A stretch of DNA of 64,000 nucleotides from sequence record OQ417969.1; one strand, written 5' to 3'. The stretch comes from Mycobacterium phage prophiT37-1. Numbering within the stretch: position 1 is the stretch's first letter; the number at the start of each line of letters is the position of its first letter. The translations under genes were made by a program, and so were the position numbers. The notes below the pieces were generated by a model. The model saw only the letters and a program-made list of their open reading frames with translations. It made no database searches and had not been told where the DNA came from. Shown one piece after another: positions 1-64,000 of this stretch.

Positions 1-37
1 CAGAAGGTTGGGGGTTCGAATCCCTTCGGGCGCACCA
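1..37 (+). tRNA. 3' end of a tRNA gene (T-arm, 3' acceptor strand, A73, encoded CCA); probable attL/common core of prophage insertion
   Basis: GGGGG-TTCGAAT-CCCTT T-arm followed by CGGGCGC-A-CCA; the 5' part of the tRNA lies left of the window so the isotype cannot be called. Confidence 0.6.
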
Positions 38-266
38 CAGACGGCCCGTCGCCCTCGGGCGGCTGCTCACCTTCGCCGTCGGCTAACCAACTAACTGGAA
101 CACCGCAGGCGAGTGCCCAGGCGTTTAGGACAATTTTCTTGGGGACGGTCCGGCCCTTTTCGCAATTGCCAATTACTGACCGGCCGACGCCCATCATTTC
201 GGCCAGTTGCCTTTGATCTAGTTGGGCTTCTTCCCGTGCGATCTGTAGGCGGTATCGCAGACGCAT
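1..266 (-). CDS. immunity repressor, XRE-family HTH; 3' end runs off the window through the tRNA/att core
   Basis: minus-strand frame open from stop at 440-438 to the window edge. Best start is ATG 266-264 (alternatives 302, 416), giving N-terminus MRLRYRLQIAREEAQLDQRQLAEMMGVGRSVIGNCEKG, a canonical XRE helix-turn-helix. Divergent from a cro/xis-like gene. Confidence 0.6.
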   Translation of the reverse strand, partial: MRLRYRLQIAREEAQLDQRQLAEMMGVGRSVIGNCEKGRTVPKKIVLNAWALACGVPVSWLADGEGEQPPEGDGPSVVRPKGFEPPTF

Positions 267-464
267 TGGGGGGATGTTCCCGGTTTCGTATGCAACGGTC
301 ATATGCGCATGGTATGCGCGTACGCGCACACTCGCAAGGTGGTGCAAATTGACCCGATCCGCAAACACCCCCTGATTGCTACTAAAGCCCAATAAGTTCC
401 CTATCTGCGAAAACATCCATAGATGCGCTTGCGCGCACTATGCGAATATGCGCAAGATGGGCGT
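267..464. promoter_or_regulatory. divergent promoter/operator region between repressor and cro-like gene
   Basis: perfect palindromes ATGCGCAT (303-310) and TGCGCGTACGCGCA (315-328); repeated 9-mer ATATGCGCA (301-309 and 446-454); further ATGCGC half-sites at 423-437. Confidence 0.5.
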
Positions 465-698
465 ATGGCCGCACCAACCGCTGAGACACCCGAGCAGCCA
501 GACGAGATCACCGTCACCAAGGCCGCGACTACATACAACGTCTCCAAACGGACCCTCCAGGCACTCGCCGTGTCCGGCCGCATCCCTGCACGATTGGTCG
601 GCAAGACCTACCTGCTCGACCACCAGGCAGTCCGCCTATACGCACAGGCGCGCCAGGCCACCCGCGACCTCAACGACTACGCCCAGGCCGCGTCATGA
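465..698 (+). CDS. Cro/Xis-like DNA-binding protein (excisionase/MerR-type HTH)
   Basis: ITVTKAATTYNVSKRTLQALAVSGRIPARLVGKTYLL is a typical phage Xis/HTH_17-like motif; start chosen downstream of the operator repeats (alternative ATG 423). Confidence 0.55.
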   Translation: MAAPTAETPEQPDEITVTKAATTYNVSKRTLQALAVSGRIPARLVGKTYLLDHQAVRLYAQARQATRDLNDYAQAAS

Positions 699-1609
699 GC
701 ACCGTCGCAGCCACCGCCATGTCCCCGTCGGCCGCTCGTGACCTCACCGAGCGCATCCGCACCACCATTGACCGCGCCTGGGACCTCATCGCCAAGGCAT
801 ACACAGACCGCGCCTGGGCTGTCCTCGGATACCCGACCTGGGACGTCTACTGCGAACGCGAGTTCGGGTCCACCTGGTTCAAGCTGCCCCGCGACACCCG
901 CGGCGAGGTAGTGCAGTCCCTGCGCGACCTCGGCCTGTCCACGCGCGCCATCGGCTCCGCGATAGGGGTCGATGACCGCACCGTCCGCCGCGACCTGTCA
1001 GGCGCGGCATCTGCCGCACCTGCGGCTGTCATGGGCACCGACGGCAAGACGTACGCGTCCACCCAGCCCGTCCGCCCTCACCTGGCCGTCGTGCCAGACC
1101 TCCCCACAACCGAAGACCACCCGGAGACCGCCCCGACGTGCGAAGGCGGGACGGCCTCCGGGGTTCCACTGACCCCGTCGCTACTCATGACCGGCGACGG
1201 GTACTCAGTCGTGCACAACGCACCCGTGACCGACGGCGTAGAGCCGACCCTCACCTCGTTCGCCATGTGCCCCTGCGGCGCCCGAGCCGAGCTGTACGAC
1301 AACGCCACCCAGGAAGACCGCGAACGCTTCGACGAGTTCGACGACATCCACCGCTACTGCGACGACCTGACGGAACCTGTCGCGACAGAACCGGAACCCG
1401 AGCCAGCGCCAACCCCAGCGCGCCGGAAACCGATCACAGACTCCTTCGACGACGCCACCACGGCAGTCACGAAGGCGGTGAAGCGGGTAGAGGCACTGGC
1501 GGCCGACGACCGCTTCGACAAGAACGCGGACCAACTCGCCCTACGCAAGAGCGACCTGGTCCGCGCACGAGACGCGCTGCAACGCGTCATCGAGAAGTTC
1601 CCCTCGTAA
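695..1609 (+). CDS. hypothetical early protein with HTH-like segment
   Basis: 304-aa ORF with ATGA overlap to upstream gene; LGLSTRAIGSAIGVDDRTVRRDL resembles an HTH. Confidence 0.5.
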   Translation: MSTVAATAMSPSAARDLTERIRTTIDRAWDLIAKAYTDRAWAVLGYPTWDVYCEREFGSTWFKLPRDTRGEVVQSLRDLGLSTRAIGSAIGVDDRTVRRDLSGAASAAPAAVMGTDGKTYASTQPVRPHLAVVPDLPTTEDHPETAPTCEGGTASGVPLTPSLLMTGDGYSVVHNAPVTDGVEPTLTSFAMCPCGARAELYDNATQEDRERFDEFDDIHRYCDDLTEPVATEPEPEPAPTPARRKPITDSFDDATTAVTKAVKRVEALAADDRFDKNADQLALRKSDLVRARDALQRVIEKFPS

Positions 1610-1629
1610 CCACAACAAGGAGTTGCTTC

Positions 1630-2493
1630 ATGTCGAATGCTATACCGCTGCACCGGCCACCGGCCATCACGACGGACATCGAAACCATCGACGGCCCGAC
1701 CGCCGACGCGTACCTCAAGTTCAACACCCACAACCGCCCCCTCAACGAGCGCAAGGTCATCCAGCTGGCCGCCGACATGGAGGCAGGCCGTTGGCAGATG
1801 AACGGCGAGGCAATCAAATTCGATACCGAGGGCGCCCTGCTGGACGGCCAGCACCGCCTCCACGCCGTCTCCTTGTGCGGTGTGTCCATCGACTCGGTCG
1901 TCGTCCGCAACCTGCCACCCGAAACCCAGATCACCATGGATCAGGGCACCAAACGGTCACCCAGCGACCAACTCAACCTGTCCGGCATCACCGCCTCCAA
2001 GTCCGATGCCTCGGCCGTCAAGACGCTGATCATCTGGGAGCGCGGCTGGTTCTACACCGACCGCGCCACCGGCGCAGTCACCAGCTCTGAGATCGTCGAA
2101 TGGACCCTCGCCAACCCCGGCACCTTTGAGTTGATCAGGCGCGGCACCCACTACACGCGCATCAAGGCGCGCCGCGGCCTCATCATGGCCGTCTACGCGG
2201 GCATCGGCCGCATCCACGGTGTCGAGGTCACCTCCGAATTCTTTCAACGCACCCTCGACGGCGTCGGCCTCGAAATCGGCTCGCCAATCCTTGCACTGCG
2301 CAACAGGTTCGACCGCGTTCGTGGCGAGGGCTTCAAGATGCCCGACGCCGAGGCCATCGGCTACTTCGTCGCCGCCTTCAACCACTGGCTATCCGACCAC
2401 CACGTGGCCCGGTTGCAGCAGCCCAAGGGAGGCTGGAATAAGACCAACTTCCCGCAGCTCGTAGGCGCACCAGCACAGGAAGTACTCCGGTGA
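1630..2493 (+). CDS. ParB-like nuclease domain protein
   Basis: AAGGAG RBS 8 nt upstream; N-terminal IETIDGPTADAYLKFNTHNRP...LLDGQHRLHA matches the ParB/Srx N-terminal domain. Confidence 0.7.
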   Translation: MSNAIPLHRPPAITTDIETIDGPTADAYLKFNTHNRPLNERKVIQLAADMEAGRWQMNGEAIKFDTEGALLDGQHRLHAVSLCGVSIDSVVVRNLPPETQITMDQGTKRSPSDQLNLSGITASKSDASAVKTLIIWERGWFYTDRATGAVTSSEIVEWTLANPGTFELIRRGTHYTRIKARRGLIMAVYAGIGRIHGVEVTSEFFQRTLDGVGLEIGSPILALRNRFDRVRGEGFKMPDAEAIGYFVAAFNHWLSDHHVARLQQPKGGWNKTNFPQLVGAPAQEVLR

Positions 2494-2589
2494 TCCGCGA
2501 GGTAGTCGTCCCCATGTTCTGGATGCTCCTGTTCGGTGCCTTCGTTGGCGTCGTCCTCACGGTCAACGTCATGGCCGCCCGGTGATGAC

Positions 2590-2946
2590 ATGGCGCGCAT
2601 CCACCAACGACTCGAGTTGCCAATGCATCTCACGGACATCACCGGCGACCAAACCGTGGCCGACGCTGCGCGCCTGCTATCCCTCGACCCGGCAATCGCC
2701 GTCGGCCGCGACCAACTCTTCGACGCCATGGCCCGCGAGGAATGGATATTCCGCGGCCGTGACCACCGCTGGATCGCCTACGCCGAATCCGTAACCCTCG
2801 GCTACCTCGCACTCCACGACGGAGGCGAATACCAAACGCCCGCAGGACAAACCAGAGAACGTCCCAAACAGATCTACCTAACCCCTAACGGTGTCGCGGA
2901 AATGCACTACCGCCTCGGCGGTAGCCAACAACTAGCACTGACCTGA
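2590..2946 (+). CDS. hypothetical protein
   Basis: ORF in frame of 2536..2946; start uncertain. Confidence 0.4.
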   Translation: MARIHQRLELPMHLTDITGDQTVADAARLLSLDPAIAVGRDQLFDAMAREEWIFRGRDHRWIAYAESVTLGYLALHDGGEYQTPAGQTRERPKQIYLTPNGVAEMHYRLGGSQQLALT

Positions 2947-2977
2947 TCAACCACTCACTCAGCACAAGGAGACAGCT

Positions 2978-3127
2978 ATGCCCGTACGAGAATCCAAGTG
3001 GTGGCGCCGCGCCCTATTCGGTGTCCAACCGACACCGCCACCGACGCCCCCAAGTCCCAACCCAATCTGGGACGAGCTGGCCGCCAAGCATGGCAGCCCG
3101 GCTGAAATATGGGGTACAGCAGCATGA
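2978..3127 (+). CDS. small hypothetical protein (49 aa)
   Basis: strong AAGGAG RBS directly upstream of the ATG; not in the supplied ORF track because it is under 60 aa. Confidence 0.35.
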   Translation: MPVRESKWWRRALFGVQPTPPPTPPSPNPIWDELAAKHGSPAEIWGTAA

Positions 3128-3738
3128 TTGAGAACACCTCGCAACGCCACCCCATCGAGCATCTAGTTGGCTGCCTGGACGGCAACACCTCCAACTACAT
3201 CGAGGGCATGGAGCGAACTGGGCAACAGCAGCTCCTCACGTCCGACCTCCTCCCTGCCAATGCCGGGCGAGTGTGGTCAGGCGAGGGCGACGCAATGCTC
3301 GACATCAGTGGCTGGGATGTTCTGGAACAGTGGGGATTCCAACGCAGCGAACGCGTTGAGGGCGATCCGCTATTCGTTCGGGCCACCCTCCCGGAAGGGT
3401 GGTCACGCAAGGGCAGTGAACACGCCATGCACTCAACCATCGTCGACGACCGCGGCGTAGAACGCGTCAGTGTCTTCTACAAGGCTGCCTTCTATGACCG
3501 CCGCGCCAGTATGTCCGTGATCACCGACCCCGGAGGCAATCTCGGAAGCACCGCGATCTATAGCGACGCCGCCGTGGCCCTGCCGGACGAATGGGCGGTG
3601 CTCACCACCGAAGAGCGCGACGGATTCCGAGGCGCGCTCGATAGCTATCTGCGTCGAGCCGACGAGTATCCAGACATCTACGAGGACCGAGTGCCCCGCG
3701 TGCGTAGCCTCCTGGCGCTGGTGGAGGCCGCCGCATGA
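3124..3738 (+). CDS. hypothetical protein
   Basis: ORF overlapping the upstream stop (ATGA-type). Confidence 0.5.
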   Translation: MIENTSQRHPIEHLVGCLDGNTSNYIEGMERTGQQQLLTSDLLPANAGRVWSGEGDAMLDISGWDVLEQWGFQRSERVEGDPLFVRATLPEGWSRKGSEHAMHSTIVDDRGVERVSVFYKAAFYDRRASMSVITDPGGNLGSTAIYSDAAVALPDEWAVLTTEERDGFRGALDSYLRRADEYPDIYEDRVPRVRSLLALVEAAA

Positions 3739-4034
3739 TTCGCCAACTTCCCACCGTCGCTATGGCTGCCGCGCTGGCGCTCGCCACCGCAGCACCTGCG
3801 TCGGCCGACAGGGTCAACGACGTCGCCAATGACATCGGCGGCGCAGTCTGCGTCATCGTCGGCGCCGACCCAACCTTCCACGGCATCAACAGCATCGGCC
3901 AGGCGCTCAACCTACGGGGGTTCACCGACCAGGCCGCCGGACGCGTCATCGCTCTCTCGGTATCCGCCTACTGCCCATGGCATCAACCACTCATCGACCT
4001 GTACACCAAGGCATCCCGCTGGAGGACTGCATGA
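3735..4034 (+). CDS. small secreted protein
   Basis: N-terminal signal peptide MIRQLPTVAMAAALALATAAPASA. Confidence 0.5.
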   Translation: MIRQLPTVAMAAALALATAAPASADRVNDVANDIGGAVCVIVGADPTFHGINSIGQALNLRGFTDQAAGRVIALSVSAYCPWHQPLIDLYTKASRWRTA

Positions 4035-4603
4035 GCCGCGACGTATGGGTCATCGACCTGGAGACAACCGGACTCGACCGGAATGTCCACCTACCCGTGG
4101 AAGTGGCCGCGATCAACCTCAAGAACGGACGCGAAATCCACTTCGTGCCCTTCATCACTGGCGAGGCACTAGGACAAGCGGACCGAGAAGCCATGCGGAT
4201 CAACAAGTACCACGAGCGGGCGCTGTACAAAGATCAGCTCGACCGCAACAACTCGATTCGCAGCTACCAAGACCTTTTCGAGTTGTTGCACGGCCAAACA
4301 TTGGCAGGGGCAAACCCCAGGTTCGACGCCGACATGCTCCTCAACGGATACGCGTGGCAGCTAGAACAGGGGCCACTCGTAGCCGGGGTCAGCACCCGCA
4401 TCGAGGAGCCGTGGCACCACCGGCTCGCAGACCTATGTGCCTACACCGCAGGACAACTCGACATCTCGCCAGACGACATACCCGGCCTCGCCGGGGTGTG
4501 CCAACTACTTGGCGTCACCAACGAGGCCGAGCACACCGCGATAGGTGACGCCCGCGCAACCGTCCAATGCTTCCGCCGCCTCTACCCCGGGAAGGACCAA
4601 TGA
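4031..4603 (+). CDS. DEDDh 3'-5' exonuclease (DnaQ-like)
   Basis: Exo motifs VIDLETTG, NPRFDADML and HTAIGDARAT. Confidence 0.7.
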   Translation: MSRDVWVIDLETTGLDRNVHLPVEVAAINLKNGREIHFVPFITGEALGQADREAMRINKYHERALYKDQLDRNNSIRSYQDLFELLHGQTLAGANPRFDADMLLNGYAWQLEQGPLVAGVSTRIEEPWHHRLADLCAYTAGQLDISPDDIPGLAGVCQLLGVTNEAEHTAIGDARATVQCFRRLYPGKDQ

Positions 4604-4854
4604 ACGACCCCGTCGCACGCCACAACCAGCTGGTGAGCAAGAACATCGAAATCGCCATGAGCAAGTTGTCTCCCATGGAGCGGCTGCGGAAGCAGACAGC
4701 CGCCAATTCCAACACCCTCGGGTACGCCGTCTTCCTGGGACTGCAACGACAGGCCAACACCTACGCCGGGACAGTGCCCGCAGACGAGGTCCAGCGTCGG
4801 CGCCGCCGGAACCGTGCGGCCCGCAAGGCGCGCCGCAGGAACCGCGCAGCATGA
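4600..4854 (+). CDS. hypothetical basic protein
   Basis: ATGA overlap; Arg-rich C-terminus. Confidence 0.45.
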   Translation: MNDPVARHNQLVSKNIEIAMSKLSPMERLRKQTAANSNTLGYAVFLGLQRQANTYAGTVPADEVQRRRRRNRAARKARRRNRAA

Positions 4855-5636
4855 GGAAAGAATGCACCCGCCCCAACTGCACCGAGTTGGTGCAGGCCCG
4901 CGGGCTGTGCCCCACCCACTACGCAAAGTACCGGCGCCTCGCCGTCTCCGACGGCCGCTGGAGCCCACTACACGTACCAGCGGACGACACCCGCACCCGC
5001 GTCCTCGCCCTCATGGCAGCGGGCGTCGGCATATCCCGAATCGCAGAACTAGCTGGAGTGACCCACCGGGCCATCGACTTCCTGACCAGGGAAGACCAAC
5101 GGCTGGTGAAACGGACCACCCGCGCCGCCATCCTCGCTATCCCGGTGCCTGTATGTCCGTTTGGGCCGCAGATGGCCGCTGGCGCGCGGATCGATGCCAC
5201 CGGTTCACGGCGCCGCGTCCTGGCCCTTTCCGCGGTCGGATGGTCTCAACAGCACCTCTCGGTACGCCTCGGGCTAGACCCCGGCGGCCTGTCCAAGGTC
5301 GCGACGGGCGCCGTCAAGAAGGTCACGGTGGCCCGCGCCCGAGAGATCGACGCGCTGTACCGCGAGTTGCAGGAGGTACCAGGTCCTTCCGACGTCGCAC
5401 GGCGCATCGCCACGCAGAGGGGATGGCCGCCGCCGGTGGCATGGGACGACACCGAAATCGACGACCCAGCGGCAACGGCCCACGTCCGCGGAGGGCAGGT
5501 CGTGTGGATCGACCTGTACCGCGACTACCTCGACCTCGGACTGTCCAACGACGAGATCGCCGAACGCATGGGAGTCACAACGGAATCCGTCGAGGCACGA
5601 CTCAAGCGGCTACGCAAGAAGGGCATAGCGGCATGA
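4851..5636 (+). CDS. DNA-binding protein with several HTH-like repeats
   Basis: repeated G(V/I)xxIAELAGVT-type HTH segments. Confidence 0.5.
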   Translation: MRKECTRPNCTELVQARGLCPTHYAKYRRLAVSDGRWSPLHVPADDTRTRVLALMAAGVGISRIAELAGVTHRAIDFLTREDQRLVKRTTRAAILAIPVPVCPFGPQMAAGARIDATGSRRRVLALSAVGWSQQHLSVRLGLDPGGLSKVATGAVKKVTVARAREIDALYRELQEVPGPSDVARRIATQRGWPPPVAWDDTEIDDPAATAHVRGGQVVWIDLYRDYLDLGLSNDEIAERMGVTTESVEARLKRLRKKGIAA

Positions 5637-5845
5637 CGGCACGCAAAAAGGCCGAGCCGCTACCTGGTGCCATAACCACTCAGGAACGCAACGACGGCAC
5701 CGGTTGGAGCTGGCGATGGTTCTCCAACAAGGGCAACGTGCACTTTCACCCGGGACCGTTCCCAACTACCGCTGCTGCGCGCGCCGCAGCCCGTAAGTGG
5801 GTACGAGACAACGTCCTTCGCGAGGCGCCCGGTGACGACGAATGA
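5633..5845 (+). CDS. hypothetical protein
   Basis: ORF with translational coupling. Confidence 0.4.
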   Translation: MTARKKAEPLPGAITTQERNDGTGWSWRWFSNKGNVHFHPGPFPTTAAARAAARKWVRDNVLREAPGDDE

Positions 5846-6027
5846 GCGCGCGGCGACGCTGCCCGGTCTGCGGTGCAACCGTGTTCCGCACACCCAAGGG
5901 CAACGTCCTCGCTCATCACGACCCACACGGCATAGCGCGCTGCCCCATGTCATACGAGAAGTTCGACCTGTGCGAGCCGTGGACCCCACGCGTCAAACAC
6001 ATCTGGGAACGGCGAGCCGCAGCGTGA
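5842..6027 (+). CDS. small zinc-ribbon-like protein
   Basis: CPVCG...CP..C pattern. Confidence 0.4.
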   Translation: MSARRRCPVCGATVFRTPKGNVLAHHDPHGIARCPMSYEKFDLCEPWTPRVKHIWERRAAA

Positions 6028-6374
6028 CAACAGACGACATCTGGGCAGAGCCGTACATATACCAGTGGACCGAAGACCTGACTCGTGAGCACGTCAAGGG
6101 CCGGTCAATGGGCTGGTGCGAGTGGTGCGGCAAGCAGCACGGGACAGACATGCACCACCGCCGCAATCGGTCACAAGGCGGCCAGTGGCACCCGGCCAAC
6201 ATCGTGCACCTGTGCCGCGACTGCCACCACTGGGTCACCACCAACCCGGTGGACGCCGAAGCAGTCGGACTCACCCTCACCCACGGCCAGGACCTCTACG
6301 ACACCCCCATCGCGCTGCCTCTGCACGACATCTACCTGCACGACAACTACCTACCGAAGGGCCGCAACGCATGA
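6024..6374 (+). CDS. HNH endonuclease
   Basis: CEWCG...HHRRNRSQGG...NIVHLCRDCHHW is an HNH motif; GTG start overlapping the upstream stop. Confidence 0.7.
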   Translation: MTTDDIWAEPYIYQWTEDLTREHVKGRSMGWCEWCGKQHGTDMHHRRNRSQGGQWHPANIVHLCRDCHHWVTTNPVDAEAVGLTLTHGQDLYDTPIALPLHDIYLHDNYLPKGRNA

Positions 6375-7267
6375 CCGCCGCCGACACCAAGCTGATCCCT
6401 GCCGTGGACGGTATGTATGCCGGTATCCCCGACGAGGCCTACCACGCAGACCGCGGCAGCCTGTCCTCCTCCGGCGCCCGCGCGCTCCTGGCGCCGTCAT
6501 GCCCAGCGATATTCCGCCACTACCAGGACCAGCCGCGGACACCGAAGAAGGAGTACGACTTCGGCCACGCTGCCCACCTGTACGTACTCGGCGAGGGCGG
6601 GGAGATCGTCGCGCTAGACCCGAAGGAACACGGGTTGACGAAAGACGGCAAGGTGTCCGACTCGCCTACATCGACCGCTATGTGGAAGGAGGCGGCGAAG
6701 GAGGCCCGCGCTAACGGCCAGATACCCATGCACATCGACGATGTCGCGGAGGCAAAGGCTATGGCCGCCAAGGTCCGCGAGCACCCCATTGCCCGCATCC
6801 TGCTGGCAGACGGAACACCCGAGCTATCCGGGTACTGGCACGACCCTGAAACCGGGGTGCGACTGCGCCTCCGGCCCGACTGGCTCCCCAACCCCGGCCG
6901 CCACCGCCTGGTGGTTGTCGACTACAAGACCTCGACATCGGCGCACCCAGGTCACTTCGCCAAGGCGGCAGCCGAATACGGGTACCACATGCAGGCCCCC
7001 TGGTACCTCGACGGGCTGGCGGCATGCGAGATAGCCGACGACGCCGCGTTCGTGTTCATCGTCCAGTCCAAGAACCCGCCCTACCTCGTGTCGGTCAACG
7101 AACTAGACCCCGCCGCAATCGATCTCGGCCGACGATGCAACCGCAAGGCCATCGACCTCTACGCGCAATGCGTTGCCAACGACCACTGGCCGGACTACGG
7201 CCAGGGCATCAACTCCATATCCCTGCCCAGCTACGCCATCTACCAGCAAGAAGGAGACCTTGACTAA
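6371..7267 (+). CDS. PD-(D/E)XK exonuclease (RecE/Cas4-like)
   Basis: LRPDW...LVVVDYKTS nuclease core; sits immediately upstream of an annealing protein. Confidence 0.7.
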   Translation: MTAADTKLIPAVDGMYAGIPDEAYHADRGSLSSSGARALLAPSCPAIFRHYQDQPRTPKKEYDFGHAAHLYVLGEGGEIVALDPKEHGLTKDGKVSDSPTSTAMWKEAAKEARANGQIPMHIDDVAEAKAMAAKVREHPIARILLADGTPELSGYWHDPETGVRLRLRPDWLPNPGRHRLVVVDYKTSTSAHPGHFAKAAAEYGYHMQAPWYLDGLAACEIADDAAFVFIVQSKNPPYLVSVNELDPAAIDLGRRCNRKAIDLYAQCVANDHWPDYGQGINSISLPSYAIYQQEGDLD

Positions 7268-8475
7268 TGACCGTCTCGCAGTACCAGCCCATCGCCGCTG
7301 CACCCCGGACCGCGATCAGCCAAGCCACCTCGGTGGAACAGTCCCGTGCCGTCGCCGAGGTCCAGTCAGCAGTCATTGTTGCGCAACAGATTCCCCGTGA
7401 CCTCCAGCGCGCCGAGGCGGAAATGCGGGACGCGTGCAGCCGCATGGCCATGGCGGTACAGGCGTTCTACCAGGTGCCCAACCGCGGCACCGGCCCCTCC
7501 GTGCACCTCATGCGCGAGCTGGCCCGGCTGTGGGGCAACGTTCAATACGGCGTCAACGAGCTGCACCGCGACGACCTCAAAGCTGAGTCCGAGATCCAGG
7601 CATTCGCCTGGGACGTCCAGACCAACACGCGCTCCACACGTACGTTCATCGTGCCGCACGCCCGTATGAAGCAGGGGCGCCGCGAGGAGCTAAACGACCT
7701 CGGCGACATCACGAACAACAACAACAATGCCGGTGCCCGCGCTGTCCGCGAATGCATTTCGTCGGTGCTGCCGAAGTGGTTTACCGAGATGGCGCAGGAC
7801 CTGTGCCGCAACACCTTGGAAAAGGGCGAAGGCGTCCCCCTCAAGGACCGCATCGAAACCATGGTCGCCAAGTTCCGGCAGGAACTCGGTGTCACTGAGG
7901 CCCAGATGGAGGCCCGGATCGGGAAGAAGCGCGGCGCCTGGGACGCCGGAGACGTCGCCCAGATGGGCATCACGTACACCTCCATCACCCGCGACGGCAT
8001 GGACCAGCGCGAGATCTTCCCGCCCGCCTCACAGTCCACCCAAGACGAAATCACCGCCCGTGCAACAGAAACAAAGGCCACTCCGAAGACGGACCCCGCG
8101 TCAACGACCACCGGTGATCTGGCGCCCACCATCGGGGACCCGGAAACGGGTTCGGGCGCTACAGAACCCGCGGCCGAGGAGGTCCCCGTGCCGGACGGCG
8201 GTGACCTCATCCCGCCGTCCGGCAGCGGAACACCTGACGGAGCCGACCCGGCAGAAGTGAACAGCCGAGGCGAGTACCTGGCAACGAAGAAGGACATCGG
8301 CACCGTCCGCGGCCTTCTAGGCAACGCCAAGTACTCGTTCCGCACCAAAGAATCCGCTGTCGACGCACTGGCCTACCTCAAGACGGTCATCAGCAGGGAC
8401 ATATCGGACATCAACGACCTGTCCGAAAACGAAGCGGCAAACCTCATCGCCGCACTCAACAACAAGGAGAACTAA
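7267..8475 (+). CDS. single-strand annealing protein (RecT-like)
   Basis: position after the exonuclease; N-terminal region resembles RecT-family SSAPs; acidic Pro/Thr-rich C-terminus. Confidence 0.5.
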   Translation: MTVSQYQPIAAAPRTAISQATSVEQSRAVAEVQSAVIVAQQIPRDLQRAEAEMRDACSRMAMAVQAFYQVPNRGTGPSVHLMRELARLWGNVQYGVNELHRDDLKAESEIQAFAWDVQTNTRSTRTFIVPHARMKQGRREELNDLGDITNNNNNAGARAVRECISSVLPKWFTEMAQDLCRNTLEKGEGVPLKDRIETMVAKFRQELGVTEAQMEARIGKKRGAWDAGDVAQMGITYTSITRDGMDQREIFPPASQSTQDEITARATETKATPKTDPASTTTGDLAPTIGDPETGSGATEPAAEEVPVPDGGDLIPPSGSGTPDGADPAEVNSRGEYLATKKDIGTVRGLLGNAKYSFRTKESAVDALAYLKTVISRDISDINDLSENEAANLIAALNNKEN

Positions 8476-8479
8476 CCAA

Positions 8480-9367
8480 ATGTCCTGGGAATTCGTAACA
8501 TTCCTCATCGTCGGCGGCATCGCACTGCTGCTATTTCTGGGCGGTCTAGGCGTCAAATTCCTAGACCGTAACTCTGAGGGCGCCGTTGTCTCGATGGGCG
8601 TCGGTGTCATAGGCGTTGTGTTGGCCTTCGCGGTCCTCCTGATCGGCTGCTTCACGGTCGTAGGCACCCGCAAGGTCGGTATCGAGACCGTGTTCGGAAA
8701 GCCCTCCGGCGAGACGCTGTCCAACGGCTTTCACTGGAAGAAGCCGTGGGCGACGGTCGACGAGATGGACGCGGCAGTCCAGATCGATAAATACGAGGGC
8801 ACCGGCCGCATCAAGGTCCGCCTGGGCAACTCGTCCACCGCCGACGCTGACGTATCCGTGCGCTGGCAGATCAAGCAGGACGCCGCCGACGAGCTGTACG
8901 TGCAATACCGGTCATTCGACAACGTTCGCACCAACCTCATCACCCGCAACCTCCAGGTCTCACTCAACGACGTGTTCTCCAAGCTCGACCCACTGGCAAC
9001 CAAGTGGGCCAACGGATTACCGCTGGAGACCTTCGCCAAGGAAGCGTCCGAGAAGCTACGCGCCCTGGTAGGTGACCAGGTCGACATCCTGGACGTCGCC
9101 GTCCCCACCATCGACTATGACGACGGCACCGAGGCCCGTATCAACGAGCTGAACGCAGAGCGTGCGAACACCGCGAAGGCCGAACAGGCGAAGAAGACGG
9201 CCACCGAACAGGCCGAGGCCAACCGCATCCTCTCCTCATCAGTATCCAACGACCCCAACGTGATTGTGCAGAACTGCATCACGAAGGCACTGGACAAGGG
9301 CATGTCGCCGTGGGGCTGCTGGCCCGGCACCGGCGCCCTCGCCACCATCACCGCACCCATCAAGTAA
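8480..9367 (+). CDS. SPFH/band-7 (prohibitin/HflC-like) membrane protein
   Basis: two N-terminal TM helices followed by GIETVFGK...GFHWKKPWATVDEMD, an SPFH signature. Confidence 0.6.
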   Translation: MSWEFVTFLIVGGIALLLFLGGLGVKFLDRNSEGAVVSMGVGVIGVVLAFAVLLIGCFTVVGTRKVGIETVFGKPSGETLSNGFHWKKPWATVDEMDAAVQIDKYEGTGRIKVRLGNSSTADADVSVRWQIKQDAADELYVQYRSFDNVRTNLITRNLQVSLNDVFSKLDPLATKWANGLPLETFAKEASEKLRALVGDQVDILDVAVPTIDYDDGTEARINELNAERANTAKAEQAKKTATEQAEANRILSSSVSNDPNVIVQNCITKALDKGMSPWGCWPGTGALATITAPIK

Positions 9368-9393
9368 CACCCCACGAAAGGAACACCGCCCAT

Positions 9394-9759
9394 ATGACCA
9401 CTCCAGCCCCCGAGGAAGCGGACCGGGTACGCCCGTTCGCCGACTTCCTGCGGGAACTACAGAAGGGCCGCGTGCACGACGAGCTGTCCGACGGCCTCAA
9501 GGAAGTTGTTGCCGCCGTCCGCGCGACCGGCAAGGCCGGGTCACTCACGTTGAAGCTCAGCGTTTCTGAGCAGGCCAACACCTCCATGTTGGTCATCAAG
9601 GACGACGTGACTGTCAAGGCGCCGCAGGCCGACCGCCAGGTATCCCTCTGGTTCGTCGACCGCGAGGGCAACGTCACCCGCACCGACCCGGCGCAACTCC
9701 AGTTCGAGTCCATGAAAGCGGTCGCCGAGAGCACCACGAACATCCGAAAGGAAGCCTGA
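9394..9759 (+). CDS. hypothetical protein
   Basis: ORF within 9310..9759 frame; ATG follows a GAAAGGAAC RBS-like sequence. Confidence 0.45.
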   Translation: MTTPAPEEADRVRPFADFLRELQKGRVHDELSDGLKEVVAAVRATGKAGSLTLKLSVSEQANTSMLVIKDDVTVKAPQADRQVSLWFVDREGNVTRTDPAQLQFESMKAVAESTTNIRKEA

Positions 9760-9762
9760 CCC

Positions 9763-10587
9763 ATGACCGACGAAATCCGTACCGAGGCAGATGCTGTCGC
9801 CGAACTCGCCAACGCGGCGGAGCGTTACAGCACTGAGCAGGTTGTGCCCGACACCGAGCACGTCCTGTCGTTCGTCACCCGCGACGACGAGGGCCGCGAC
9901 TTCGACTCGCTGGAGCGGTACCTGCCGAACCCTCGACGCGACCGCGGCACCACCACCGTGCTGGACGTCGACAGCTTCAACAAGCTGACCGACGGCGTCC
10001 TGCAACTCGATGCCGTCGCGTACGCCGACCGCGGCCCCAGCCGGATCACCGCGGTACTGAACGACAAGGGCTGGCGTGACCACCGCATCGTGGTGGCGCT
10101 CCAGCTGTCCCGCGAGTGGAACCACTGGGCGGCAGCCGACGGCAAGCTGCTCAACCAGATTGCGTTCGCCGAGCACATCGAGGACGGCCTGGCCGCCATC
10201 ACGTCGCCACCGGCGGCGGACCTGATGGAGGTCGTGCAGAACTTCCAGACGAAGCGCAAGGTCGAGTTCCAGTCCGGCCACCGCACCCAGTCCGGCGAGG
10301 TGCAGTTCCAGTACAAGGAGGAGGCCACCGCAACCGCTGGCGGCAAGGGCGGGCATATCGAGGTGCCCGAGCACTTCACCCTCCGCATCCCGGTCTACGA
10401 GCGCGGCGACGTGTACGACCTGACCGCCCGCCTGCGGTTCCGCATCGGCCAGGACGGCTTGCTCCTCGGCTACAAGCTGGACCGCGCCGGGGACGTCAAG
10501 GACGCAGCGTTCGACGCTGAGGTGGCGAAGCTGGCCGTCATCAAGTCCGTGTTTGGTCCCGCGCCCGACACGATCCGCGAGCTGTGA
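9763..10587 (+). CDS. hypothetical protein (274 aa)
   Basis: long ORF, coding periodicity. Confidence 0.5.
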   Translation: MTDEIRTEADAVAELANAAERYSTEQVVPDTEHVLSFVTRDDEGRDFDSLERYLPNPRRDRGTTTVLDVDSFNKLTDGVLQLDAVAYADRGPSRITAVLNDKGWRDHRIVVALQLSREWNHWAAADGKLLNQIAFAEHIEDGLAAITSPPAADLMEVVQNFQTKRKVEFQSGHRTQSGEVQFQYKEEATATAGGKGGHIEVPEHFTLRIPVYERGDVYDLTARLRFRIGQDGLLLGYKLDRAGDVKDAAFDAEVAKLAVIKSVFGPAPDTIREL

Positions 10588-10607
10588 GCAGGAGGAAGGA
10601 GTTCCCG

Positions 10608-10985
10608 TTGGTGGCGGTGTTAGCCGTCACCAACGGACTCCCCGAAGGCGCCATCTGCACCGTGGTGCAGGTGCAGGACCTGTTGTCGCACATGACCGGT
10701 AACCGCATCTTCCTGCATCAGATACCGCGGGCGAAGGACGTGTGCGGAAAGTTCCTCCGCGACCAGCACACCTGGCTAGACAACACCTGCCCGTCGTCCG
10801 AGCAGCTGGCCGACGTCGCCAAGTTGCGGCGCTGGGCGAATGCAGTGGAGAAGGTGCGCGGCGAAACGGTGAAGGTCAGCGTGTTGCCCGGGGACGCGTA
10901 CACCTACATGGACCCGATCATCGAGAACGCGGTCAACATCAAGGCCGCGGAGCAGGCAGCCAAGGAGAAGGCGGCGGCAGGGTGA
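10608..10985 (+). CDS. hypothetical protein
   Basis: GGAGGAAGGAG RBS then TTG start; in frame of 10584..10985. Confidence 0.4.
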   Translation: MVAVLAVTNGLPEGAICTVVQVQDLLSHMTGNRIFLHQIPRAKDVCGKFLRDQHTWLDNTCPSSEQLADVAKLRRWANAVEKVRGETVKVSVLPGDAYTYMDPIIENAVNIKAAEQAAKEKAAAG

Positions 10986-11260
10986 CCACACACTCCGCCA
11001 CCGGCTACTTGATCTTGGAGGCGTCCCGCGGCTGGCGCATGGGTGACGACGGACTCAAGGTCGTCAACGGCCTACGCATCGCCGGATACCGGGCCAACCG
11101 CCCGGCGAAGCTGGCGCGGGACCAGATCACCGTCAAGGTCGGGGTGACAGTGGATGCGGCTGAATTCTCGCCCATAACAGCAGAAATCGCGATCACCCTC
11201 GACCCGTCTCAGGTCATCCACCCGGTCATTGAAGCCCTAGACCCAGCCAAGGAGCCCTGA
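10982..11260 (+). CDS. hypothetical protein
   Basis: GTGA overlap start. Confidence 0.4.
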   Translation: MTTHSATGYLILEASRGWRMGDDGLKVVNGLRIAGYRANRPAKLARDQITVKVGVTVDAAEFSPITAEIAITLDPSQVIHPVIEALDPAKEP

Positions 11261-11556
11261 TGGCCACCCTCACCCAGGCCGACATGTTCCCCACAGCGAA
11301 GCGGAACACCCTCAATTACCGGGGCGACATCGCCGACCACGTCATGAGTGTGAACCAGCGATGGGGGCCGGACATGTTCGGTGCCCTCTACACACCCGTG
11401 GCGGCGGTCTACGACCCCGAGGCCGACCAGACAAAGGTCACCTTCCGGTCTATCCCACGCCCACAACCACAACGCGCCCACCAGCGCGACGAGATCCCGT
11501 TGGCACATCCGGACGGCAACCGGCGCCAGCGCCGAAGCAAGGGGAAGAAGTATTGA
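11260..11556 (+). CDS. hypothetical protein
   Basis: ORF. Confidence 0.45.
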   Translation: MATLTQADMFPTAKRNTLNYRGDIADHVMSVNQRWGPDMFGALYTPVAAVYDPEADQTKVTFRSIPRPQPQRAHQRDEIPLAHPDGNRRQRRSKGKKY

Positions 11557-11918
11557 CTACCAACGATATTGAGCGCGTGGTGAAGGCAGCAGCTGACGTC
11601 ACCAACCGACTCCTCCATGGAGTAGCCAACCGGATCGATACATTCGTCCAGAGTGTTGATACGGAAGCACTGGCCGACGCGATCACCGGTATGCGGGCCA
11701 CAGTCCACCCCGGCACGAAACCTGCGCCAGCTCAGACCGTGTATGTAAGGACCGCGGTGCGGTGCGTCACCTGCCAGGGCGTGTACCGCGTCAAGACCGA
11801 CGGGCGTAACCCGCTGTGGGTATGCCAGCCTTGCGCCCGCCAATGGTGCCGCTGGGACGGTGTCGCACCGCAGGTTTCAACACACCTGCGAGTTGTTGGG
11901 GCGGGGGAGAAGCGATGA
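11553..11918 (+). CDS. hypothetical protein
   Basis: TTG start overlapping the upstream stop; C-terminal CxxC...C..C. Confidence 0.4.
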   Translation: MTTNDIERVVKAAADVTNRLLHGVANRIDTFVQSVDTEALADAITGMRATVHPGTKPAPAQTVYVRTAVRCVTCQGVYRVKTDGRNPLWVCQPCARQWCRWDGVAPQVSTHLRVVGAGEKR

Positions 11919-12883
11919 CCGCCACCGGCCCCAACAACCACCACTGGCTGCGCAAGTGGTTGCGCCTGGAACCGCATCAACCCATCGGCGCCGAAGGCGA
12001 GGCGCCGTACCTATTGCGCTGGTACGTAATCCCGCGCAACCGGTGGCTCAACATCTACCTACACAAGTTCCTGCGTGACGACGACGACCGCGCCCTGCAC
12101 GACCACCCCTGGTGGTTCGTCTCCCTGATGTTGTGGGGGCAGTACGTGGAGGTCACTGAGGAGGGTCGGTCCGTCAGGTCCGCCCCGGAGCCGTGGCGCT
12201 TCTTCTGGGGCGACCGGCCGCTGGCATTCCGGCGAGGCACATGGCGGCACCGCGTGGAGTTGGTACCGGCCGCGACGCACTCAAATCAGTTCCTCGCGCG
12301 CCGCGATCAGCGCAAGCTCCCGTGCTGGACACTCATCGTGACAGGGCGGCGGGTACGCCTTTGGGGGTTCTGGTGCAAAGACCGCGCGGATGAAACCAAC
12401 GTCGACAACGCCATCGACCGTATGCGCGTGCGGCGCGGTGAGGTCTTCGAAGTAGACCGGTTTATCCCATGGGACGAGTTCGGGGCGGCTGGGTGCGGTG
12501 AGCCCACAACGGTGGACGAACAGCAGCGACCGGGCACGTCACCCACCCGCGTAATAGACGCAGCACACCTGGCGCGACAGCGTGCATTCAGCCTCGCAAC
12601 CTTCGGCCCGGGTGCCCGAACCAACGGAGTCTTGGACCACATCGGCAAAGAGCTGAACGAGATACGGGACGCCCCTGACGACATCTCCGAATGGGTAGAC
12701 GTCATCATCCTGGCCTTCGACGGAGCCTGGCGCGCGGGCTGGGAACCGCAACAGATCATCGACGCGATCCTTGCGAAGCAGACCAGGAACGAGCAACGCA
12801 CGTGGCCCGACTGGCGCACCGCAGACCCCAACAAGGCCATCGAGCACGTGCACAGCGACGTAGACGGCGACGTAAACCGATGA
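11915..12883 (+). CDS. two-domain protein with C-terminal MazG-like NTP pyrophosphohydrolase domain
   Basis: C-terminal LDHIGKELNEIRDAPDDISEWVDVIILAFD has a MazG-like EExxE/D pattern. Confidence 0.45.
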   Translation: MTATGPNNHHWLRKWLRLEPHQPIGAEGEAPYLLRWYVIPRNRWLNIYLHKFLRDDDDRALHDHPWWFVSLMLWGQYVEVTEEGRSVRSAPEPWRFFWGDRPLAFRRGTWRHRVELVPAATHSNQFLARRDQRKLPCWTLIVTGRRVRLWGFWCKDRADETNVDNAIDRMRVRRGEVFEVDRFIPWDEFGAAGCGEPTTVDEQQRPGTSPTRVIDAAHLARQRAFSLATFGPGARTNGVLDHIGKELNEIRDAPDDISEWVDVIILAFDGAWRAGWEPQQIIDAILAKQTRNEQRTWPDWRTADPNKAIEHVHSDVDGDVNR

Positions 12884-13350
12884 AGATCATTGATACACAA
12901 CGGCAATGGGCCGTCGTGTGCACCGTATGCCCACCCGGACCCGGTGACAGCGACGGCCAAACCTGGGCATTCCCAGGCACCGATGAAGGCAAGGTTCACG
13001 CGGAAGCATTTGCCGTCCGCCACAACTCGCTGCAAGGTCACCGCACTTACGTCAGCGAGCAGTACGTCATGGAGGCGACCCTGCGCGACAATGGAGCGGG
13101 GTACATGGCCCTGCCTCTGGACGCTGACGGGGAGCGCCTAGCCTCCGCTATTGCCGTAAAGGTCAACCTTCCAACGGTATTCCCCGGCCGCCCCGCGGTG
13201 TACTACCTCGCCACCTGCCAGGAGTGCGTCGATATGAAGCTCCCGTTTGGCGCCGAGGACGACCGTGACCTATGGGCCGACGGCCACCACAAGGGCACTG
13301 GCCACGACGTCACCCCATCCGTCGAAGTACGACCGGACCAAGGGGAATAA
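12880..13350 (+). CDS. hypothetical protein
   Basis: ATGA overlap. Confidence 0.45.
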   Translation: MKIIDTQRQWAVVCTVCPPGPGDSDGQTWAFPGTDEGKVHAEAFAVRHNSLQGHRTYVSEQYVMEATLRDNGAGYMALPLDADGERLASAIAVKVNLPTVFPGRPAVYYLATCQECVDMKLPFGAEDDRDLWADGHHKGTGHDVTPSVEVRPDQGE

Positions 13351-13352
13351 CG

Positions 13353-13565
13353 GTGAGCCAAACAGTCCACATCCGCACCGGCATCTACACCACCAGCGGC
13401 GGAATCACTTTCACCGTCAACGACAGCGATCTAGGCGTATGCGGCATAACCCACTGTGGGCAGACCGCGATGATCGCCATAGACCTTGACGGCCAGGGCG
13501 GCCTTCGCTGCCCCGAGCACTACCAGCCGTGGGCGGACAACCCCGCAGAAACGAGCGAGCAATGA
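13353..13565 (+). CDS. small hypothetical protein
   Basis: GTG start 3 nt after the upstream stop. Confidence 0.35.
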   Translation: MSQTVHIRTGIYTTSGGITFTVNDSDLGVCGITHCGQTAMIAIDLDGQGGLRCPEHYQPWADNPAETSEQ

Positions 13566-14167
13566 CCATCTACTGCTACGACACAGAGTTCCTGGAAGAC
13601 GGCCGCACCATAGACCTGATCTCAATCGGAATCGTGTGCGAGGACGGCCGCGAATACTACGCCGTCAACAGCGAGGCCGATTGGGACCGTATCCGCAAGG
13701 ACGACTGGCTCATGGACAACGTCGTACGCCACTTGCCCACCCACCCAACCGGGGAGGTGAAGAAGCGTCAAGGATTCAGCGCTACCGGTTGGTCGTGGGG
13801 AGGAATAGACATGCGCTCCCCGCTGGTAAAGCCAAAGTGGGTAATTGCCAACGAGGTTCGCCAGTTCATCATCGGTGACCTCGCAGACCGAAACGAGGCT
13901 GTCGCCGACCACGAGCTACCGGTGCTCTGGGCTTACTACGGCGCCTACGACCACGTGGCCCTGTGCCAGCTATGGGGTCGGATGATTCACCACCCTCGGT
14001 TCATGCCCATGTACACCCTGGACCTCAAGCAGGAGATGGACCGCCTCAGTATCAGCGGCAGCACTGTACCGAAACCTGGTACCGCCCACGACGCTCTTTC
14101 CGACGCCCGGTGGAACTGGCGAATGCTCAACAAACTGCGCACCGCGGCAGCAGAGGCGGCGTTCTGA
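13562..14167 (+). CDS. DEDDh 3'-5' exonuclease (second copy)
   Basis: YCYDTEF, YGAYDHVAL and HDALSDA exo motifs. Confidence 0.7.
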   Translation: MTIYCYDTEFLEDGRTIDLISIGIVCEDGREYYAVNSEADWDRIRKDDWLMDNVVRHLPTHPTGEVKKRQGFSATGWSWGGIDMRSPLVKPKWVIANEVRQFIIGDLADRNEAVADHELPVLWAYYGAYDHVALCQLWGRMIHHPRFMPMYTLDLKQEMDRLSISGSTVPKPGTAHDALSDARWNWRMLNKLRTAAAEAAF

Positions 14168-15183
14168 TGGGGGACAAAACAGGCATCGAATGGACTGATG
14201 CCACTTGGTCACCAGTGACCGGTTGCACCCGTGTCAGTGATGGATGCCTGAACTGCTACATCGAACGATCGACACCAATTCGTATCGCAGGCCGAAAGTT
14301 TGACGGTGAAGGCATCGGGTCGAGTCTGGCGGTACAACTCCACCCGAACCGTCTGGACTGGCCACTCCGAAAGCGTGACGGGAAGAAGATCTTCGTCTGC
14401 TCACAAGCCGACCTTTTCCACTCTGATGTGCCCGACGAGTACATCGCGAAGGTGTTCGCCGTCATGGCGCTCGCCCCGCACCACACCTTCCAGGTGCTCA
14501 CCAAACGCCACGACCGCATGCGGTCGCTCCTGAGTAGTCATGCCTTCTGGGCGCGGGTTGGCGTGGCGGGGCTCGACCGCGATGTTTGGTTGCCCCAGGC
14601 CGGTGTTTCGCTAGATCAGCACTACCTGCCCAACGTCTGGTTGGGAGTGAGCGCAGAAGATCAGAAGCGCGCCGACCTCCGCATCCCGGCGCTGCTGGAC
14701 ACCCCGGCCGCCGTGCGGTTCATCAGTGCCGAGCCGCTTCTCGGGCCGATCGACCTACATGCCGACCCGATCGGGAAAGACTCGGTGTTCTGGATCGGGC
14801 GTCTGGACTGGGTGATCGTCGGCGGCGAGTCCGGGTCGGGCGCGCGGCCGATGCATCCGTGGTGGGCGGAGAGCCTGCACCGCCAGTGTGTGGCAGCCGG
14901 TGTCCCGTTCCTGTTCAAGCAATGGGGCGATTGGACACCCATGGCGCCGTTGAAGAAGGGCCGTTTCGACTTCTCGAACGGTATCGCGATGACCGACGAC
15001 GGAAACACCTACAACGCGGGTGATCTGGACTGGCCTGACGGCCCGCGCCGTGGTGAGGCGATACGCGCCGACTTCCCACACCACCACCCGACCTCCATGT
15101 ACCGCGTCGGGAAGAAGGCGGCGGGCCGCGAGCTGTACCACGACGGCCGGACCTTCGACGGCTACCCCCAGGTGTTGGCGTGA
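14167..15183 (+). CDS. phage Gp37/Gp68-family protein
   Basis: N-terminal GIEWTDATWSPVTGCTRVSDGCLNCY is the family signature. Confidence 0.7.
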   Translation: MGDKTGIEWTDATWSPVTGCTRVSDGCLNCYIERSTPIRIAGRKFDGEGIGSSLAVQLHPNRLDWPLRKRDGKKIFVCSQADLFHSDVPDEYIAKVFAVMALAPHHTFQVLTKRHDRMRSLLSSHAFWARVGVAGLDRDVWLPQAGVSLDQHYLPNVWLGVSAEDQKRADLRIPALLDTPAAVRFISAEPLLGPIDLHADPIGKDSVFWIGRLDWVIVGGESGSGARPMHPWWAESLHRQCVAAGVPFLFKQWGDWTPMAPLKKGRFDFSNGIAMTDDGNTYNAGDLDWPDGPRRGEAIRADFPHHHPTSMYRVGKKAAGRELYHDGRTFDGYPQVLA

Positions 15184-15377
15184 TGGCGTTTCAGGCTAAA
15201 TACCGCGGGCAGTGCCGTAACTGCGGTGAGCAGATCGAGCCGGGTGACTTGGCGACCTACATGCACGATCACATCGTCCATGACCAATGCCCTGACGCGG
15301 TCGATCCGGCACAGCCCGGGCGGCAGGAGCGAAAGTGCCCGGACTGCCACACAATCCACGCAGGGGAGTGCTTCTGA
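15180..15377 (+). CDS. small Cys-rich protein
   Basis: CRNCG...CPDC. Confidence 0.4.
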   Translation: MMAFQAKYRGQCRNCGEQIEPGDLATYMHDHIVHDQCPDAVDPAQPGRQERKCPDCHTIHAGECF

Positions 15378-16012
15378 TGACGACCGTCTGGTTCACCTCC
15401 GACCTACACATCGGGCATGCCCTGGTCGCGGAGGAACGCGCCAACCGCGCCAACATCGCGGTCCCGCTGGCCCCTACAGAACGTAGTGAGCACTGCATCC
15501 GGTGGCACGACCGGACCCTCGCCGAGAATTGGGACGCAGTCGTTCAGCCGCACGACCAGGTGTGGGTGCTGGGCGACCTCAGCGCCGGATCATCTGGAGC
15601 ACAAAGGAACGCGCTGAAATGGATCGAGCAAAGGCCCGGCGAGAAGCACCTGGTTTCCGGGAACCACGACCGCGTCCACTCCATGTATCGGGACGCCCAC
15701 AAGTGGCAGGCGCACTACCTGGAGGTGTTCCAGTCGGTGCAGCCGTTCGCCCGTCGCCGCGTGGGCGGACACACCGCGTTGCTGTCGCACCTGCCCTACC
15801 GCGGCGACCACACCACGGAGCAGCGCTACAACCAGTACCGGCTCCGCGACGAGGGCGAGTGGCTTCTACACGGGCACACCCATTCCCGCGCCAGCTTCCT
15901 CCCACATGTGCACCAACGGCAGCTCCACGTGGGCGTAGACGCATGGCAGATGGCGCCCGTGAACATCGACGTGCTGGCTGACGGCATAGAGCAGCTGGGA
16001 GCCGAGTGGTGA
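15377..16012 (+). CDS. metallophosphoesterase (calcineurin-like)
   Basis: FTSDLHIGH...GNHD...GHTH motifs. Confidence 0.65.
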   Translation: MTTVWFTSDLHIGHALVAEERANRANIAVPLAPTERSEHCIRWHDRTLAENWDAVVQPHDQVWVLGDLSAGSSGAQRNALKWIEQRPGEKHLVSGNHDRVHSMYRDAHKWQAHYLEVFQSVQPFARRRVGGHTALLSHLPYRGDHTTEQRYNQYRLRDEGEWLLHGHTHSRASFLPHVHQRQLHVGVDAWQMAPVNIDVLADGIEQLGAEW

Positions 16013-16362
16013 GCGGCGGCAGCTTCAACTACCTGTACTCGGACGCCCTAGACGAAGTCATGTGCCACATGTCCACCCTCAACGACATGGCCGACGCCCT
16101 CGACTCGTCCTTTCCGGGAACTCGCGCCGCACGGGACACCCGCGCACTCATCGCCCGCATTAACGAGGCGTTGACCGCGTGGGAGTCCGAGCAGATGAGG
16201 GCGCTACGGGACGTCTGGCACGACGTCGAGTGGTGGATGTCCATGGACTACAGCCGAGATAAGGCACAGGCGGCCGTCGACAACTACCGCAGCAACCACA
16301 ACGGGCTGCTCAGCTGGGCGCCCATGTCCGGCAACGCAACCCACAACAAGGAGACAGCGTGA
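16006..16362 (+). CDS. hypothetical protein
   Basis: ORF. Confidence 0.45.
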   Translation: MVSGGSFNYLYSDALDEVMCHMSTLNDMADALDSSFPGTRAARDTRALIARINEALTAWESEQMRALRDVWHDVEWWMSMDYSRDKAQAAVDNYRSNHNGLLSWAPMSGNATHNKETA

Positions 16363-16781
16363 ACCTCAACGCGACACTGGACAACGACACACCGGCGCAG
16401 ACCCCAGCCTCGCCGGAGGCTCCACTTGAATATCTGGACGGCCGTGTGACCGTTAGCGACACCGAGCTGGCTGCCATGATCGTTTGGCTACAGAGGGAGA
16501 TACCCAGCTTCCCGCAGAAGCTGGATTACAACATCGCCAAACAGCTAGTGGTCGGGTTGCTCCGCGCCCTCAACGTCAAGCGCCTGGGCTACGCCGAGGG
16601 CAGCGTGGCCGTCCACACGGACGGTCGCCTGGCCCGCCGCTACTACTCGGCCACCGAGAAGCGGTTGACCTGGTTAGTGATTCAACCCCCCAGTGACGCG
16701 CCACTGGAGGTAGACAGCGGCAAGGAGCTGCCAGGTTTCAGCTGGACCGTCCACCCCGTGGAATGGGCCGTGACCCAGTGA
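16359..16781 (+). CDS. hypothetical protein
   Basis: ORF. Confidence 0.45.
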   Translation: MNLNATLDNDTPAQTPASPEAPLEYLDGRVTVSDTELAAMIVWLQREIPSFPQKLDYNIAKQLVVGLLRALNVKRLGYAEGSVAVHTDGRLARRYYSATEKRLTWLVIQPPSDAPLEVDSGKELPGFSWTVHPVEWAVTQ

Positions 16782-16788
16782 CCGGCTG

Positions 16789-17172
16789 GTGAGCATGCCC
16801 CAACGTATTCAGTTGCGGCGTAGCGCAGGGTGGCGGAAACCGGAAGGGGCGATAGTAGTTGCCCGGCCATCGCGATGGGGCAACCCGTTCAAGGTCGTGT
16901 GCACCGGGACGGAGCCCGGCCTTTTCAGCCGCCGTCGCGAACGTGTCTGGACCGTCGAAGGACCCGGAAAGTTCTTCCAGGGCACCGGGACACACGAGTG
17001 GGCAGCAGTCTACGCAGTGCGCCTGTACCGCCGCTGGCTCCTCAGCTCCATGAAGCGCGTGGAGGATCTGGTGCCCCTTCTCCGAGGCCACGACCTTTGC
17101 TGCTGGTGCCGACTCGACGCCCCCTGCCACGCGGACGTCCTACTAGAACTAGCCAACGAGAAGGAGATATAG
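16789..17172 (+). CDS. DUF4326-family protein
   Basis: ARPSRWGNPF and DLCCWCRLDAPCHADVL signatures. Confidence 0.6.
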   Translation: MSMPQRIQLRRSAGWRKPEGAIVVARPSRWGNPFKVVCTGTEPGLFSRRRERVWTVEGPGKFFQGTGTHEWAAVYAVRLYRRWLLSSMKRVEDLVPLLRGHDLCCWCRLDAPCHADVLLELANEKEI

Positions 17173-17174
17173 CT

Positions 17175-18119
17175 GTGCCGCGCGACCATGGTCGGATTCT
17201 TACAATCATTTGGCGGGACAAAGACTTTCAGCAGCGTTCCGTGGAGGCACAGCGCATGTACATGCTTCTGTTGTCGCAGCCGAATGTGAACAATGCCGGT
17301 GTCCTGCCGCTGCAACTAAGCAAGTGGGCGAAGGGCTGCGAGCAGACCAGCGTCGCCGATGTACGCCGCGCTACAAACGAACTCGCCGAGCACCTCTATG
17401 TGGCCTACGACGAGGACACCGAGGAACTGCTGGTCCGCTCGTATATTCGCAACGACGGCGTGCTTAAGCACAAGTACCTGTTCGCTAACGCTCTGAAATG
17501 CGCCCAGGCCGTCGAATCACCTAGCCTGCGTGCGGTACTGGCGGCCGAGTTGCGGCGCACCCGCCGTGCCGATGCGGTGACGGTCGCCAACCAGATCGAC
17601 CCGTCTGGCCCCGGCCCAGACGGCACCCCGACAGACCCTAGGCCGGACGACGACCCAACGTCCCCAGACAGTGACCTCGACGGCATTTCGATGCCATCTG
17701 AAACCGACCCCAATGGCATCGAAAACCCATCGCAAACCGATGTGCCATTGGAATGCCATTCCGATGGCATCGGGATCACTAGGGGGAAGGGGAAGGGGAG
17801 GGGGAAGGGGTCACCTTGGGTAGGTGGTTACGTTGGGGAGGCGCCCACCCGCTGCCCTAAGCACATCAACGACCCACACCCCCCAAACTGCCGCGACTGC
17901 ATGACAGCCCGACTGGCATCCGAGGCAGCCGCCCAGGAGGCAGCTGAACGTCAGAAGTCAGACCGGGCAGCAGCCCTGGCCCGACGCGAGGCGTGCACCC
18001 GCTGTCAGGGCGGCGGCTGGATCGAGGCCGACGACGGTTCCGGCGTCCTGCCCTGCACGTGCCGTAAACCCCTACAGCTCGTCCCACACCCCACCGACGC
18101 GCAGAGGGCAGCAGGATGA
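17175..18119 (+). CDS. DNA-binding / replisome-organizer-like protein with C-terminal Cys cluster
   Basis: AAGGAG RBS then GTG start; C-terminal CxxCxGGGW...C.C. Confidence 0.45.
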   Translation: MPRDHGRILTIIWRDKDFQQRSVEAQRMYMLLLSQPNVNNAGVLPLQLSKWAKGCEQTSVADVRRATNELAEHLYVAYDEDTEELLVRSYIRNDGVLKHKYLFANALKCAQAVESPSLRAVLAAELRRTRRADAVTVANQIDPSGPGPDGTPTDPRPDDDPTSPDSDLDGISMPSETDPNGIENPSQTDVPLECHSDGIGITRGKGKGRGKGSPWVGGYVGEAPTRCPKHINDPHPPNCRDCMTARLASEAAAQEAAERQKSDRAAALARREACTRCQGGGWIEADDGSGVLPCTCRKPLQLVPHPTDAQRAAG

Positions 18120-18132
18120 CCGCCAGCGCGAC

Positions 18133-18558
18133 ATGCTGGACCGTGCACGCCGGGGGCTGCCTGTGATGACCGGAGACCGCCTCACCGAACAGCAGATCGC
18201 AGCCCTAGTAGATACCCAGCTGGTCGGGCTCAACGACCAGTTTGTCGGTCGTCGCCCCACCTGCCAGCACCCGCAACGCACGTGCAGGCGGCCGGTCACC
18301 GCGGTCGTCTCGGTGCATGTCCTGGACAACTGCGACGGCGAGGAGGCCGACGAGTTCGGCAACGAGGTGTTCCTGTTGTGCACGAATTGCGCACGGGCGC
18401 TGTGGATGGCGGCCATGTGGGAGGTACGCGAACGCACCGTCGCCGCTACCCGTGCTGGCGTCATACCCATGTGCTCTACGTGCCAGGCACCGGTCGTCAA
18501 GCCATCGCACATCGTCCGCGATGTACGCAAATACGAGGAGGTTTTCAATGCACCGTGA
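18133..18558 (+). CDS. Cys-rich hypothetical protein
   Basis: ORF. Confidence 0.4.
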   Translation: MLDRARRGLPVMTGDRLTEQQIAALVDTQLVGLNDQFVGRRPTCQHPQRTCRRPVTAVVSVHVLDNCDGEEADEFGNEVFLLCTNCARALWMAAMWEVRERTVAATRAGVIPMCSTCQAPVVKPSHIVRDVRKYEEVFNAP

Positions 18559-18865
18559 GTGGACCCCGGAGCAGCTAAAGCGTTGGCGCATACGCAAAGC
18601 GCAGAACGGCGAACAGACACCCTGGCAGCGCCGGGACTGGTCCGCACTGCCCGACGACGTCCTGACCGCATCGCCGCAATGGTGCATATGGCGGCCCTGG
18701 GAGCAACACCCCATCGCCTGCGTCGACACCCAGCAAGACGCCATACGGCACGTCATCCTCCAGTTGCAGAGTGCGTACCTACGCGCGGCTGAGCGGGAGG
18801 AACTGGAGCGACAGGGCATGGAGCTAGCACGCATCAACAACCGGCCGCGGGGGTTGGAGTCGTGA
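18548..18865 (+). CDS. hypothetical protein
   Basis: ORF. Confidence 0.4.
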   Translation: MHREWTPEQLKRWRIRKAQNGEQTPWQRRDWSALPDDVLTASPQWCIWRPWEQHPIACVDTQQDAIRHVILQLQSAYLRAAEREELERQGMELARINNRPRGLES

Positions 18866-19473
18866 GCGTGATTCTTGAGGCCCTGGCGCTATTTCTTGCG
18901 GCTAGTGGCGGATTCACCGCGTACCTGTTGACGCTCGGGCATCGCCGACGCGGCAACCAGATCCAGATCTCCGGCGACAATTCCGTCGCTATCCAGGCTG
19001 GCGGGACCATCACGGTGCAGGCCAGCCGCGGTAGCATCGCCGCCCACACCATCGTCGGCAACGTGAACGTCGGTGGTGAGCGCTGGGTCGGAGTCGAACC
19101 GAACCCGCTACGGCGTGCACTACTTGCCCGCTCCGGTCCAGGCCAGCCGCTGTACATGTTCGGCGAGGTCGACTCCTACGACGAGTTGCCCAGCATGGTC
19201 AACGCAGCCACCGACCACATCGGCAAGTGGTGGTGGGACCGCACTAGCGAGGTCGCATACCTCTGGCTCGGCCAGGGCTACAAGGTCCTAGGCGCACCCG
19301 AGATAGCCAAACCGACACGACCCGACACCTACCGAATATCTGAGTTCGCCGCACAATGCGCCTGCCCCCGTTGCGGATTCATCAACACCCACTACATCCA
19401 GCCATGCACACAGGACACCGGCTCTGTCACCCGGGAGTGCACGGAGTGTGGACAGACTTGGAGGCAGCAGTGA
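18862..19473 (+). CDS. membrane-anchored hypothetical protein
   Basis: N-terminal TM helix. Confidence 0.45.
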   Translation: MSVILEALALFLAASGGFTAYLLTLGHRRRGNQIQISGDNSVAIQAGGTITVQASRGSIAAHTIVGNVNVGGERWVGVEPNPLRRALLARSGPGQPLYMFGEVDSYDELPSMVNAATDHIGKWWWDRTSEVAYLWLGQGYKVLGAPEIAKPTRPDTYRISEFAAQCACPRCGFINTHYIQPCTQDTGSVTRECTECGQTWRQQ

Positions 19474-19922
19474 CCTATCAGACCGTTCGCCTGGACGATC
19501 CGACAACCCCAGTTGCGTTGCACCGCAACGGTAAGAAGTGGCCAATACCCTTCCGCCTGAATCTCGCACACGACGATTTCGTTCGCGCCAGGCTGACCGA
19601 CACCCTGCACCCCGGCGACATCCTGGACCTGCCCTTCAACGTCACCGGCACCATAGTGGAGATCGCCGTATGGCCGCCGAAAGCCCGCGACAACGACGGC
19701 CACTGGTTCGCACGCAAGACCCACCCATACCGAATCGACCTGCAATTCCACGCCTTCGACACCTGCCCCCAATGCGACACCCAGGCAGCACACCAGGTCG
19801 AGATACCCGAGTACGAGACGTGGTGGGACAGCCCGCTAACCGCCGAGTTCCCGCACCGCAGGTACGTCCTCCGCACCTGCATCACATGCCGCAACTCATG
19901 GGAACAGGGCGAGGCGCAGTGA
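19470..19922 (+). CDS. hypothetical protein
   Basis: GTGA overlap start. Confidence 0.4.
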   Translation: MTYQTVRLDDPTTPVALHRNGKKWPIPFRLNLAHDDFVRARLTDTLHPGDILDLPFNVTGTIVEIAVWPPKARDNDGHWFARKTHPYRIDLQFHAFDTCPQCDTQAAHQVEIPEYETWWDSPLTAEFPHRRYVLRTCITCRNSWEQGEAQ

Positions 19923-19924
19923 GC

Positions 19925-20974
19925 ATGAGTAACCCTGTGACGCAACGTGATCCGCACCGCTGCGCGTTCGGACACCGATGCGTAAACCACGACTGGTCAA
20001 CCGTCGTCGACGAAGATGACGCACCCTCCGGCCAACTCATTGCCGACGGTGTGATCTGCGGCGGCTGCCTAACCCGCCTGCGGTACGCCGTCAACGGCCT
20101 ACCCCGGGACTGGGACCGGCTCCACGAAGGCATCGGCGAACGCGTGTACGTCGACCGAGCACGCGTCACCATGACCTCTACCGCAGCCATCAACCTCAAC
20201 ACCCAACGCGACGCTCTCCAACGCGACATCGTCGAGACCGCCGACCGCGCAGCGGAAATGGTTGAACACGCGATGAACCTGACCGGCAGGCAGCGCCACG
20301 GCCGCCAGGGCTTCACCGTCCACCAACGTCAGGTAGTCGCCCGTTCCGTCGCCGTCGTCGGCGAAAACCTGGACGTACTCCTGGCTCAACCCGCCCAACC
20401 CATGCTCGTCTGGGGCCGAGTACCCGACGGCGACGAGGGCTGGCATCCCCAGCACGGACAACCCCGCCACCTCGTAGACCGCGACGGCGTCGACATCGCC
20501 CTCCAACTAATCGAGCTGTCCCGCAACGTCTACCAGGCCCTCGGACTACCCCGACTACGCCACCACTCCGCCATGCCCTGCCCCGCAGTCAAACGGGACG
20601 GCCAGCAGTGCGGCGCCTACACCGTCGGCCGCTGGGACGGCACCTCCCAATACGACTGCACCACCTGCGGCCGAACATATGGCGAACGGGAATACCCCTG
20701 GCTCCAGCGCGGCGTCATCGACCTCATGCGCGAACTCGAAGAACGGGAGAAAAACATGCAACTACTCGACCAACTCAAACACCTACTAGCCGAGGCATAC
20801 TGGCGCCTCGACGGCATCAACGACATGGTCCAGCGTGTCGCCGACGAGCCGCTGCTGGACGAGGCGGGCGCCGGACGACTGGTCGTCGACAAGGTGACCG
20901 CGATACTCAACGACGGGCTGGTACCGCACCAGACACCCGAGCAGCGGCAGACCACCCCGGCGGGCGGTAACTGA
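19925..20974 (+). CDS. hypothetical protein (349 aa)
   Basis: long ORF. Confidence 0.5.
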   Translation: MSNPVTQRDPHRCAFGHRCVNHDWSTVVDEDDAPSGQLIADGVICGGCLTRLRYAVNGLPRDWDRLHEGIGERVYVDRARVTMTSTAAINLNTQRDALQRDIVETADRAAEMVEHAMNLTGRQRHGRQGFTVHQRQVVARSVAVVGENLDVLLAQPAQPMLVWGRVPDGDEGWHPQHGQPRHLVDRDGVDIALQLIELSRNVYQALGLPRLRHHSAMPCPAVKRDGQQCGAYTVGRWDGTSQYDCTTCGRTYGEREYPWLQRGVIDLMRELEEREKNMQLLDQLKHLLAEAYWRLDGINDMVQRVADEPLLDEAGAGRLVVDKVTAILNDGLVPHQTPEQRQTTPAGGN

Positions 20975-21330
20975 TGGGCGTGCAGACGGTCGTCAGCACG
21001 ATCTACAAATGCGACCGGTGCGGGTCCGAGTCCACCAGCTCCCGGGACTATGAGCGCGGCGCCCACGCAGGCGCCAAGGGTGAGAAGTACTGGTGGTGCG
21101 CCGCCTGCTACACCGCCTTCCTCCGGTTCGCCGCTAACCAGGGCACCACGCAGGAGGTCTGGCTGGGGTACCAGGGCGACGGCCCCGCCCTCCAGGGAGG
21201 CTCCCGGCTGCAAGTGGTGTTCGGCGACGAGAGCACCGCCCAGGCGTGGTATTCAGGGCTGGAGCCGGGGTCGTGGGACTACCGCAGCATCACCCGGCAC
21301 AAGGTCGTCAGCGCGGGGCAGACCACGTGA
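20974..21330 (+). CDS. zinc-ribbon-like hypothetical protein
   Basis: CDRCG...CAAC. Confidence 0.45.
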   Translation: MGVQTVVSTIYKCDRCGSESTSSRDYERGAHAGAKGEKYWWCAACYTAFLRFAANQGTTQEVWLGYQGDGPALQGGSRLQVVFGDESTAQAWYSGLEPGSWDYRSITRHKVVSAGQTT

Positions 21331-21680
21331 CCGGCGCCGCGGTGGAGGACCTGCACGTTATGGAGACACGGGTCTACCGCCGGTACGCCGAGGCAGTCGC
21401 CGCCAGCATCCCCGCTATGCCGGACTTCTCCGACTGGCTGGACATGCTGTCCGCGCCAACCAAGTACACCGTCGACACCGCGCTGGTATGCCCCGACACC
21501 GTCACCGAGGTTCCGCAGTTCCCGCCCGAACGCTGGATCACGTACCCAGCCCGGCGCCGCGTGTCGCTGATGCTGGCTGACGAAATGCTCAACCGCATCA
21601 ACGGCGGCAACACCGCGCACGACTGGCTCGCCATGGTTGGCATCCTGTTGACCTTCGGGGGACGGAGCCGCGAGGCATGA
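21327..21680 (+). CDS. hypothetical protein
   Basis: GTGA overlap (alternative ATG 21360). Confidence 0.4.
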   Translation: MTGAAVEDLHVMETRVYRRYAEAVAASIPAMPDFSDWLDMLSAPTKYTVDTALVCPDTVTEVPQFPPERWITYPARRRVSLMLADEMLNRINGGNTAHDWLAMVGILLTFGGRSREA

Positions 21681-21764
21681 AACCGCGTACCCCGCACCTG
21701 CTTCCATGGAATCCAGAGACGGGACATACCAACGTGTGCCGCAGCCCAGCGATAGGGCACGACT

Positions 21765-22190
21765 ATGACTGATCAGAAGGTTTGGAAGTGGACCGGCGAC
21801 AGCCGCGAGGACAAGGCGAAACGCGTCGCCCTGTCCTATCGCCAGCTCCTTGAAGATGTCGCCGCCGGACGCATCACCGACCCCATGCAGGCCCTCATCG
21901 AACGCGACAGGTACTGGCAAGACCTCGGCGTCTACTGGTCGGTGCCATCCGTCGCCCCCATCGACCAGGAGGCGTGGTTGTCGGCCGCCGACCTCGTCAT
22001 CCACCTCGCCCACATCGTCCAACTCACCGAGCATCAGGTCCGCAACTGGGCGTACCGGCGACGAAAGGGACTGGGCGACGGCATAACCGAGCGTACCGGG
22101 CAGGAAGGCAAACCGGAATACAACGTCGCCGACGTCCTGGCCTACCTCACCCGCCAACGCGTCCGCCGACAGGGAGGCACCAGCGCATGA
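21765..22190 (+). CDS. hypothetical protein
   Basis: ORF. Confidence 0.45.
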   Translation: MTDQKVWKWTGDSREDKAKRVALSYRQLLEDVAAGRITDPMQALIERDRYWQDLGVYWSVPSVAPIDQEAWLSAADLVIHLAHIVQLTEHQVRNWAYRRRKGLGDGITERTGQEGKPEYNVADVLAYLTRQRVRRQGGTSA

Positions 22191-22531
22191 TCTGGGAACT
22201 ATGGGCAACCCCGTCCGGCCAGATCTTCTGGCAGCTCGACAACTGGGGTGGCTTCTACAAATGCGTACCCTCCACGAACGGCCGCGAGACAGTGGAGACG
22301 CTGCCCGCCGACGCCCGGCCACTGATCAACGACGGCAGGTGGATCACCGGCGTGATGGACGCCGCCGAGGACGAGGCCCAACGCCGCATCATGGAGCCCG
22401 ACTGGCCAACCCAACGTGTAGAACGCCCCTACGAGAAAGCCCAGCGCCTGCGGTTTGAGCGGTACATGGCAGAGGTCAAGAGCATGACCGCAGCGGCAAT
22501 CGCCGCACCCCAGAATGGCGGAACATCATGA
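22187..22531 (+). CDS. hypothetical protein
   Basis: ATGA overlap. Confidence 0.45.
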   Translation: MIWELWATPSGQIFWQLDNWGGFYKCVPSTNGRETVETLPADARPLINDGRWITGVMDAAEDEAQRRIMEPDWPTQRVERPYEKAQRLRFERYMAEVKSMTAAAIAAPQNGGTS

Positions 22532-22965
22532 CCGGCATCGCCTTCGTTGACGTGACCCTGGCATGGAAACGCATCGAGGATCGTTGGCACAAGGTCCGCT
22601 GGTTGTGGGTCGCCCACCACCGCGACGACATCGGCGGGACGTACACCCTGTTGCCGCGGACAACGGAGTACCGCCTCTGGGACCCGTCAACCAACACCAC
22701 CACCGAGGTCGTTAAACGCTGCTGGATCACTGAATACGTGCCCGGCTCGCGCGACTGGGACGCTATTCCGTCATCCCGGGACCTCTACTGCGGCAACGAC
22801 CTACGCGCCGCCCGCAAGGCCGCTGAGAAACACCACGCCGAGACCCGCCGCCGTTCCGCGTGGGAACGCTACATGCGGAACAACGACCCGCCAGCGCCGA
22901 CCACACCCGAGGAAGAGGCACGCTGGTACAGCCGAGTGATGGCAGTCCGAAGCATCCCTGGTTAG
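22528..22965 (+). CDS. hypothetical protein
   Basis: last gene of the rightward early block. Confidence 0.45.
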   Translation: MTGIAFVDVTLAWKRIEDRWHKVRWLWVAHHRDDIGGTYTLLPRTTEYRLWDPSTNTTTEVVKRCWITEYVPGSRDWDAIPSSRDLYCGNDLRAARKAAEKHHAETRRRSAWERYMRNNDPPAPTTPEEEARWYSRVMAVRSIPG

Positions 22966-23123
22966 TCCGTCCCGGGCATATCGTCTAGATCGTCCGAATA
23001 GTGCTCGGCGTAGTTGACCTCGTGACCGACCATCGCCGCCGCTTTCTCGGCCGCGGCGCATTCGTGGTCAGCGATAACGTAGATCTCTTCGCTGCCTGTA
23101 TCTACTACGTATACCGCGTCCAT
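22962..23123 (-). CDS. small acidic protein (53 aa)
   Basis: minus-strand ORF 5 nt downstream of the antitoxin-like gene. Confidence 0.3.
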   Translation of the reverse strand: MDAVYVVDTGSEEIYVIADHECAAAEKAAAMVGHEVNYAEHYSDDLDDMPGTD

Positions 23124-23127
23124 CTGG

Positions 23128-23331
23128 CTAGCCTTTCTCTGCCTGGATGTTTCGCCGTTCGACCTCGGCTAGGGTTTCGGCTGCGAGCTTGTCGGCCGCT
23201 TCGTTGGTCAGCCGGACTCCGTCGCCGACAAGGAACTCTTCCTTGTCGAGGTCGATGTCGTCGACGACCAGGTCATCGCCGAAGGTGAGGCGCTTGAGGT
23301 CGGCTTCGCTGTGACTGCTCATGAGGGTCAT
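23128..23331 (-). CDS. antitoxin candidate (BrnA-like)
   Basis: acidic N-terminus then VRLTNEAADKLAAETLAEVERR, RHH-like; ATGA-coupled to the upstream toxin-like gene. Confidence 0.35.
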   Translation of the reverse strand: MTLMSSHSEADLKRLTFGDDLVVDDIDLDKEEFLVGDGVRLTNEAADKLAAETLAEVERRNIQAEKG

Positions 23332-23579
23332 TGTGCCCCTCCTTTCCGGTACTTGGTGGGCATGGCGTGGATGCATACCCAGGTCCAGTCCTGGGTGGCG
23401 TGTGGGACCAGGATCAGCTCCAGCTCTACACCGGTGTCGTCGGTGCCTATGAAGTAGAGGCGCCAGATGCCGTCGCGGTTGTCGACGAGCAGCGGCATAC
23501 CGGCGTTGCGGAGTGCTGCCATGACGCGGCGCTTGTTGGCGCGCATCCGCGCTTTCGCTGTGAGTGTCACTCTTGCCAT
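23328..23579 (-). CDS. BrnT/RelE-fold toxin-like protein
   Basis: RLYFIGTDDTGVELELILVPHATQDWTWVCIHAMPTKYRK resembles the BrnT family core. Confidence 0.4.
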   Translation of the reverse strand: MARVTLTAKARMRANKRRVMAALRNAGMPLLVDNRDGIWRLYFIGTDDTGVELELILVPHATQDWTWVCIHAMPTKYRKGGAQ

Positions 23580-23589
23580 GACTCAGAAT

Positions 23590-23605
23590 GTATAGCGCAC
23601 TATAC
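23590..23605. promoter_or_regulatory. dyad operator-like site GTATAGCGCACTATAC
   Basis: GTATA-N6-TATAC inverted repeat in the divergent intergenic region. Confidence 0.45.
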
Positions 23606-23637
23606 GAACGAACAAGCCGTAACGGCCTTGCTTATGT

Positions 23638-23653
23638 GTATAGCGCTGTATAC
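23638..23653. promoter_or_regulatory. dyad operator-like site GTATAGCGCTGTATAC
   Basis: same GTATA-N6-TATAC architecture, 11 nt upstream of the 23664 start codon. Confidence 0.45.
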
Positions 23654-23663
23654 GTTTTGAGTC

Positions 23664-23993
23664 ATGAAAAGCCTTTATGTAAAACGTATTGCCGTCATTG
23701 GCGCCGCCATAGCCGCCCTAACGGCACTCCCAACTGCCACCGCTTCCGCGTTCCCCGACCGTTGCCTGTACGCCGCGACAGACGCCAAGACCTGCCTGGG
23801 TGCCCGACCGGCACCCTTCACGCCAGCAGGCGGCGGCGGATACAAGCCCCCGGAGGACCCGGAATGCCCCGAGGGCCAGCACCATCCACCTACAGCTCCT
23901 GGCGCGGGCGAGACTGGAGGTAACAGCGCTGGTAGCGGGTCTGCCGGTAGCGGTGGGTCCTCGGCGAGTGGAGGGGCTGGTACCGGACGGTGA
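23664..23993 (+). CDS. small secreted Gly/Ser-rich protein
   Basis: signal peptide MKSLYVKRIAVIGAAIAALTALPTATASA; Gly/Ser-rich C-terminus. Confidence 0.5.
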   Translation: MKSLYVKRIAVIGAAIAALTALPTATASAFPDRCLYAATDAKTCLGARPAPFTPAGGGGYKPPEDPECPEGQHHPPTAPGAGETGGNSAGSGSAGSGGSSASGGAGTGR

Positions 23994-24047
23994 TGGTCGC
24001 GGCTACCGAGCGGCTATACAGCCAAGCCCCAATCCTGTTGCCGCACC

Positions 24048-24065
24048 GCTATACCGCGGTATAGC
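24048..24065. promoter_or_regulatory. 18-bp perfect palindrome GCTATACCGCGGTATAGC
   Basis: TATAC/GTATA arms in the opposite arrangement; half-site GCTATAC also at 24013-24019; upstream of the Y RNA array. Confidence 0.45.
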
Positions 24066-24096
24066 TTCGTTTACAGACAACAAAACAGCGGACGAC

Positions 24097-24210
24097 GTGA
24101 ACAGGATGCAGGTCGGTTATCTCGGGGTACGCCCCCGTAGTTCAAGTTAGAACGCCCCGAGCCAAGCGGGGAAATGGATCCAAACCCGCCCAGCGCCAAC
24201 CACGTTCACG
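24097..24210 (+). ncRNA. Y RNA-like unit 1 (divergent; no clear tRNA-like module)
   Basis: 5' motif GTGAACAGGATGCAGGTCGGTTATC pairs with 3' CACGTTCAC (24201-24209); internal CTCGGGG...CCCCGAG stem. Confidence 0.35.
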
Positions 24211-24248
24211 TCGTTCCCCAGACCACAACTACATAGACACCAGGTGGT

Positions 24249-24376
24249 GCGAGCAGGACGCAGGTCGGTTACCACTTGCTAATGGAGAGGTCGCGGGTTC
24301 GAGTCCCGCCAGCCAGCCCCCGGCTGTAGCTCAGTTGGCAGAGCGCTAAACCCCGGTCAGCACACACACGTTCGCC
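24249..24376 (+). ncRNA. Y RNA-like (YrlA-type) unit 2 with tRNA-like module
   Basis: 5' GCGAGCAGGACGCAGGTCGGTTACC; T-arm GCGGG-TTCGAGT-CCCGC; 3' acceptor CAGCCAG, 3-nt loop, 5' acceptor CCGGCTG; D-arm TA-GCTC-AGTTGGCA-GAGC; 3' motif CCGGTCAGCACACACACGTTCGC. Confidence 0.55.
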
Positions 24377-24407
24377 CCATCACCAACACAACTCCATACA
24401 TAACAAG

Positions 24408-24538
24408 GTGTGAACAGGACTTCGTTCGGTTATCTCCTTTCCTGAGAGAGACGCGGGTTCGAATCCCGCCAGCCGCGAAAGTGGTTGTAGCTCAGTGGCC
24501 TAGAGCGCTAAAACCCGGACGACACCCACACGCTCACA
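24408..24538 (+). ncRNA. Y RNA-like unit 3 with tRNA-like module
   Basis: T-arm GCGGG-TTCGAAT-CCCGC; CAGCCGC-GAAA-GTGGTTG acceptor hairpin (7 bp including 2 G-U); D-arm GCTC-AGTGGCCTA-GAGC; end motifs GTGAAC / GCTCAC. Confidence 0.55.
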
Positions 24539-24574
24539 CCACCTCAAACACCAGCAGACGCAGGCGCGCAGGCG

Positions 24575-24708
24575 GTGTGGACAGGACGCAGGTCGGTTAC
24601 CAAAACAGTCAGGTGTGGGTTCGAGCCCCACCACCTCGCTCGCGGGGTGTAGCCCAATTGGTAGAGGCAATTGTCCATATACGCCGGTCAGCACTCCACA
24701 CGCCCACA
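24575..24708 (+). ncRNA. Y RNA-like unit 4 with tRNA-like module
   Basis: T-arm GTGGG-TTCGAGC-CCCAC; CACCTCG-CTCG-CGGGGTG acceptor hairpin (7/7 pairs); D-arm with AATTGGTAGA loop; end motifs GTGGAC / GCCCAC. Confidence 0.55.
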
Positions 24709-24740
24709 CCACCTACGCGCACGCACGACAGACAACCCGA

Positions 24741-24857
24741 TGTGAACAGGACGCTCGGTCGGTTATCACTCAATTGGTTAATGCAGGTTCAAGCCCTGTC
24801 GCCCGCACCCAGTGCGGGTGTAAAAGCGAAATCCCGGTCAGCACACACACGTTCACA
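24741..24857 (+). ncRNA. Y RNA-like unit 5 with partial tRNA-like module
   Basis: T-arm GCAGG-TTCAAGC-CCTGT; CGCCCGC...GCGGGTG acceptor pairing; degenerate D-arm; end motifs GTGAAC / GTTCAC pair perfectly. Confidence 0.5.
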
Positions 24858-24883
24858 TCACCCGCCCAATAGCCCCCGCGGGT

Positions 24884-24961
24884 GGCACGAGCAGGATCGC
24901 AGTCGGTTACCCCACCCCTCGCAAGGATGACGAACCCCGGCCGCCCTTCACACGTTCGCGC
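24884..24961 (+). ncRNA. Y RNA-like unit 6 (stem only, no tRNA-like module) or rsr leader
   Basis: 5' ACGAGCAGGATCGCAGTCGGTTACC and 3' CCGGCCGCCCTTCACACGTTCGCG can pair; ends 16 nt before the rsr AAGGAG RBS. Confidence 0.3.
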
Positions 24962-24990
24962 CGCCCGCACCTCTAACAAGGAGATGCACG

Positions 24991-26718
24991 GTGGACGTTC
25001 TCACCACTATCGGAACCCGTAAGACGCCGCAGTCGCAGCAGGCGGACCCCCGGCAGGTGAAGAACTCCGCCGGTGGCTACACCTTCACCATCGACGACGA
25101 GGCCCTGCTGCACCGCTTCCTCACCCTCGGCACCGACGGCGGCACCTACTACACCAACGCCGCCGAACTCACCAGGGACACAGCGGCCGTCGTGCTCCGC
25201 GCAGCAGCGGCCGACCCGGTCCGCCTCGTCCAGCACATCGTCGAGGTGTCCGTGGATGGACGCGCACCTCGGCAGAACCCGGCCCTGTTCGCCCTCGCCA
25301 TCGCCGCAGCAGCAGAGGACGTCGACGGCCGCCGCGCCGCCGCCGCAGCCCTGCCCACGGTCGCCCGTACCGGCACCCAGCTCTACACGTTCGTCAAGTA
25401 CATGGAGCAGTTCCGCGGGTGGGGCCGCGCCATGCAGCGCGCCGTCGGTGGCTGGTACCTCGACAAGCCCGTCGACCGCCTCGCCTACCAGCTGGTCAAG
25501 TACCGGCAGCGCGAAGGTTGGATGCACCGAGACCTCCTACGCCTGTCCGGCCCGACCACCGCGGACCCGGCCCGCCGCCTCGCCTTCAACTGGGCGGTCG
25601 GCAAGGGCCTGAACGACTACATTGGCAAGGTCCAGCCCCTCACCGCCGAGCAGTTGAAGGCAGGGGAGCGCAACGCCTCCCGGCCCAAGCTGCCTAACGT
25701 CGAGCTGGCGGTTGACCACCCCCTGGCGATCATCGAGGACTTCGAGGACGCCCAGCGCGCCACCCAGCCCAAGGAATGGGTGAGCATCATTCGACGCGGT
25801 AACGGTCTTCCCTGGGAAGCGCTGCCCGACGTCGCGCTCAACTTCACGGCCGTGTGGGAAGCGCTGATTGAGCACGGGTTGCCGCAGACGGCTTTGATGC
25901 GCCAACTGCCTCGTTTGACCCGGCATGGAGTCCTGCATGGTGAATATCTGGACCGTGTCGTAGCTCAGCTCCAGGACGCCGACCGTCTACGCAAGGGCCG
26001 CGTCCACCCGGTCAACGTCCTGATCGCGCAGCGCACCTACGCGTCCGGGCGGTCGGCGCGCGGCGACTCCACCTGGACGCCGGAACGCAAGGTCGTGGAC
26101 GCCCTGGACGCCGCGTTCTACAACGCCTACGGAGCGGTAGAGCCGTCGGGCGAGCCGTCGGGCAAGCGCACCTTGCTGGCGCTGGATGTGTCCGGCTCTA
26201 TGGGCGCCGCTATCTCGGGTATGCCGCTGACATGCCGCGAGGCCGCAGCCGCACTCGCACTCGTCACCGCCAACGTCGAGCCGGACCACGAGGTCGTCGG
26301 CTTCACTGACGGCCGTCAGGCCGCGCGCTCGGGCTACGGCTACCGGTCCCAGCACCTCATCACCCCGCTGGACATCACGCCGCGCCGCCGCCTCGACGAC
26401 GTGTGCCGGTACACCGCCGGACTCAGCTTCGGCGCCACCGACTGCGCACTCCCGATGCTGTGGGCACAGCAGTCCAAGCGCGAGTTCGACACGTTCGTGG
26501 TCATCACCGACAACGAGACCTGGTTCGGCGACGTCCACCCGAACCAGGCGCTCCGCGACTACCGCAACAAGATGGGCATCAACGCCCGCCTGATCGTTGT
26601 CGGCATGACGGCAACCCGCTTCACCATCGCCGACCCCGCCGACCCCGGCCAGCTCGACGTATCCGGTTTTGACACGGCGGTACCACAGTTGATCTCGGAC
26701 TTCTCGGCCGGACTGTAG
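24991..26718 (+). CDS. rsr: Ro60 ortholog (Rsr): TROVE domain plus C-terminal vWA domain
   Basis: N-terminus GGYTFTIDDEALLHRFLTLGTDGGTYY...PALFALAIAAA aligns with the Ro60 TROVE signature LHRFL.(F/L)G.(E/D)GGTYY...P.LFALAI; vWA MIDAS LLALDVSGSMG near 26150-26180; AAGGAG RBS. Confidence 0.9.
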   Translation: MDVLTTIGTRKTPQSQQADPRQVKNSAGGYTFTIDDEALLHRFLTLGTDGGTYYTNAAELTRDTAAVVLRAAAADPVRLVQHIVEVSVDGRAPRQNPALFALAIAAAAEDVDGRRAAAAALPTVARTGTQLYTFVKYMEQFRGWGRAMQRAVGGWYLDKPVDRLAYQLVKYRQREGWMHRDLLRLSGPTTADPARRLAFNWAVGKGLNDYIGKVQPLTAEQLKAGERNASRPKLPNVELAVDHPLAIIEDFEDAQRATQPKEWVSIIRRGNGLPWEALPDVALNFTAVWEALIEHGLPQTALMRQLPRLTRHGVLHGEYLDRVVAQLQDADRLRKGRVHPVNVLIAQRTYASGRSARGDSTWTPERKVVDALDAAFYNAYGAVEPSGEPSGKRTLLALDVSGSMGAAISGMPLTCREAAAALALVTANVEPDHEVVGFTDGRQAARSGYGYRSQHLITPLDITPRRRLDDVCRYTAGLSFGATDCALPMLWAQQSKREFDTFVVITDNETWFGDVHPNQALRDYRNKMGINARLIVVGMTATRFTIADPADPGQLDVSGFDTAVPQLISDFSAGL

Positions 26719-26724
26719 GAACGC

Positions 26725-26955
26725 GTGGACCCAAGGGCACAGCAGGCGCGGGAGCATCACCGGTTGCAGCGTGATGCCTCCCGCGTCGGCGAACAACACC
26801 GGTACGAACGGGACCGGCTAGTTCGCGAGTTATGGGCCACCGAACGAGAGAAGTGGACCTACGCCACTCTGGCCGCAGCGGTGACGTGCAGCCCGGGACT
26901 GATCCAGAAGATTCTCGACGGCCGCACCCCAACCGCCCAACACGTCACCAGGTAA
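26725..26955 (+). CDS. small HTH protein, candidate regulator of the island
   Basis: TYATLAAAVTCSPGLIQKILDGR is HTH-like; 6 nt downstream of rsr. Confidence 0.45.
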   Translation: MDPRAQQAREHHRLQRDASRVGEQHRYERDRLVRELWATEREKWTYATLAAAVTCSPGLIQKILDGRTPTAQHVTR

Positions 26956-26972
26956 GGAAGGCAGACGCCGCA

Positions 26973-36505: not shown

Positions 36506-36882
36506 CCCAACCCGCCCTCCACGACCCGCTGCTGCGAGCAGTGGTCGACGAGGCAGGTCTGACCATGACCTGCAACCTATGGCTCCAAGGAGACCCAGTC
36601 ATGTTCCACAGCACCCCCGCCAGTCACGTCGACATCGAGCACCGGTTCAACTACCACCGACCCGATGTCGACCAGGTCACCCGACACGAGAGCATCCGTG
36701 GGAAGTGCCGGGACCTGGCGCACGACCTCGACTCGATCCTCCCGCCGGGCCGCGAGAAGTCCCTCGCGTTGACCAAGCTGGAGGAAGTCCTGATGTGGGG
36801 CAACGCAGCCATCGCCCGCGAGGTCCCACGGGAGCCGATCGCCAACGCCCACCAGCCCGTCATCCAGGACCACCACGCATGA
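36499..36882 (+). CDS. hypothetical protein
   Basis: GTG start overlapping the upstream stop. Confidence 0.4.
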   Translation: MLTQPALHDPLLRAVVDEAGLTMTCNLWLQGDPVMFHSTPASHVDIEHRFNYHRPDVDQVTRHESIRGKCRDLAHDLDSILPPGREKSLALTKLEEVLMWGNAAIAREVPREPIANAHQPVIQDHHA

Positions 36883-37322
36883 CCACCGCAGAGCAGGTCC
36901 ACCAGGACGCCGTCGCTGGCCCGAAGGTCACCGTGGTCACCGTCAGCGGCGACCGCCAGCACGGCAAGACGCACATCCTGCTCGACCTCGTCGCCGGTGA
37001 GCTTCGGCGCGGCCGGTTCGTGCTGTACGAGACGTCGGACTGGCCCGTGGCGCAGGAGCACCACCGCAACCTCGTCGACGTCCATCTCATACCGGGCATC
37101 GACGTGCTGGAGCGGGTCTGCCGCAGTGCTAACGACCTGTCCGTCCGGCACCGTTCCGGCGGCCGGGTCCAGTTCCTGTCCATCGGCCGGAGCCGCAGCG
37201 GTGCGCACTACCGGGCCGACACGTACGTGTTCGACGACGTCCCGGTACCGCGGGAGCTGCTATACGGTCCGCCCGCCCGCATATATCACGCGCCCCGCGC
37301 CGATGATCGGCCGTTCTGGTGA
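36879..37322 (+). CDS. small P-loop (Walker A) protein
   Basis: VSGDRQHGKT matches GxxxxGKT. Confidence 0.4.
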   Translation: MTTAEQVHQDAVAGPKVTVVTVSGDRQHGKTHILLDLVAGELRRGRFVLYETSDWPVAQEHHRNLVDVHLIPGIDVLERVCRSANDLSVRHRSGGRVQFLSIGRSRSGAHYRADTYVFDDVPVPRELLYGPPARIYHAPRADDRPFW

Positions 37323-37750
37323 GCAACCAGCGCACCATCCGCGCCGTCATCCCGGTCCTTCCCGACATGGACATGGACCAGGTGCTCTGGCACACCCGCG
37401 AGTCGATTGAGACCACCGCGGCGGCCGACGGCCTCACCGTTGTCGCGGTCACGTCGGCCGTAATACCGGTCGACGCCCTGCCGAAGGACCCGAACACCGG
37501 TGTACCGCTCGCAGCCGCCAACCTTGACCGGCCACTCGCCGAGTACACGTTCTGCGAGTTTGTAGCGACCGTGGAGCGACCCGAGGCTGACACCAGTAAC
37601 CCCCCATGCGGCTACTGCGGACACCCCTCCCACGCCGACGGCAAGTGCGAGCACCCGGCACCCGACTGGCTCGGCGGCCCAGACGCCCTGTGCACCAGCT
37701 GCCCCGGTGACGCCGACGTCCGCGGCCATAAACCCGTGGGTCTCCACTGA
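37319..37750 (+). CDS. hypothetical protein
   Basis: ORF. Confidence 0.45.
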   Translation: MSNQRTIRAVIPVLPDMDMDQVLWHTRESIETTAAADGLTVVAVTSAVIPVDALPKDPNTGVPLAAANLDRPLAEYTFCEFVATVERPEADTSNPPCGYCGHPSHADGKCEHPAPDWLGGPDALCTSCPGDADVRGHKPVGLH

Positions 37751-38052
37751 TGACCGGCCAGCGCGTAGGCGTCGTGATCGACGGCGTTGTGTACATCGAC
37801 CACGTGAGTGGCAAGAAATATTCAGGGGTCCACGTCACTGACGGACTTACACCTGATTTAGAACCATCCGCCTGCCCGTCGCGCCGGTCACCGGACCCAC
37901 TCGCCCGTGCCCTCGCGCTCATCACCGACGCTCACGACACGGTCCGCTATCTGACCGCGCCCCGCTGGAAGCGGCCACTGCTGCGCATGCTCACCAAACA
38001 CAAGCATTGCCGCGGTCGAGCACTCCGGCTCCTGCAACCTGGGCGTTCCTAG
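37750..38052 (+). CDS. hypothetical protein
   Basis: ORF. Confidence 0.4.
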   Translation: MTGQRVGVVIDGVVYIDHVSGKKYSGVHVTDGLTPDLEPSACPSRRSPDPLARALALITDAHDTVRYLTAPRWKRPLLRMLTKHKHCRGRALRLLQPGRS

Positions 38053-38297
38053 TGAAGGAGCAGGTCACCCAGTCGAGCGGTTCCGTCATCCGTCTGGACG
38101 ACCACCGCACCGTGGCCACCTCTAACCACCGCTGCATCAAGTGCGGTAGTGAGTGGTTCCGGCTGGACGGCACCCTGGCCGGACCCGGCGCACCCGCCCA
38201 CGGCGCCGTGGTCCTGGCCGCGGACGACCGCATCCGCATCACCGGCTACTGCGGCACACCCCGCTGCCTGGAGTGCGGCCACCTGGTGGCGGTCTAG
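38052..38297 (+). CDS. small zinc-ribbon protein
   Basis: CIKCG...CLECG. Confidence 0.35.
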   Translation: MKEQVTQSSGSVIRLDDHRTVATSNHRCIKCGSEWFRLDGTLAGPGAPAHGAVVLAADDRIRITGYCGTPRCLECGHLVAV

Positions 38298-39049
38298 TGC
38301 TGTACGTGGTGACTGGCCCGCCTGCCGCTGGCAAGTCCACGTGGGTACAGGCCAACGCCCAGCCCGGCGACATCACCATCGACTACGACGCCATCGCCAG
38401 CGTCCTCACCCCGCCCCACGGTGACCCCCACAGCCACCCCGAGCATGTGAAGGCCGTAACGAAGGCAGCCCGGCAGGCAGCCATAGACGCCGCCGTCCTA
38501 CTGATCGCCACCACCGACGTGTACGTCATCCACTCCACCCCCAGCGAGGCCCTGCTCACCAAGTACCGGGCACTGGGCGCAGAGGTCGTCACCATCAACC
38601 CCGGCAAGGACGTAGTACTCGCCCGCGCCCAGCAGCAGCGGCCCCACAACATCCAGCAGGCAGCACGCCACTGGTACGAGACCCACGACGAAGCGCCCAC
38701 CACACCCGTGGACCCCGCCAACGTCCAGGGCCTGGATGCAGACGGACGCCCACGCTCCCGCGCCTACCGCAAGCTCGTCGCCGACTTCCGCACAGCCTGC
38801 GCCCACCACACCAACGACGACGGCACCACCGGCGCACCCTGCTGGATCTGCCACCACCCCATCGACTACACCATCACCGACCCCTACCACCCCGACGTCT
38901 TCAACGCCGACCACGCCGCACCCGTCAAGGAACGCCCCGAGCTGGCCATGGACATCAACAACCTCCGGCCCTCCCATCGCGACTGCAACCTCAAACGCGG
39001 CACCGACGACGCCCACATCGACATCGGTTTGCCCTCAGAGCAGTGGTGA
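38297..39049 (+). CDS. P-loop kinase-like domain fused to HNH endonuclease
   Basis: N-terminal VVTGPPAAGKST Walker A; C-terminal CWICHH...NLRPSHRDCNLKRG HNH motif; sits just upstream of the terminase genes. Confidence 0.6.
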   Translation: MLYVVTGPPAAGKSTWVQANAQPGDITIDYDAIASVLTPPHGDPHSHPEHVKAVTKAARQAAIDAAVLLIATTDVYVIHSTPSEALLTKYRALGAEVVTINPGKDVVLARAQQQRPHNIQQAARHWYETHDEAPTTPVDPANVQGLDADGRPRSRAYRKLVADFRTACAHHTNDDGTTGAPCWICHHPIDYTITDPYHPDVFNADHAAPVKERPELAMDINNLRPSHRDCNLKRGTDDAHIDIGLPSEQW

Positions 39050-39228
39050 CGCTGAAACGCCCTGTACGCCCCCGTGCCACAGAGGACCGATGACACCCGA
39101 CACCCCACAAACGGCCGTCTCAGGGCCAACCAGAGGGGTAAGGGGCCTCCGAAACTTCAAACGCCCAGCCGAGGCCCATGCCGCCCGGCTTGTGTCCTCC
39201 CCCCCCGACGAAAGTTGACGGAATCCAC

Positions 39229-40740
39229 ATGGCCATGACCCCCGAGGACCTGGTCGTCCGAGTGTTTGCTGTAACCGACTTGAGGACTTTCGCCGGCAAT
39301 CCGCGCCGGGGCCAGGTCGACGCCATCGTCCAGTCGCTGTCCCGTCATGGCCAGTACCGGCCGATTGTCGTCAATGCGGGCACTAAGACAGGTCGCCCGA
39401 TGGAGGTGCTGGCGGGCAACCACACCCTCCTGGCGGCCCGCAAGCTGGGCTGGGACACCATCAGTGCCACGTTGCTGGACGTGTCCGAGCAGCAGGCCAA
39501 GGCCATCGTCGCGGCCGACAACCGTTTGTCCGACCTGGGCGACTACGACACCGCCGAACTGCTGGCGCTCCTGGAGGGCTTGGACGAGCTGGACGGTACC
39601 GGTTACACGGCGGCCGACCTGGAGGAGCTGGCGTCCGAGCTGACCGTGCCGGACGGAGACGGTGCGGTGTCCGATGCCAAGAGCACGCTGGCCTCCCGGT
39701 TCGGGGTTCCACCGTTCACGGTGCTCGATGCCAAGCAGGGCGCCTGGAAGCAACGGGTTAAGGCGTGGAAGGCGCTCGGAATCGCCTCGGCGTCCGGCCG
39801 CTCGGTCGATACAGAAGGTGGGTCGGATGCCCGTGCCGCAACGGGCATCATGGCGTTCAAGGCGCCTCAGTCGATCTACGCCAACTGGTACGAGATCAAG
39901 AACGCCGCTGAGAAGAAGATCGGCCGGACGTTGACCACCGCCGAGATCATGGAGCGCTACGGCGACGAGCTGAAGTTCTACGCCGAGGGCGGCGCCATCT
40001 CGGTATTCGACCCGGTGCTCGCCGAGCTGCTGGTGTCGTGGTTCTCACCGGTGGAGGCCGACGTCATCGACCCATGGTCCGGCGGCTCGGTCCGGGGTGT
40101 CGTATCGGCCGCCCTCGGCCGCAGGTACACCGGCATCGACCTGTCCGGTGACCAGCTGGCGGTGAACGGGGAACAGTGGGCGGTGGTGGAACCGCGACTC
40201 CCGCAGATGGCCACGACCGTCACGGCACCGCAGTGGATTCAGGGCGACTCTCGCGACGTTCTCAAGACCCTGGATGACGAGTCGTTCGACATGATGATCG
40301 GCTGCCCGCCCTACTACGACCTGGAGCAGTACTCCAAGGACCCGGCCGACCTGTCGGCCATGTCCACGGACGAGTTCGACGCCGCCTTCATCGAGACCAT
40401 CGCCGAGGTGGCCCGGGTGCTGCGGCCCGACTCGTTCGCGGCACTCGTGGTCGGGTCAGCCCGCGACAAGCGCGGGGACCTACGCGATATGCGATCCCTG
40501 GTTTCCCGCGCGGCCGAGGCCACCGGAATGAAGCTCGCCAACGACGCCGTACTCCTGACCGCCATCGGGTCCAACGCCGCCCGCGCGGCGCGCCCCTTCT
40601 CCAAAGGTCGCGCACTGGGCCGGGTGCACCAGGACATCTTGGTGTTGGTGAAGGGCGACCGGATACGGGCTGCACGCCGTTGCGGGGAGGAAGTCACCTT
40701 GATCGCGGAACCCGAGCTGGACGAGGACGGTGAGGATTGA
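39229..40740 (+). CDS. ParB-like nuclease domain fused to DNA methyltransferase
   Basis: N-terminal QYRPIVVN...LAGNHTLLAARKLG is ParB-like; MTase motif I-like DPWSGGS and motif IV CPPYYD. Confidence 0.7.
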   Translation: MAMTPEDLVVRVFAVTDLRTFAGNPRRGQVDAIVQSLSRHGQYRPIVVNAGTKTGRPMEVLAGNHTLLAARKLGWDTISATLLDVSEQQAKAIVAADNRLSDLGDYDTAELLALLEGLDELDGTGYTAADLEELASELTVPDGDGAVSDAKSTLASRFGVPPFTVLDAKQGAWKQRVKAWKALGIASASGRSVDTEGGSDARAATGIMAFKAPQSIYANWYEIKNAAEKKIGRTLTTAEIMERYGDELKFYAEGGAISVFDPVLAELLVSWFSPVEADVIDPWSGGSVRGVVSAALGRRYTGIDLSGDQLAVNGEQWAVVEPRLPQMATTVTAPQWIQGDSRDVLKTLDDESFDMMIGCPPYYDLEQYSKDPADLSAMSTDEFDAAFIETIAEVARVLRPDSFAALVVGSARDKRGDLRDMRSLVSRAAEATGMKLANDAVLLTAIGSNAARAARPFSKGRALGRVHQDILVLVKGDRIRAARRCGEEVTLIAEPELDEDGED

Positions 40741-41189
40741 TGCGCGCTGCCGAGCGCCTGGAGCGGGATATGAAGGCGGTGCGGCTGTTCATCGCGGGGA
40801 AGTCATTCCGCGCCATCCAGGAGGCGTGCGGCTACAACACCCTGGCCGCCTGCCACAAGGCGGTACGCCGCGAGATGGCGAAGTCAGAGCGGCGCGACCT
40901 GCTCCGCGACAAGGCTTTCGACGTCTACCTGGAGCGGCTGGAGGCGTTGTGGGCCGCCCACTACCCGCGGGCTGTCGCCGGGGACACCCGAGCTGCTGAA
41001 CACTGCCGCCGCGTCGCTCAACAGGAGGCCCGGCTATTCGGGCTTGAGCCCGCCGCCGGAAGCCGGGTTGGCGGAGACCCGCCGGACCCCGACGGCACCG
41101 AAGACGACGAGAGCACCGAGGGCAGTGGCGATGCCACCGGTGACAACGTGAGTGACCTCGACGAGTGGCGTTCTCGACAGAACGCTTAG
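40737..41189 (+). CDS. terminase small subunit
   Basis: small HTH-like protein with acidic C-terminus, immediately upstream of and overlapping the large terminase. Confidence 0.5.
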   Translation: MMRAAERLERDMKAVRLFIAGKSFRAIQEACGYNTLAACHKAVRREMAKSERRDLLRDKAFDVYLERLEALWAAHYPRAVAGDTRAAEHCRRVAQQEARLFGLEPAAGSRVGGDPPDPDGTEDDESTEGSGDATGDNVSDLDEWRSRQNA

Positions 41190-42762
41190 GGGACACACGG
41201 TCCCCAGGCTGTTCACGCCACCCCTAGCTGATCACTGCGACCCCGACCTACCCGAGACCTGCGAATGCGGGTGTGGCCTAAACCCCGCTACCTCGTGGGG
41301 CTTTGGCTGCATCGACTTTCTCGAGAACGTCGTCAACTGGGAGCTTCTGCCGTACCAGAAGTGGCTTTACATCCACGCCCTGGAGAAGGGCGCCAACGGA
41401 ACCGGATTCAGGTTCCGCACCGTCTGCATTTTGATCGCCCGCCAGAACGGCAAAACCCAGTGGCTGCGCGGCCTCGGCCTCTGGCGCCTGTACCTCAACA
41501 AGACCGGCCGCCCGATGGTCGGGAAGCCACCGGCGGCGAAAACGGTCCTGATCGCCGCGCAGGGCCTGGAGTACGCCGAGGCGACGCTGGGCGAAGTCGT
41601 CATCAACGTCGACGAATGCCCAGCCCTCAAGCGGGAATTCGTCAAGCACGTACAGACGAACGGCAAGCACCGCATGCTGCTGACTGGCCGCCGGTCATGG
41701 CGCGCGGTCGCCGCAAACCGCAAGGGCGGCCGTTCCTTCTCCGTCGATCTGGCGCAGCTGGACGAGCTGCGCGAGCACCACGACTGGCTGGCCTGGGATG
41801 CCATCGTCCCGACCACTACGGCCCGGCCGAACAGCCAAGTTGTCTGCGCATCCAACGCCGGTGACAAGCGGTCCATGGTGCTTCGTTCTGTCCGGCAGGG
41901 CTGCCTAGAAGACATCTACCGGCGGGACACCGACGGCACCAGCACCGGCCTATTCGAGTGGTCGGCACCGGACGACGCCGAGCCGAGCAACCGGTCGGTG
42001 TGGCCCATGGCCAACCCCGCCCTCGGCTGGCTGCCGGGCCACGACGAGGAGTCACTGGCCGCCAAGTACGAGGCGAAGCGCGGCGACATCGCCGGATTCA
42101 AGACCGAGCACCTATGCCAATGGGTCGACACCTTGTTGCCCGGAATCATCGAGCCCGAGCACTGGGCGGAAACGATGGACCCGGACTCACGCAGGGCTGA
42201 GGGGGCGCCTGTGTGGGCTGCCGTAGACGTCAACTTCCAACGCTCCCGCGCATATATCGCCATCGCGGCGCGCCGCGCGGACGGCCTTCTACACGTCGAA
42301 GTCGTGAAGGCCGGACGCGGAACCGACTGGATCATCCCGTGGTTCACCGACTCCACACGCGCCGGAAAGTTCGTCGCAGTGGCTGTACAGGTCCGCGGTG
42401 CGCCAGCCTCCGGGCTGATCGAGGGCATGGAAAAGGCCGAAATCCCAGTGCTGGAGTGGGGCGGCCCGGACCTCGCGAAGGCGTGCGGCGACTTCTACGA
42501 CGGCCTCGTGCAACGCGGCATCAAGCACCGGCCCCAGGCAGCACTAGACACCGCCGCCGCATCCGCCGCAGCGAAATCACTAGGCGACGCATGGGTATTC
42601 GACCGCAAGGGAAGCCCGGTCGACGCCTCTCCGCTGGTTGCCTGCGCCGCGGCGGCGTGGGCCGAATCCAAGGGGATACCAGAGCCAGAACCGGTACCCG
42701 TAATCCATGAATGGCCCGACGACGAGGAGATCGCGCGATGGGAACGAGGGGAGTTTGAGTGA
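41152..42762 (+). CDS. terminase large subunit
   Basis: LPYQKWLYIHALEKGANGTGFRFRTVCILIARQNGKTQW ATPase region; nuclease domain follows; precise start uncertain. Confidence 0.8.
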   Translation: MTSTSGVLDRTLRGHTVPRLFTPPLADHCDPDLPETCECGCGLNPATSWGFGCIDFLENVVNWELLPYQKWLYIHALEKGANGTGFRFRTVCILIARQNGKTQWLRGLGLWRLYLNKTGRPMVGKPPAAKTVLIAAQGLEYAEATLGEVVINVDECPALKREFVKHVQTNGKHRMLLTGRRSWRAVAANRKGGRSFSVDLAQLDELREHHDWLAWDAIVPTTTARPNSQVVCASNAGDKRSMVLRSVRQGCLEDIYRRDTDGTSTGLFEWSAPDDAEPSNRSVWPMANPALGWLPGHDEESLAAKYEAKRGDIAGFKTEHLCQWVDTLLPGIIEPEHWAETMDPDSRRAEGAPVWAAVDVNFQRSRAYIAIAARRADGLLHVEVVKAGRGTDWIIPWFTDSTRAGKFVAVAVQVRGAPASGLIEGMEKAEIPVLEWGGPDLAKACGDFYDGLVQRGIKHRPQAALDTAAASAAAKSLGDAWVFDRKGSPVDASPLVACAAAAWAESKGIPEPEPVPVIHEWPDDEEIARWERGEFE

Positions 42763-42932
42763 TCAGGTTTGCCGTAGCAACGCTCGTTGAGCTGCTAGGA
42801 ATCTTCGCGATTGTCGCTGGCGTGTGGGTAATTTACCCCCCAGCAGGGTTAATTGTCACCGGAATAGGTTGTGTAGCAATAGGTTTAGCGATAGACCCGC
42901 CTCCTAGCCGTGAGCGGCGGACTGAGCAGTGA
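42759..42932 (+). CDS. small membrane protein (57 aa)
   Basis: GTGA-coupled; two hydrophobic helices; fills the gap between terminase and portal. Confidence 0.3.
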   Translation: MIRFAVATLVELLGIFAIVAGVWVIYPPAGLIVTGIGCVAIGLAIDPPPSRERRTEQ

Positions 42933-44236
42933 GCTTCCTGTCCCGCATCTTCACCGGCGCGCCCGCGGTGGAGGAGCGGGCCATCACCAGCTCGTCGTTT
43001 GTGCCCACCCCGGCCGAGGACGCCGCGATGAACGGCATGTACGGGTACGGGTCCATGACGCCGACGGGCACCCGCGAGATGCAGGTCGCCGCCTTCTCCG
43101 CCTGCGTAACGCTTCTCGCCGACACCATCGCCGCACTGCCGCTTGTCGCGTACCGGCGTCAGGGCAAGACCAAGGTGGCCCTCGATCCCCAGCCCGTCAT
43201 CGTCCAACAGCCTTACGTCGAAAACACGATCTTCGACTGGGTCTGGATGCTGGTTGAAGCGCTGGCTGTAACTGGAAACGGCTACGGCTACATAACATCT
43301 CGCGGACCAGACGACCGGCCACGTGGCATCATGCCCGTCCATCCCGACTGCATCACAGTGGAGATGCCCGACAAGGACCGGTGGCCCAACCCCAACTATT
43401 ACGTTGAGGGCAGCAAGGTCGACCGCTCCGACATCCTCCACATTAAGCGTTACCCCATCGCCGGAGCGGCACTCGGACTGTCCCCTGTACAACGCGCAGC
43501 AGCAGCCGTGGGCATCGCCCTTGCCGCAGAACGATACGGCCTCAACTACTTCCGCGACTCAGCCAACCCCAGCTCCGTCCTTGAAACAGACCTCGTCCTA
43601 GACGCCACCGCAACCAAGAATCTGCAACAGCAATGGATCGCCAGCCATGGCGGCCGTCGCCGCCCCGCGATCCTGTCTGGCGGGGTGAAGTGGCGTCCAA
43701 TCGCCATATCGCCCAACGAGTCCCAGTTCCTGGAGACGCGCAAGTACCAGCGCGGTGAGATCGCCATGCTGTTCCGTATCCCGCCCCACATGATCGGCGA
43801 CACCGAGAAGACGACCTCATGGGGTACTGGCATCGAGCAGCAGTCCACCGGCTTCGTCCGGTACACCCTGCGCCCCTGGCTCATCTGCATTGAGCAGCAA
43901 CTGTCCGCACTGCTTCCGCGCGGCGTTTTCGTGAAGTTCGACGTCAACGACCTGCTCCGCGGCGACATCAAGTCCCTATGGACGTCCTACAAGGCCGGTC
44001 GCGACGCCGGTGTCTACAGCGTCAACGACATCCGCGAACGCGAGGACATGGAACCGGTTGAGGGCGGCGACATCCGGCTGCAACCTACCAACATGGCGCC
44101 CCTGGGCTGGACGCCCCCGGACCCACCCGGGACGTCCGAGGCAGAGCCAGAACCCGAGGACGACGAGACCCCCGAAGAAGAACCGGCCGACGAGGACGAC
44201 GAGGACGAAGAAGGCACGGGACAGGAGGACCAATGA
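42929..44236 (+). CDS. portal protein
   Basis: position after the terminase; length and acidic DE-rich C-terminus. Confidence 0.75.
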   Translation: MSFLSRIFTGAPAVEERAITSSSFVPTPAEDAAMNGMYGYGSMTPTGTREMQVAAFSACVTLLADTIAALPLVAYRRQGKTKVALDPQPVIVQQPYVENTIFDWVWMLVEALAVTGNGYGYITSRGPDDRPRGIMPVHPDCITVEMPDKDRWPNPNYYVEGSKVDRSDILHIKRYPIAGAALGLSPVQRAAAAVGIALAAERYGLNYFRDSANPSSVLETDLVLDATATKNLQQQWIASHGGRRRPAILSGGVKWRPIAISPNESQFLETRKYQRGEIAMLFRIPPHMIGDTEKTTSWGTGIEQQSTGFVRYTLRPWLICIEQQLSALLPRGVFVKFDVNDLLRGDIKSLWTSYKAGRDAGVYSVNDIREREDMEPVEGGDIRLQPTNMAPLGWTPPDPPGTSEAEPEPEDDETPEEEPADEDDEDEEGTGQEDQ

Positions 44237-45117
44237 CCACCAACACCATTCGCGCCGACCGCGACAACCGCAAGGACGTCTGGGAGCACCGCCGGACATC
44301 CTCGTTCGAAGTCCGCGAGGACAGCGACACCATCACCCTCACCGGGTACGCGTCGACGTTCGAGCCCTACGAGATGTACGGCGGCCCCGACGCTGGCGGC
44401 TGGATCGAGCAGCTGGACAGGGCCGCTTTCACTAACACCCTCCGTGAGAAGCCGGACCTCCACCTGCTGATCAACCACGAGGGCATGCCGCTTGCGCGCA
44501 CCAAGTCCGACACCCTCCAGCTGAGCGTCGACCGGCACGGCCTCAAGGTCACAGCCCAGCTCGACCGGTCCGACCCCGACGTACAACGGCTGGAGCCGAA
44601 GATGCGCCGCAAGGACATGGACGAGATGTCCTTCGCGTTCCGCGTGAAGGGCCAGAAGTGGGAGTGCACCGAGGAATTCCCGGAGGACAACTACGCCCTC
44701 CGCACCATCACTGAGGTCTCGCTGCACAAGGGAGATGTGTCCGTGGTCAACTTCGGCGCCAACCCCACCACCAGCGCCGAACTCAAGTCAGTCGACCAGG
44801 CCCTCGCGTTCCTGGCCGACTGCGACCCCGGCGCGCTCGCTGAAATCCGATCCGACGGGGAACTTCTCCGCCGAGCACGCGCTGTCCTGAACTCCCTCGG
44901 CAGCATCGACAAGGTTGCCGCGGTACAGGCGGCCCATACCACCGCCCGCGCCGCCGCAGACGCTGCGTCTGCCGCAGCCCAGGTTCTGCAATCTCGGTCC
45001 GAGGATGACGCCCCCAAGGGCATGTCGCTACGAGAAGCCATGGCCCGCCAGGGCTTTGCGTCTGAGGATGGCTCCGTGTTGTCCCTCAGTGACGCGCTTG
45101 CAGTCGTCGACCAGTAA
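44233..45117 (+). CDS. HK97-type prohead protease
   Basis: position between portal and capsid; TGYASTFEPYEM...LLINHEGMPLARTKS..L resembles the S78 family. Confidence 0.65.
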   Translation: MTTNTIRADRDNRKDVWEHRRTSSFEVREDSDTITLTGYASTFEPYEMYGGPDAGGWIEQLDRAAFTNTLREKPDLHLLINHEGMPLARTKSDTLQLSVDRHGLKVTAQLDRSDPDVQRLEPKMRRKDMDEMSFAFRVKGQKWECTEEFPEDNYALRTITEVSLHKGDVSVVNFGANPTTSAELKSVDQALAFLADCDPGALAEIRSDGELLRRARAVLNSLGSIDKVAAVQAAHTTARAAADAASAAAQVLQSRSEDDAPKGMSLREAMARQGFASEDGSVLSLSDALAVVDQ

Positions 45118-45169
45118 CACCCGGCGCCGGTAGGCGCCCCACTAATTCCACCCGACGCACCAACCACAA

Positions 45170-45196
45170 GGCCCCCGACACCCCGGGGGCCTTTTT
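45170..45196 (+). terminator. intrinsic terminator-like hairpin between protease and capsid genes
   Basis: GGCCCCCG-acaccc-CGGGGGCC followed by TTTTT. Confidence 0.55.
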
Positions 45197-45310
45197 CGTG
45201 CGCCGGGTCGAACGGCCTGCCCCCGCTAGGGGCCGCCGGTGCCCCGCTCGGGCCGCCCCCATTGCAAATCCAAACGCCCCCAGGGGCATCCACGAAAGGA
45301 ACGAACCTCC

Positions 45311-46690
45311 ATGGAGGAGCGTCTCAAGCGGCTCATGGAGCTGCGCGCCAAGGCCGAGTCCGAGCTGGAAACCCTGCTCGCGAAGCGCACGGCCATCACC
45401 GACATCGTCAAGGAAGAGGCCCGCCAGGACCTCACCCCTGAGGAAGACGTCGAATTCCGCGCCAAGTCCGCCGAGATCAAGGCCAAGCAGGGCGAGATCG
45501 CGGGCTACAACGAGCGCATCCAGGAGCTGTCCGACGAAATCGAGCGGTCCGGGAAGCTGAGCGACGAGGCCGCCAAGGTCCGTCGCGCACAGGCCCGGGT
45601 CGAGTCGGTCAAGGAGGCAGCTGCCTACGCCAAGGGCAACGGCCGGTCCTACCTCCAGGACCTCATGCGGGTCCAGCGGAACATGGACGACAACGGCCAG
45701 AGCCTGGAACGGCTCCAGCGTCACGCCCAGGACGTCGCCAACGACGCCGAGTACCGGGACCTGGACCGCACCGACGGCAACGGCGGCTACTTCGTGCCCC
45801 CGGCCTGGCTGGTCAACCAGTACGTGCCCCTGGCGCGCGCTGGCCGCGCCTACGCCAACCTGGTCACCTCGCAGCCGCTGCCATCCGGCACCGACAGCAT
45901 CAACATCCCCAAGGTCACCGCGGGGACCGCGACTGCTGTACAGACGGCCGATAACGCGGCCGTCGCCGAGCAGGACCTCGACGACAACTTCATCGAGGCC
46001 AAGGTGCGGACCGTCGCCGGTCAGCAGGACGTCGCCATCCAGCTCCTGGATCAATCGCCCGTCAACTTCGACGAGGTCGTCTTCCAGGATCTGATCGCCG
46101 ACTTCGGCACCAAGCTGGACCTCCAGGTCCTCGCAGGTTCCGGGGCCAGCGGCCAGGTGCTGGGTGTCCACGGCACCCCGGGCATCGGCACCATCGCCAT
46201 CACCGCGCTGACGGTGGCCTCGTTCTACGCGGCCATCGCCGACGCGATCCAGCGAGTACACACCAGCCGGTTCCTGCCCCCGACGCACATCGTGATGCAC
46301 CCCCGCCGTTGGGGCTGGCTCACCGCGTCGCTGGACGGCGACCAGCGTCCGCTCGTGCTGCCTGCGGCCAACGCGCCGCAGAACGCCCTCGCCACCCTGG
46401 ACGCCGTCGCGTCCCAGCAGGTGGTCGGCCAGCTCCAGGGCCTGCCGGTGGTGACCGACCCCAACATCGGCACCGCGTACGGCACCGGCACCAACGAGGA
46501 CGTTGTGTACGTGCAGCGTTCCGCTGACCTGCTGCTATTCGAGTCGGGTATCCGTACCCGCACCCTGCCGGAGCCGGGCGCGAAGAACCTGACGGTGTGC
46601 CTCCAGGTGTACGGCTACCTGGCCTTCACCGCCGGGCGCTACCCGCAGTCCGTGGTCGAGATCGGCGGACTGACCCCGCCCGCTTTCTGA
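45311..46690 (+). CDS. major capsid protein (HK97 fold) with N-terminal coiled-coil delta/scaffold-like region
   Basis: position; coiled-coil N-terminus; 459 aa. Confidence 0.75.
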   Translation: MEERLKRLMELRAKAESELETLLAKRTAITDIVKEEARQDLTPEEDVEFRAKSAEIKAKQGEIAGYNERIQELSDEIERSGKLSDEAAKVRRAQARVESVKEAAAYAKGNGRSYLQDLMRVQRNMDDNGQSLERLQRHAQDVANDAEYRDLDRTDGNGGYFVPPAWLVNQYVPLARAGRAYANLVTSQPLPSGTDSINIPKVTAGTATAVQTADNAAVAEQDLDDNFIEAKVRTVAGQQDVAIQLLDQSPVNFDEVVFQDLIADFGTKLDLQVLAGSGASGQVLGVHGTPGIGTIAITALTVASFYAAIADAIQRVHTSRFLPPTHIVMHPRRWGWLTASLDGDQRPLVLPAANAPQNALATLDAVASQQVVGQLQGLPVVTDPNIGTAYGTGTNEDVVYVQRSADLLLFESGIRTRTLPEPGAKNLTVCLQVYGYLAFTAGRYPQSVVEIGGLTPPAF

Positions 46691-46703
46691 CCCACCGCTA
46701 GGC

Positions 46704-46736
46704 CACCCACCGTCCCGTAACCCGGGGCGGTGGGTG
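46704..46736 (+). terminator. GC-rich hairpin after capsid gene (terminator-like, no U-tract)
   Basis: CACCCACCG...CGGTGGGTG, 9-bp perfect stem. Confidence 0.4.
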
Positions 46737-46780
46737 CGCCCAGCACCCCGGCACGACAACAACAGAGGAGCTGAAATCCC

Positions 46781-47122
46781 ATGGCAGTACAGAAGCGCGA
46801 CGCCGTCGCGGACACCGTCGCGGCACTGGAGACCAAGCGCGAGCTGCTGGCGTCCCTCGGCGAAGACACCTCCGCCATCGACGCGAAGCTCGCCGAGTGG
46901 CGCGCAGACATTGACCCGGTCGAGCCCGCCCCGCCGGTCGAGAACAAGGTCGCCCCCGCGGCGCCGGAGAAGGCAACCCCGCCCGCATCCGACAACGCAG
47001 CCGCCAAGCCCGGTAAGGCCGCGCCCGCCAAGGCAACCGCCACCAAGACGGAACCTGCACCGGCACAGGTGAAGACCGAGGAGACCAAGGCCGCTGATGG
47101 CGGACCTGGTAACGACAACTGA
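46781..47122 (+). CDS. Ala/Pro-rich head-associated protein
   Basis: ORF after the capsid gene; low-complexity PAAPEKATPPA. Confidence 0.4.
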   Translation: MAVQKRDAVADTVAALETKRELLASLGEDTSAIDAKLAEWRADIDPVEPAPPVENKVAPAAPEKATPPASDNAAAKPGKAAPAKATATKTEPAPAQVKTEETKAADGGPGNDN

Positions 47123-47651
47123 CCTCGGCAAGTTCGAGGCTGGTGACCGGCAGTGGTTCCTCGACACCGCTGAATCGGCGGTGCGGGACTACTGCGACTG
47201 GCACATCGCACCGTCTCGCCGCGAGGTGGATCGGCGATGCGAAATAGGGGAGCGCGGCATCATCATGCTGCATTCCCTGCACGTCACCGACGTTGAGTCT
47301 GTGAAGGTCGACGGCCAGGTACTCGAACCAGATGAATACGACTGGGACGAGGCGGGATTCATTACACGGACCCGCACTACCTGGCCGCGCGGCCGGTACT
47401 GGCCAGTCTTCGGGCTGCCCTCGCCGCGCTACGCCTACGTCACCTTCACTCACGGCTACCCGGAGGTACCGCTGGCGGTGAAAGCGGTAATCCTGGAGTT
47501 GGCGTCCAGCGGCATCGAGCTGCCGTCATCGGTAGCCACCGAGGCCACCGGCGGCCCGTTCCGCATCAAGTTCAAGGGCACCTCGGGTCTGTCGCTCAAC
47601 GACGACCACAAGTCCCGGCTGGCCGACTACCGCATCCAGGCCATCGCGTGA
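47097..47651 (+). CDS. head-tail adaptor (connector)
   Basis: position in the head-tail joining block. Confidence 0.45.
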   Translation: MADLVTTTDLGKFEAGDRQWFLDTAESAVRDYCDWHIAPSRREVDRRCEIGERGIIMLHSLHVTDVESVKVDGQVLEPDEYDWDEAGFITRTRTTWPRGRYWPVFGLPSPRYAYVTFTHGYPEVPLAVKAVILELASSGIELPSSVATEATGGPFRIKFKGTSGLSLNDDHKSRLADYRIQAIA

Positions 47652-48025
47652 GCATCTTCCCCGAGCCCTACGACATCGCGCACTACCCGTACAGCGCGGC
47701 AGCGGGAAAGAACGCCCACGGCAACACCATTGGCGGCGTCGCAGAGGCACCGACGCCACGGCGGGCGATGGCCTTCTACCCCCGCGGTGAACGCGCAGCT
47801 GACAGGGTCGAGCCGGTAGCACCGGAGTACGTGGCCCGGCACATCGCCGAGCTGACAATGCTGGTGAAAGACCCAACGGTCTACAAAACCCAGGACCAGG
47901 TCGACATCCACGGCGCCCGCTTCGATGTCGTCGGTATGGGAGCTGACGGTGACTGGCGCAACGGGCCGTGGCGGAAGTACTCGCAGATGTTCGGCGGGGA
48001 AATCTCGCTCAAGCGAGTCGGCTAG
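47648..48025 (+). CDS. head-tail joining protein
   Basis: position. Confidence 0.4.
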   Translation: MSIFPEPYDIAHYPYSAAAGKNAHGNTIGGVAEAPTPRRAMAFYPRGERAADRVEPVAPEYVARHIAELTMLVKDPTVYKTQDQVDIHGARFDVVGMGADGDWRNGPWRKYSQMFGGEISLKRVG

Positions 48026-48273
48026 TGGCCGTACGCATCAAGTACAACATGGCAGGGTTCCGCAAGATCCGCCACGCCTACGGCGAGTACGTCGAGCAGA
48101 TCGCCCGGCAGGCCGCCGAGGGACTGCCAGATGGCTACACCATTGTCGTGCAACGCGATCCGAACACGCAGCGTCCGCGTATCTTCATCGTCGCCGCTTC
48201 GTATGCAGCGCGCCGAGACGACGCAGCCAACTCGCGGCTCCTCAAGCTGATCGCTGGGTTACGGGGTCGCTGA
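48025..48273 (+). CDS. hypothetical neck protein
   Basis: GTG start overlapping the upstream stop. Confidence 0.35.
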   Translation: MAVRIKYNMAGFRKIRHAYGEYVEQIARQAAEGLPDGYTIVVQRDPNTQRPRIFIVAASYAARRDDAANSRLLKLIAGLRGR

Positions 48274-48710
48274 TGCCCGCCCTGTATCCGGCGATGCTGC
48301 CAGCGGACATGGTGGCGCTGGCAGTCGCGTACCTGACACCCCAACCCGCCCTGACGGTTCCAGTCGGCTCCAAACTGCCGCCCACCCGAACAGATGCCAC
48401 CTTGCCTGACGGGTTCCTGCGAGTCGAGTTCGGCGGTGGCTCCCGCGCCAACCTCCTCGAATGGGACCTCGACCTCATCCTGTTCGGCTATCACCCCGAT
48501 GAGGTTGAAGCGTCCAACATCTCGCGGACCGCGACAGCGCTCATGGACGCCGCGACCGGTCTCACCATCGACACCTGGTACGTCGTCTGGGCACGCGCCA
48601 CAAGCCTGACGCACGAGTCGAAGGACCCGAACGTGGCGACACCTCGATACCGGTCGATGGTCACCTGGCGCGTCCAGGGCCAACCCATCGGCTCACCCAT
48701 CACCCCATAA
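48273..48710 (+). CDS. tail terminator-like protein
   Basis: position before the major tail protein. Confidence 0.4.
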   Translation: MPALYPAMLPADMVALAVAYLTPQPALTVPVGSKLPPTRTDATLPDGFLRVEFGGGSRANLLEWDLDLILFGYHPDEVEASNISRTATALMDAATGLTIDTWYVVWARATSLTHESKDPNVATPRYRSMVTWRVQGQPIGSPITP

Positions 48711-48786
48711 CTCACCGCCCCCGCGCGGGAGATCAGGCCGTCCCGTCCGGGGCGGCCTTTCGCATATCACGAGAGGAAAGCCCCGC

Positions 48787-49368
48787 ATGGCTCTCAACAA
48801 TGTGCTGGAGCTGGCCGCCCCGTCCCCGCGGGTCACCGGCGGCGTCCTGCGTGCACCGGTCGGCACGACCCTGCCGACCACCGCTGTCGGCGCCCCCGCA
48901 GTGGCCTTCAACAACCTCGGCCACGTTGGCAAGGACGGCCTGGAACGCACCGAAGATCGGTCGAACCAGGAGGAGTACAACTGGGGCGGCGACCTGGTCG
49001 CAGTGCTCCAGGAAAAGTACGGCCTGGAAATTAAGTTCAAGCTGCTCCAGGTCAACAACGTCGACGTGCAGAAGGCCGTGCACGGTGCATCCAACGTCAC
49101 CGTCACCCCGGCCAGCACCACGTCCGGCACGGAGATCAAGGCCGAACTGAACGCCAAGCTCCTGGACACGGGCGCTTGGGTTTTCGACGGCTTCTACAAC
49201 CTGATCTCCATGCGCCTGGTCATCCCGATCGGTCGTATCACCGCCGTCGCGCCCATCAAGTGGACGCACTCCGAACTGGCGGCCTACGAGTGCACGCTCA
49301 AGCCGTTCCCCGACGCCGACGGTAACCACGGTTACCAGTACTGGAACGACGGCGTGGTGACGATTTGA
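48787..49368 (+). CDS. major tail protein
   Basis: 193 aa, immediately upstream of the chaperone pair and tape measure. Confidence 0.65.
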   Translation: MALNNVLELAAPSPRVTGGVLRAPVGTTLPTTAVGAPAVAFNNLGHVGKDGLERTEDRSNQEEYNWGGDLVAVLQEKYGLEIKFKLLQVNNVDVQKAVHGASNVTVTPASTTSGTEIKAELNAKLLDTGAWVFDGFYNLISMRLVIPIGRITAVAPIKWTHSELAAYECTLKPFPDADGNHGYQYWNDGVVTI

Positions 49369-49763
49369 GCACCACCACCGCGCGCAAGGCATCGCCCCGC
49401 AAAGCGGGCGCGAAGAAGGCAGCCGCACCAGCGGCAGCCGACGCACCGGTGGACGAGACGAAGGAGGCCCCCGCTTCGGCGGGGGCACCTTCTCCGTACC
49501 CCGACGGCACGGCCCTGTTCGAATTCACGACCAGCGACGGGTACGTCGTCCAGTTCCCGAAGTACTCGGAGATCACGCCACCTACCCGCCAATTCTGGTG
49601 GGCGCTATACCAACTCGACGAGACCTTCCAAGCGTTCGAGTGGATGGACTGGGCAGGGGTTCCCAAGGAAATCCAACTCCGCGTCGTCGGCCTCGGCGAT
49701 GACGAATACAAGGCCGTGTTCGACGCCTGGTTCGCCGACTCGAAACTGACCGCGGGGGAATAG
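49365..49763 (+). CDS. tail assembly chaperone (G-like)
   Basis: TTGA overlap; directly upstream of the tape measure. Confidence 0.65.
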   Translation: MSTTTARKASPRKAGAKKAAAPAAADAPVDETKEAPASAGAPSPYPDGTALFEFTTSDGYVVQFPKYSEITPPTRQFWWALYQLDETFQAFEWMDWAGVPKEIQLRVVGLGDDEYKAVFDAWFADSKLTAGE

Positions 49764-50197
49764 GTGCGCTCACCCGGGCCATCGGCCAGCACTGGCACGC
49801 GGTCGAGCGCGACCTCATATCGCTAGACAAGGACACCGATTTCGACGACCGGCTGTTGCCAGTCGCCAAACTCGGGTCCATCGTGCTGGCCGCACCCCCT
49901 GGCACGGCCGTCTACCACGCCATCCACGGCGGGTGGACCCGGGAGTCTCACCTGCTAGCTGCCCAGATGGAGCAGCACGCAGGTCTGGTCACTATGCCCC
50001 AGCGGATCGCCCGTGAGGGCGTCGACCCCAACGCCCCTGTGCCGCAACCTGAGCGGCCGGTGGGACCACCACCGCCTGGGCTACTCACCTGCGACGAGAT
50101 GTCACTTGAGGACTTCGAGCGACTACGCGCAGCCAACTACGCGCTGGGCGAGTCGCCCGGCCGCGTCATCGGTATGAAGAAAGGAGTAACCGGTTGA
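49365..50197 (+). CDS. tail assembly chaperone -1 frameshift fusion (G-T-like)
   Basis: the -1 frame is open from 49703 through to the stop at 50197; GGGGGAA run at 49754-49760 next to the G stop codon; the downstream stop overlaps the tape measure start. Confidence 0.5.
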
Positions 50198-53100
50198 GTC
50201 CAGCAGTCGCCGCCGTTGAACTGGCACAAGTATGGGTGCCACTCATGCCCGAGGCGTCCGGCCTTGCCGCGGGCGTCGAACGCATCGGCCGCGACGCTGA
50301 ACGCCGCTTCGGGCGTGCCACCCGGACCATGGGCGCCGACATGGCCCGCAACCTTGCCGCCAGCGGTAAGTCGGCGGTCGACGCACTTCGCCAGGTCGAA
50401 CGTGCGGAGAAGGCACTGGCGACTGCGAAGAAGGCAGACGCGGACGCCACCGGCCGCCTCACCGTCGCCCAGACACGACTCAACGAACTCAACGAGAAGG
50501 GCAGGGCCACAGCCACCCAGCGGGCCACCGCTGAGGAGGGAGTGGCGCGGGCGCGGCGCGCGCAGGAGCTGTCGACACAGAATCTGACCCGCGCCACCCG
50601 GGACCTGGAGCGTGCGCAGAAGGCGCAGTCGCAGGCGTCCAGTCAGGTCAAGATGCCGTTCGGTGCCGGGCTGATCATGCGAGCCGAGGCGTACGGGTCG
50701 GACTCCGGCGCCCGCTTCGCGCAGGGCTTCCAGCGCGCCCTCAACACCGGCGCCGCTCTGGCCGCAGGCGGAGGTTTCATTGCCGCAGTCAAAAGTGTTG
50801 TAGACACGGGCCTTTCGTTTGACTCGGCGCTCAACACCATGCAGGGCGTCACCCGCGCCCTACCTGAACAAATGGCCGCCGTATCGCGGCGCGCCCGCGA
50901 GCTGGGCGCCGACACCCAGCTCGCCGGGGTATCGGCCTCCGACGCAGCCCAGGCGATGACCGAACTCGCCAAGGGCGGATTCGACGTCGACCAGTCCATG
51001 TCAGCGGCCCGCGGCACCCTGCAATTGGCCACCGCCGCACAGGTATCCGCAGCAGAGGCGGCCAAGATTCAGGCCAACGCCCTCCACGCCTTCGGAATGG
51101 ACGCCAACCAGGCGGCCAATATGGCCGACATGTTGGCGAACGTCGCCAACGCATCCACCGGCGACATCGGCGACTTCGCCCTCGGCCTCCAACAGGCCGG
51201 TGCCGTTGCCCACGGCTTCGGCCTGACCGCCCAGGACACCATCACTGCCCTCGGACTTCTGGCCAACGCCGGTATCCGCGGCTCCGATGCAGGCACCCTC
51301 ATCAAGACCTCGCTCCAGGCCATCACTGACCAGGGAAACCCCGCCCAGGGCGCCATCGAAAGCCTGGGACTGACCCTGTACGGCACCACCGGCAAGTTCG
51401 TCGGCTACCGCTCCATGCTGGAACAGGTTGCCGCAGCGTCAAAGAGGATGACCGAAGAGGAGTTCCAGGCCGACACCAACATCCTATTCGGCTCCGACGC
51501 CATGCGCGCGGCGATGGTCGCAGCCGGTGGCGGCGTCCAGATGTTCGACGAGATGTTCCGGGCCGTCGGCCGCGCCGGTGGTGCCAGCGAGATGGCCGCC
51601 GCCCAGATGCAGGGCCTACCGGGGGTCGTCGAAGGCCTCAAGAACACCGCCGAGAGCGCGAAACTCGCTCTTTACGACCTTGTTTCGCCGTCCTTGCAGT
51701 CAGCCGGTCGGGGGATGACCGGCTGGCTGGACAAGGCCGCCGACGCGATGCGCGACCTCAGGACCGGCGGTGGCGGCAGCGGTACCGCGGTCGACCAGAT
51801 CCGGCAGGGCTGGCGCGACATCTCCAGCGCCGCCAAGGACCTGGCACCCTCCCTCGCTGCCGCATCCAAGGCCATCGCAATGGGCGCCGGGGCAACTGCC
51901 GTAGCAGGCTGGCGTGCACTAGGTTTCGCCATGCAGGCGTTGGAGCCGCCGCTGAAATTGGTAGCCGACATCCTCGGCAACAACCAGTGGCTCACCACCG
52001 GCCTCGTCGCAGTCCTCACCGCCCTCTACCTCAAATCCAAGTTGACCGGCCCTGCCCTACAGGTTGCCGCTAAGGCCACTCAGGCATGGGGCACCGCCTT
52101 CGCGGGATGGCGTACCCCCGCTACGCAGGCACAGCAGGCCATGGAGAACGCGACACGCGCCGCTGGCGAATCGACACGCGCGCAACGCGGATGGGTCACG
52201 CAGATGCGGGACAGCTACAACCAGGCTGCCGACCGGTCCCTGTTCTACTCCCGTACCGCGGGAACCGCCGGGGCAGCCATGACCGGCATGAAGCTCGCCG
52301 GGTCCGGGGTCTTGTCCATGCTCGGCGGCCCGTGGGGCATCGCCGCCGCCGGTGTCGGCATCGCTATGGGCATGATCGCCGACGCCCACCAGAAGGCCGC
52401 ACAGAAGGCACAGGAGCAGAAGCAGGCCGAAGAGGAATTGCGCGCCACCCTGGACCAGGACACCGGTCGCGTCACCGACGAGACCCGTAGGAAGGCCGCC
52501 GAGCGGTTCGGCAAGGAAGACCCCTACAAGACCACCGACATCGGGCGCGCCAAGGGCCTAGGAATCGACCCAAACATGTTGGTAGACGCCGCAACTGGAA
52601 CAGGCAACGCGCAGGCGTACGACATCATCAAAAAGCTGGCGCTAGACAAGGGCGTCCGGGAGGGCCTGGACAAGGTCTCCATCACCGGATCAGGCGGCAC
52701 GAAGCTGGACTGGAAGGTCATCCAGCAGCAGTACCAGGCCATGGGCGTGTCATCCGACGAGCTGTACAACGCACTCCTCAAGGAGGGCAACGGCTGGGAC
52801 ACCGTCAACGAGAAGATCGCAAAATACCGCACGGCCAACCCCGGCGACCAGAACCTCGTTGGACTGCAACAGATTATCGACGCCATGCCCGACGCCAATG
52901 AGTCGCTTATCACGCTAACTCAGAACGTCAACGAGCAGCGGCGCGAGACGGACAAGGGCGCACAGTCATTGCGGGACATGGCACAAGCCCAGTACGGGCT
53001 GTGGAAGCCGACAGAGGAAGGCACCGCCAGGTTCAAGGAACTCGGCGCCGCCATCGTGTCGGTGCCCAACAACAAGTCGATAGACCTCAAGGTCGACCCG

Positions 53101-54903
53101 GCGAAGTACGACGAGACGAAGAAGAAACTCGAAGAACTCGGGTACACCGTCACGCAGCTGCCCGGCGGAATCGTAAAGGTCACCGCGGCAACCGATGAGG
53201 CGCAGAAGCGTTTCAACGACCTGGTGTACAAGGTCAACAACACGACCGCCACCCTTCCCATCGACCTCAAACTGGCCAACTCACTCGGCGCGATCTTGCC
53301 GCCCGGATTACAGGGCGTATTCAGCGCAGCCACCCTCGCCGGGCAGATACCCGGCCGCGCCTCCGGTGGACATGTCGACAGCCGCGGCGTCATCAGCGGC
53401 CCAGGGGCGGGCACCAGCGACTCCATCCTCGCTCGCGTAATAGGCGGTGGCGCAGGGGGATTTATCAAGGTATCCAACCAAGAGTCGATCAACACCGCGC
53501 AGTCCACCCGCGACAACATGCCGCTCATCAACGCCATGAACCGCGGCTGGGTACCGTCCGCCAACTTCCTGCGAATCCTCACCGGCATACCCGGATACGC
53601 GGGCGGCGGCCCCATCTCAATCGAAGACGCAGCCAACGACATGGCAGGCGCGCCCTACGTTCGCGGCGGCCACAGCCCATCCGGCACCGACTGCTCCGGT
53701 GCCGCGTCCGTCCTCGTCAACGCCGCGGTCGGCCAGCCCCTGTACGGCGAGCGAATGGCGACCGGGAACGCAGCCGATTGGCTCGCCGCCCGCGGCGCCA
53801 TCATGGGCCGCGGACCAGCAGGCACCCTCCGGGTCGGATGGAAGAACGGCGGCCCCGGCGGCGGCCACATGGCGGTCACGCTGCCCGACGGCCGCAACGC
53901 CGAATCCGGTGGCAGCGTTGGCAAGTTCACGGTCGGTGCGGGCGCCGCGGGCGCCGACGACCCCCAGTTCACCAACCAGGCGTACATCCCCGTCAACGCC
54001 ATGTACCCCGACGGCTGGCCCAGCGGCGCGGCAGGCGGCGGCTACAGCATGTACGGCTCCGGCAGCGGAGGAGGCGGGGGTGGCGGATTCGGCGGTGGGG
54101 GAAGCGGTGGGGGCGGCGCATCCCCCGCACAGCGACGCCAACTGCGCGACGCGGAGCAGAAGGTCCAGGACAAGCAGTTCGATGTCGAACAGGCCCAACG
54201 CAAGCTCGACGAACTACAGAGCAAGAAGAACGTCAAGCCGTCCGAGCAGGCAGCCGCCGAGGAGCGGCTATCCCGGGCGCAGCGCGAGCACAAGGACGCG
54301 CTGGACGACCTGGCCACGAAGCAAGAACAAGTCAACGACGCCGATGCCCGGGGCCGCGGTGGACGCAACGGTCAGCAGCCGGGCAGCGGTCCTGACGGTA
54401 AGAGCTTCGCCAAGGACATGATGTCCGGCGCCATGGAGATGCTCGGCCTCGACGGCTCCATCTTCTCCAACCCCATGGAGTGGGGCATCTTCAAGCTGTT
54501 CACCGGAGGTGCAAACGCCATCGGCGGAATGCTCAAGAACGCATTCGGCGGACCGCAGCAACAGCAGCAGAACCCCTTGGGCACTCAGGCCCTGCGCAAC
54601 AACCGCCATGGCCCAGGCGGCGCCCCCGGCCCCGGAAACGGAGGCCTTGGAGAGTTCGACTTTGGCGACGGCGGCATGGGCGTGGTCGGCGACGCACTCC
54701 AGGCAGCGCTCCCACAGGTCGGCGACTTCCTGCCCAACAGCCAGAACCCGGGCGGGAACAACTACACGACCAACCAGAACAGCAACAACAGCAACGCCAC
54801 CGGTGCCGCGTTCTACGGCCCCGTCACCATCAACGACCCAGGAGGCCTGGTGAAGCCGCCCGACCGGATGAACACCCGGATGACGGGACTGCCTCGGCCG
54901 TGA
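50194..54903 (+). CDS. tape measure protein
   Basis: 1569 aa, Ala/Gly-rich, coiled-coil; internal NlpC/P60-like GTDCSG motif near 53690. Confidence 0.85.
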   Translation: MSPAVAAVELAQVWVPLMPEASGLAAGVERIGRDAERRFGRATRTMGADMARNLAASGKSAVDALRQVERAEKALATAKKADADATGRLTVAQTRLNELNEKGRATATQRATAEEGVARARRAQELSTQNLTRATRDLERAQKAQSQASSQVKMPFGAGLIMRAEAYGSDSGARFAQGFQRALNTGAALAAGGGFIAAVKSVVDTGLSFDSALNTMQGVTRALPEQMAAVSRRARELGADTQLAGVSASDAAQAMTELAKGGFDVDQSMSAARGTLQLATAAQVSAAEAAKIQANALHAFGMDANQAANMADMLANVANASTGDIGDFALGLQQAGAVAHGFGLTAQDTITALGLLANAGIRGSDAGTLIKTSLQAITDQGNPAQGAIESLGLTLYGTTGKFVGYRSMLEQVAAASKRMTEEEFQADTNILFGSDAMRAAMVAAGGGVQMFDEMFRAVGRAGGASEMAAAQMQGLPGVVEGLKNTAESAKLALYDLVSPSLQSAGRGMTGWLDKAADAMRDLRTGGGGSGTAVDQIRQGWRDISSAAKDLAPSLAAASKAIAMGAGATAVAGWRALGFAMQALEPPLKLVADILGNNQWLTTGLVAVLTALYLKSKLTGPALQVAAKATQAWGTAFAGWRTPATQAQQAMENATRAAGESTRAQRGWVTQMRDSYNQAADRSLFYSRTAGTAGAAMTGMKLAGSGVLSMLGGPWGIAAAGVGIAMGMIADAHQKAAQKAQEQKQAEEELRATLDQDTGRVTDETRRKAAERFGKEDPYKTTDIGRAKGLGIDPNMLVDAATGTGNAQAYDIIKKLALDKGVREGLDKVSITGSGGTKLDWKVIQQQYQAMGVSSDELYNALLKEGNGWDTVNEKIAKYRTANPGDQNLVGLQQIIDAMPDANESLITLTQNVNEQRRETDKGAQSLRDMAQAQYGLWKPTEEGTARFKELGAAIVSVPNNKSIDLKVDPAKYDETKKKLEELGYTVTQLPGGIVKVTAATDEAQKRFNDLVYKVNNTTATLPIDLKLANSLGAILPPGLQGVFSAATLAGQIPGRASGGHVDSRGVISGPGAGTSDSILARVIGGGAGGFIKVSNQESINTAQSTRDNMPLINAMNRGWVPSANFLRILTGIPGYAGGGPISIEDAANDMAGAPYVRGGHSPSGTDCSGAASVLVNAAVGQPLYGERMATGNAADWLAARGAIMGRGPAGTLRVGWKNGGPGGGHMAVTLPDGRNAESGGSVGKFTVGAGAAGADDPQFTNQAYIPVNAMYPDGWPSGAAGGGYSMYGSGSGGGGGGGFGGGGSGGGGASPAQRRQLRDAEQKVQDKQFDVEQAQRKLDELQSKKNVKPSEQAAAEERLSRAQREHKDALDDLATKQEQVNDADARGRGGRNGQQPGSGPDGKSFAKDMMSGAMEMLGLDGSIFSNPMEWGIFKLFTGGANAIGGMLKNAFGGPQQQQQNPLGTQALRNNRHGPGGAPGPGNGGLGEFDFGDGGMGVVGDALQAALPQVGDFLPNSQNPGGNNYTTNQNSNNSNATGAAFYGPVTINDPGGLVKPPDRMNTRMTGLPRP

Positions 54904-55913
54904 GGTACATCCGGCAGTCCGAGATCCCCGCCTACGACCAATGGGACAAGCTGCCGAAGGCCCTCCAGGGGCTCGACACCCGGATCGTCCACATCTCACC
55001 GGACGGCGACTTCACCGACATGTACGGCGGCGTCAACGCCGGACGTCAGGGCGTGCAGCTGTCCGAAGACATTGAGGGCGAGCACCACTGGCCTTTCGAG
55101 CTGCTGCTAACCGAAGGCGCCTACGAGCTTGGGGCCACCGTCGAACGCGCCAACATCCTCAAACGCGAAATCAACTTCACCGTCTCCATCGGCGGTAAAG
55201 GAGTGCCGTTCAACAACTTCCAGTACCGCATGGCTGAGGACCGCTGGTTCCGCGGCCAGGACGAGAACCGTGACGGATGGCTCGGCATCTACACCCGCTT
55301 CTCCGGCTGGCGGTGGATCAGGGTCCGGCCCGCCCAGACCGTAGGCGGCAGCCAGAAGCGCGACCCCGTCGCCTTCGGAAACAACTTCGCCAAGTGGCCG
55401 ATGAAGTGGCTGGCGCAGAAGCCCTACTACAGCAAGCCATCCATCTGGGCGACGTGGCAGAACAACCCCGCCACCGCAGCACAATTCGGTGGAGACGGCG
55501 AAGGCATCATCGTGCTGCCCAACCGCGGCGACCTGGAGTCCTACACCCAATTCATAGTCCCGCCCGGACGGTGCTGGGTTGAGGACGGCGACAGCGGACG
55601 CATGGTCGAGCTACCCCTCATAGCCCCCTCCGACGGATACGTCCTCGTCGACACCGACCCCAAGGAGCGGACACTCACCGCATCCAACGACCCGGTCGAC
55701 AACATCTTCTACCAGATCGCCAGGCGCTCAAAGATACTGGACTTCCTACTGCACGACCTGGCAGCCACCGGTGAGCCGGTGTGGAAGCGATTCGACAAGC
55801 GGTTCCAAGCATCAGTCCCATCCAGGCACGTCGCGCAGATCCGGGTTAAGCACAGCAACCCCAACGCCAAGATCACCGCGATACTGCCGCAACGCTATAA
55901 GAGGTCTCGGTAG
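54900..55913 (+). CDS. minor tail protein (distal tail-like)
   Basis: GTGA-coupled to the tape measure. Confidence 0.5.
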   Translation: MRYIRQSEIPAYDQWDKLPKALQGLDTRIVHISPDGDFTDMYGGVNAGRQGVQLSEDIEGEHHWPFELLLTEGAYELGATVERANILKREINFTVSIGGKGVPFNNFQYRMAEDRWFRGQDENRDGWLGIYTRFSGWRWIRVRPAQTVGGSQKRDPVAFGNNFAKWPMKWLAQKPYYSKPSIWATWQNNPATAAQFGGDGEGIIVLPNRGDLESYTQFIVPPGRCWVEDGDSGRMVELPLIAPSDGYVLVDTDPKERTLTASNDPVDNIFYQIARRSKILDFLLHDLAATGEPVWKRFDKRFQASVPSRHVAQIRVKHSNPNAKITAILPQRYKRSR

Positions 55914-57749
55914 GTGACTAGCGCACTCCTAGATGGCGTACAGCACGGATTAACCACAGCGCCACTGGAGTTCACGCGCTGGCTCAACGACGCCCTCGTA
56001 GACACGATGAACCGGCCGACCAAGCCGGACCCCGCCACAGACCCCATGTCGGCCTACAAGTACCTGCGCGGCCGACGCGACGCCATTGAAGGTGCGGCAC
56101 GCCAACGGCCCATGCTGCGCCTCTTCGACAAGAACATGGACCCCATCGCCCAAATCGCGGGCGAGCGGCTGGCGTCGGTCGAGGAGATGAATTCGGACTC
56201 CGGCCAGGCGAATGTCGTACTGCGGTACGACAACTGGCTCACTGACTTCATCCTCCAGCAGACGAAGATCCACGAGGACCTACACCTGGTCGTTGACCCC
56301 ATCCCTACACAGCCAACCTGGCGGACCCGGTGGGGAGGGAAGGTCACCGGCATCAACGCCAAGCGTGACTCGTCCGGCGTCCACACGCTGGAGCTGGAGG
56401 CGATCAGCAACCGGCAGCACGCAAAGAATCTGCTCTTCGCTGCTAACCCCGTGTTTCCTCCCGAGGTCCAGCTGCCGAAAATGTGGGTGCTACCAGGCAA
56501 TACGCGCACCATCTTGTCCGCGTCCATGTTCATCAACCTGGCGCGCCTGTTCTTCCCGCTCCTGTCCATCCCAACCAACGTCTTCAACCCGTTTGGCTGG
56601 CTCAACGGAGGCATCAGCGGCCTCGACCCGCTGTCCTGGCCGCTGCAAGTCGCGTTCGTCAACCCCATCCTCGACCAGTCCCGTCTCTCCGTCATCGGTG
56701 CCGCATGGACCGACTGGCACTCGGCGATGAACGACATGTTGAAGGACGCTGGCTGCGACTTCCGCGCCTACACCTGGCTCAAGGAAGACAAGGACTCCCC
56801 GCACACCGAACTCGTAGACCTGGTGCGCGGCACCGTTGCTGAGGACGCCGTCAACGACGCCACTCGGCCGCACCGCAACTGCATCGTCTTCGCCATCGAG
56901 GACAAGTCTGGCGTGACCGGCCCAACCGGAACGGCCGCCGACGGCGTCATCAACCTGATCGGCGCCACGTTGGACGACATGATCACCGAAACCCTCATCA
57001 ACCTCGATGAGGATGGTGACGGCGAGACCGATCCGGTGTTCCGAAAGCTGCTCGGCGTCGCACCCGAGAAGCCGAAAACCATTTGGTACGACGGCCAATT
57101 CAGCGGAATCATCGAGTCGGAGCGCCGACAACACAAGGGGCCAGTCAAGACGGTGATGACGGGCTCCCGCAGCCCGCAGATTGTCAACCAGGCTCAAACG
57201 TTTGCTATCAGATACGCGCTGTCGCAACTGGCGCAGGTAATCAACTATGCAATAGGCGCCTACCAGCAGCCGGGTACCGAAGGTCTGGACAACCTCTACC
57301 AAGGCCAGCTGGACAATACTTTGCTGGCGTGGATGCGCTTCACCGATCCGCGCCGCGCGCTCTGGACCGGCGACATGGCCTGGCAAGAGCATTTCGAGAA
57401 GGGCGGCGGCACCGCCTACACCCTGTCCGGCGTCGTCACCATGCGCGTCGGCCACTACAAAACCCGTGCCTGGCAGGGCTTTACGGTCAAGGTCGTCAAC
57501 GGCCGACCACATGCCATAGACATCGACATCGGCCTGGGCGACCGGGCCGGGTTCGAGCAGGGCGGCATCATCTTCGTCGACCAGATCACCGCCATAAAGC
57601 GAACGTGGTCCCGAAGTGAGCCAGTCACAGTGCAACTGGCCATCGGCGACGACAGCGACAAAGAAGACCCCGCGGCGCGGGGTCTTCGTGCATTGCAGGC
57701 CGTGTGGACGACCCTGTCCCAATTCCTCGGCGAAGGAACCATCTTCTGA
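55914..57749 (+). CDS. minor tail protein (611 aa)
   Basis: position. Confidence 0.5.
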   Translation: MTSALLDGVQHGLTTAPLEFTRWLNDALVDTMNRPTKPDPATDPMSAYKYLRGRRDAIEGAARQRPMLRLFDKNMDPIAQIAGERLASVEEMNSDSGQANVVLRYDNWLTDFILQQTKIHEDLHLVVDPIPTQPTWRTRWGGKVTGINAKRDSSGVHTLELEAISNRQHAKNLLFAANPVFPPEVQLPKMWVLPGNTRTILSASMFINLARLFFPLLSIPTNVFNPFGWLNGGISGLDPLSWPLQVAFVNPILDQSRLSVIGAAWTDWHSAMNDMLKDAGCDFRAYTWLKEDKDSPHTELVDLVRGTVAEDAVNDATRPHRNCIVFAIEDKSGVTGPTGTAADGVINLIGATLDDMITETLINLDEDGDGETDPVFRKLLGVAPEKPKTIWYDGQFSGIIESERRQHKGPVKTVMTGSRSPQIVNQAQTFAIRYALSQLAQVINYAIGAYQQPGTEGLDNLYQGQLDNTLLAWMRFTDPRRALWTGDMAWQEHFEKGGGTAYTLSGVVTMRVGHYKTRAWQGFTVKVVNGRPHAIDIDIGLGDRAGFEQGGIIFVDQITAIKRTWSRSEPVTVQLAIGDDSDKEDPAARGLRALQAVWTTLSQFLGEGTIF

Positions 57750-58360
57750 TGGCCGCCGACAGGCCAGGCAAGGCGCACCGCGTACCGGCAGACCAGGTGC
57801 CCCCACCGGCGGCCGACACTACTGCGCTGTCCCCGCGCGACGTTGCCGTCTGTGCGGCAGCTGACGATGCCGAAAATGGCGACCTCACACCAGATATGCA
57901 GGTCGGTCTCGACGCCGGACTGGACATCGAGCAGGCCGCGAAGGTCGCAGAAATGCGCGAGATACAGCGCGCATACCTGGAGCTGCTGGAGGTCATGGAG
58001 TACCCGGTCGACCAGAACGGTCGCGTCCACGACCTCAACCACATGTCCGCCACCATCCTCGCCATCGCCTGGACCGCAGTGCTGTACGGCTTCCGCCGCA
58101 CCGCCACCGCACACATCAAAAAGCGGCGCATGCACGGCCCAGGCATCTACGAGAACGCGTGCACATGGGTGGACGTCAACGCCCCCGATGACGCCGAACG
58201 AGACCTACAGCCAGGCGATTACAGCGACGACCGACTCCGCCCACCCGACGTCCGCGGCCTAGCCGCACGCCGCGACGGCGAGGGGCCAGTCGTGACCGCC
58301 GAGTGGCACACGAAACCAGAGGTCCGCTACACCGACGCACCCCGTCCCAAGGAGGACTAG
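57749..58360 (+). CDS. hypothetical tail-associated protein
   Basis: ORF. Confidence 0.4.
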   Translation: MAADRPGKAHRVPADQVPPPAADTTALSPRDVAVCAAADDAENGDLTPDMQVGLDAGLDIEQAAKVAEMREIQRAYLELLEVMEYPVDQNGRVHDLNHMSATILAIAWTAVLYGFRRTATAHIKKRRMHGPGIYENACTWVDVNAPDDAERDLQPGDYSDDRLRPPDVRGLAARRDGEGPVVTAEWHTKPEVRYTDAPRPKED

Positions 58361-59764
58361 ATGACCGCACCGGTACCACCCATCGGCCTGATGGTGTACC
58401 TCAAGTCCCTGCTGACGAACACCCACATCTACGCCGTGGTGTCCGACGGCGCGACACCGGACCAGTACGCGGTCACCATGGAAATCCAAGGCGATCAGGC
58501 AACTTTGGTGGTTCCGGCTCTCATGGGGCCACAGGGTCCGGCCGGTACCAACGCCTTCGCCCTGCGCCTCCAGAAGTCGATGATCGATGACCCCGAGGAC
58601 CTGCCGACCAACCTCCAGGACATCGAGGAGGACATCGGCAAGTACTGGATCATGAACCACTACGCCACCGTCAACGAGGTCCAGACGGTGACACTCAACG
58701 GCAACCCCACCTCCTTCACCATCGCGTACGACGGCCAGCCGACCTCATCCATTGCCGGTAACGCCACCGCTCAGGCGTTCGAGGACGCGCTGGTTGCCCT
58801 GCCCAACGTCTCGACCGGCGACGTCGAGGTCGTCGGCAACCCCGGCGGCCCCTACACGGTGACCTTCGCCGGTTCCAAGGCCGGTATCGGGCAGCCGCAG
58901 ATGACCGGCACGCCCACCGGCGGCACCAGCTCCTCCGTGGTCGTGACAACCGAGCAGGAGGGCGTCACCAACCTCATCGGGTCTCGCGCCTACATCTGGT
59001 TCGGCACGGAGTACCGCATCCTGATGATGGGATCGGAAGGCCCCCCGGGGCCGGTGCCCCAGATCAGCTGGAGCGTTGAGCTTCTCCCGCCGGAGGGCGC
59101 CCAAGACTCCTACGTCCACCAGACAGGGTCGCCGTACGCGCCGTCGTGCCGCCTGTACTTGAAGGTCCCGCGCGGCCCGCAAGGCGTTGCCGCCAGCCTC
59201 GGGCAGGCCCCGGACGTCGACATGTCCACCCCGCCACAACACCTCCAGGTTCTGGGCTTCGACGAAAACATCGGGGCATCCGGTAAGTGGCGGCCCATGT
59301 CCATTGGGTCGATCCTGCCTAGGCCGTTCACGGTGCCCGAGGCAGCGTTCACCAACTTCCAGGGCTTCTCCACCCGCGCACCCATCGGGTCCTTTGCCAT
59401 TCCCGCGCAACCGTTCCCGTGGAAGCCGATTGTGTTCGGGAAGATCAAGGCGACCGGCGTGGAGCTGGATCAGGACCCGCTCATCATCGGCTGCGAGGTC
59501 CGGCTGGGACACCCCACCTCCGGCCAACTCATTGCCCGTGGCTTCGGCAACACCTCCCAGTGGGCGCACATGTCGCCGCACGCGTCGACGCCGTCCGACC
59601 CCACCATGGCCATCACGCCGGACAACACCTACGCCCTGGTGCCTGCCAACCACACCGGCAACCAGGGCACCGTCTACGTCAACCTGTACAACGACGGCCT
59701 CGCCGGTGCCTACCTGTTCGACAAGGCCAACGCCCAGCTGTACGTCGAGGTCATGCCGGTCTAA
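58361..59764 (+). CDS. minor tail protein
   Basis: ORF. Confidence 0.5.
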   Translation: MTAPVPPIGLMVYLKSLLTNTHIYAVVSDGATPDQYAVTMEIQGDQATLVVPALMGPQGPAGTNAFALRLQKSMIDDPEDLPTNLQDIEEDIGKYWIMNHYATVNEVQTVTLNGNPTSFTIAYDGQPTSSIAGNATAQAFEDALVALPNVSTGDVEVVGNPGGPYTVTFAGSKAGIGQPQMTGTPTGGTSSSVVVTTEQEGVTNLIGSRAYIWFGTEYRILMMGSEGPPGPVPQISWSVELLPPEGAQDSYVHQTGSPYAPSCRLYLKVPRGPQGVAASLGQAPDVDMSTPPQHLQVLGFDENIGASGKWRPMSIGSILPRPFTVPEAAFTNFQGFSTRAPIGSFAIPAQPFPWKPIVFGKIKATGVELDQDPLIIGCEVRLGHPTSGQLIARGFGNTSQWAHMSPHASTPSDPTMAITPDNTYALVPANHTGNQGTVYVNLYNDGLAGAYLFDKANAQLYVEVMPV

Positions 59765-62280
59765 TGCCTCGGTCAGTCGATCTGGTCCCACAGAACTTCA
59801 AGACGGAATACGACCCGACCAACCAACTCGCCCAGGACCCGGCCCTCAAGAAGACCATCAACAACCTCGGCGACGTCCTCAAGCAGCTGCCGGTGATGAT
59901 CCAGAAGGAACTCCAACGGCTCATCGACTCGCTGCTGGGCATCGCCACCAACCCCATCCCCGAAATCATCGAGTGGTTGGACGAGCTGAAAAAGGGCATC
60001 GCCAACGTCCTGTCGTGGATCAAGCCCGGACTGCTGCCACTCATTCCCTTGTCACAGATCGGCGAATGGTTCCCGAACCTGCTTCTCAACGGCGGCTTCG
60101 ACACCGACGCCGCGGTGGCCGACAACCCGGACTGGTTGTGGGACGGCACCATCGGCCGCACCAGCCCATTGGGATCGGTCAAGGCCATCATGGCAGGGAC
60201 CGCAAAATACCTGCACTCCAACGCCATACCGGTGGCCAAGAAGCAGCACTTGGAACTGGAGGTATTCACCCGCTGGCAGGGCCTTGCCGCCGGTGCTGGC
60301 ACCAACCCCATCCGGCTGGTCGTCACCTCGTACCTGGCAGGCAACCCCGTCTCGTCGACAGTGGTGGCCCAGCACCAACCGTCGGCAGACGACAGCAGCG
60401 GATGGGTGGAACTGCACGGCACCTACACCGTGCCCGACACCGGCGTCGACGAAGTCCGCACCACGCTGCTGGTGACCGGCGACGCCACCGCGGGCACCGT
60501 CTGGTTCGACGACGCCGACACGTGGAAGACCGGGAAGCTGCCGCAGGACTACGTGCAGGATCTGGTCACCCAGCTGGAGCAGTTCGGCACCGATATAGGC
60601 AACGCCTTGGAGGAACTGGCGCACAAGGTCGGACTGGACCGCTTCAAGGAGTTCTTCGACACCGTCGCCGGTCAGGTCAACGCCGAGATCGGGGATGTCC
60701 AAAACCGTCTCGCCGCAATCACCGCTGACGGCAAGATCGACGCAGCAGAGATCCTGGGTTTGCTTGGCCTAGGCAACATCCCGCTACTCCCGCAGACCAA
60801 GGTCACTGATCTACCCGACCTCAACGCCCAGCTGAACCAGATACGGGACATCTTCGCCGGGCTTGTTGTCACACCCATCAACTCGACCATCCAGGCCGTC
60901 AAGGACTGGTTCGGGCTGAGCAACAACAAGACTCAGAAGCTCACCGCGGTCGGGACACTGAACGCGGGCGATGTCGTCGGCAATTTCGACATGGGCCGGG
61001 TCAACGATCTGGTCAGCAACCTCGGCGACATGCTTACCGGAGTCAAAACCGGCGCCGACGGAACAGCCACGAGCACAACGGGAACCATCGGCGAGCAGAT
61101 CAACCAGGCCAAGGAATCACTGCTATCGCTGCTCGGCCTATCCCGCGATGCACTCAAGAGCGCCATCGCGGCGCAGACCACGCTCCAAGAGCAGGAAACC
61201 GAGCAGAACACCGGTGGCGGCAACAGCTACAGCTTCACCTTCTCCGGTGCCGACGGCGCCGCACTGAACTCGACGGACTGGACCACCGGCCCCAACCCCG
61301 GCGACATCACCATCCGCGGGGACTCCGGGTATGCAGGCGTCAAGAACGGCAACCCCGACGGGTACTTCTTCGCCAGCCCCAACTACACCTACGCCACCGA
61401 CGGCCAATCGGCCTCATTCGTGCTGGGCGACACCCAAAACGGCAACTACTACTCCGGTGTCTACATCCGATGCGACTCGGGCCGCACCCAGGGCGCCTAC
61501 TGCCTTGCGAAAGAGGGCGAAATCCGCATCGGCAAGTTCACCCGCTCGGGCAGCAGCTGGTCGTTCAACACGCCGCTGACACTGCAAACCGGGCTCTCGG
61601 CGGTCAAGCAGGGCGCCCGCATCGAGATCCGCTGCTCAGGCACCAACTACTTCGTGCGCGTCAACGGCCGCCAAATCCTCTCCGCCACCGACGCGAGCAA
61701 CACCATCAACATCGGTGCCGCATACCGGTATTCGATGTTCAGCGTGCAGCGGGCAAGCCCGTTTTTCACCTACGACTCCTACCGCATAGCCGCGTTCGCG
61801 ATGTCCGACTACACCTCAGCGGGAGCGGGATTCTCGATGTCAAACTCCTGGAGCATCAGACGCGACAGCACCGCCGACGTCACATACGGCCCCTACACAT
61901 CCGGCGCATTCCCGTCCGGCTTCTTCACATTCAACGACTACACCACCGACGTCACTCTCGACGACCTCGGCACGGCCCGCATCGAGATCGCCACCACCGG
62001 CCTCTACCGCATCAACACCACCTACCGATCGGTCACCGCCAAGGGCACGTCTGTGCCCTACTGGACGCTGTACAAGAACGGCACCCGCATCACCGGCGCT
62101 ATTCCCTCGGGGTGCCCCTTCGAGATTCCGCTCGTGGCGGGAGATGTCGTACAGCCAGGATTTATCGCGGTCGACTACGACATCCGGTCCAACGGCTCAA
62201 CCGGATCGGAAACCGTTGTCCCACGCAGCATCACAGCCCTATCCGGCATAGCCACATTCGACGGCCGCCGAGTCGCATAA
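59764..62280 (+). CDS. minor tail protein (838 aa)
   Basis: ATG overlapping the upstream TAA. Confidence 0.55.
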   Translation: MPRSVDLVPQNFKTEYDPTNQLAQDPALKKTINNLGDVLKQLPVMIQKELQRLIDSLLGIATNPIPEIIEWLDELKKGIANVLSWIKPGLLPLIPLSQIGEWFPNLLLNGGFDTDAAVADNPDWLWDGTIGRTSPLGSVKAIMAGTAKYLHSNAIPVAKKQHLELEVFTRWQGLAAGAGTNPIRLVVTSYLAGNPVSSTVVAQHQPSADDSSGWVELHGTYTVPDTGVDEVRTTLLVTGDATAGTVWFDDADTWKTGKLPQDYVQDLVTQLEQFGTDIGNALEELAHKVGLDRFKEFFDTVAGQVNAEIGDVQNRLAAITADGKIDAAEILGLLGLGNIPLLPQTKVTDLPDLNAQLNQIRDIFAGLVVTPINSTIQAVKDWFGLSNNKTQKLTAVGTLNAGDVVGNFDMGRVNDLVSNLGDMLTGVKTGADGTATSTTGTIGEQINQAKESLLSLLGLSRDALKSAIAAQTTLQEQETEQNTGGGNSYSFTFSGADGAALNSTDWTTGPNPGDITIRGDSGYAGVKNGNPDGYFFASPNYTYATDGQSASFVLGDTQNGNYYSGVYIRCDSGRTQGAYCLAKEGEIRIGKFTRSGSSWSFNTPLTLQTGLSAVKQGARIEIRCSGTNYFVRVNGRQILSATDASNTINIGAAYRYSMFSVQRASPFFTYDSYRIAAFAMSDYTSAGAGFSMSNSWSIRRDSTADVTYGPYTSGAFPSGFFTFNDYTTDVTLDDLGTARIEIATTGLYRINTTYRSVTAKGTSVPYWTLYKNGTRITGAIPSGCPFEIPLVAGDVVQPGFIAVDYDIRSNGSTGSETVVPRSITALSGIATFDGRRVA

Positions 62281-62301
62281 CCCCATAGAGAGGCGTCAGC
62301 C

Positions 62302-62466
62302 ATGGCCACCACGTTCACCATGCCCGAACTCCCCGGCATCACCTTCACCGCCGAGCGCGGCGGCCTGGACCCCGACGGAAAACTCAACCCGTCCTGGATA
62401 CAGATCACCGGCACCAGCGACGCAGACGGTCAGATGGTCTCCTGCATAGGATTCGCCGGTCCATAG
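62302..62466 (+). CDS. small hypothetical protein (54 aa)
   Basis: fills the gap; below the 60-aa ORF-track cutoff. Confidence 0.3.
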   Translation: MATTFTMPELPGITFTAERGGLDPDGKLNPSWIQITGTSDADGQMVSCIGFAGP

Positions 62467-63600
62467 ATGAGCTGGACCACCAACCCGCAACCGGAATCAT
62501 CAGAGCCGCAACTGGGTTGGTGGAAAGAACCACCACAGACACAGCAGCAAGAGCCGGTCACTGGCTGGTTCTGGATACCCGATAGAACAGCCGCCCTCAC
62601 CGCTGAGGGCACCATGGCCGTCGACGTTGCGCAGGTGTACACCGTCGGTGCCGACATGGCGGGAGCGGGCACCCTCACCGCCCAGGTCTCCCAGATATAC
62701 GGCATTACAGCGGGATACAACGGGGCAGGCGCCCTGGCAGCCGATGTCCGACAGCTGTACCAACGTACGGCCGCCATGGCTGGCACCGGCAGCATGTCAG
62801 TAGATGCGCGGGTTCGCCTAGACCGTCTGGCGCAACTGGCTGGTGCAGGCACGCTGTCGGCACAACTACTTCAACAGTTCACCCGAAGCGCCACATTCGG
62901 CGGCGGGGGTACCTTGGCCGCACAGGCAGCGCAGGCGTACGCCCTGGGCGCGGCCCTCTCCGGTGCAGGCACACTGGCAGTCCAGGTAGCCCAGAAGTAC
63001 CAACTAGGTGCGGCATTCGCCGCAACCGGCACCCTCCAGTGCGGCGCAGCGTTCCCGGCGATGTCCCCGGTACGCACCGACATCACAACGACCGGGTCCT
63101 ACACCTACAACATCCCGTACTGGTGCCGCTACATCGACTACGCGTACCTGCCCGGAGGGGGCGGCGGTGGCGGCGCCCAATTCTCCTTCACCCCAGCACA
63201 GGGCGGCGACGGCGGCCAATGGGTGTACGGAACCTGGGAACGCGGCGTCGATTTCCCATGGACCGCCACACAAATCACCGGCTCCATCGGAGTCGGCGGC
63301 ACAGCGGGCACCGGGGGAGGTAACGGCGGCAACGGCGGCCCCACAACCGGCATCGTCAACGGCTCCACCCTCGTCACCGCACCTGGCGCAACGGGACGCG
63401 GCGGCATCGGCACACAGTCCGGCGACCCCGTCGGCGGCGGAAACGCCAACTTCAACCGCGACGTCTCCCTCAACGGCCAGACCTACACCGGCGGCACAGG
63501 CGACGGCGCCGCTCCCGGCTCAGGCGGCAAGGGCGGCGGCGCATTCAGCAACGGCAACGCGGGTGCCCGCGGCGAAGCCCACTTCTACGCAAGGCAATAG
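62467..63600 (+). CDS. Gly-rich repeat-containing minor tail protein
   Basis: roughly 22-aa periodic repeats GAGTLxAQVxQxY; C-terminal GGGGGGG and GGTAGTGGGNGGNGG. Confidence 0.55.
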   Translation: MSWTTNPQPESSEPQLGWWKEPPQTQQQEPVTGWFWIPDRTAALTAEGTMAVDVAQVYTVGADMAGAGTLTAQVSQIYGITAGYNGAGALAADVRQLYQRTAAMAGTGSMSVDARVRLDRLAQLAGAGTLSAQLLQQFTRSATFGGGGTLAAQAAQAYALGAALSGAGTLAVQVAQKYQLGAAFAATGTLQCGAAFPAMSPVRTDITTTGSYTYNIPYWCRYIDYAYLPGGGGGGGAQFSFTPAQGGDGGQWVYGTWERGVDFPWTATQITGSIGVGGTAGTGGGNGGNGGPTTGIVNGSTLVTAPGATGRGGIGTQSGDPVGGGNANFNRDVSLNGQTYTGGTGDGAAPGSGGKGGGAFSNGNAGARGEAHFYARQ

Positions 63601-63607
63601 GAGACAC

Positions 63608-63958
63608 ATGGCAATTCAAGTACCCCAGACGCGGCAAGCCCTCGCCGACGCATGGAAATCTCTAGGCAACTGGTTTGGGTGCGCGACCGGCGCACCCGGC
63701 ACCTCACAGACACCCTCCAACGAGTCCACCGGCGGCGGCTACGCCCGCGCCCAAACCACCTGGACATCCGGCTCAGGCGGAAACGTAACCGGCTCCGCGG
63801 TAAGCATCGCAGTCCCGGCATCCACCATCACCCACGCCATCATGGCGTCCGCCGCAGCAGTCGGCGCAGCCAACATGATCGACAACTGCGCCGTCACCCA
63901 AGCCATCTTCTCCACCCCGGGCAACGTGGTTCTCACCCCTTCGCTGGGGATCGCGTGA
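63608..63958 (+). CDS. hypothetical tail-region protein
   Basis: ATG 63608, TGA 63956-63958. Confidence 0.4.
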   Translation: MAIQVPQTRQALADAWKSLGNWFGCATGAPGTSQTPSNESTGGGYARAQTTWTSGSGGNVTGSAVSIAVPASTITHAIMASAAAVGAANMIDNCAVTQAIFSTPGNVVLTPSLGIA

Positions 63959-64000
63959 CCGCACCAGCCAAAGCCGACGGAATACTCCAAGTCGTCGTGT
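63955..64000 (+). CDS. partial ORF, 5' end only
   Basis: GTGA-coupled start; runs off the window. Confidence 0.25.
   Translation, partial: MTAPAKADGILQVVV

Follow-up and report, generated by a model that had tools for sequence, protein, structure and literature searches.

The window analysed here is the whole 64,000-nucleotide stretch of prophiT37-1 DNA (OQ417969.1). Its opening letters, CAGAAGGTTGGGGGTTCGAATCCCTTCGGGCGCACCA, had been read from the sequence alone as a tRNA 3' end with an encoded CCA ending at position 37. ARAGORN called no tRNA in the whole 64-kb window, in agreement with the published count of 0 tRNAs for prophiT37-1, and cmscan of the window alone gave a 5'-truncated Rfam tRNA match at 1–34 (20.7 bits, E 0.37) that does not reach the gathering score, so the left flank was needed to identify the gene. 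This flank was taken from Logan contig L003, which was retrieved via exact look-up of a neighbouring 304-aa protein, is 100% identical to window positions 1–11609 and reaches 9.3 kb further left. On this contig ARAGORN finds a complete tRNA-Arg(ACG) at 9268–9343, across the attL junction and preceded by a tRNA-Ser. As window position 1 corresponds to position 9307 of L003, the tRNA including its CCA ends at window position 37, which bears out the sequence-only reading. Positions 1–37 (plus strand) are the 3' 37 nt of this host-type tRNA-Arg(ACG) and comprise the end of the anticodon stem, the variable loop, the T arm, the 3' acceptor strand, the discriminator A and the CCA; the 5' half is outside the window, to its left. 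The leftward extension that had been suggested for locating the tRNA 5' half and the stop codon of the repressor yielded both.

The attL common core, of the attB-1 type, occupies positions 1–38, and the same 38 bp form an identical repeat at both ends of the related prophage prophiGD43A-5. The first 30 nt of the attR core of prophiT37-1 itself were seen on contig L032 (described below) and show one mismatch with attL at position 10, where the window attL has G (Pro, giving ...PPTF in the repressor) and its own attR and most relatives have A (Leu, ...PLTF). Among the matches listed, position 10 of other actinobacterial tRNA-Arg genes covaries with its T-stem partner as A...T or G...C, indicating that the G in the window forms a G·U pair, not A-U, within the T stem. 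The attP of BPs likewise has G at core position 10, and the ...PPTF form of the repressor was found in Logan assemblies only (18 contigs with the exact 100-aa protein). Should the host have A here, the crossover would have occurred within core positions 1–9.

The immunity repressor in its prophage form, a protein of 100 aa, is encoded at 1–302 on the minus strand, as indicated by the gene call, Pfam matches (HTH_3, E 1.5e-10; Phage_CI_repr, 1.2e-4; also HTH_19 and HTH_31), the exact protein on the same 18 contigs, and homology to BPs gp33 and Bipper gp51. The HTH domain covers residues 18–79, and residues 89–100 (VRPKGFEPPTF) are encoded by core positions 1–38 on the minus strand, antisense to the tRNA. 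The last sense codon, at 5–3, is Phe, and the prophage protein ends ...VRPKGFEPPTF; bases 2 and 1 of the window supply the first two letters of the stop codon TGA, and the host T that precedes position 1 completes it. The sequence-only reading had placed the start of an XRE repressor frame at 266 and let it run through the tRNA to the window edge. The minus-strand frame from 266 is indeed open up to the edge, encodes an XRE/HTH_3 protein and lies antisense to the tRNA; the start most likely has to be moved to the ATG at 302 (MTVAYETGNIPP...), and the frame closes with the TGA at the edge, the last base of which falls outside the window. A stop immediately left of position 1 had been named as evidence against an att-linked layout if it were unrelated to att; such a stop is there in form, but it is created by the att junction. 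The start at 302 is favoured over 266 by the choice of the gene caller and by conservation in prophiGD43A-5, BPs gp33 and Bipper gp51, and prophiGD43A-5 has Ser rather than Met at residue 13, the position of 266. By homology with BPs gp33, the 100-aa protein would be the active immunity repressor, equivalent to the stable and active gp33(103). In the prophiGD43A-5 record (MW584167) the repressor misc_feature begins at a GTG at position 143 and would thereby omit the HTH domain; the open frame reaches back to the conserved ATG at 299, MTAAFESGNIPP..., and the annotated 5' limit looks too short.

The repressor is separated by a divergent control region at 303–464 from a rightward gene at 465–698 (plus strand) that encodes a small HTH_17 protein of 77 aa (MerR/excisionase-type; PF12728, E 5.4e-7). 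The annotation of prophiGD43A-5 calls this gene 'excise', and in BPs-type cassettes its place is taken by the cro-like gene. The control region contains TGCGCA-type palindromes, TGCGCGTACGCGCA at 315–328 and TGCGCTTGCGCGCA at 424–437, and copies of ATGCGC(A/T)(T/A)G at 303, 423 and 448. Together, clusters of ATGCGC(A/T)(T/A)G and TGCGCGxxCGCGCA at 303–331 and 423–456 flank the region; the first overlaps the start of the repressor gene, and the second the start region of the HTH_17 gene. The palindrome clusters are candidate operators, and their half-sites are unlike the 12-bp operator of BPs, CGACATATGTCG. A simple scan of 303–464 found no sigma-70 consensus promoter.

Right end of the prophage and the integrase

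The sequence-only reading had noted that no integrase is present in the 64 kb and had expected it at the far end of the prophage, and both statements hold. A tblastn search of the window with four tyrosine integrases and a resolvase gave nothing better than E 0.3, and the annotation of the syntenic prophiGD43A-5 has no integrase before 75 kb. The right end described here is a reconstruction from the window and two overlapping, identical Logan contigs from other samples, L005 and L032, rather than the deposited end of prophiT37-1. L005 is 100% identical to the window, and the 149-aa protein that it encodes just past the window's end corresponds to WJJ56188.1 of prophiT37-1. Contig L032 (Logan ERR5413584_131) was reached by looking up the exact sequence of a protein from L005 and is 100% identical to window positions 61676–64000 and to 11.9 kb of L005. 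If the terminal core is taken as 38 nt, as in prophiGD43A-5, the last position of the reconstruction is 76,211, in agreement with the length published for prophiT37-1; with 37 nt the count would change by one. The published listing gives prophiT37-1 as MabK, attB-1, Int-Y, 76,211 bp and 0 tRNAs (Amarh et al. 2023, PMC9934374).

Contig L032 ends in the att core and carries an intact tyrosine integrase of 323 aa (PF00589, E 3e-23) that starts 228 nt from the core, so that the search for the right end yielded both an integrase and an attR core, the latter over the 30 nt seen. The integrase lies at ~75 kb beside the 3' remnant of the repressor gene, the arrangement that had been predicted for the distal end of the prophage. 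Over residues 1–282 it is 81% identical in amino acid sequence to P0001, the representative of a cluster that includes the prophiGD43A-5 integrase. The C-terminus reads ...AGLTNPA in L032 and ...LYPGS in the prophiGD43A-5 type, and neither has an -AA tag. The integrase clusters P0001, P0122, P0125 and P0126 were tried as sources of the right end and gave ~25 related right arms, none of them identical to the phage of the window. At 16215–19204 of L005, beyond the window and equivalent to ~68.7–71.7 kb in its numbering, a gene for a rightward 750-aa TPR_23 protein is found together with small genes; at that place in its right arm prophiGD43A-5 has a leftward WXG/Ntox15 polymorphic-toxin cassette. 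A cassette swap has been reported for prophiT37-1 genes 103–105 (PMC9934374) and matches the TPR_23 region.

Comparison with prophiGD43A-5, BPs and Bipper-type phages

The closest described relative is prophiGD43A-5 (MW584167, 76,541 bp; cluster MabK, attB-1). The first 3 kb of the window are 92.7% identical to it from record position 1, nucleotide identity is 92.7–94.7% over the compared stretches, and the gene order is alike, running from early genes through the terminase at ~42.5 kb and the virion and lysis genes to the integrase at the far right. The 38-bp tRNA-Arg core stands at the start and the end of the record, and, as in our reconstruction, the repressor lies at attL and the integrase and a repressor remnant at attR. 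The record has a tyrosine integrase at 75,269–76,273 and a two-part repressor misc_feature at 3–143 and 76,398–76,505, which places attP within the immunity repressor. The right arms differ more, with ~75% nucleotide identity and a different integrase allele in prophiT37-1; the polymorphic-toxin cassette is swapped, and prophiT37-1 lacks the tRNA-Thr. In prophiGD43A-5 this tRNA-Thr(TGT) lies at 26001–26079, beside a gene for a Ro-like RNA-binding protein and a BrnT toxin/antitoxin pair. For MabK prophages at attB-1 the layout of integration-dependent immunity has been described, with attP within the repressor gene, a stop codon that the first bacterial base creates in the prophage, a viral repressor ending in -AA and an untagged integrase; viral repressor extensions in such systems are 20–35 residues long (Dedrick et al. 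2021, PMC8092301).

The repressor and integrase of the cluster G phage BPs, gp33 and gp32, are the archetype of integration-dependent immunity, reportedly described by Broussard et al. in 2013. In a tblastn search of phage records, gp33 and the repressors of other cluster G phages were found as homologs, gp33 with 51.3% identity over query residues 1–114 (E 1e-25), and the BPs integrase gp32 is homologous to that of prophiT37-1. The motif VRPxGFEPxTF, encoded antisense to the tRNA, is invariant in the alignment with BPs and Bipper, and the prophage forms gp33(103) of BPs and the 100-aa protein here end at the same Phe. In BPs, as here, the attP core lies inside the repressor gene, antisense to the 3' end of a tRNA-Arg, and the junction codon is Cys (TGT) in the phage and TGA at attL. 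The attB of BPs is a tRNA-Arg, and the first bacterial base turns the Cys codon into TGA (PMC9262239). The two differ beyond the core, where BPs reads on for 33 residues (CLGATRKK...DKAS) and prophiT37-1 stops one codon past the Cys, and in the position of the integrase gene, which overlaps the repressor stop in BPs and begins 228 nt beyond the core in prophiT37-1. BPs is a 42-kb phage of M. smegmatis, and prophiT37-1 a 76-kb prophage of M. abscessus. [quoted passage not shown]

Among free phages the closest repressors are those of Bipper, Typha, Cracklewink and Hilltopfarm (75–78 kb, M. smegmatis), with 56–60% identity. These phages have a similar genome size and, as here, the order xis, repressor, tyrosine integrase. 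Their long repressor is intact, and in Bipper the viral form reads ...EPLTFCFVTRP...DCDAA with an -AA end; the extension is unrelated to that of MabK. Repressor, attP and integrase are contiguous in BPs, in Bipper and in L036, a contig with an attP-type junction from the NCBI assembly GCA_900135215.1 (FSGG01000018.1).

The repressor extension and the one-base deletion

To read the viral form of the repressor, ~30 right arms of related prophages were collected and each was translated leftward from the core in the repressor frame. In all 24 arms of the prophiGD43A-5/P0001 type, as well as in arms L034 and L035, the frame continues for 35 in-frame codons ending in -AA. After ...PLTF, the reading is F-W-SVVRNPLTCIDTEPTDLVAHRSRRRAAELEADAA and stop in one variant of the prophiGD43A-5/P0001 type (24 loci in type), which is that of prophiGD43A-5 itself, F-W-SVVRNPLTCIDTEPTDLAERRSRRRAPLPDTAAA and stop in a second variant, F-W-LGVRNPLTCTDTQPTDLAEQREHRWPTRRHTAAA and stop in L034, and F-W-SGVRNTLTCADIEPTDLAEQREQRRSTRRETAAA and stop in L035. 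The four differences between the extensions of L006 and L027 are all synonymous, and the differences between L034 and L035 fall 9/2/12 on the three codon positions; this bias to third positions argues that the extension of the sister phages is a real coding segment. In the prophiGD43A-5-type arms the similarity of attP and tRNA goes beyond the perfect core, with ACTACTGAC before CAGAAGG compared with ACTACGGAT before CAGAAGG in the host (L002 16490–16506, L003 9290–9308). A C/T mismatch directly before the core decides in these arms between Trp (TGG) in the phage and a stop (TGA) in the prophage.

Arm L032, that of prophiT37-1 itself, reads F-C-stop after ...PLTF. The repressor frame gives PKGFEPLTFC followed by a stop, and the extension, LLLGVRNPLTCIDTEPTDL...TAAA, is found in the +1 frame, where the conserved 35-codon open reading frame LLLGVRNPLTCIDTEPTDLSEQRERRWSTRRHTAAA is intact up to its stop codon; the integrase starts 123 nt after this stop. 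Comparison with the closest arm, L034, shows that the loss of one base (G) at the arm/core boundary is the sole cause, changing TTC TGG TTA GGT GTT into TTC TGT TAG GTG. The frameshift would leave the viral repressor only one Cys longer than the prophage form. The deletion is also present in the independent assembly that contains L036, where the repressor gene and the T37-type integrase gene lie side by side; identity is 98.5% between its right arm and L032 and 88.9% between its left arm and the window. As annotated by NCBI, the resulting proteins are WP_074342685.1, of 101 aa, and SIA26631.1, of 89 aa, each ending in ...PLTFC. By exact look-up, in-frame 135-aa viral forms and the ...PPTFC form were absent from the collection, which held only ...PLTFC forms. 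Members of a 138-aa cluster were considered as viral forms and rejected as N-terminally over-extended gene calls, and a repressor reading the core in the +1 frame was rejected on the ground that the host side is free of stops for >48 codons, so that integration would not truncate it.

The differences between the L032 and L034 tag reading frames fall 3/2/9 on the codon positions and are mostly third-position and synonymous, which together with the intact frame suggests that the base was lost recently compared with the divergence of the arms. The tag reading frame may still be used in some way. The sequence-only reading, which had integration remove a C-terminal degradation tag, describes the prophiGD43A-5-type, L034 and L035 arms and does not describe the attP reconstructed for prophiT37-1, which reads ...PPTF-Cys-stop with the tag frame out of register. 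The same division applies to the ssrA-like tag suggested for the virion form: a candidate is present in the sister arms, in frame and ending in -AA, whereas in the arm of prophiT37-1 the frame ending ...TAAA is out of frame. By the reconstruction, the viral and prophage C-termini of prophiT37-1 differ by one Cys and not by a 35-residue tag, contrary to what had been anticipated.

Repressor stability and integration

The reading that we prefer, with a probability of about 75%, is that the window begins at the attL end of a MabK prophage with a BPs-type repressor-attP-integrase cassette, in which the tag has been uncoupled from the repressor by the one-base deletion. It builds on the cassette architecture, the junction stop, the homology to gp33, the position of the integrase and the frameshift in contigs identical to the phage of the window, each of which can be read from the sequences. 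[quoted passage not shown] Upon integration at the tRNA-Arg(ACG) 3' end, the repressor gene is split within its last codons; its 5' 300 nt stay at attL, in the window, and its 3' remnant is placed with the integrase ~76 kb away at attR. The first host base turns the junction codon into TGA, giving the 100-aa HTH repressor in the prophage, and the phage core restores the tRNA 3' end. The viral form of the sister lineages is longer by 35 residues with an -AA end, an ssrA-like tag that would make immunity dependent on integration; that this extension is a degradation tag is suggested by the literature on such systems. In the lineage of prophiT37-1, the change from TGG TTA GGT to TGT TAG would add a single Cys to the viral form and strand the tag reading frame. 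The repressor would then no longer be destabilised before integration, and immunity would be largely independent of integration, with a higher frequency of lysogeny. Thus we infer that the prophiT37-1 lineage makes a stable repressor before it integrates, and the mechanism of tag removal is probably not operating in prophiT37-1.

A phage with this frameshift is plausible as a viable variant, since a mutant of BPs with a stabilised viral repressor forms more lysogens and the phage is not killed (Villanueva et al. 2015, PMC4557955). ProphiT37-1 is not crippled either, as it still excises and is spontaneously released, with attP strongly detected (+++) in culture and supernatant (PMC9934374).

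The foremost alternative, which we regard as improbable, is that canonical integration-dependent immunity works in prophiT37-1, with a 35-residue -AAA tag in frame and the deletion either absent from the real phage or bypassed by frameshifting. All sister arms are in frame, the 35 codons of the tag frame in L032 are conserved and intact with differences biased to third positions, the published description of MabK gives the repressors -AA tags (PMC8092301), and the right end was taken from Logan contigs rather than from the T37 record. Against this, the contig with the deletion shows 100% identity where it overlaps the window, and the reconstruction agrees in length with the published 76,211 bp. 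The deletion recurs in an independent NCBI genome with a right arm that has diverged by 1.5%, and the ...PLTFC proteins were called by NCBI annotators from that genome, GCA_900135215.1. Programmed frameshifting was judged unlikely, as ACC TTC TGT TAG G contains neither an X XXY YYZ slippery heptamer nor an RF2-like CUU UGA motif.

Slightly less probable again is that dependence on integration has been kept by other means, either because the extra Cys or the mRNA or operon context makes the viral form unstable or poorly expressed, or because the decision rests wholly on turnover of the integrase. In such a case rep would be co-transcribed with int in the phage and convergent with the tRNA in the prophage. 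The viral and prophage C-termini do still differ, by a Cys against none, the viral form of BPs is degraded without a canonical -AA tag (PMC8092301), and the stability of the integrase is a second control point in such systems (PMC9262239). However, a single residue is far below the reported extensions of 20–35 residues (PMC8092301), the MabK integrase ends GLTNPA without an -AA tag, and there is no evidence of a one-residue degron. That an ordinary repressor ends beside attL by coincidence, the open frame through the tRNA being meaningless, is a reading with almost no weight and already refuted by homology across the core: open frames are common in DNA of 64% G+C and the viral and prophage proteins of prophiT37-1 are nearly the same, but the homology to BPs gp33, Bipper gp51 and prophiGD43A-5 extends through VRPxGFEPxTF and in relatives beyond it, phage genomes and L036 have repressor, core and integrase in one uninterrupted block, and the junction stop is made alike in BPs (PMC9262239).

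The layout, the immunity system and the prophage itself are already published; only the proposed uncoupling of the tag by loss of one base in the T37 lineage is possibly unreported. If the frameshift is true, it provides a natural comparison within one cluster of tagged and untagged viral repressors, which could test the effect of the tag on the frequency of lysogeny and on the constraint on tandem integration. For those who use such cassettes, with repressor genes as selectable markers or M. abscessus phages made lytic for therapy, the phage-encoded and prophage-encoded repressors appear to be nearly identical here. Tentatively, an integration-dependent immunity switch may have been 'uncoupled' naturally in the prophiT37-1 lineage, whose phage would then have a stable, active-length repressor ahead of integration; another MabK-type phage that inserted beside such an arm would still obtain a truncated, active repressor, and this could allow the hybrid junction of GCA_900135215.1.

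The L036 contig of that assembly is 102.6 kb long, begins ~6 kb into the T37-type right arm and has, at record positions 1–16275, an attP-type junction with early genes, repressor, core, integrase and right-arm genes. This junction could come from a tandem lysogen in which two different MabK phages are joined, or from a circular form that was assembled, and may be a hybrid junction between tandem prophages rather than a true attP. In several M. abscessus genomes (L006, L007, L014, L019 and L027) a second integrated element directly follows the MabK attR, and these second elements carry a tyrosine integrase of their own of 387 or 410 aa. The element in L007 and L019 is ~9.6 kb long and is bounded by another copy of the tRNA-Arg core (11236 and 20870 in reverse-complement coordinates), a sign that attB-1 is occupied in tandem. 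The neighbouring element in L006 has a tape-measure gene and appears to be a larger prophage.

Follow-up and report, generated by a model that had tools for sequence, protein, structure and literature searches.

A Mycobacterium abscessus prophage carries a Ro60 gene preceded by six predicted Y RNAs, three of them YrlA-type

In Mycobacterium smegmatis, the Y RNAs YrlA and YrlB bind the Ro60 protein Rsr, and YrlA is cut by RNase P and receives CCA (PMC4201824). Ro60 together with YrlA was reported in 2014 in 22 phages, mycobacteriophages included (PMC4201824), and work published in 2025 characterised a phage Ro60/Yrl/PNPase complex (PMC12135203), in which the Ro60 of the Thermus phage phiLo binds two phage Y RNAs and the host PNPase (NAR 2025, gkaf470; PMC12135203). 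A phage system made of Ro60 and Y RNAs has thus been a known kind since 2014 and is not new. Here we describe a locus of this kind in prophiT37-1, a prophage of M. abscessus belonging to cluster MabK, which is a 76-kb temperate siphovirus-type prophage without tRNA genes; the window analysed was a stretch of 64,000 nucleotides of this element (OQ417969.1). What is unusual here is the Y RNA copy number and the presence of old, separately conserved paralogues. The original prediction, which called this the most unusual system in the window, overstated its novelty, given the reports of 2014 and 2025 and the fact that the Ro gene is already annotated in GenBank, its product being the exact sequence WJJ56130.1, [quoted passage not shown]. 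The RNA array upstream of this gene is absent from the current annotation, and in the published genome of prophiGD43A-5, a sister prophage that is 96% identical, a piece of unit 2 is mislabelled tRNA-Thr.

Pfam profile searches of the 575-aa rsr product matched both domains that had been predicted from its sequence motifs, TROVE (PF05731, E = 5.8e-47, residues 23-347) and vWA_Ro60 (PF25045, E = 2.2e-63, residues 393-571), and the TROVE match on which that prediction hung was thus obtained. The motifs themselves, GGYTFTIDDEALLHRFLTLGTDGGTYY, NPALFALAI and DVSGSM, were present in the ORF. Matches to solved Ro60 structures covered residues 3-574, i.e. the full length of the protein (D. radiodurans Rsr 2NVO, 2.8e-101; RO60 9NEN, 4e-98; X. 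laevis Ro 1YVP, 1.2e-97), and in 2NVO as well as 9NEN it is the MIDAS motif that the DVSGS of the phage protein aligns with.

The interval upstream of rsr, 24088-24968 (881 bp), was found to be non-coding and to hold six units on the same strand, 91-149 nt each, with a start-to-start spacing of 145-167 nt (Table 1). Codon-position GC in this interval was 0.63/0.60/0.60, showing no periodicity, as compared with 0.69/0.48/0.87 in the Ro gene. The roughly 870 bp of non-coding DNA and the count of six given by the original prediction therefore stand, whereas its unit lengths of 115-135 nt do not, and its array start at 24097 was placed too late, unit 1 beginning at about 24092. The units were first seen as direct-repeat families and then recovered with a covariance model, R1, which was built from these same six units, so that R1 E-values are circular here. 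Independent support for the model came from 113 matches in 46 other loci, nearly all of which lie directly upstream of Ro in the same orientation, and an R1 scan of the window returned no match beyond the six units of the array. As a tandem repeat the array escaped TRF, its paralogous copies being only 55-67% identical; orthologues from different phages are 78-88% identical. A seventh CGGTTA site, at 27067, was rejected as a Y RNA candidate, as it sits inside an ORF for a 37-aa membrane peptide. The tight spacing of unit 6 to the ribosome-binding site of rsr suggests that the array and rsr are co-transcribed.

Table 1. Features of the Ro60/Y RNA module of prophiT37-1 (positions in the window)
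Feature	Positions	Strand	Score or basis
Palindrome CTATAC-CGCG-GTATAG	24049..24064		24 nt upstream of unit 1; candidate operator or terminator
Y RNA unit 1 (U1)	24088..24218	+	R1 61.3 bits
Y RNA unit 2 (U2), YrlA-type	24240..24384	+	Rfam YrlA 38.9 bits, E 8.7e-7; R1 68.2 bits
Y RNA unit 3 (U3), YrlA-type	24401..24546	+	Rfam YrlA 28.1 bits over T/acceptor/D core; R1 62.1 bits
Y RNA unit 4 (U4), YrlA-type	24568..24716	+	Rfam YrlA 28.5 bits; R1 69.5 bits
Y RNA unit 5 (U5)	24733..24865	+	R1 65.9 bits
Y RNA unit 6 (U6), minimal, 91 nt	24878..24968	+	R1 60.2 bits
rsr ribosome-binding site AAGGAG	24979..24984	+	Sequence reading; 10 nt past the end of unit 6
rsr (Ro60/Rsr, 575 aa)	24991..26718	+	GTG start at 24991, stop at 26718; TROVE/HEAT-repeat ring and Ro60-type vWA with MIDAS DVSGS

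The ends of all six units pair with each other as two helices of 9 and 8 bp with a conserved internal loop between them. In the inner helix of this terminal stem the 5' strand is an invariant GUCGGUUA, and the helix of every unit is interrupted by an irregularity, which may be A-A, A-C or a bulged C. The putative docking motif GUCGGU, which differs from the published GNCGAA(N)G (PMC4201824), is the predicted Ro60-binding sequence. In an alignment of 85 distinct units from 46 loci, which was fitted to the R1 model, 92.9% of the cells of the terminal stem were paired, as against 31-47% when the partners were slid, and double changes were found at 12 of its 17 pairs. For the YrlA fold, 30 units were aligned with plain MAFFT, and 94% of cells were paired versus 31-46% when slid. 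Within this set the acceptor-like stem was 95.7% paired, with covariation at all seven of its pairs, the T arm 99.3% and the D arm 96.7%; the Levitt pair 15-48 was C-G in 24 of the 30 sequences, U-A in five and broken in one, and, for the tRNA tertiary nucleotides G18G19 and T54-A58, the GG and UUCGA motifs could be read in the YrlA-type sequences. Folding energies pointed less clearly: MFE z-scores were unremarkable for unit 2 (0.19) and unit 4 (-0.86) and also weak for unit 6, and in a comparison of strands the plus strand was not favoured. Since the minus strand folds slightly better, thermodynamics was dropped as evidence, and the structure of the units rests on covariation and tRNA-like sequence motifs, not on MFE.

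At gathering thresholds, Rfam returned nothing in the window. The original prediction had named the Rfam YrlA and Y RNA models as a check, and in a permissive search the first of these matched three units, on the plus strand only, with scores of 38.9, 28.5 and 28.1 bits that all lie below the YrlA (RF02553) gathering score of 69, while no metazoan Y_RNA match was returned. As a control, the YrlA of LinStu, from a known mycobacteriophage lineage, scored 36.1 bits; because this known YrlA also falls below the threshold, the latter is uninformative for this branch of the family. The full YrlA succession of T arm, closed acceptor-like stem-loop, UA and D arm with GG was found in units 2, 3 and 4 only. 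The YrlA-type reading of the array thus applies to these three, whereas unit 5 has the T arm without the D arm and units 1 and 6 have other cores. The original identification was right: this temperate phage encodes a Ro60/Rsr orthologue with six Y RNA-like genes in front of it. We hold it highly probable that the locus consists of Ro60 and six Y RNAs, of which three are YrlA-type.

The three YrlA-type units share this plan with variations. Unit 2 has its T arm at 24293-24309, a closed 5-bp acceptor-like stem at 24310-24326, then UA, and a D arm at 24329-24344, in addition to a V-arm (CCA-CUUGCUAA-UGG); in four relatives, ARAGORN took its orthologue for a tRNA-Thr or tRNA-Arg. In unit 3, the T arm (24453-24469) is followed by a 7-bp acceptor-like stem with a GAAA loop (24470-24487), UA and a D arm (24490-24506), and every arm appears in the MFE fold (z = -3.3), making it the best-behaved of the units. 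Unit 4 also has a 7-bp acceptor-like stem (24632-24649), between a T arm at 24615-24631 and, after UA, a D arm at 24652-24668, and is without a V-arm; its Levitt pair is A15-U48, as opposed to G15-C48 in units 2 and 3.

The remaining units depart from this plan. Unit 5 has a T arm (24783-24799), a 9-bp acceptor-like hairpin (24800-24820) and then UA, with no D arm afterwards, while on the 5' side of the T arm there is a D-loop-like hairpin (24767-24783); its MFE and centroid folds agree. Prophages with a 75% identical Ro carry the same 133-nt type as the second-to-last unit ahead of rsr. In unit 1, the predicted Ro-binding stem includes the terminal helix 24092-24102/24204-24214, and the core is made of three hairpins, GGGG-UACG-CCCC (24124-24135), a D-arm-like GUUC-AAGUUA-GAAC (24140-24153) and CCCCG-AGCCAAG-CGGGG (24155-24171), without a T arm; the MFE fold is a four-way junction (z = -3.0). 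Orthologues of unit 1 occur only in close, near-identical prophages, and its core fold is a prediction. Unit 6 consists of the predicted Ro-binding stem and a core of about 30 nt. It occupies the position, last before rsr, that a short unit of 81-91 nt holds in the majority of the related loci examined, actinobacterial and phage alike. This rsr-adjacent position is YrlB-like but unit 6 is without a T arm, while unit 5 has the T arm but is 133 nt long. No recognisable effector module is present in units 1 and 6.

R1 found six units in close relatives, seven in locus L030 and two to five in more distant prophages. Six to seven Y RNA copies are more than in any other locus examined, the comparator loci having two. 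The paralogues are old, each being conserved across related prophages, with the exception of unit 1, which is confined to close relatives. At the chromosomal Mycobacterium loci L002-L004, a 90-nt unit with a T arm was found. Hundreds of contigs are on record with a Ro protein from the same 90%-identity cluster, and the prophage is widespread in clinical M. abscessus genomes. Among phages, records that encode a Ro number 354.

The flanks of the module contain a set of related palindromes: in addition to the one at 24049, whose place is conserved in every close relative, others were found at 23590, 23638 and 27100. The GTATAG-N4-CTATAC palindrome also stands near the right end of prophiGD43A-5, and the genes beside it are candidates for a phage regulator that may bind such sites. 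CTATAC occurs 14 times versus 6.0 expected, and 8 of the 14 occurrences flank the Ro60/Y RNA module. A consensus scan found no promoter before the array or in the spacers and no terminator after rsr. Immediately upstream of the module lies a BrnT-like ribonuclease toxin pair. Pfam searches of ten downstream ORFs returned no RtcB, RtcA, RNA ligase or PNPase, and yielded only an AAA_33 and HNH protein encoded 12 kb downstream, for which the sister phage carries the annotation polynucleotide kinase. Published RNA-seq is described as showing prophiGD43A-5 silent except for the toxin-immunity locus, and the toxin-antitoxin pair neighbouring the Ro module is placed by the same paper among the early lytic genes (PMC8092301). 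Expression of the Y RNAs from the prophage, as originally proposed, is therefore doubtful, this 96%-identical element being described as largely silent in lysogens (PMC8092301).

As judged from the sequences, the six RNAs keep one predicted Ro60-docking module and differ in a distal, putative "effector" module: three are YrlA-type tRNA mimics, one has a T arm and an acceptor-like stem, and two have unrelated cores. In the model that we favour, the array and rsr would be made as one transcript in early lytic growth and cut into separate RNAs, each of which would bind the phage Ro60 ring through the common stem. The different distal modules would then tether Ro60 to different host partners, PNPase being the one documented in other species; for the YrlA-type units, one would expect proteins able to read the elbow of a tRNA. 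RNase P may cleave the units with 7-bp acceptor stems, as it does M. smegmatis YrlA, and the Y RNAs may also gate entry to the Ro60 cavity. Overall, the decay or processing of structured RNA by the host would be redirected to the benefit of the phage. We give the tethering step, in which Y RNAs would link Ro60 to host effectors such as PNPase, an even chance of being correct. A broader proposal is more speculative and in our view unlikely: that the six or seven paralogues are interchangeable adaptors which, by way of the one docking stem they share, couple a single Ro60 ring to several host machines (PNPase, RNase P, other tRNA-elbow readers, perhaps ribosomes), or tRNA-mimic decoys against tRNA-targeting immunity. 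If either were true, the phage would gain a programmable module for taking over RNA surveillance.

The decoy idea can also be put in a form in which Ro60 merely stabilises the RNAs. The tRNA-like Y RNAs would then be sponges for tRNA-targeting host enzymes (toxin-antitoxin ribonucleases, anticodon nucleases, RNase P, modification enzymes), the paralogues covering several targets. Three units are indeed close tRNA mimics with a conserved elbow, and the V-arm of unit 2 orthologues is anticodon-arm-like enough for the ARAGORN calls mentioned above. The toxin pair upstream, the polynucleotide-kinase-like gene downstream and the real tRNA genes beside the phage Ro loci of Sparky and LinStu point the same way. 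Yet the predicted Ro-docking stem is kept in all six units, even in the three without a complete tRNA-like module, and this presence throughout the array argues for Ro60 binding as the common function. Moreover, no anticodon loop is found at the tRNA-equivalent position, there is no free CCA end, and no tRNA-targeting defence has been linked to the M. abscessus host, which leaves this explanation rather improbable.

Much the same tRNA likeness could suggest that the units make up a tRNA cluster, degenerate or permuted, of pseudo- or split tRNAs functional after processing, and that its adjacency to Ro60 is coincidental. The T and D arms carry canonical tRNA sequence, tRNA genes were called in the four relatives, and the Rfam tRNA model scored 40.3 bits over 24320-24477; that match, however, proved to be a chimera of the unit 2 D arm and the unit 3 T arm with a 99-nt insertion replacing the anticodon arm, and was rejected. 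ARAGORN found no tRNA in the window, and the units, which have no anticodon arm, are not ordinary tRNAs, in line with the original prediction. The arm order is permuted (T arm, closed acceptor loop, D arm), and because the unit ends form a 17-bp stem without an anticodon loop, no decoding tRNA is possible. With T and D arms missing from units 1 and 6 and co-occurrence with Ro in 46 loci, we regard a tRNA cluster as very improbable. Slightly less credible still is a role of the repeats as DNA (protein-binding iterons, a replication origin or a recombination hotspot) with incidental RNA-like structure. Tandem repeats that recur regularly, every 150-165 bp or so, and palindromes flanking the module would suit it, but compensatory double changes keep the pairing in six helices, and the conserved inner-helix U-G and G-U pairs (28/30 and 16/30) would be A-C mismatches on the opposite strand. 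The tRNA-like T-loop and D-loop sequences and the fixed strand and position relative to rsr also speak for RNA.

Read as a Ro60 module with six Y RNAs, the locus bears on the role of bacterial and phage Y RNAs, especially on which effector recognises the tRNA-like module of YrlA. Behind one Ro60 it offers a natural series of four Y RNA structural classes (full tRNA mimic, T arm only and two non-tRNA cores) in what is probably one transcription unit of a spontaneously excising phage, and this series could reveal which module recruits which partner. The unannotated array and the tRNA mislabel also matter for the phage-therapy genomics of M. abscessus.

Among described systems, the chromosomal loci of D. 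radiodurans (Rsr/Yrn1/PNPase, or RYPER) and Salmonella (rsr-yrlBA-rtcBA) have in common with prophiT37-1 the Ro60 ring, the Y RNA adaptor and several small RNAs by rsr. They differ in being stress-induced (UV, RtcR) and in the docking motif, GNCGAA as opposed to GUCGGU, and the Salmonella operon links rsr to RtcB and RtcA, both absent near the prophage gene. In phiLo, the Y RNA genes also lie upstream of a phage Ro60, providing a biochemical precedent for a complex of Ro60, Y RNA and host PNPase; this phage has Yrl1 and Yrl2 only, with a CGAA motif and no reported tRNA-like modules, and both phage and host are unrelated. Closer are the cluster C1 mycobacteriophages (Bxz1, ET08, LinStu), which encode a Ro-like protein (55% identical at the protein level) and a YrlA that is similarly below the Rfam threshold, with the same GUCGGUUA docking motif, although they are myoviruses of about 155 kb with large tRNA sets and about two Y RNAs were detected in LinStu.

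The M. smegmatis Rsr/YrlA/YrlB locus (Chen et al. 2014, RNA 20:1715; PMC4201824) likewise has its Y RNAs directly 5' of rsr on the same strand, and its YrlA has the T arm, acceptor-like stem and D arm of units 2-4. In a comparison that used the published probe sequences, the V-arm sequence of unit 2-type RNAs was nearly identical to M. smegmatis YrlA, the unit 2 orthologues of loci L030 and L031 sharing 21 of the 23 positions of the YrlA 5' probe target, while the YrlB probe gave no convincing match; YrlB is described with a T arm, which the rsr-adjacent unit 6 is without. [quoted passage not shown] M. smegmatis has two such RNAs in its chromosome, whereas prophiT37-1 carries six in a prophage.

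Direct-repeat analysis of the interval upstream of rsr revealed recurring 5' motifs (GTGAACAGGAC..GGTCGGTTAYC) and 3' motifs (CCCGGTCAGCACACACACGTTCAC), and a six-way alignment of the resulting units, U1 to U6, displayed conserved ends and variable centres. A covariance model, R1, was built solely from the paired ends, which comprise a 9-bp helix (S1), a conserved internal loop and an 8-bp helix (S2). R1 matched the 64-kb window exactly six times, always on the + strand, with scores that are circular because the model derives from these six units. On 46 other loci retrieved through the Ro protein it gave 113 matches, almost all on the Ro strand and directly upstream of the Ro start, which is an independent test of the units. 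The interval has no codon-position GC periodicity (0.63/0.60/0.60 vs 0.69/0.48/0.87 for Ro), so the ORFs crossing it are spurious and not genes. The original prediction of six non-coding units therefore stood, but their sizes were 91-149 nt rather than the 115-135 nt proposed. Start-to-start spacing is 145-167 nt. Packing is tight: gaps of 12-30 nt separate the units, and the rsr ribosome-binding site follows 10 nt after U6. Neither a promoter nor a terminator could be assigned for the array-rsr module.

Features of the Ro60/Y RNA module and its surroundings (window coordinates)
Feature	Position	Strand	Remarks
BrnT-like ribonuclease toxin + antitoxin	23128-23579	-	Synteny with prophiGD43A-5 genes 49 and 50; ~500 bp upstream of array
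Palindromes, GTATAG-N4-CTATAC or inverse	23590-23605, 23638-23653, 24049-24064, 27100-27115		Bracket toxin-antitoxin, Y RNA and Ro module; the third, CTATAC-CGCG-GTATAG, is 24 nt ahead of U1
109-aa ORF	23664-23993	+	Unannotated; between toxin-antitoxin pair and array
U1	24088-24218	+	R1
U2	24240-24384	+	R1
U3	24401-24546	+	R1
U4	24568-24716	+	R1
U5	24733-24865	+	R1
U6	24878-24968	+	R1
Ribosome-binding site	24979-24984	+	AAGGAG, ahead of rsr GTG
rsr	24991-26718	+	GTG to stop; 575 aa
Tandem duplication	26140-26163		12 nt, in frame; GAGCCGTCGGGC x2
37-aa ORF	26973-27086	+	Hypothetical gene 54 in prophiGD43A-5 annotation
Unaligned region	28723-33585		No alignment to prophiGD43A-5
Kinase-like ORF	38153-39049	+	Weak Pfam matches

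The identification of the downstream ORF as Ro60 with TROVE and vWA/MIDAS domains was confirmed. Pfam placed TROVE at residues 23-347 (5.8e-47) and the Ro60-specific vWA domain at residues 393-571 (2.2e-63), and over its full length the protein aligned with three solved structures, those of D. radiodurans Rsr (2NVO, 2.8e-101), RO60 (9NEN, 4e-98) and X. laevis Ro60 (1YVP, 1.2e-97), alignments that cover the MIDAS motif DVSGS. Its sequence is exactly that of WJJ56130.1, 'Ro-like RNA binding protein [Mycobacterium phage prophiT37-1]'. The tandem duplication, which yields EPSGEPSG just ahead of the vWA domain, accounts for a length of 575 aa vs 571 aa in nearly all cluster members.

Base pairing was then assessed across loci. 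Among the 85 distinct sequences in the alignment of all R1 hits, standard pairs filled 92.9% of the S1 and S2 cells, vs 31-47% with the 3' partners slid by 1-3 columns, and 12 of the 17 pairs had two-sided changes; this alignment, being fitted to the R1 model, leans towards structure. The YrlA fold was evaluated on 30 distinct units with both T-loop and D-loop motifs (17 loci), aligned with plain MAFFT, using the structure read off U2. Overall 94.0% of cells were paired, vs 31-46% when slid: 99.3% in the T arm, 95.7% in the closed acceptor-like stem (7/7 pairs covarying) and 96.7% in the D arm, while the tertiary Levitt pair alternated between C-G (24 sequences) and U-A (5). The transcribed strand was fixed as + because the conserved U-G/G-U pairs of S2 would mismatch on the opposite strand, and from the tRNA-like loops and + strand Rfam matches. 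Thermodynamics does not help the structure case: neither U2 nor U4 had a remarkable fold-energy z-score, and folds of the minus strand are no less stable than those of the + strand.

The common stem carries different distal modules. U2, U3 and U4 have a T arm, a closed acceptor-like stem-loop, UA and a D arm, in that order; this circularly permuted tRNA mimicry defines YrlA (PMC4201824; bioRxiv 10.1101/312249), and by arm order the three units are of YrlA type. In U5 the T arm remains, together with a 9-bp acceptor-like hairpin that no D arm follows; U6, at 91 nt, is minimal, and U1 has three other hairpins without a T arm. The Rfam YrlA model, a check put forward beforehand, matched U2-U4 (38.9, 28.5 and 28.1 bits), but all below the gathering score of 69; that threshold is uninformative for this branch, as the control YrlA of phage LinStu scored just 36.1 bits. 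LinStu is a member of the Bxz1 species, in the cluster C1 lineage where Chen et al. reported YrlA (phage ET08). In comparator loci L030 and L031, U2 orthologues agree at 21/23 positions with the sequence at which the published 5' probe for M. smegmatis YrlA was directed, tying the type to an RNA experimentally shown to bind Rsr.

A repeat function at the DNA level was ruled out by the compensatory changes and strand-specific wobble pairs. In relatives of the window, tRNAs have been called on U2 orthologues: prophiGD43A-5 gene 51, 'tRNA-Thr(tgt)' (L001:8241-8319), is the 5' half of a U2 orthologue (window equivalent ~24240-24319). ARAGORN repeats this call in prophiGD43A-5 and in locus L026, and calls tRNA-Arg(tct) on the U2 orthologues of L030 and L038; the window's U2 escapes because of one inserted nucleotide in its anticodon-like V-arm loop (CTTGCTAA vs CTTGTAA). 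Folding as ordinary tRNAs, named beforehand as evidence against Y RNAs, was not seen: ARAGORN found none in the window, and the single Rfam tRNA match (40.3 bits) is a chimera joining the U2 D arm to the U3 T arm over a 99-nt insertion. A cluster of degenerate or permuted tRNAs was ruled out by the arm order, the lack of an anticodon loop anywhere and the constant association with Ro.

Ro identity and Y RNA units in the compared loci
Locus	Ro identity to window	Y RNA units
Close relatives	97-98%	6
L030	97%	7
L031-L033, L037	74-75%	3-5
L040, L041	62%	4
L045	62%	3
L002-L004 (chromosomal Mycobacterium MAG loci)	61-65%	2
LinStu (cluster C1 phage)	55%	about 2

The unit layout is conserved across loci. 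The last unit before rsr is the short one in most related loci; MabK-type prophages and the 75%-identity relatives (L031-L033) have a 133-nt T-arm-only unit ahead of it and differ in how many YrlA-type units they carry. The window's three YrlA paralogues are just 55-67% identical to one another, vs 78-88% for their orthologues in other prophages. It follows that the paralogues are old and have each been maintained separately, an argument for different roles and against recent amplification. The seventh unit of L030 (L030:3240-3393), a YrlA paralogue whose acceptor-like stem is long, is closest to the second YrlA unit of L031-L033. In phage Sparky (Ro 64% identical), four genuine tRNA genes (Ser, Pro, Trp, Tyr; L039:2994-3552) lie directly upstream of the Y RNAs and Ro, an arrangement that fits the published idea of a YrlA origin from dimeric tRNA transcripts.

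prophiT37-1, a cluster MabK prophage resident in M. abscessus T37, is 76.2 kb long and encodes a tyrosine integrase; no tRNAs are annotated in it, and its spontaneous excision and release can be detected (PMC9934374). Ro and Y RNAs are unmentioned in both prophage descriptions (PMC8092301, PMC9934374). The window is collinear with its sister prophiGD43A-5 from the first base, at 93-97% identity. The bracketing palindromes are kept in all close relatives, recur close to the right end of prophiGD43A-5, next to genes 113-115 (L048:37201, L048:37657), and look like a candidate operator for some regulator. The 109-aa ORF has a signal-peptide-like N-terminus and a Gly/Ser-rich tail; it may be no gene, as its GC3 (0.61) is not coding-like, and prophiGD43A-5 has no annotation at the equivalent position. 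The 37-aa ORF encodes a single hydrophobic helix with coding-like GC3 (0.84), and a CGGTTA inside it was rejected as a chance motif, not a Y RNA. The unaligned region encodes DUF5642 and SUKH-1 (SMI1/KNR4) domain proteins and is possibly an exchanged immunity-type cassette. The kinase-like ORF weakly matches AAA_33 P-loop kinase (6.1e-5, just under the Pfam cut-off) and HNH (8.4e-5); its prophiGD43A-5 homologue is annotated polynucleotide kinase. A link to RNA repair is conceivable, but no ligase was found.

One Ro60 gene is accompanied by six predicted RNAs with a common putative docking module and differing distal modules. On the model of D. radiodurans, Salmonella, M. smegmatis and phage phiLo (PMC4201824; PMC12135203), array and rsr would be co-transcribed and the precursor then processed; the shared stem would be the Ro60-binding part of each Y RNA, and the distal modules would tether Ro60 to host proteins, PNPase being the documented partner. 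The YrlA-type partner would be some tRNA-elbow reader, and gating of the Ro60 cavity is a further possible role of the Y RNAs. The main alternative, that the Y RNAs are tRNA decoys, leaves the putative docking stem in units without a complete tRNA-like module unexplained. For the Ro60/Y RNA module, early lytic timing is most likely, since the neighbouring toxin-antitoxin pair is described as among the early lytic genes and RNA-seq of the prophiGD43A-5 lysogen as silent outside the toxin-immunity cassette (PMC8092301).

Ro-like gene annotations occur in 354/50,697 phage records, and that of prophiT37-1 was already among the annotated genes. Mycobacteriophage Ro-like genes have been known since 2003. 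A 2014 study reported YrlA-type RNAs beside Ro in 254 bacteria and 22 phages (PMC4201824); in 2025 a phage Ro60/Y RNA/PNPase complex was characterised (PMC12135203), and a note recorded a Ro-like gene in larger temperate L2 mycobacteriophages. The predicted system of a phage Ro60 with six Y RNAs stood, and systems of this kind were known before. In the literature searched, a Y RNA array with six to seven members, the four structural classes within it and the tRNA mis-annotation of a U2 orthologue appear previously undescribed, as does a Y RNA array in M. abscessus prophages; an earlier listing of multiple matches in M. abscessus genomes is possible. The copy number is unusual. The 7-bp acceptor-like stems of U3 and U4 are a feature shared with M. 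smegmatis YrlA, in which such a stem is reported to make the RNA an RNase P substrate to which CCA is then added (PMC4201824).

Follow-up and report, generated by a model that had tools for sequence, protein, structure and literature searches.

YrlA-type Y RNAs were described in 2014 in 254 bacteria and 22 phages (Chen et al. 2014, RNA 20:1715, PMC4201824) and were explicitly likened to a circularly permuted tRNA in 2018 (Wang et al. 2018, bioRxiv 10.1101/312249). Two Y RNAs are typical of the described cases; Deinococcus radiodurans has four small RNAs upstream of rsr, and humans have four Y RNAs. In D. radiodurans and the phage phiLo, a Y RNA tethers Ro60 to PNPase, and the phiLo Ro60 binds two upstream Yrl RNAs along with the host PNPase. 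In Mycobacterium smegmatis, YrlB shares one precursor with YrlA, and RNase P cleaves YrlA in vivo.

Here we analysed 64,000 nt (the window) of Mycobacterium phage prophiT37-1 (OQ417969.1). Judging from sequence, the interval 24249–24857 very probably forms the central part of an array in which six Y RNA genes lie in tandem (U1–U6; 24092–24962, plus strand) in this MabK-type prophage of Mycobacterium abscessus, directly upstream of the Ro60/Rsr gene and probably co-transcribed with it (Table 1). The locus is an unusually large, hitherto unannotated example of an RNA kind known since 2014, not a new kind of element, and the idea of a permuted tRNA is itself already published. What is new is the size of the array, with six units in prophiT37-1 and up to seven in relatives; the failure of the Rfam gathering cut-off to catch these units; and the erroneous labelling of their 5' halves in GenBank as tRNA-Thr or tRNA-Arg. 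We found no larger sets described than these arrays, in which as many as seven heterogeneous Y RNAs accompany a single phage Ro60. The array accounts for 0.9 kb of the 1.4 kb of 'empty' DNA in this clinically relevant M. abscessus prophage family.

Table 1. Features of the array and its surroundings (positions in the window; P1, terminal helix; P2, second helix)
Feature	Position	Strand	Description
Candidate promoter/operator of Y RNA/rsr operon	24038–24067	+	-35-like TTGCCG 24038–24043, 16-nt spacer, TATAGC/TAGCTT 24060–24067
U1	24092–24214	+	Predicted Y RNA; P1 ACGACGTGAAC/GTTCACGTCGT, internal loop AGGAT, P2 GCAGGTCGG/CCGCCCAGC, then UUAUC
U1 distal module	24124–24135, 24140–24153, 24155–24171	+	Three hairpins, no tRNA likeness
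U2	24246–24378	+	Predicted full YrlA-type unit; P1 24246–24254 with 24370–24378; P2 24260–24268 with 24353–24361
U2 internal loop		+	AGGAC versus ACACACAC
U2 distal parts		+	UUAC and V hairpin 24272–24285; T arm 24293–24309; acceptor hairpin 24310–24326; U8A9; D arm 24329–24344
U3	24407–24540	+	Predicted full YrlA-type unit; V hairpin 24433–24449; T arm 24453–24469; acceptor hairpin 24470–24487; D arm 24490–24506
U4	24574–24710	+	Predicted full YrlA-type unit, no clear V hairpin; T arm 24615–24631; acceptor hairpin 24632–24649; D arm 24652–24668
U5	24739–24859	+	Predicted Y RNA; T arm 24783–24799; 7-bp acceptor hairpin 24800–24820; no D arm
U6	24884–24962	+	Predicted short Y RNA; stem and small hairpin CCUCGCAAGG at 24917–24926
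rsr	24991–26718	+	Ro60 orthologue, 575 aa, TROVE ring and vWA domain

M. smegmatis YrlA and YrlB (PMC4201824) have the architecture and nearly the same motifs as the units here. The link rests on the YrlA probe sequences printed in Chen et al. 2014, UUACCACUUCUAAUGGAAUGGUC and ...CUCACACGCCCACAUC, which are nearly identical to motifs of the unit family: the first resembles U2's own 5' side and the second the 3' consensus of close relatives. Shared elements are, on the 5' side, ...UUACCACUUCUAAUGG(A)AGGUC followed by the T arm and, on the 3' side, ...CACAC-GCCCACAUC. In both loci the acceptor stem has 7 bp, the RNAs lie upstream of rsr on the same strand, and YrlA is separated from rsr by a Y RNA that lacks a full tRNA-like domain. 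However, M. smegmatis has two RNAs on a bacterial chromosome, compared to six in a prophage here. The mycobacteriophage ET08 YrlA and 21 other phage candidates (Chen et al. 2014) likewise combine a phage Ro60 with a YrlA-type RNA just upstream. The published ET08 region, partly overlapped by the annotated hypothetical CDS gp219, scored 79 bits across the full length of our covariance model R1 (see below) and was the only R1 match in its 6-kb locus (E ≤ 0.01), compared to six units here.

Salmonella Typhimurium YrlA (RF02553; crystal structure 6CU1; bioRxiv 10.1101/312249) has the same order of stem, T arm, closed acceptor stem-loop and D arm, and tRNA tertiary contacts in common with the units here. 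Its acceptor stem, however, is 6 bp and not cut by RNase P, whereas those here are 7 bp, and its locus is under RtcR control next to rtcBA. The divergence from this type is large: the Rfam model gives 28–39 bits here versus a cut-off of 69, and exact GNCGAAN0-1G is absent. D. radiodurans Yrn1/Yrn2 and Thermus phage phiLo Yrl1/Yrl2 also place several Y RNAs upstream of rsr, but the T- and D-like elements of Yrn1 are oriented differently, no tRNA-like domain is described for phiLo, and each has only two characterised RNAs. Finally, the circularly permuted tRNA genes of Cyanidioschyzon and some archaea share with these units a 3' half that precedes the 5' half and an acceptor that is initially a closed loop. 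Those genes have an anticodon arm and are processed to functional tRNAs, whereas the units here lack one and end in a Ro60-type stem; where a permuted precursor has its anticodon stem-loop, these units have P2, the internal loop and P1, running to the RNA ends.

The product of rsr matched TROVE (PF05731, 5.8e-47) and vWA_Ro60 (PF25045, 2.2e-63) in Pfam and, along its full length, Rsr (2NVO, 2.8e-101), Xenopus Ro60 (1YVP, 1.2e-97) and 9NEN in the PDB. It has the TROVE HEAT-repeat ring and C-terminal vWA domain that characterise Ro60/Rsr, and its counterpart in the 97.7%-identical prophiGD43A-5 is annotated as a 'Ro-like RNA binding protein'. A YrlA-type RNA is expected within about 4 kb of a Ro60/TROVE gene and on the same strand; here, 29 nt separate the end of the array from the start of rsr, both are on the plus strand, and the related loci all share this placement. 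We presume that the prophage Ro60 is the protein partner of all six RNAs. Among the ORFs on either side of the array, DUF7736 (27462–27848) was the sole informative Pfam match. An earlier note on this DNA had seen the YrlA design, with a tRNA-like module on a Ro-binding stem, and this idea is upheld by the adjacent Ro60 gene, by sub-threshold Rfam YrlA alignments and by the likeness to ET08 and M. smegmatis. These comparisons support classification of the units as YrlA-type Y RNAs.

To search both strands of the 64-kb window and the related loci, we built the covariance model R1 from U2–U4. Six matches were obtained in the window, all in the array and all on the plus strand, with E values of 1e-32 to 8e-6, which excludes chance. 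Scores were 144 bits for U2, 140 bits for U3, 125 bits for U4, 75.8 bits for U5, 37.6 bits (E 1e-6) for U1, where the alignment covers the stem only, and 34 bits (E 8e-6) for U6. Units were present upstream of Ro60 in all 17 related viral loci searched, 1–7 per locus; in most related loci they lay on the same strand within about 1 kb (spread wider in L025), and bacterial loci with matches had 1–4 units.

Covariation is strong across 71 distinct homologous units. Standard pairs make up 94% of 1883 pair cells, versus 29–39% with the partners slid, in an alignment that is model-fitted and hence inflates pairing somewhat. In the same model-fitted alignment, compensatory double changes occur in 26 of 33 pairs, all seven acceptor pairs covary, and the terminal helices, for which covariation had been named as the deciding evidence, are supported. 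Given 36 full units in a model-fitted alignment (A3) but not the structure, RNAalifold predicted the P1, P2, T, acceptor and D stems. The earlier note had also looked to the folding of single units. This was significant only for U1 and U3 (z-score –2.9 each), with the minimum-free-energy fold of U3 corresponding to the proposed structure. By contrast, U2 (+0.9), U4 (–0.2) and U6 (–0.2) were no more stable than shuffled sequences, and hence structural support rests on the comparative data.

In each unit, the 5' and 3' ends pair as a helix of 9–11 bp (P1), followed by an asymmetric internal loop, a second helix of 8–9 bp (P2) and an invariant UUAY, giving the long interrupted end-to-end stem of YrlA, with P1 and P2 both recovered by RNAalifold. 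The terminal helices covary (GGTGCGAGC/GTTCGCCCC, GGTGTGAAC/GCTCACACC, GGTGTGGAC/GCCCACACC, GATGTGAAC/GTTCACATC). A covarying terminal helix had been proposed before from short outer motifs; the helices of 9–11 bp are real, but the partner of GTGAAC/GTGGAC in U3/U4 proved to be GCTCAC/GCCCAC, leaving one A.C mismatch. This mismatch is the commonest state at that site in the family (37/68 sequences). GGTCGG pairs with CCGGTC, and in the U3 version, GTTCGG/CCGGAC, the G-U pair has become U-A. P2 of U3 (UUCGUUCGG/CCGGACGA) similarly shows compensatory changes relative to other units. Overall, compensatory changes are seen in eight of nine P1 pairs and five of eight P2 pairs, with 91–94% of cells paired.

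The conserved internal loop opposes 5' AGGAY to 3' ACNCACAC. P2 is followed by UUAY in 59 of 67 distinct units and by UUAA in six more, matching the YUAY that opens the V region of YrlA (Chen et al. 2014, PMC4201824). Near the 5' end, YrlA-type RNAs have a published motif proposed to contact Ro60, GNCGAAN0-1G; none of the six units contains it exactly. The equivalent position, at the junction of P1 and the internal loop, reads [G/A]CAGGAYG (GCAGGACG, ACAGGACG or GCAGGAUC), and related units grade from GCCGGACG to exact GCCGAAG, with an exact GNCGAAN0-1G motif in 2/67.

Distal to this stem, U2–U4 contain an optional V hairpin, a T arm, a closed 7-bp acceptor hairpin, U8A9 and a D arm, in that order. 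The T, acceptor and D stem-loop succession of YrlA had been ascribed to units 2–5 and is indeed present in U2, U3 and U4. U5, however, has only the T arm and acceptor, with 16 D-arm model positions reduced to 3 nt (UA-AAA-GCGAAAUC). U1 and U6 have none of these elements, and the covariance model alignment agrees with the initial view that they keep the stem without the tRNA-like module. The acceptor hairpins are CAGCCAG-CCC-CCGGCTG in U2 (7 bp), CAGCCGC-GAAA-GTGGTTG in U3, CACCTCG-CTCG-CGGGGTG in U4 and CGCCCGC-ACCCAGT-GCGGGTG in U5. Their loops (CCC, GAAA, CUCG and ACCCAGU; 3, 4, 4 and 7 nt), G-U counts and single mismatch (A.C in U2) are exactly as first described. The 7-bp acceptor stacks on a 5-bp T stem in U2–U5, and a length of 7 bp is kept in 41/45 distinct units. 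That no anticodon arm is present also held, although U2 and U3 have an extra 'V arm' hairpin just 5' of the T arm, which ARAGORN misreads as an anticodon arm in close relatives.

The tRNA tertiary signature of U2–U4 consists of a UUCRANY T loop, GG in the D loop and a covarying 15:48 pair. Among distinct units, the T loop conforms to UUCRANY in 45/45, U8A9 is found in 36/45, and GG is present in 34/34 D loops. The 15:48 pair is G15:C48 in 29 units and A15:U48 in four of the U4 type, with one exception, which is the covariation expected of a Levitt pair; U4 itself carries the switch, with A15 in its D arm matched by U48. We considered whether CCA is templated in the acceptor loop and rejected this, as the first three loop nucleotides vary (GAA, CCC, UUC, GCC and others); any CCA would need to be added, as in M. 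smegmatis. The alanine identity pair G3:U70 of U4 is probably incidental, the U4-like units of more distant relatives such as Sparky, L017 and L016 having G3:C70.

The units without a complete module differ in their conservation. U1 is conserved in 97%-identical relatives only. The U5 subtype (T arm and acceptor only) recurs in the related loci L003, L005, L009 and L010–L012. A short unit like U6 occupies the Ro60-proximal position in 16/18 related loci, with further matches there in some bacterial loci. A gap of 16 nt separates the end of U6 from AAGGAG (24979–24984), the Shine-Dalgarno sequence of rsr.

Standard tools pass over the array. ARAGORN called no tRNA gene in the window and none in the native units, consistent with the earlier prediction that a tRNA scan would return fragments or nothing and that no canonical tRNA would be called. 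A canonical order (acceptor, D, anticodon, T, acceptor) is not found; instead, each unit pairs its own acceptor strands with each other, closing a loop between them. At its gathering score of 69 bits, the Rfam YrlA model (RF02553) identified nothing in the window or in 18 related loci. The alignments of U2 (38.9 bits, E 9.5e-7), U4 (28.5 bits, E 9.7e-4) and U3 (28.1 bits, E 1.2e-3) come from the sensitive mode only and are sub-threshold. Because the published member ET08 aligns full-length to R1, we read the missed gathering score as a limit of the Rfam model's reach. The current model thus misses the whole actinobacterial and actinophage branch, and such RNAs stay unannotated. Database labels need correction as well: the single 'tRNA' credited to prophiGD43A-5 and the 'tRNA-Arg' of Microbacterium phage Magritte are each the 5' half of a Y RNA.

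What the RNAs do was inferred from studied relatives, namely M. smegmatis YrlA/YrlB, S. Typhimurium YrlA, D. radiodurans Yrn1 and phiLo Yrl1/2. By analogy, the stem and internal loop would form the Ro60 binding site, while the distal module would tether Ro60 to a partner and the bound RNA would gate the Ro60 cavity. That partner is PNPase in known cases and, for tRNA-like modules, would be a putative tRNA-binding factor, such that different distal modules could offer one Ro60 several alternative partners. Given 7-nt acceptor strands (fully paired in U3–U5, with one A.C in U2) stacked on a 5-bp T stem, U2–U5 are likely RNase P substrates, as is M. smegmatis YrlA. Cleavage would give nicked molecules, of which the 5' half could receive CCA. 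It is conceivable, though we consider it unlikely, that in MabK-type prophages a single Ro60 is served by six to seven interchangeable Y RNA adapters forming a cassette, in which three to four members are complete tRNA mimics with different 7-bp acceptors. Through such a cassette, Ro60 together with the host PNPase might be docked onto several host factors that handle tRNA, or the phage might be shielded from tRNA-directed defences during induction. If so, the array would illustrate, in an extant phage, how YrlA might have arisen from tandem tRNA genes, as has been proposed. The locus is also small enough to serve as a convenient system in which to seek the binding partner of a Y RNA's tRNA-like domain.

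Other explanations for the modules can be weighed against the Y RNA reading. They might serve mainly as processing punctuation, with RNase P, and possibly RNase Z or E, cutting the acceptor hairpins to dice the leader and mature the rsr mRNA, rather than as effector domains of a Ro60 RNP. The fixed acceptor length fits this, as do the processing of YrlA/YrlB in M. smegmatis and the proximity of U6 to the rsr ribosome-binding site. Punctuation, however, needs neither a D arm, a covarying Levitt pair and GG/T-loop partners nor a Ro60-type stem and loop on every unit, and U1 and U6 keep the stem though they lack a tRNA-like element. We regard this account as quite improbable, although the two roles are not mutually exclusive. 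A role as tRNA decoys independent of Ro60, soaking up host tRNA-directed nucleases, toxins or modification enzymes during induction, seems more doubtful still. Each array does present several different acceptor stems and faithful tRNA tertiary signatures, and a toxin-antitoxin pair (a BrnT-like toxin and antitoxin, so annotated in prophiGD43A-5) lies just upstream on the opposite strand, although Pfam did not confirm these ORFs in this window. Yet anticodon-loop nucleases would find no target, every unit keeps a stem and internal loop of the Ro60-ligand type even where the tRNA-like part is missing, and even in distant lineages the array occurs in strict linkage with Ro60.

Least credible, and given almost no weight, is a decayed or unconventional tRNA cluster, composed either of pseudogenes or of tRNAs that join the 5' half (acceptor and D arm) of unit n to the 3' half (T arm and acceptor) of unit n+1 across an insert of roughly 100 nt. 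The Rfam tRNA model in sensitive mode did give 40.3 bits at 24320–24477, spanning the D-half of U2 and the T-half of U3 with a 99-nt insert; one 'tRNA-Thr' is annotated here in GenBank; and genuine tRNA clusters adjoin the array in related phages (Sparky, L023, L025). When un-permuted in silico and given a donor anticodon arm, U2–U4 were called as tRNAs by ARAGORN (native units and U5 were not), but chimeras that joined a unit's 5' half to the 3' half of the following unit were called likewise. This test therefore shows tRNA likeness and not strand partnership, which is settled by the count of pairs within and across units: acceptor strands pair within the unit at 7/7 positions in 32 units and 6/7 in nine, versus a mode of 4/7 between neighbours. 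Moreover, the supposed insert (P1, internal loop and P2) is the most conserved, covarying part of the unit, there is no anticodon arm, and the array always accompanies Ro60. In 97%-identical relatives, the ARAGORN call switches between Thr and Arg or disappears.

Upstream of U1, we tentatively assign the promoter and operator of the Y RNA/rsr operon to the segment listed in Table 1. A palindrome, GCTATAC-CGCG-GTATAGC (24048–24065), embeds the TATAGC/TAGCTT element; a consensus scan labelled this hairpin 'terminator-like'. Near-matches to the palindrome at 62694 and 62754 were rejected as operators, as they fall inside a repetitive coding ORF (62467–63600). In five lineages, a palindrome of the form GCTRTAC-N4-GTAYAG, with TTGNNN upstream, is kept 25–45 nt before the first unit.

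Reading 23900-25300 of the window yielded six tandem repeat units (U1–U6), of which U2–U5 make up the interval of the earlier note (24249-24857), followed by rsr, the Ro60/Rsr gene. A Shine-Dalgarno sequence, AAGGAG, starts 16 nt past U6. The product of rsr matches Pfam TROVE (5.8e-47) and vWA_Ro60 (2.2e-63), as well as Rsr of D. radiodurans (2NVO; 2.8e-101) and Ro60 of Xenopus (1YVP; 1.2e-97). The array region is 97.7% identical between the window and the Mycobacterium abscessus prophage prophiGD43A-5 (MW584167, cluster MabK), in which the gene downstream is annotated 'Ro-like RNA binding protein' and the sole annotated feature in the 1.4-kb gap upstream of that gene is 'tRNA-Thr(tgt)'. The ORF at 27462-27848 (+), about 750 nt downstream of rsr, contains a DUF7736 domain (6.4e-25). 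On the other side, prophiGD43A-5 has a BrnT-like toxin and antitoxin annotated at the equivalent of window 23128-23561 (- strand), transcribed away from the array; the longest ORFs of that window segment had no Pfam match.

Coordinates of the array, its partner gene, false tRNA annotations and neighboring tRNA clusters in related loci
Feature	Location	Strand	Description
U1	24092-24214	+	repeat unit, array reading
U2	24246-24378	+	repeat unit, array reading
U3	24407-24540	+	repeat unit, array reading
U4	24574-24710	+	repeat unit, array reading
U5	24739-24859	+	repeat unit, array reading
U6	24884-24962	+	repeat unit, array reading
rsr ORF	24991-26718	+	GTG start 29 nt past U6; 575-aa Ro60/Rsr orthologue
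False tRNA-Thr(tgt)	L001 6341-6419 (MW584167 gene 51, prophiGD43A-5) = window 24240-24318		5' half of YrlA-type unit
False tRNA-Arg(tct)	L049 2487-2563 (Magritte OR553905 gene 117)		5' half of YrlA-type unit
Genuine tRNA clusters	L002 1879-2437; L023 5187-5638; L025 389-1251; L048 310-464		

All six RNAs have a Ro60-type closing stem in common, on which sit three hairpins (U1), a full tRNA-like L (U2–U4), a T/acceptor minihelix (U5) or a small hairpin (U6). U2–U4 each contain a 5-bp T stem with loop UUCGAGU, UUCGAAU or UUCGAGC, then directly the 3' acceptor strand, a 3- or 4-nt loop, the 5' acceptor strand, UA and a D arm containing AGU(U)GG or AAUUGG. The permuted order that the earlier note had proposed for units 2–5 holds in full for U2–U4 and in part for U5, where a T arm and a fully paired 7-bp acceptor hairpin (loop of 7 nt) precede UA; no D arm was found after this UA, and the covariance-model alignment has 3 nt for the 16 D-arm positions. 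The acceptor pairs and their G-U counts had been given correctly, as had the single A.C mismatch in U2. The terminal helix is present as claimed, and longer (9–11 bp), with one A.C mismatch in U3 and U4 that is the most frequent state at that position in the family. As expected from the same reading, U1 and U6 align to the model through the stem motifs alone and lack the tRNA-like module, and ARAGORN, a tRNA finder, called no tRNA anywhere in the window.

To test whether the array exceeds chance, we built a covariance model (R1) from U2–U4 with five helices assigned by hand. In the 64-kb window, both strands included, R1 gave exactly six matches, all in the array on the + strand (144, 140, 125, 76, 38 and 34 bits, against ≤8 bits on the reverse strand). 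We then gathered 23 viral or prophage loci (39-98% protein identity) and 22 bacterial loci via the Ro60 protein. Every viral locus searched contained 1–7 units by R1, in the same orientation as Ro60 and mostly no more than about 1 kb upstream of it; bacterial loci with matches had 1–4 units each. In an alignment of 71 distinct sequences, standard pairs fill 94.0% of 1883 pair cells, compared to 79% with shuffled partners and 29–39% with partners slid by 1–3 columns, these values being biased towards pairing because the alignment was fitted to R1. Changes on both sides were seen in 26 of the 33 pairs, including 7/7 acceptor, 3/5 T-stem and 3/4 D-stem pairs; the covariation predicted for the terminal helix (P1) is borne out by 8/9. 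RNAalifold, run with no structure supplied on 36 full units of the model-fitted alignment, predicted the P1, P2, T, acceptor and D stems.

The units belong to the YrlA type of Y RNA. YrlA, known from 254 bacteria and 22 phages, is encoded near Ro60 on the same strand; it combines a 5' motif with T, variable 'AS' and D stem-loops, a covarying 15:48 pair and, optionally, a 'V' hairpin that lies 5' of T and begins with YUAY (Chen et al. 2014, PMC4201824). The earlier note's likening to YrlA is upheld, in that U2–U4 show these features; only the defining motif GNCGAAN0-1G has no clean counterpart. The equivalent site (last two P1 nucleotides, 5' internal loop and first P2 nucleotide) reads GCAGGACG or ACAGGACG here and in relatives grades via GCCGGACG to exact GCCGAAG in two units. 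The M. smegmatis YrlA probes of the same study translate to UUACCACUUCUAAUGGAAUGGUC and AUACCUCACACGCCCACAUC..., near-identical to UUACCACUUGCUAAUGGAGAGGUC of U2 and to the 3' consensus of the unit family, ACNCACAC-GCCCACAUC. R1 scored 79 bits, across its full length, on the published YrlA region of mycobacteriophage ET08. The Rfam YrlA model aligned U2 (E = 9.5e-7), U4 (9.7e-4) and U3 (1.2e-3) at 28–39 bits, below the cut-off of 69; at gathering level, nothing was found in the window, and across the window and related loci scanned this cut-off misses this branch of the YrlA family entirely.

Could the units instead be a decayed or split tRNA cluster? The Rfam tRNA model in sensitive mode scored 40.3 bits at 24320-24477, a match whose first half is U2's 5' acceptor strand plus D arm and whose second half is U3's T arm plus 3' acceptor strand, with an 'insert' of 99 nt between them. 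Over all arrays, however, the 7-nt acceptor strands of one unit pair fully (7/7) in 32 cases and at 6/7 in nine, whereas the 5' strand of one unit and the 3' strand of the next form a mode of 4/7 (range 2–6). Hence each unit closes its own acceptor helix as a hairpin, and the true order is T arm, acceptor, D arm. This pairing, the absence of an anticodon arm throughout and the strict linkage to Ro60 exclude a decayed or split tRNA cluster. After in-silico un-permutation and addition of a donor anticodon arm, U2, U3 and U4 were all called by ARAGORN as tRNAs whose ends lay where expected; neither the native units nor U5 were called. Chimeras across units were called too, and so the test demonstrates tRNA likeness alone. 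Judged from sequence, a tRNA tertiary signature is present across the family: T loop UUCRANY in 45/45 units, U8A9 in 36/45, GG in the D loop in 34/34, and a Levitt pair (15:48) that reads G15:C48 in 29 units but changes to A15:U48 in the four of the U4 type, with one exception.

That the modules serve purely as RNase P punctuation is very unlikely, as this leaves unexplained both the conservation of the D arm and tertiary pairs and the stem on units lacking a tRNA-like part; punctuation may nonetheless coexist with a Y RNA role. Also very unlikely are tRNA decoys independent of Ro60, an idea that fails to account for the universal stem. For Y RNAs of the YrlA type, relatives suggest that the stem and internal loop would bind the prophage Ro60, while the distal module would recruit a partner and the bound RNA would gate the Ro60 cavity. 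In D. radiodurans (Yrn1) and S. Typhimurium (YrlA) that partner is PNPase, and Ro60 of Thermus phage phiLo binds two Yrl RNAs as well as PNPase of its host. In M. smegmatis, one precursor yields both YrlA and YrlB; RNase P cuts YrlA, noted for a 7-bp acceptor stem, both in the test tube and in the cell, and the 5' half of YrlA gains CCA (PMC4201824). Because 7-nt acceptor strands, free to vary in sequence, are likewise kept in 41/45 distinct tRNA-like units, U2–U5 would be expected to undergo similar processing.

The segment 24038-24067 holds a palindrome, GCTATAC-CGCG-GTATAGC, with TTGCCG upstream, 25–45 nt before the first unit. It is kept as GCTRTAC-N4-GTAYAG in five lineages (the window and loci L010, L016, L017 and L019), with a TTGNNN hexamer 16–17 nt ahead of the TAYAGY half. 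This conservation ahead of the first unit may mark a SigA-type promoter, overlapped by an operator, that would serve the entire array and rsr; a consensus scan, however, labels the same hairpin 'terminator-like'. Near-copies of the palindrome at 62694 and 62754 fall inside a 377-aa ORF (62467-63600, +) with an internal peptide repeat; they look like a coincidence of the coding repeat rather than operators. The non-coding DNA that separates the divergently oriented genes from the array has two kinds of short direct repeat, at 23928-23986 and 24006-24057: three copies of GCYGGTAGCGG and two of CCGNNCGGCTATACNGC.

The feature is real, and its kind, tRNA mimicry, permuted order and occurrence in mycobacteriophages are already published; Wang et al. 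2018 (bioRxiv 10.1101/312249) liken YrlA to a 'circularly permuted tRNA'. The size and heterogeneity of the array appear to be new: there are six units in the window and seven in the related locus L009, four to five in other prophage lineages, and one to four in more distant phages and bacteria, compared to two characterised RNAs in each model system. The conserved subtype with T arm and acceptor only (U5) also appears new, as do the annotation problems, namely the Rfam miss and false tRNA calls in GenBank. ARAGORN takes the V hairpin, CCA-CUUNUAA-UGG, for an anticodon arm, falsely calling Thr(tgt) (L001, L005) or Arg(tct) (L009, L017) on the 5' half of U2-type units. The call shifts identity or vanishes among 97%-identical relatives, depending on a single-nucleotide change in the loop of the V hairpin; the window's own U2, unlike those four, gave none. 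The false call has passed, as '1 tRNA', into Table 1 of the paper on M. abscessus prophages, in which neither Ro60 nor Y RNAs are mentioned. In ET08, the hypothetical CDS gp219 (L048 3084-3257) overlaps the published YrlA at its 3' portion, and this short ORF may be spurious. In several phages, namely Sparky, ET08 and two from metagenomes, genuine tRNA gene clusters adjoin the Y RNA/Ro60 locus, in keeping with the published proposal of a YrlA origin from tandem tRNA genes.
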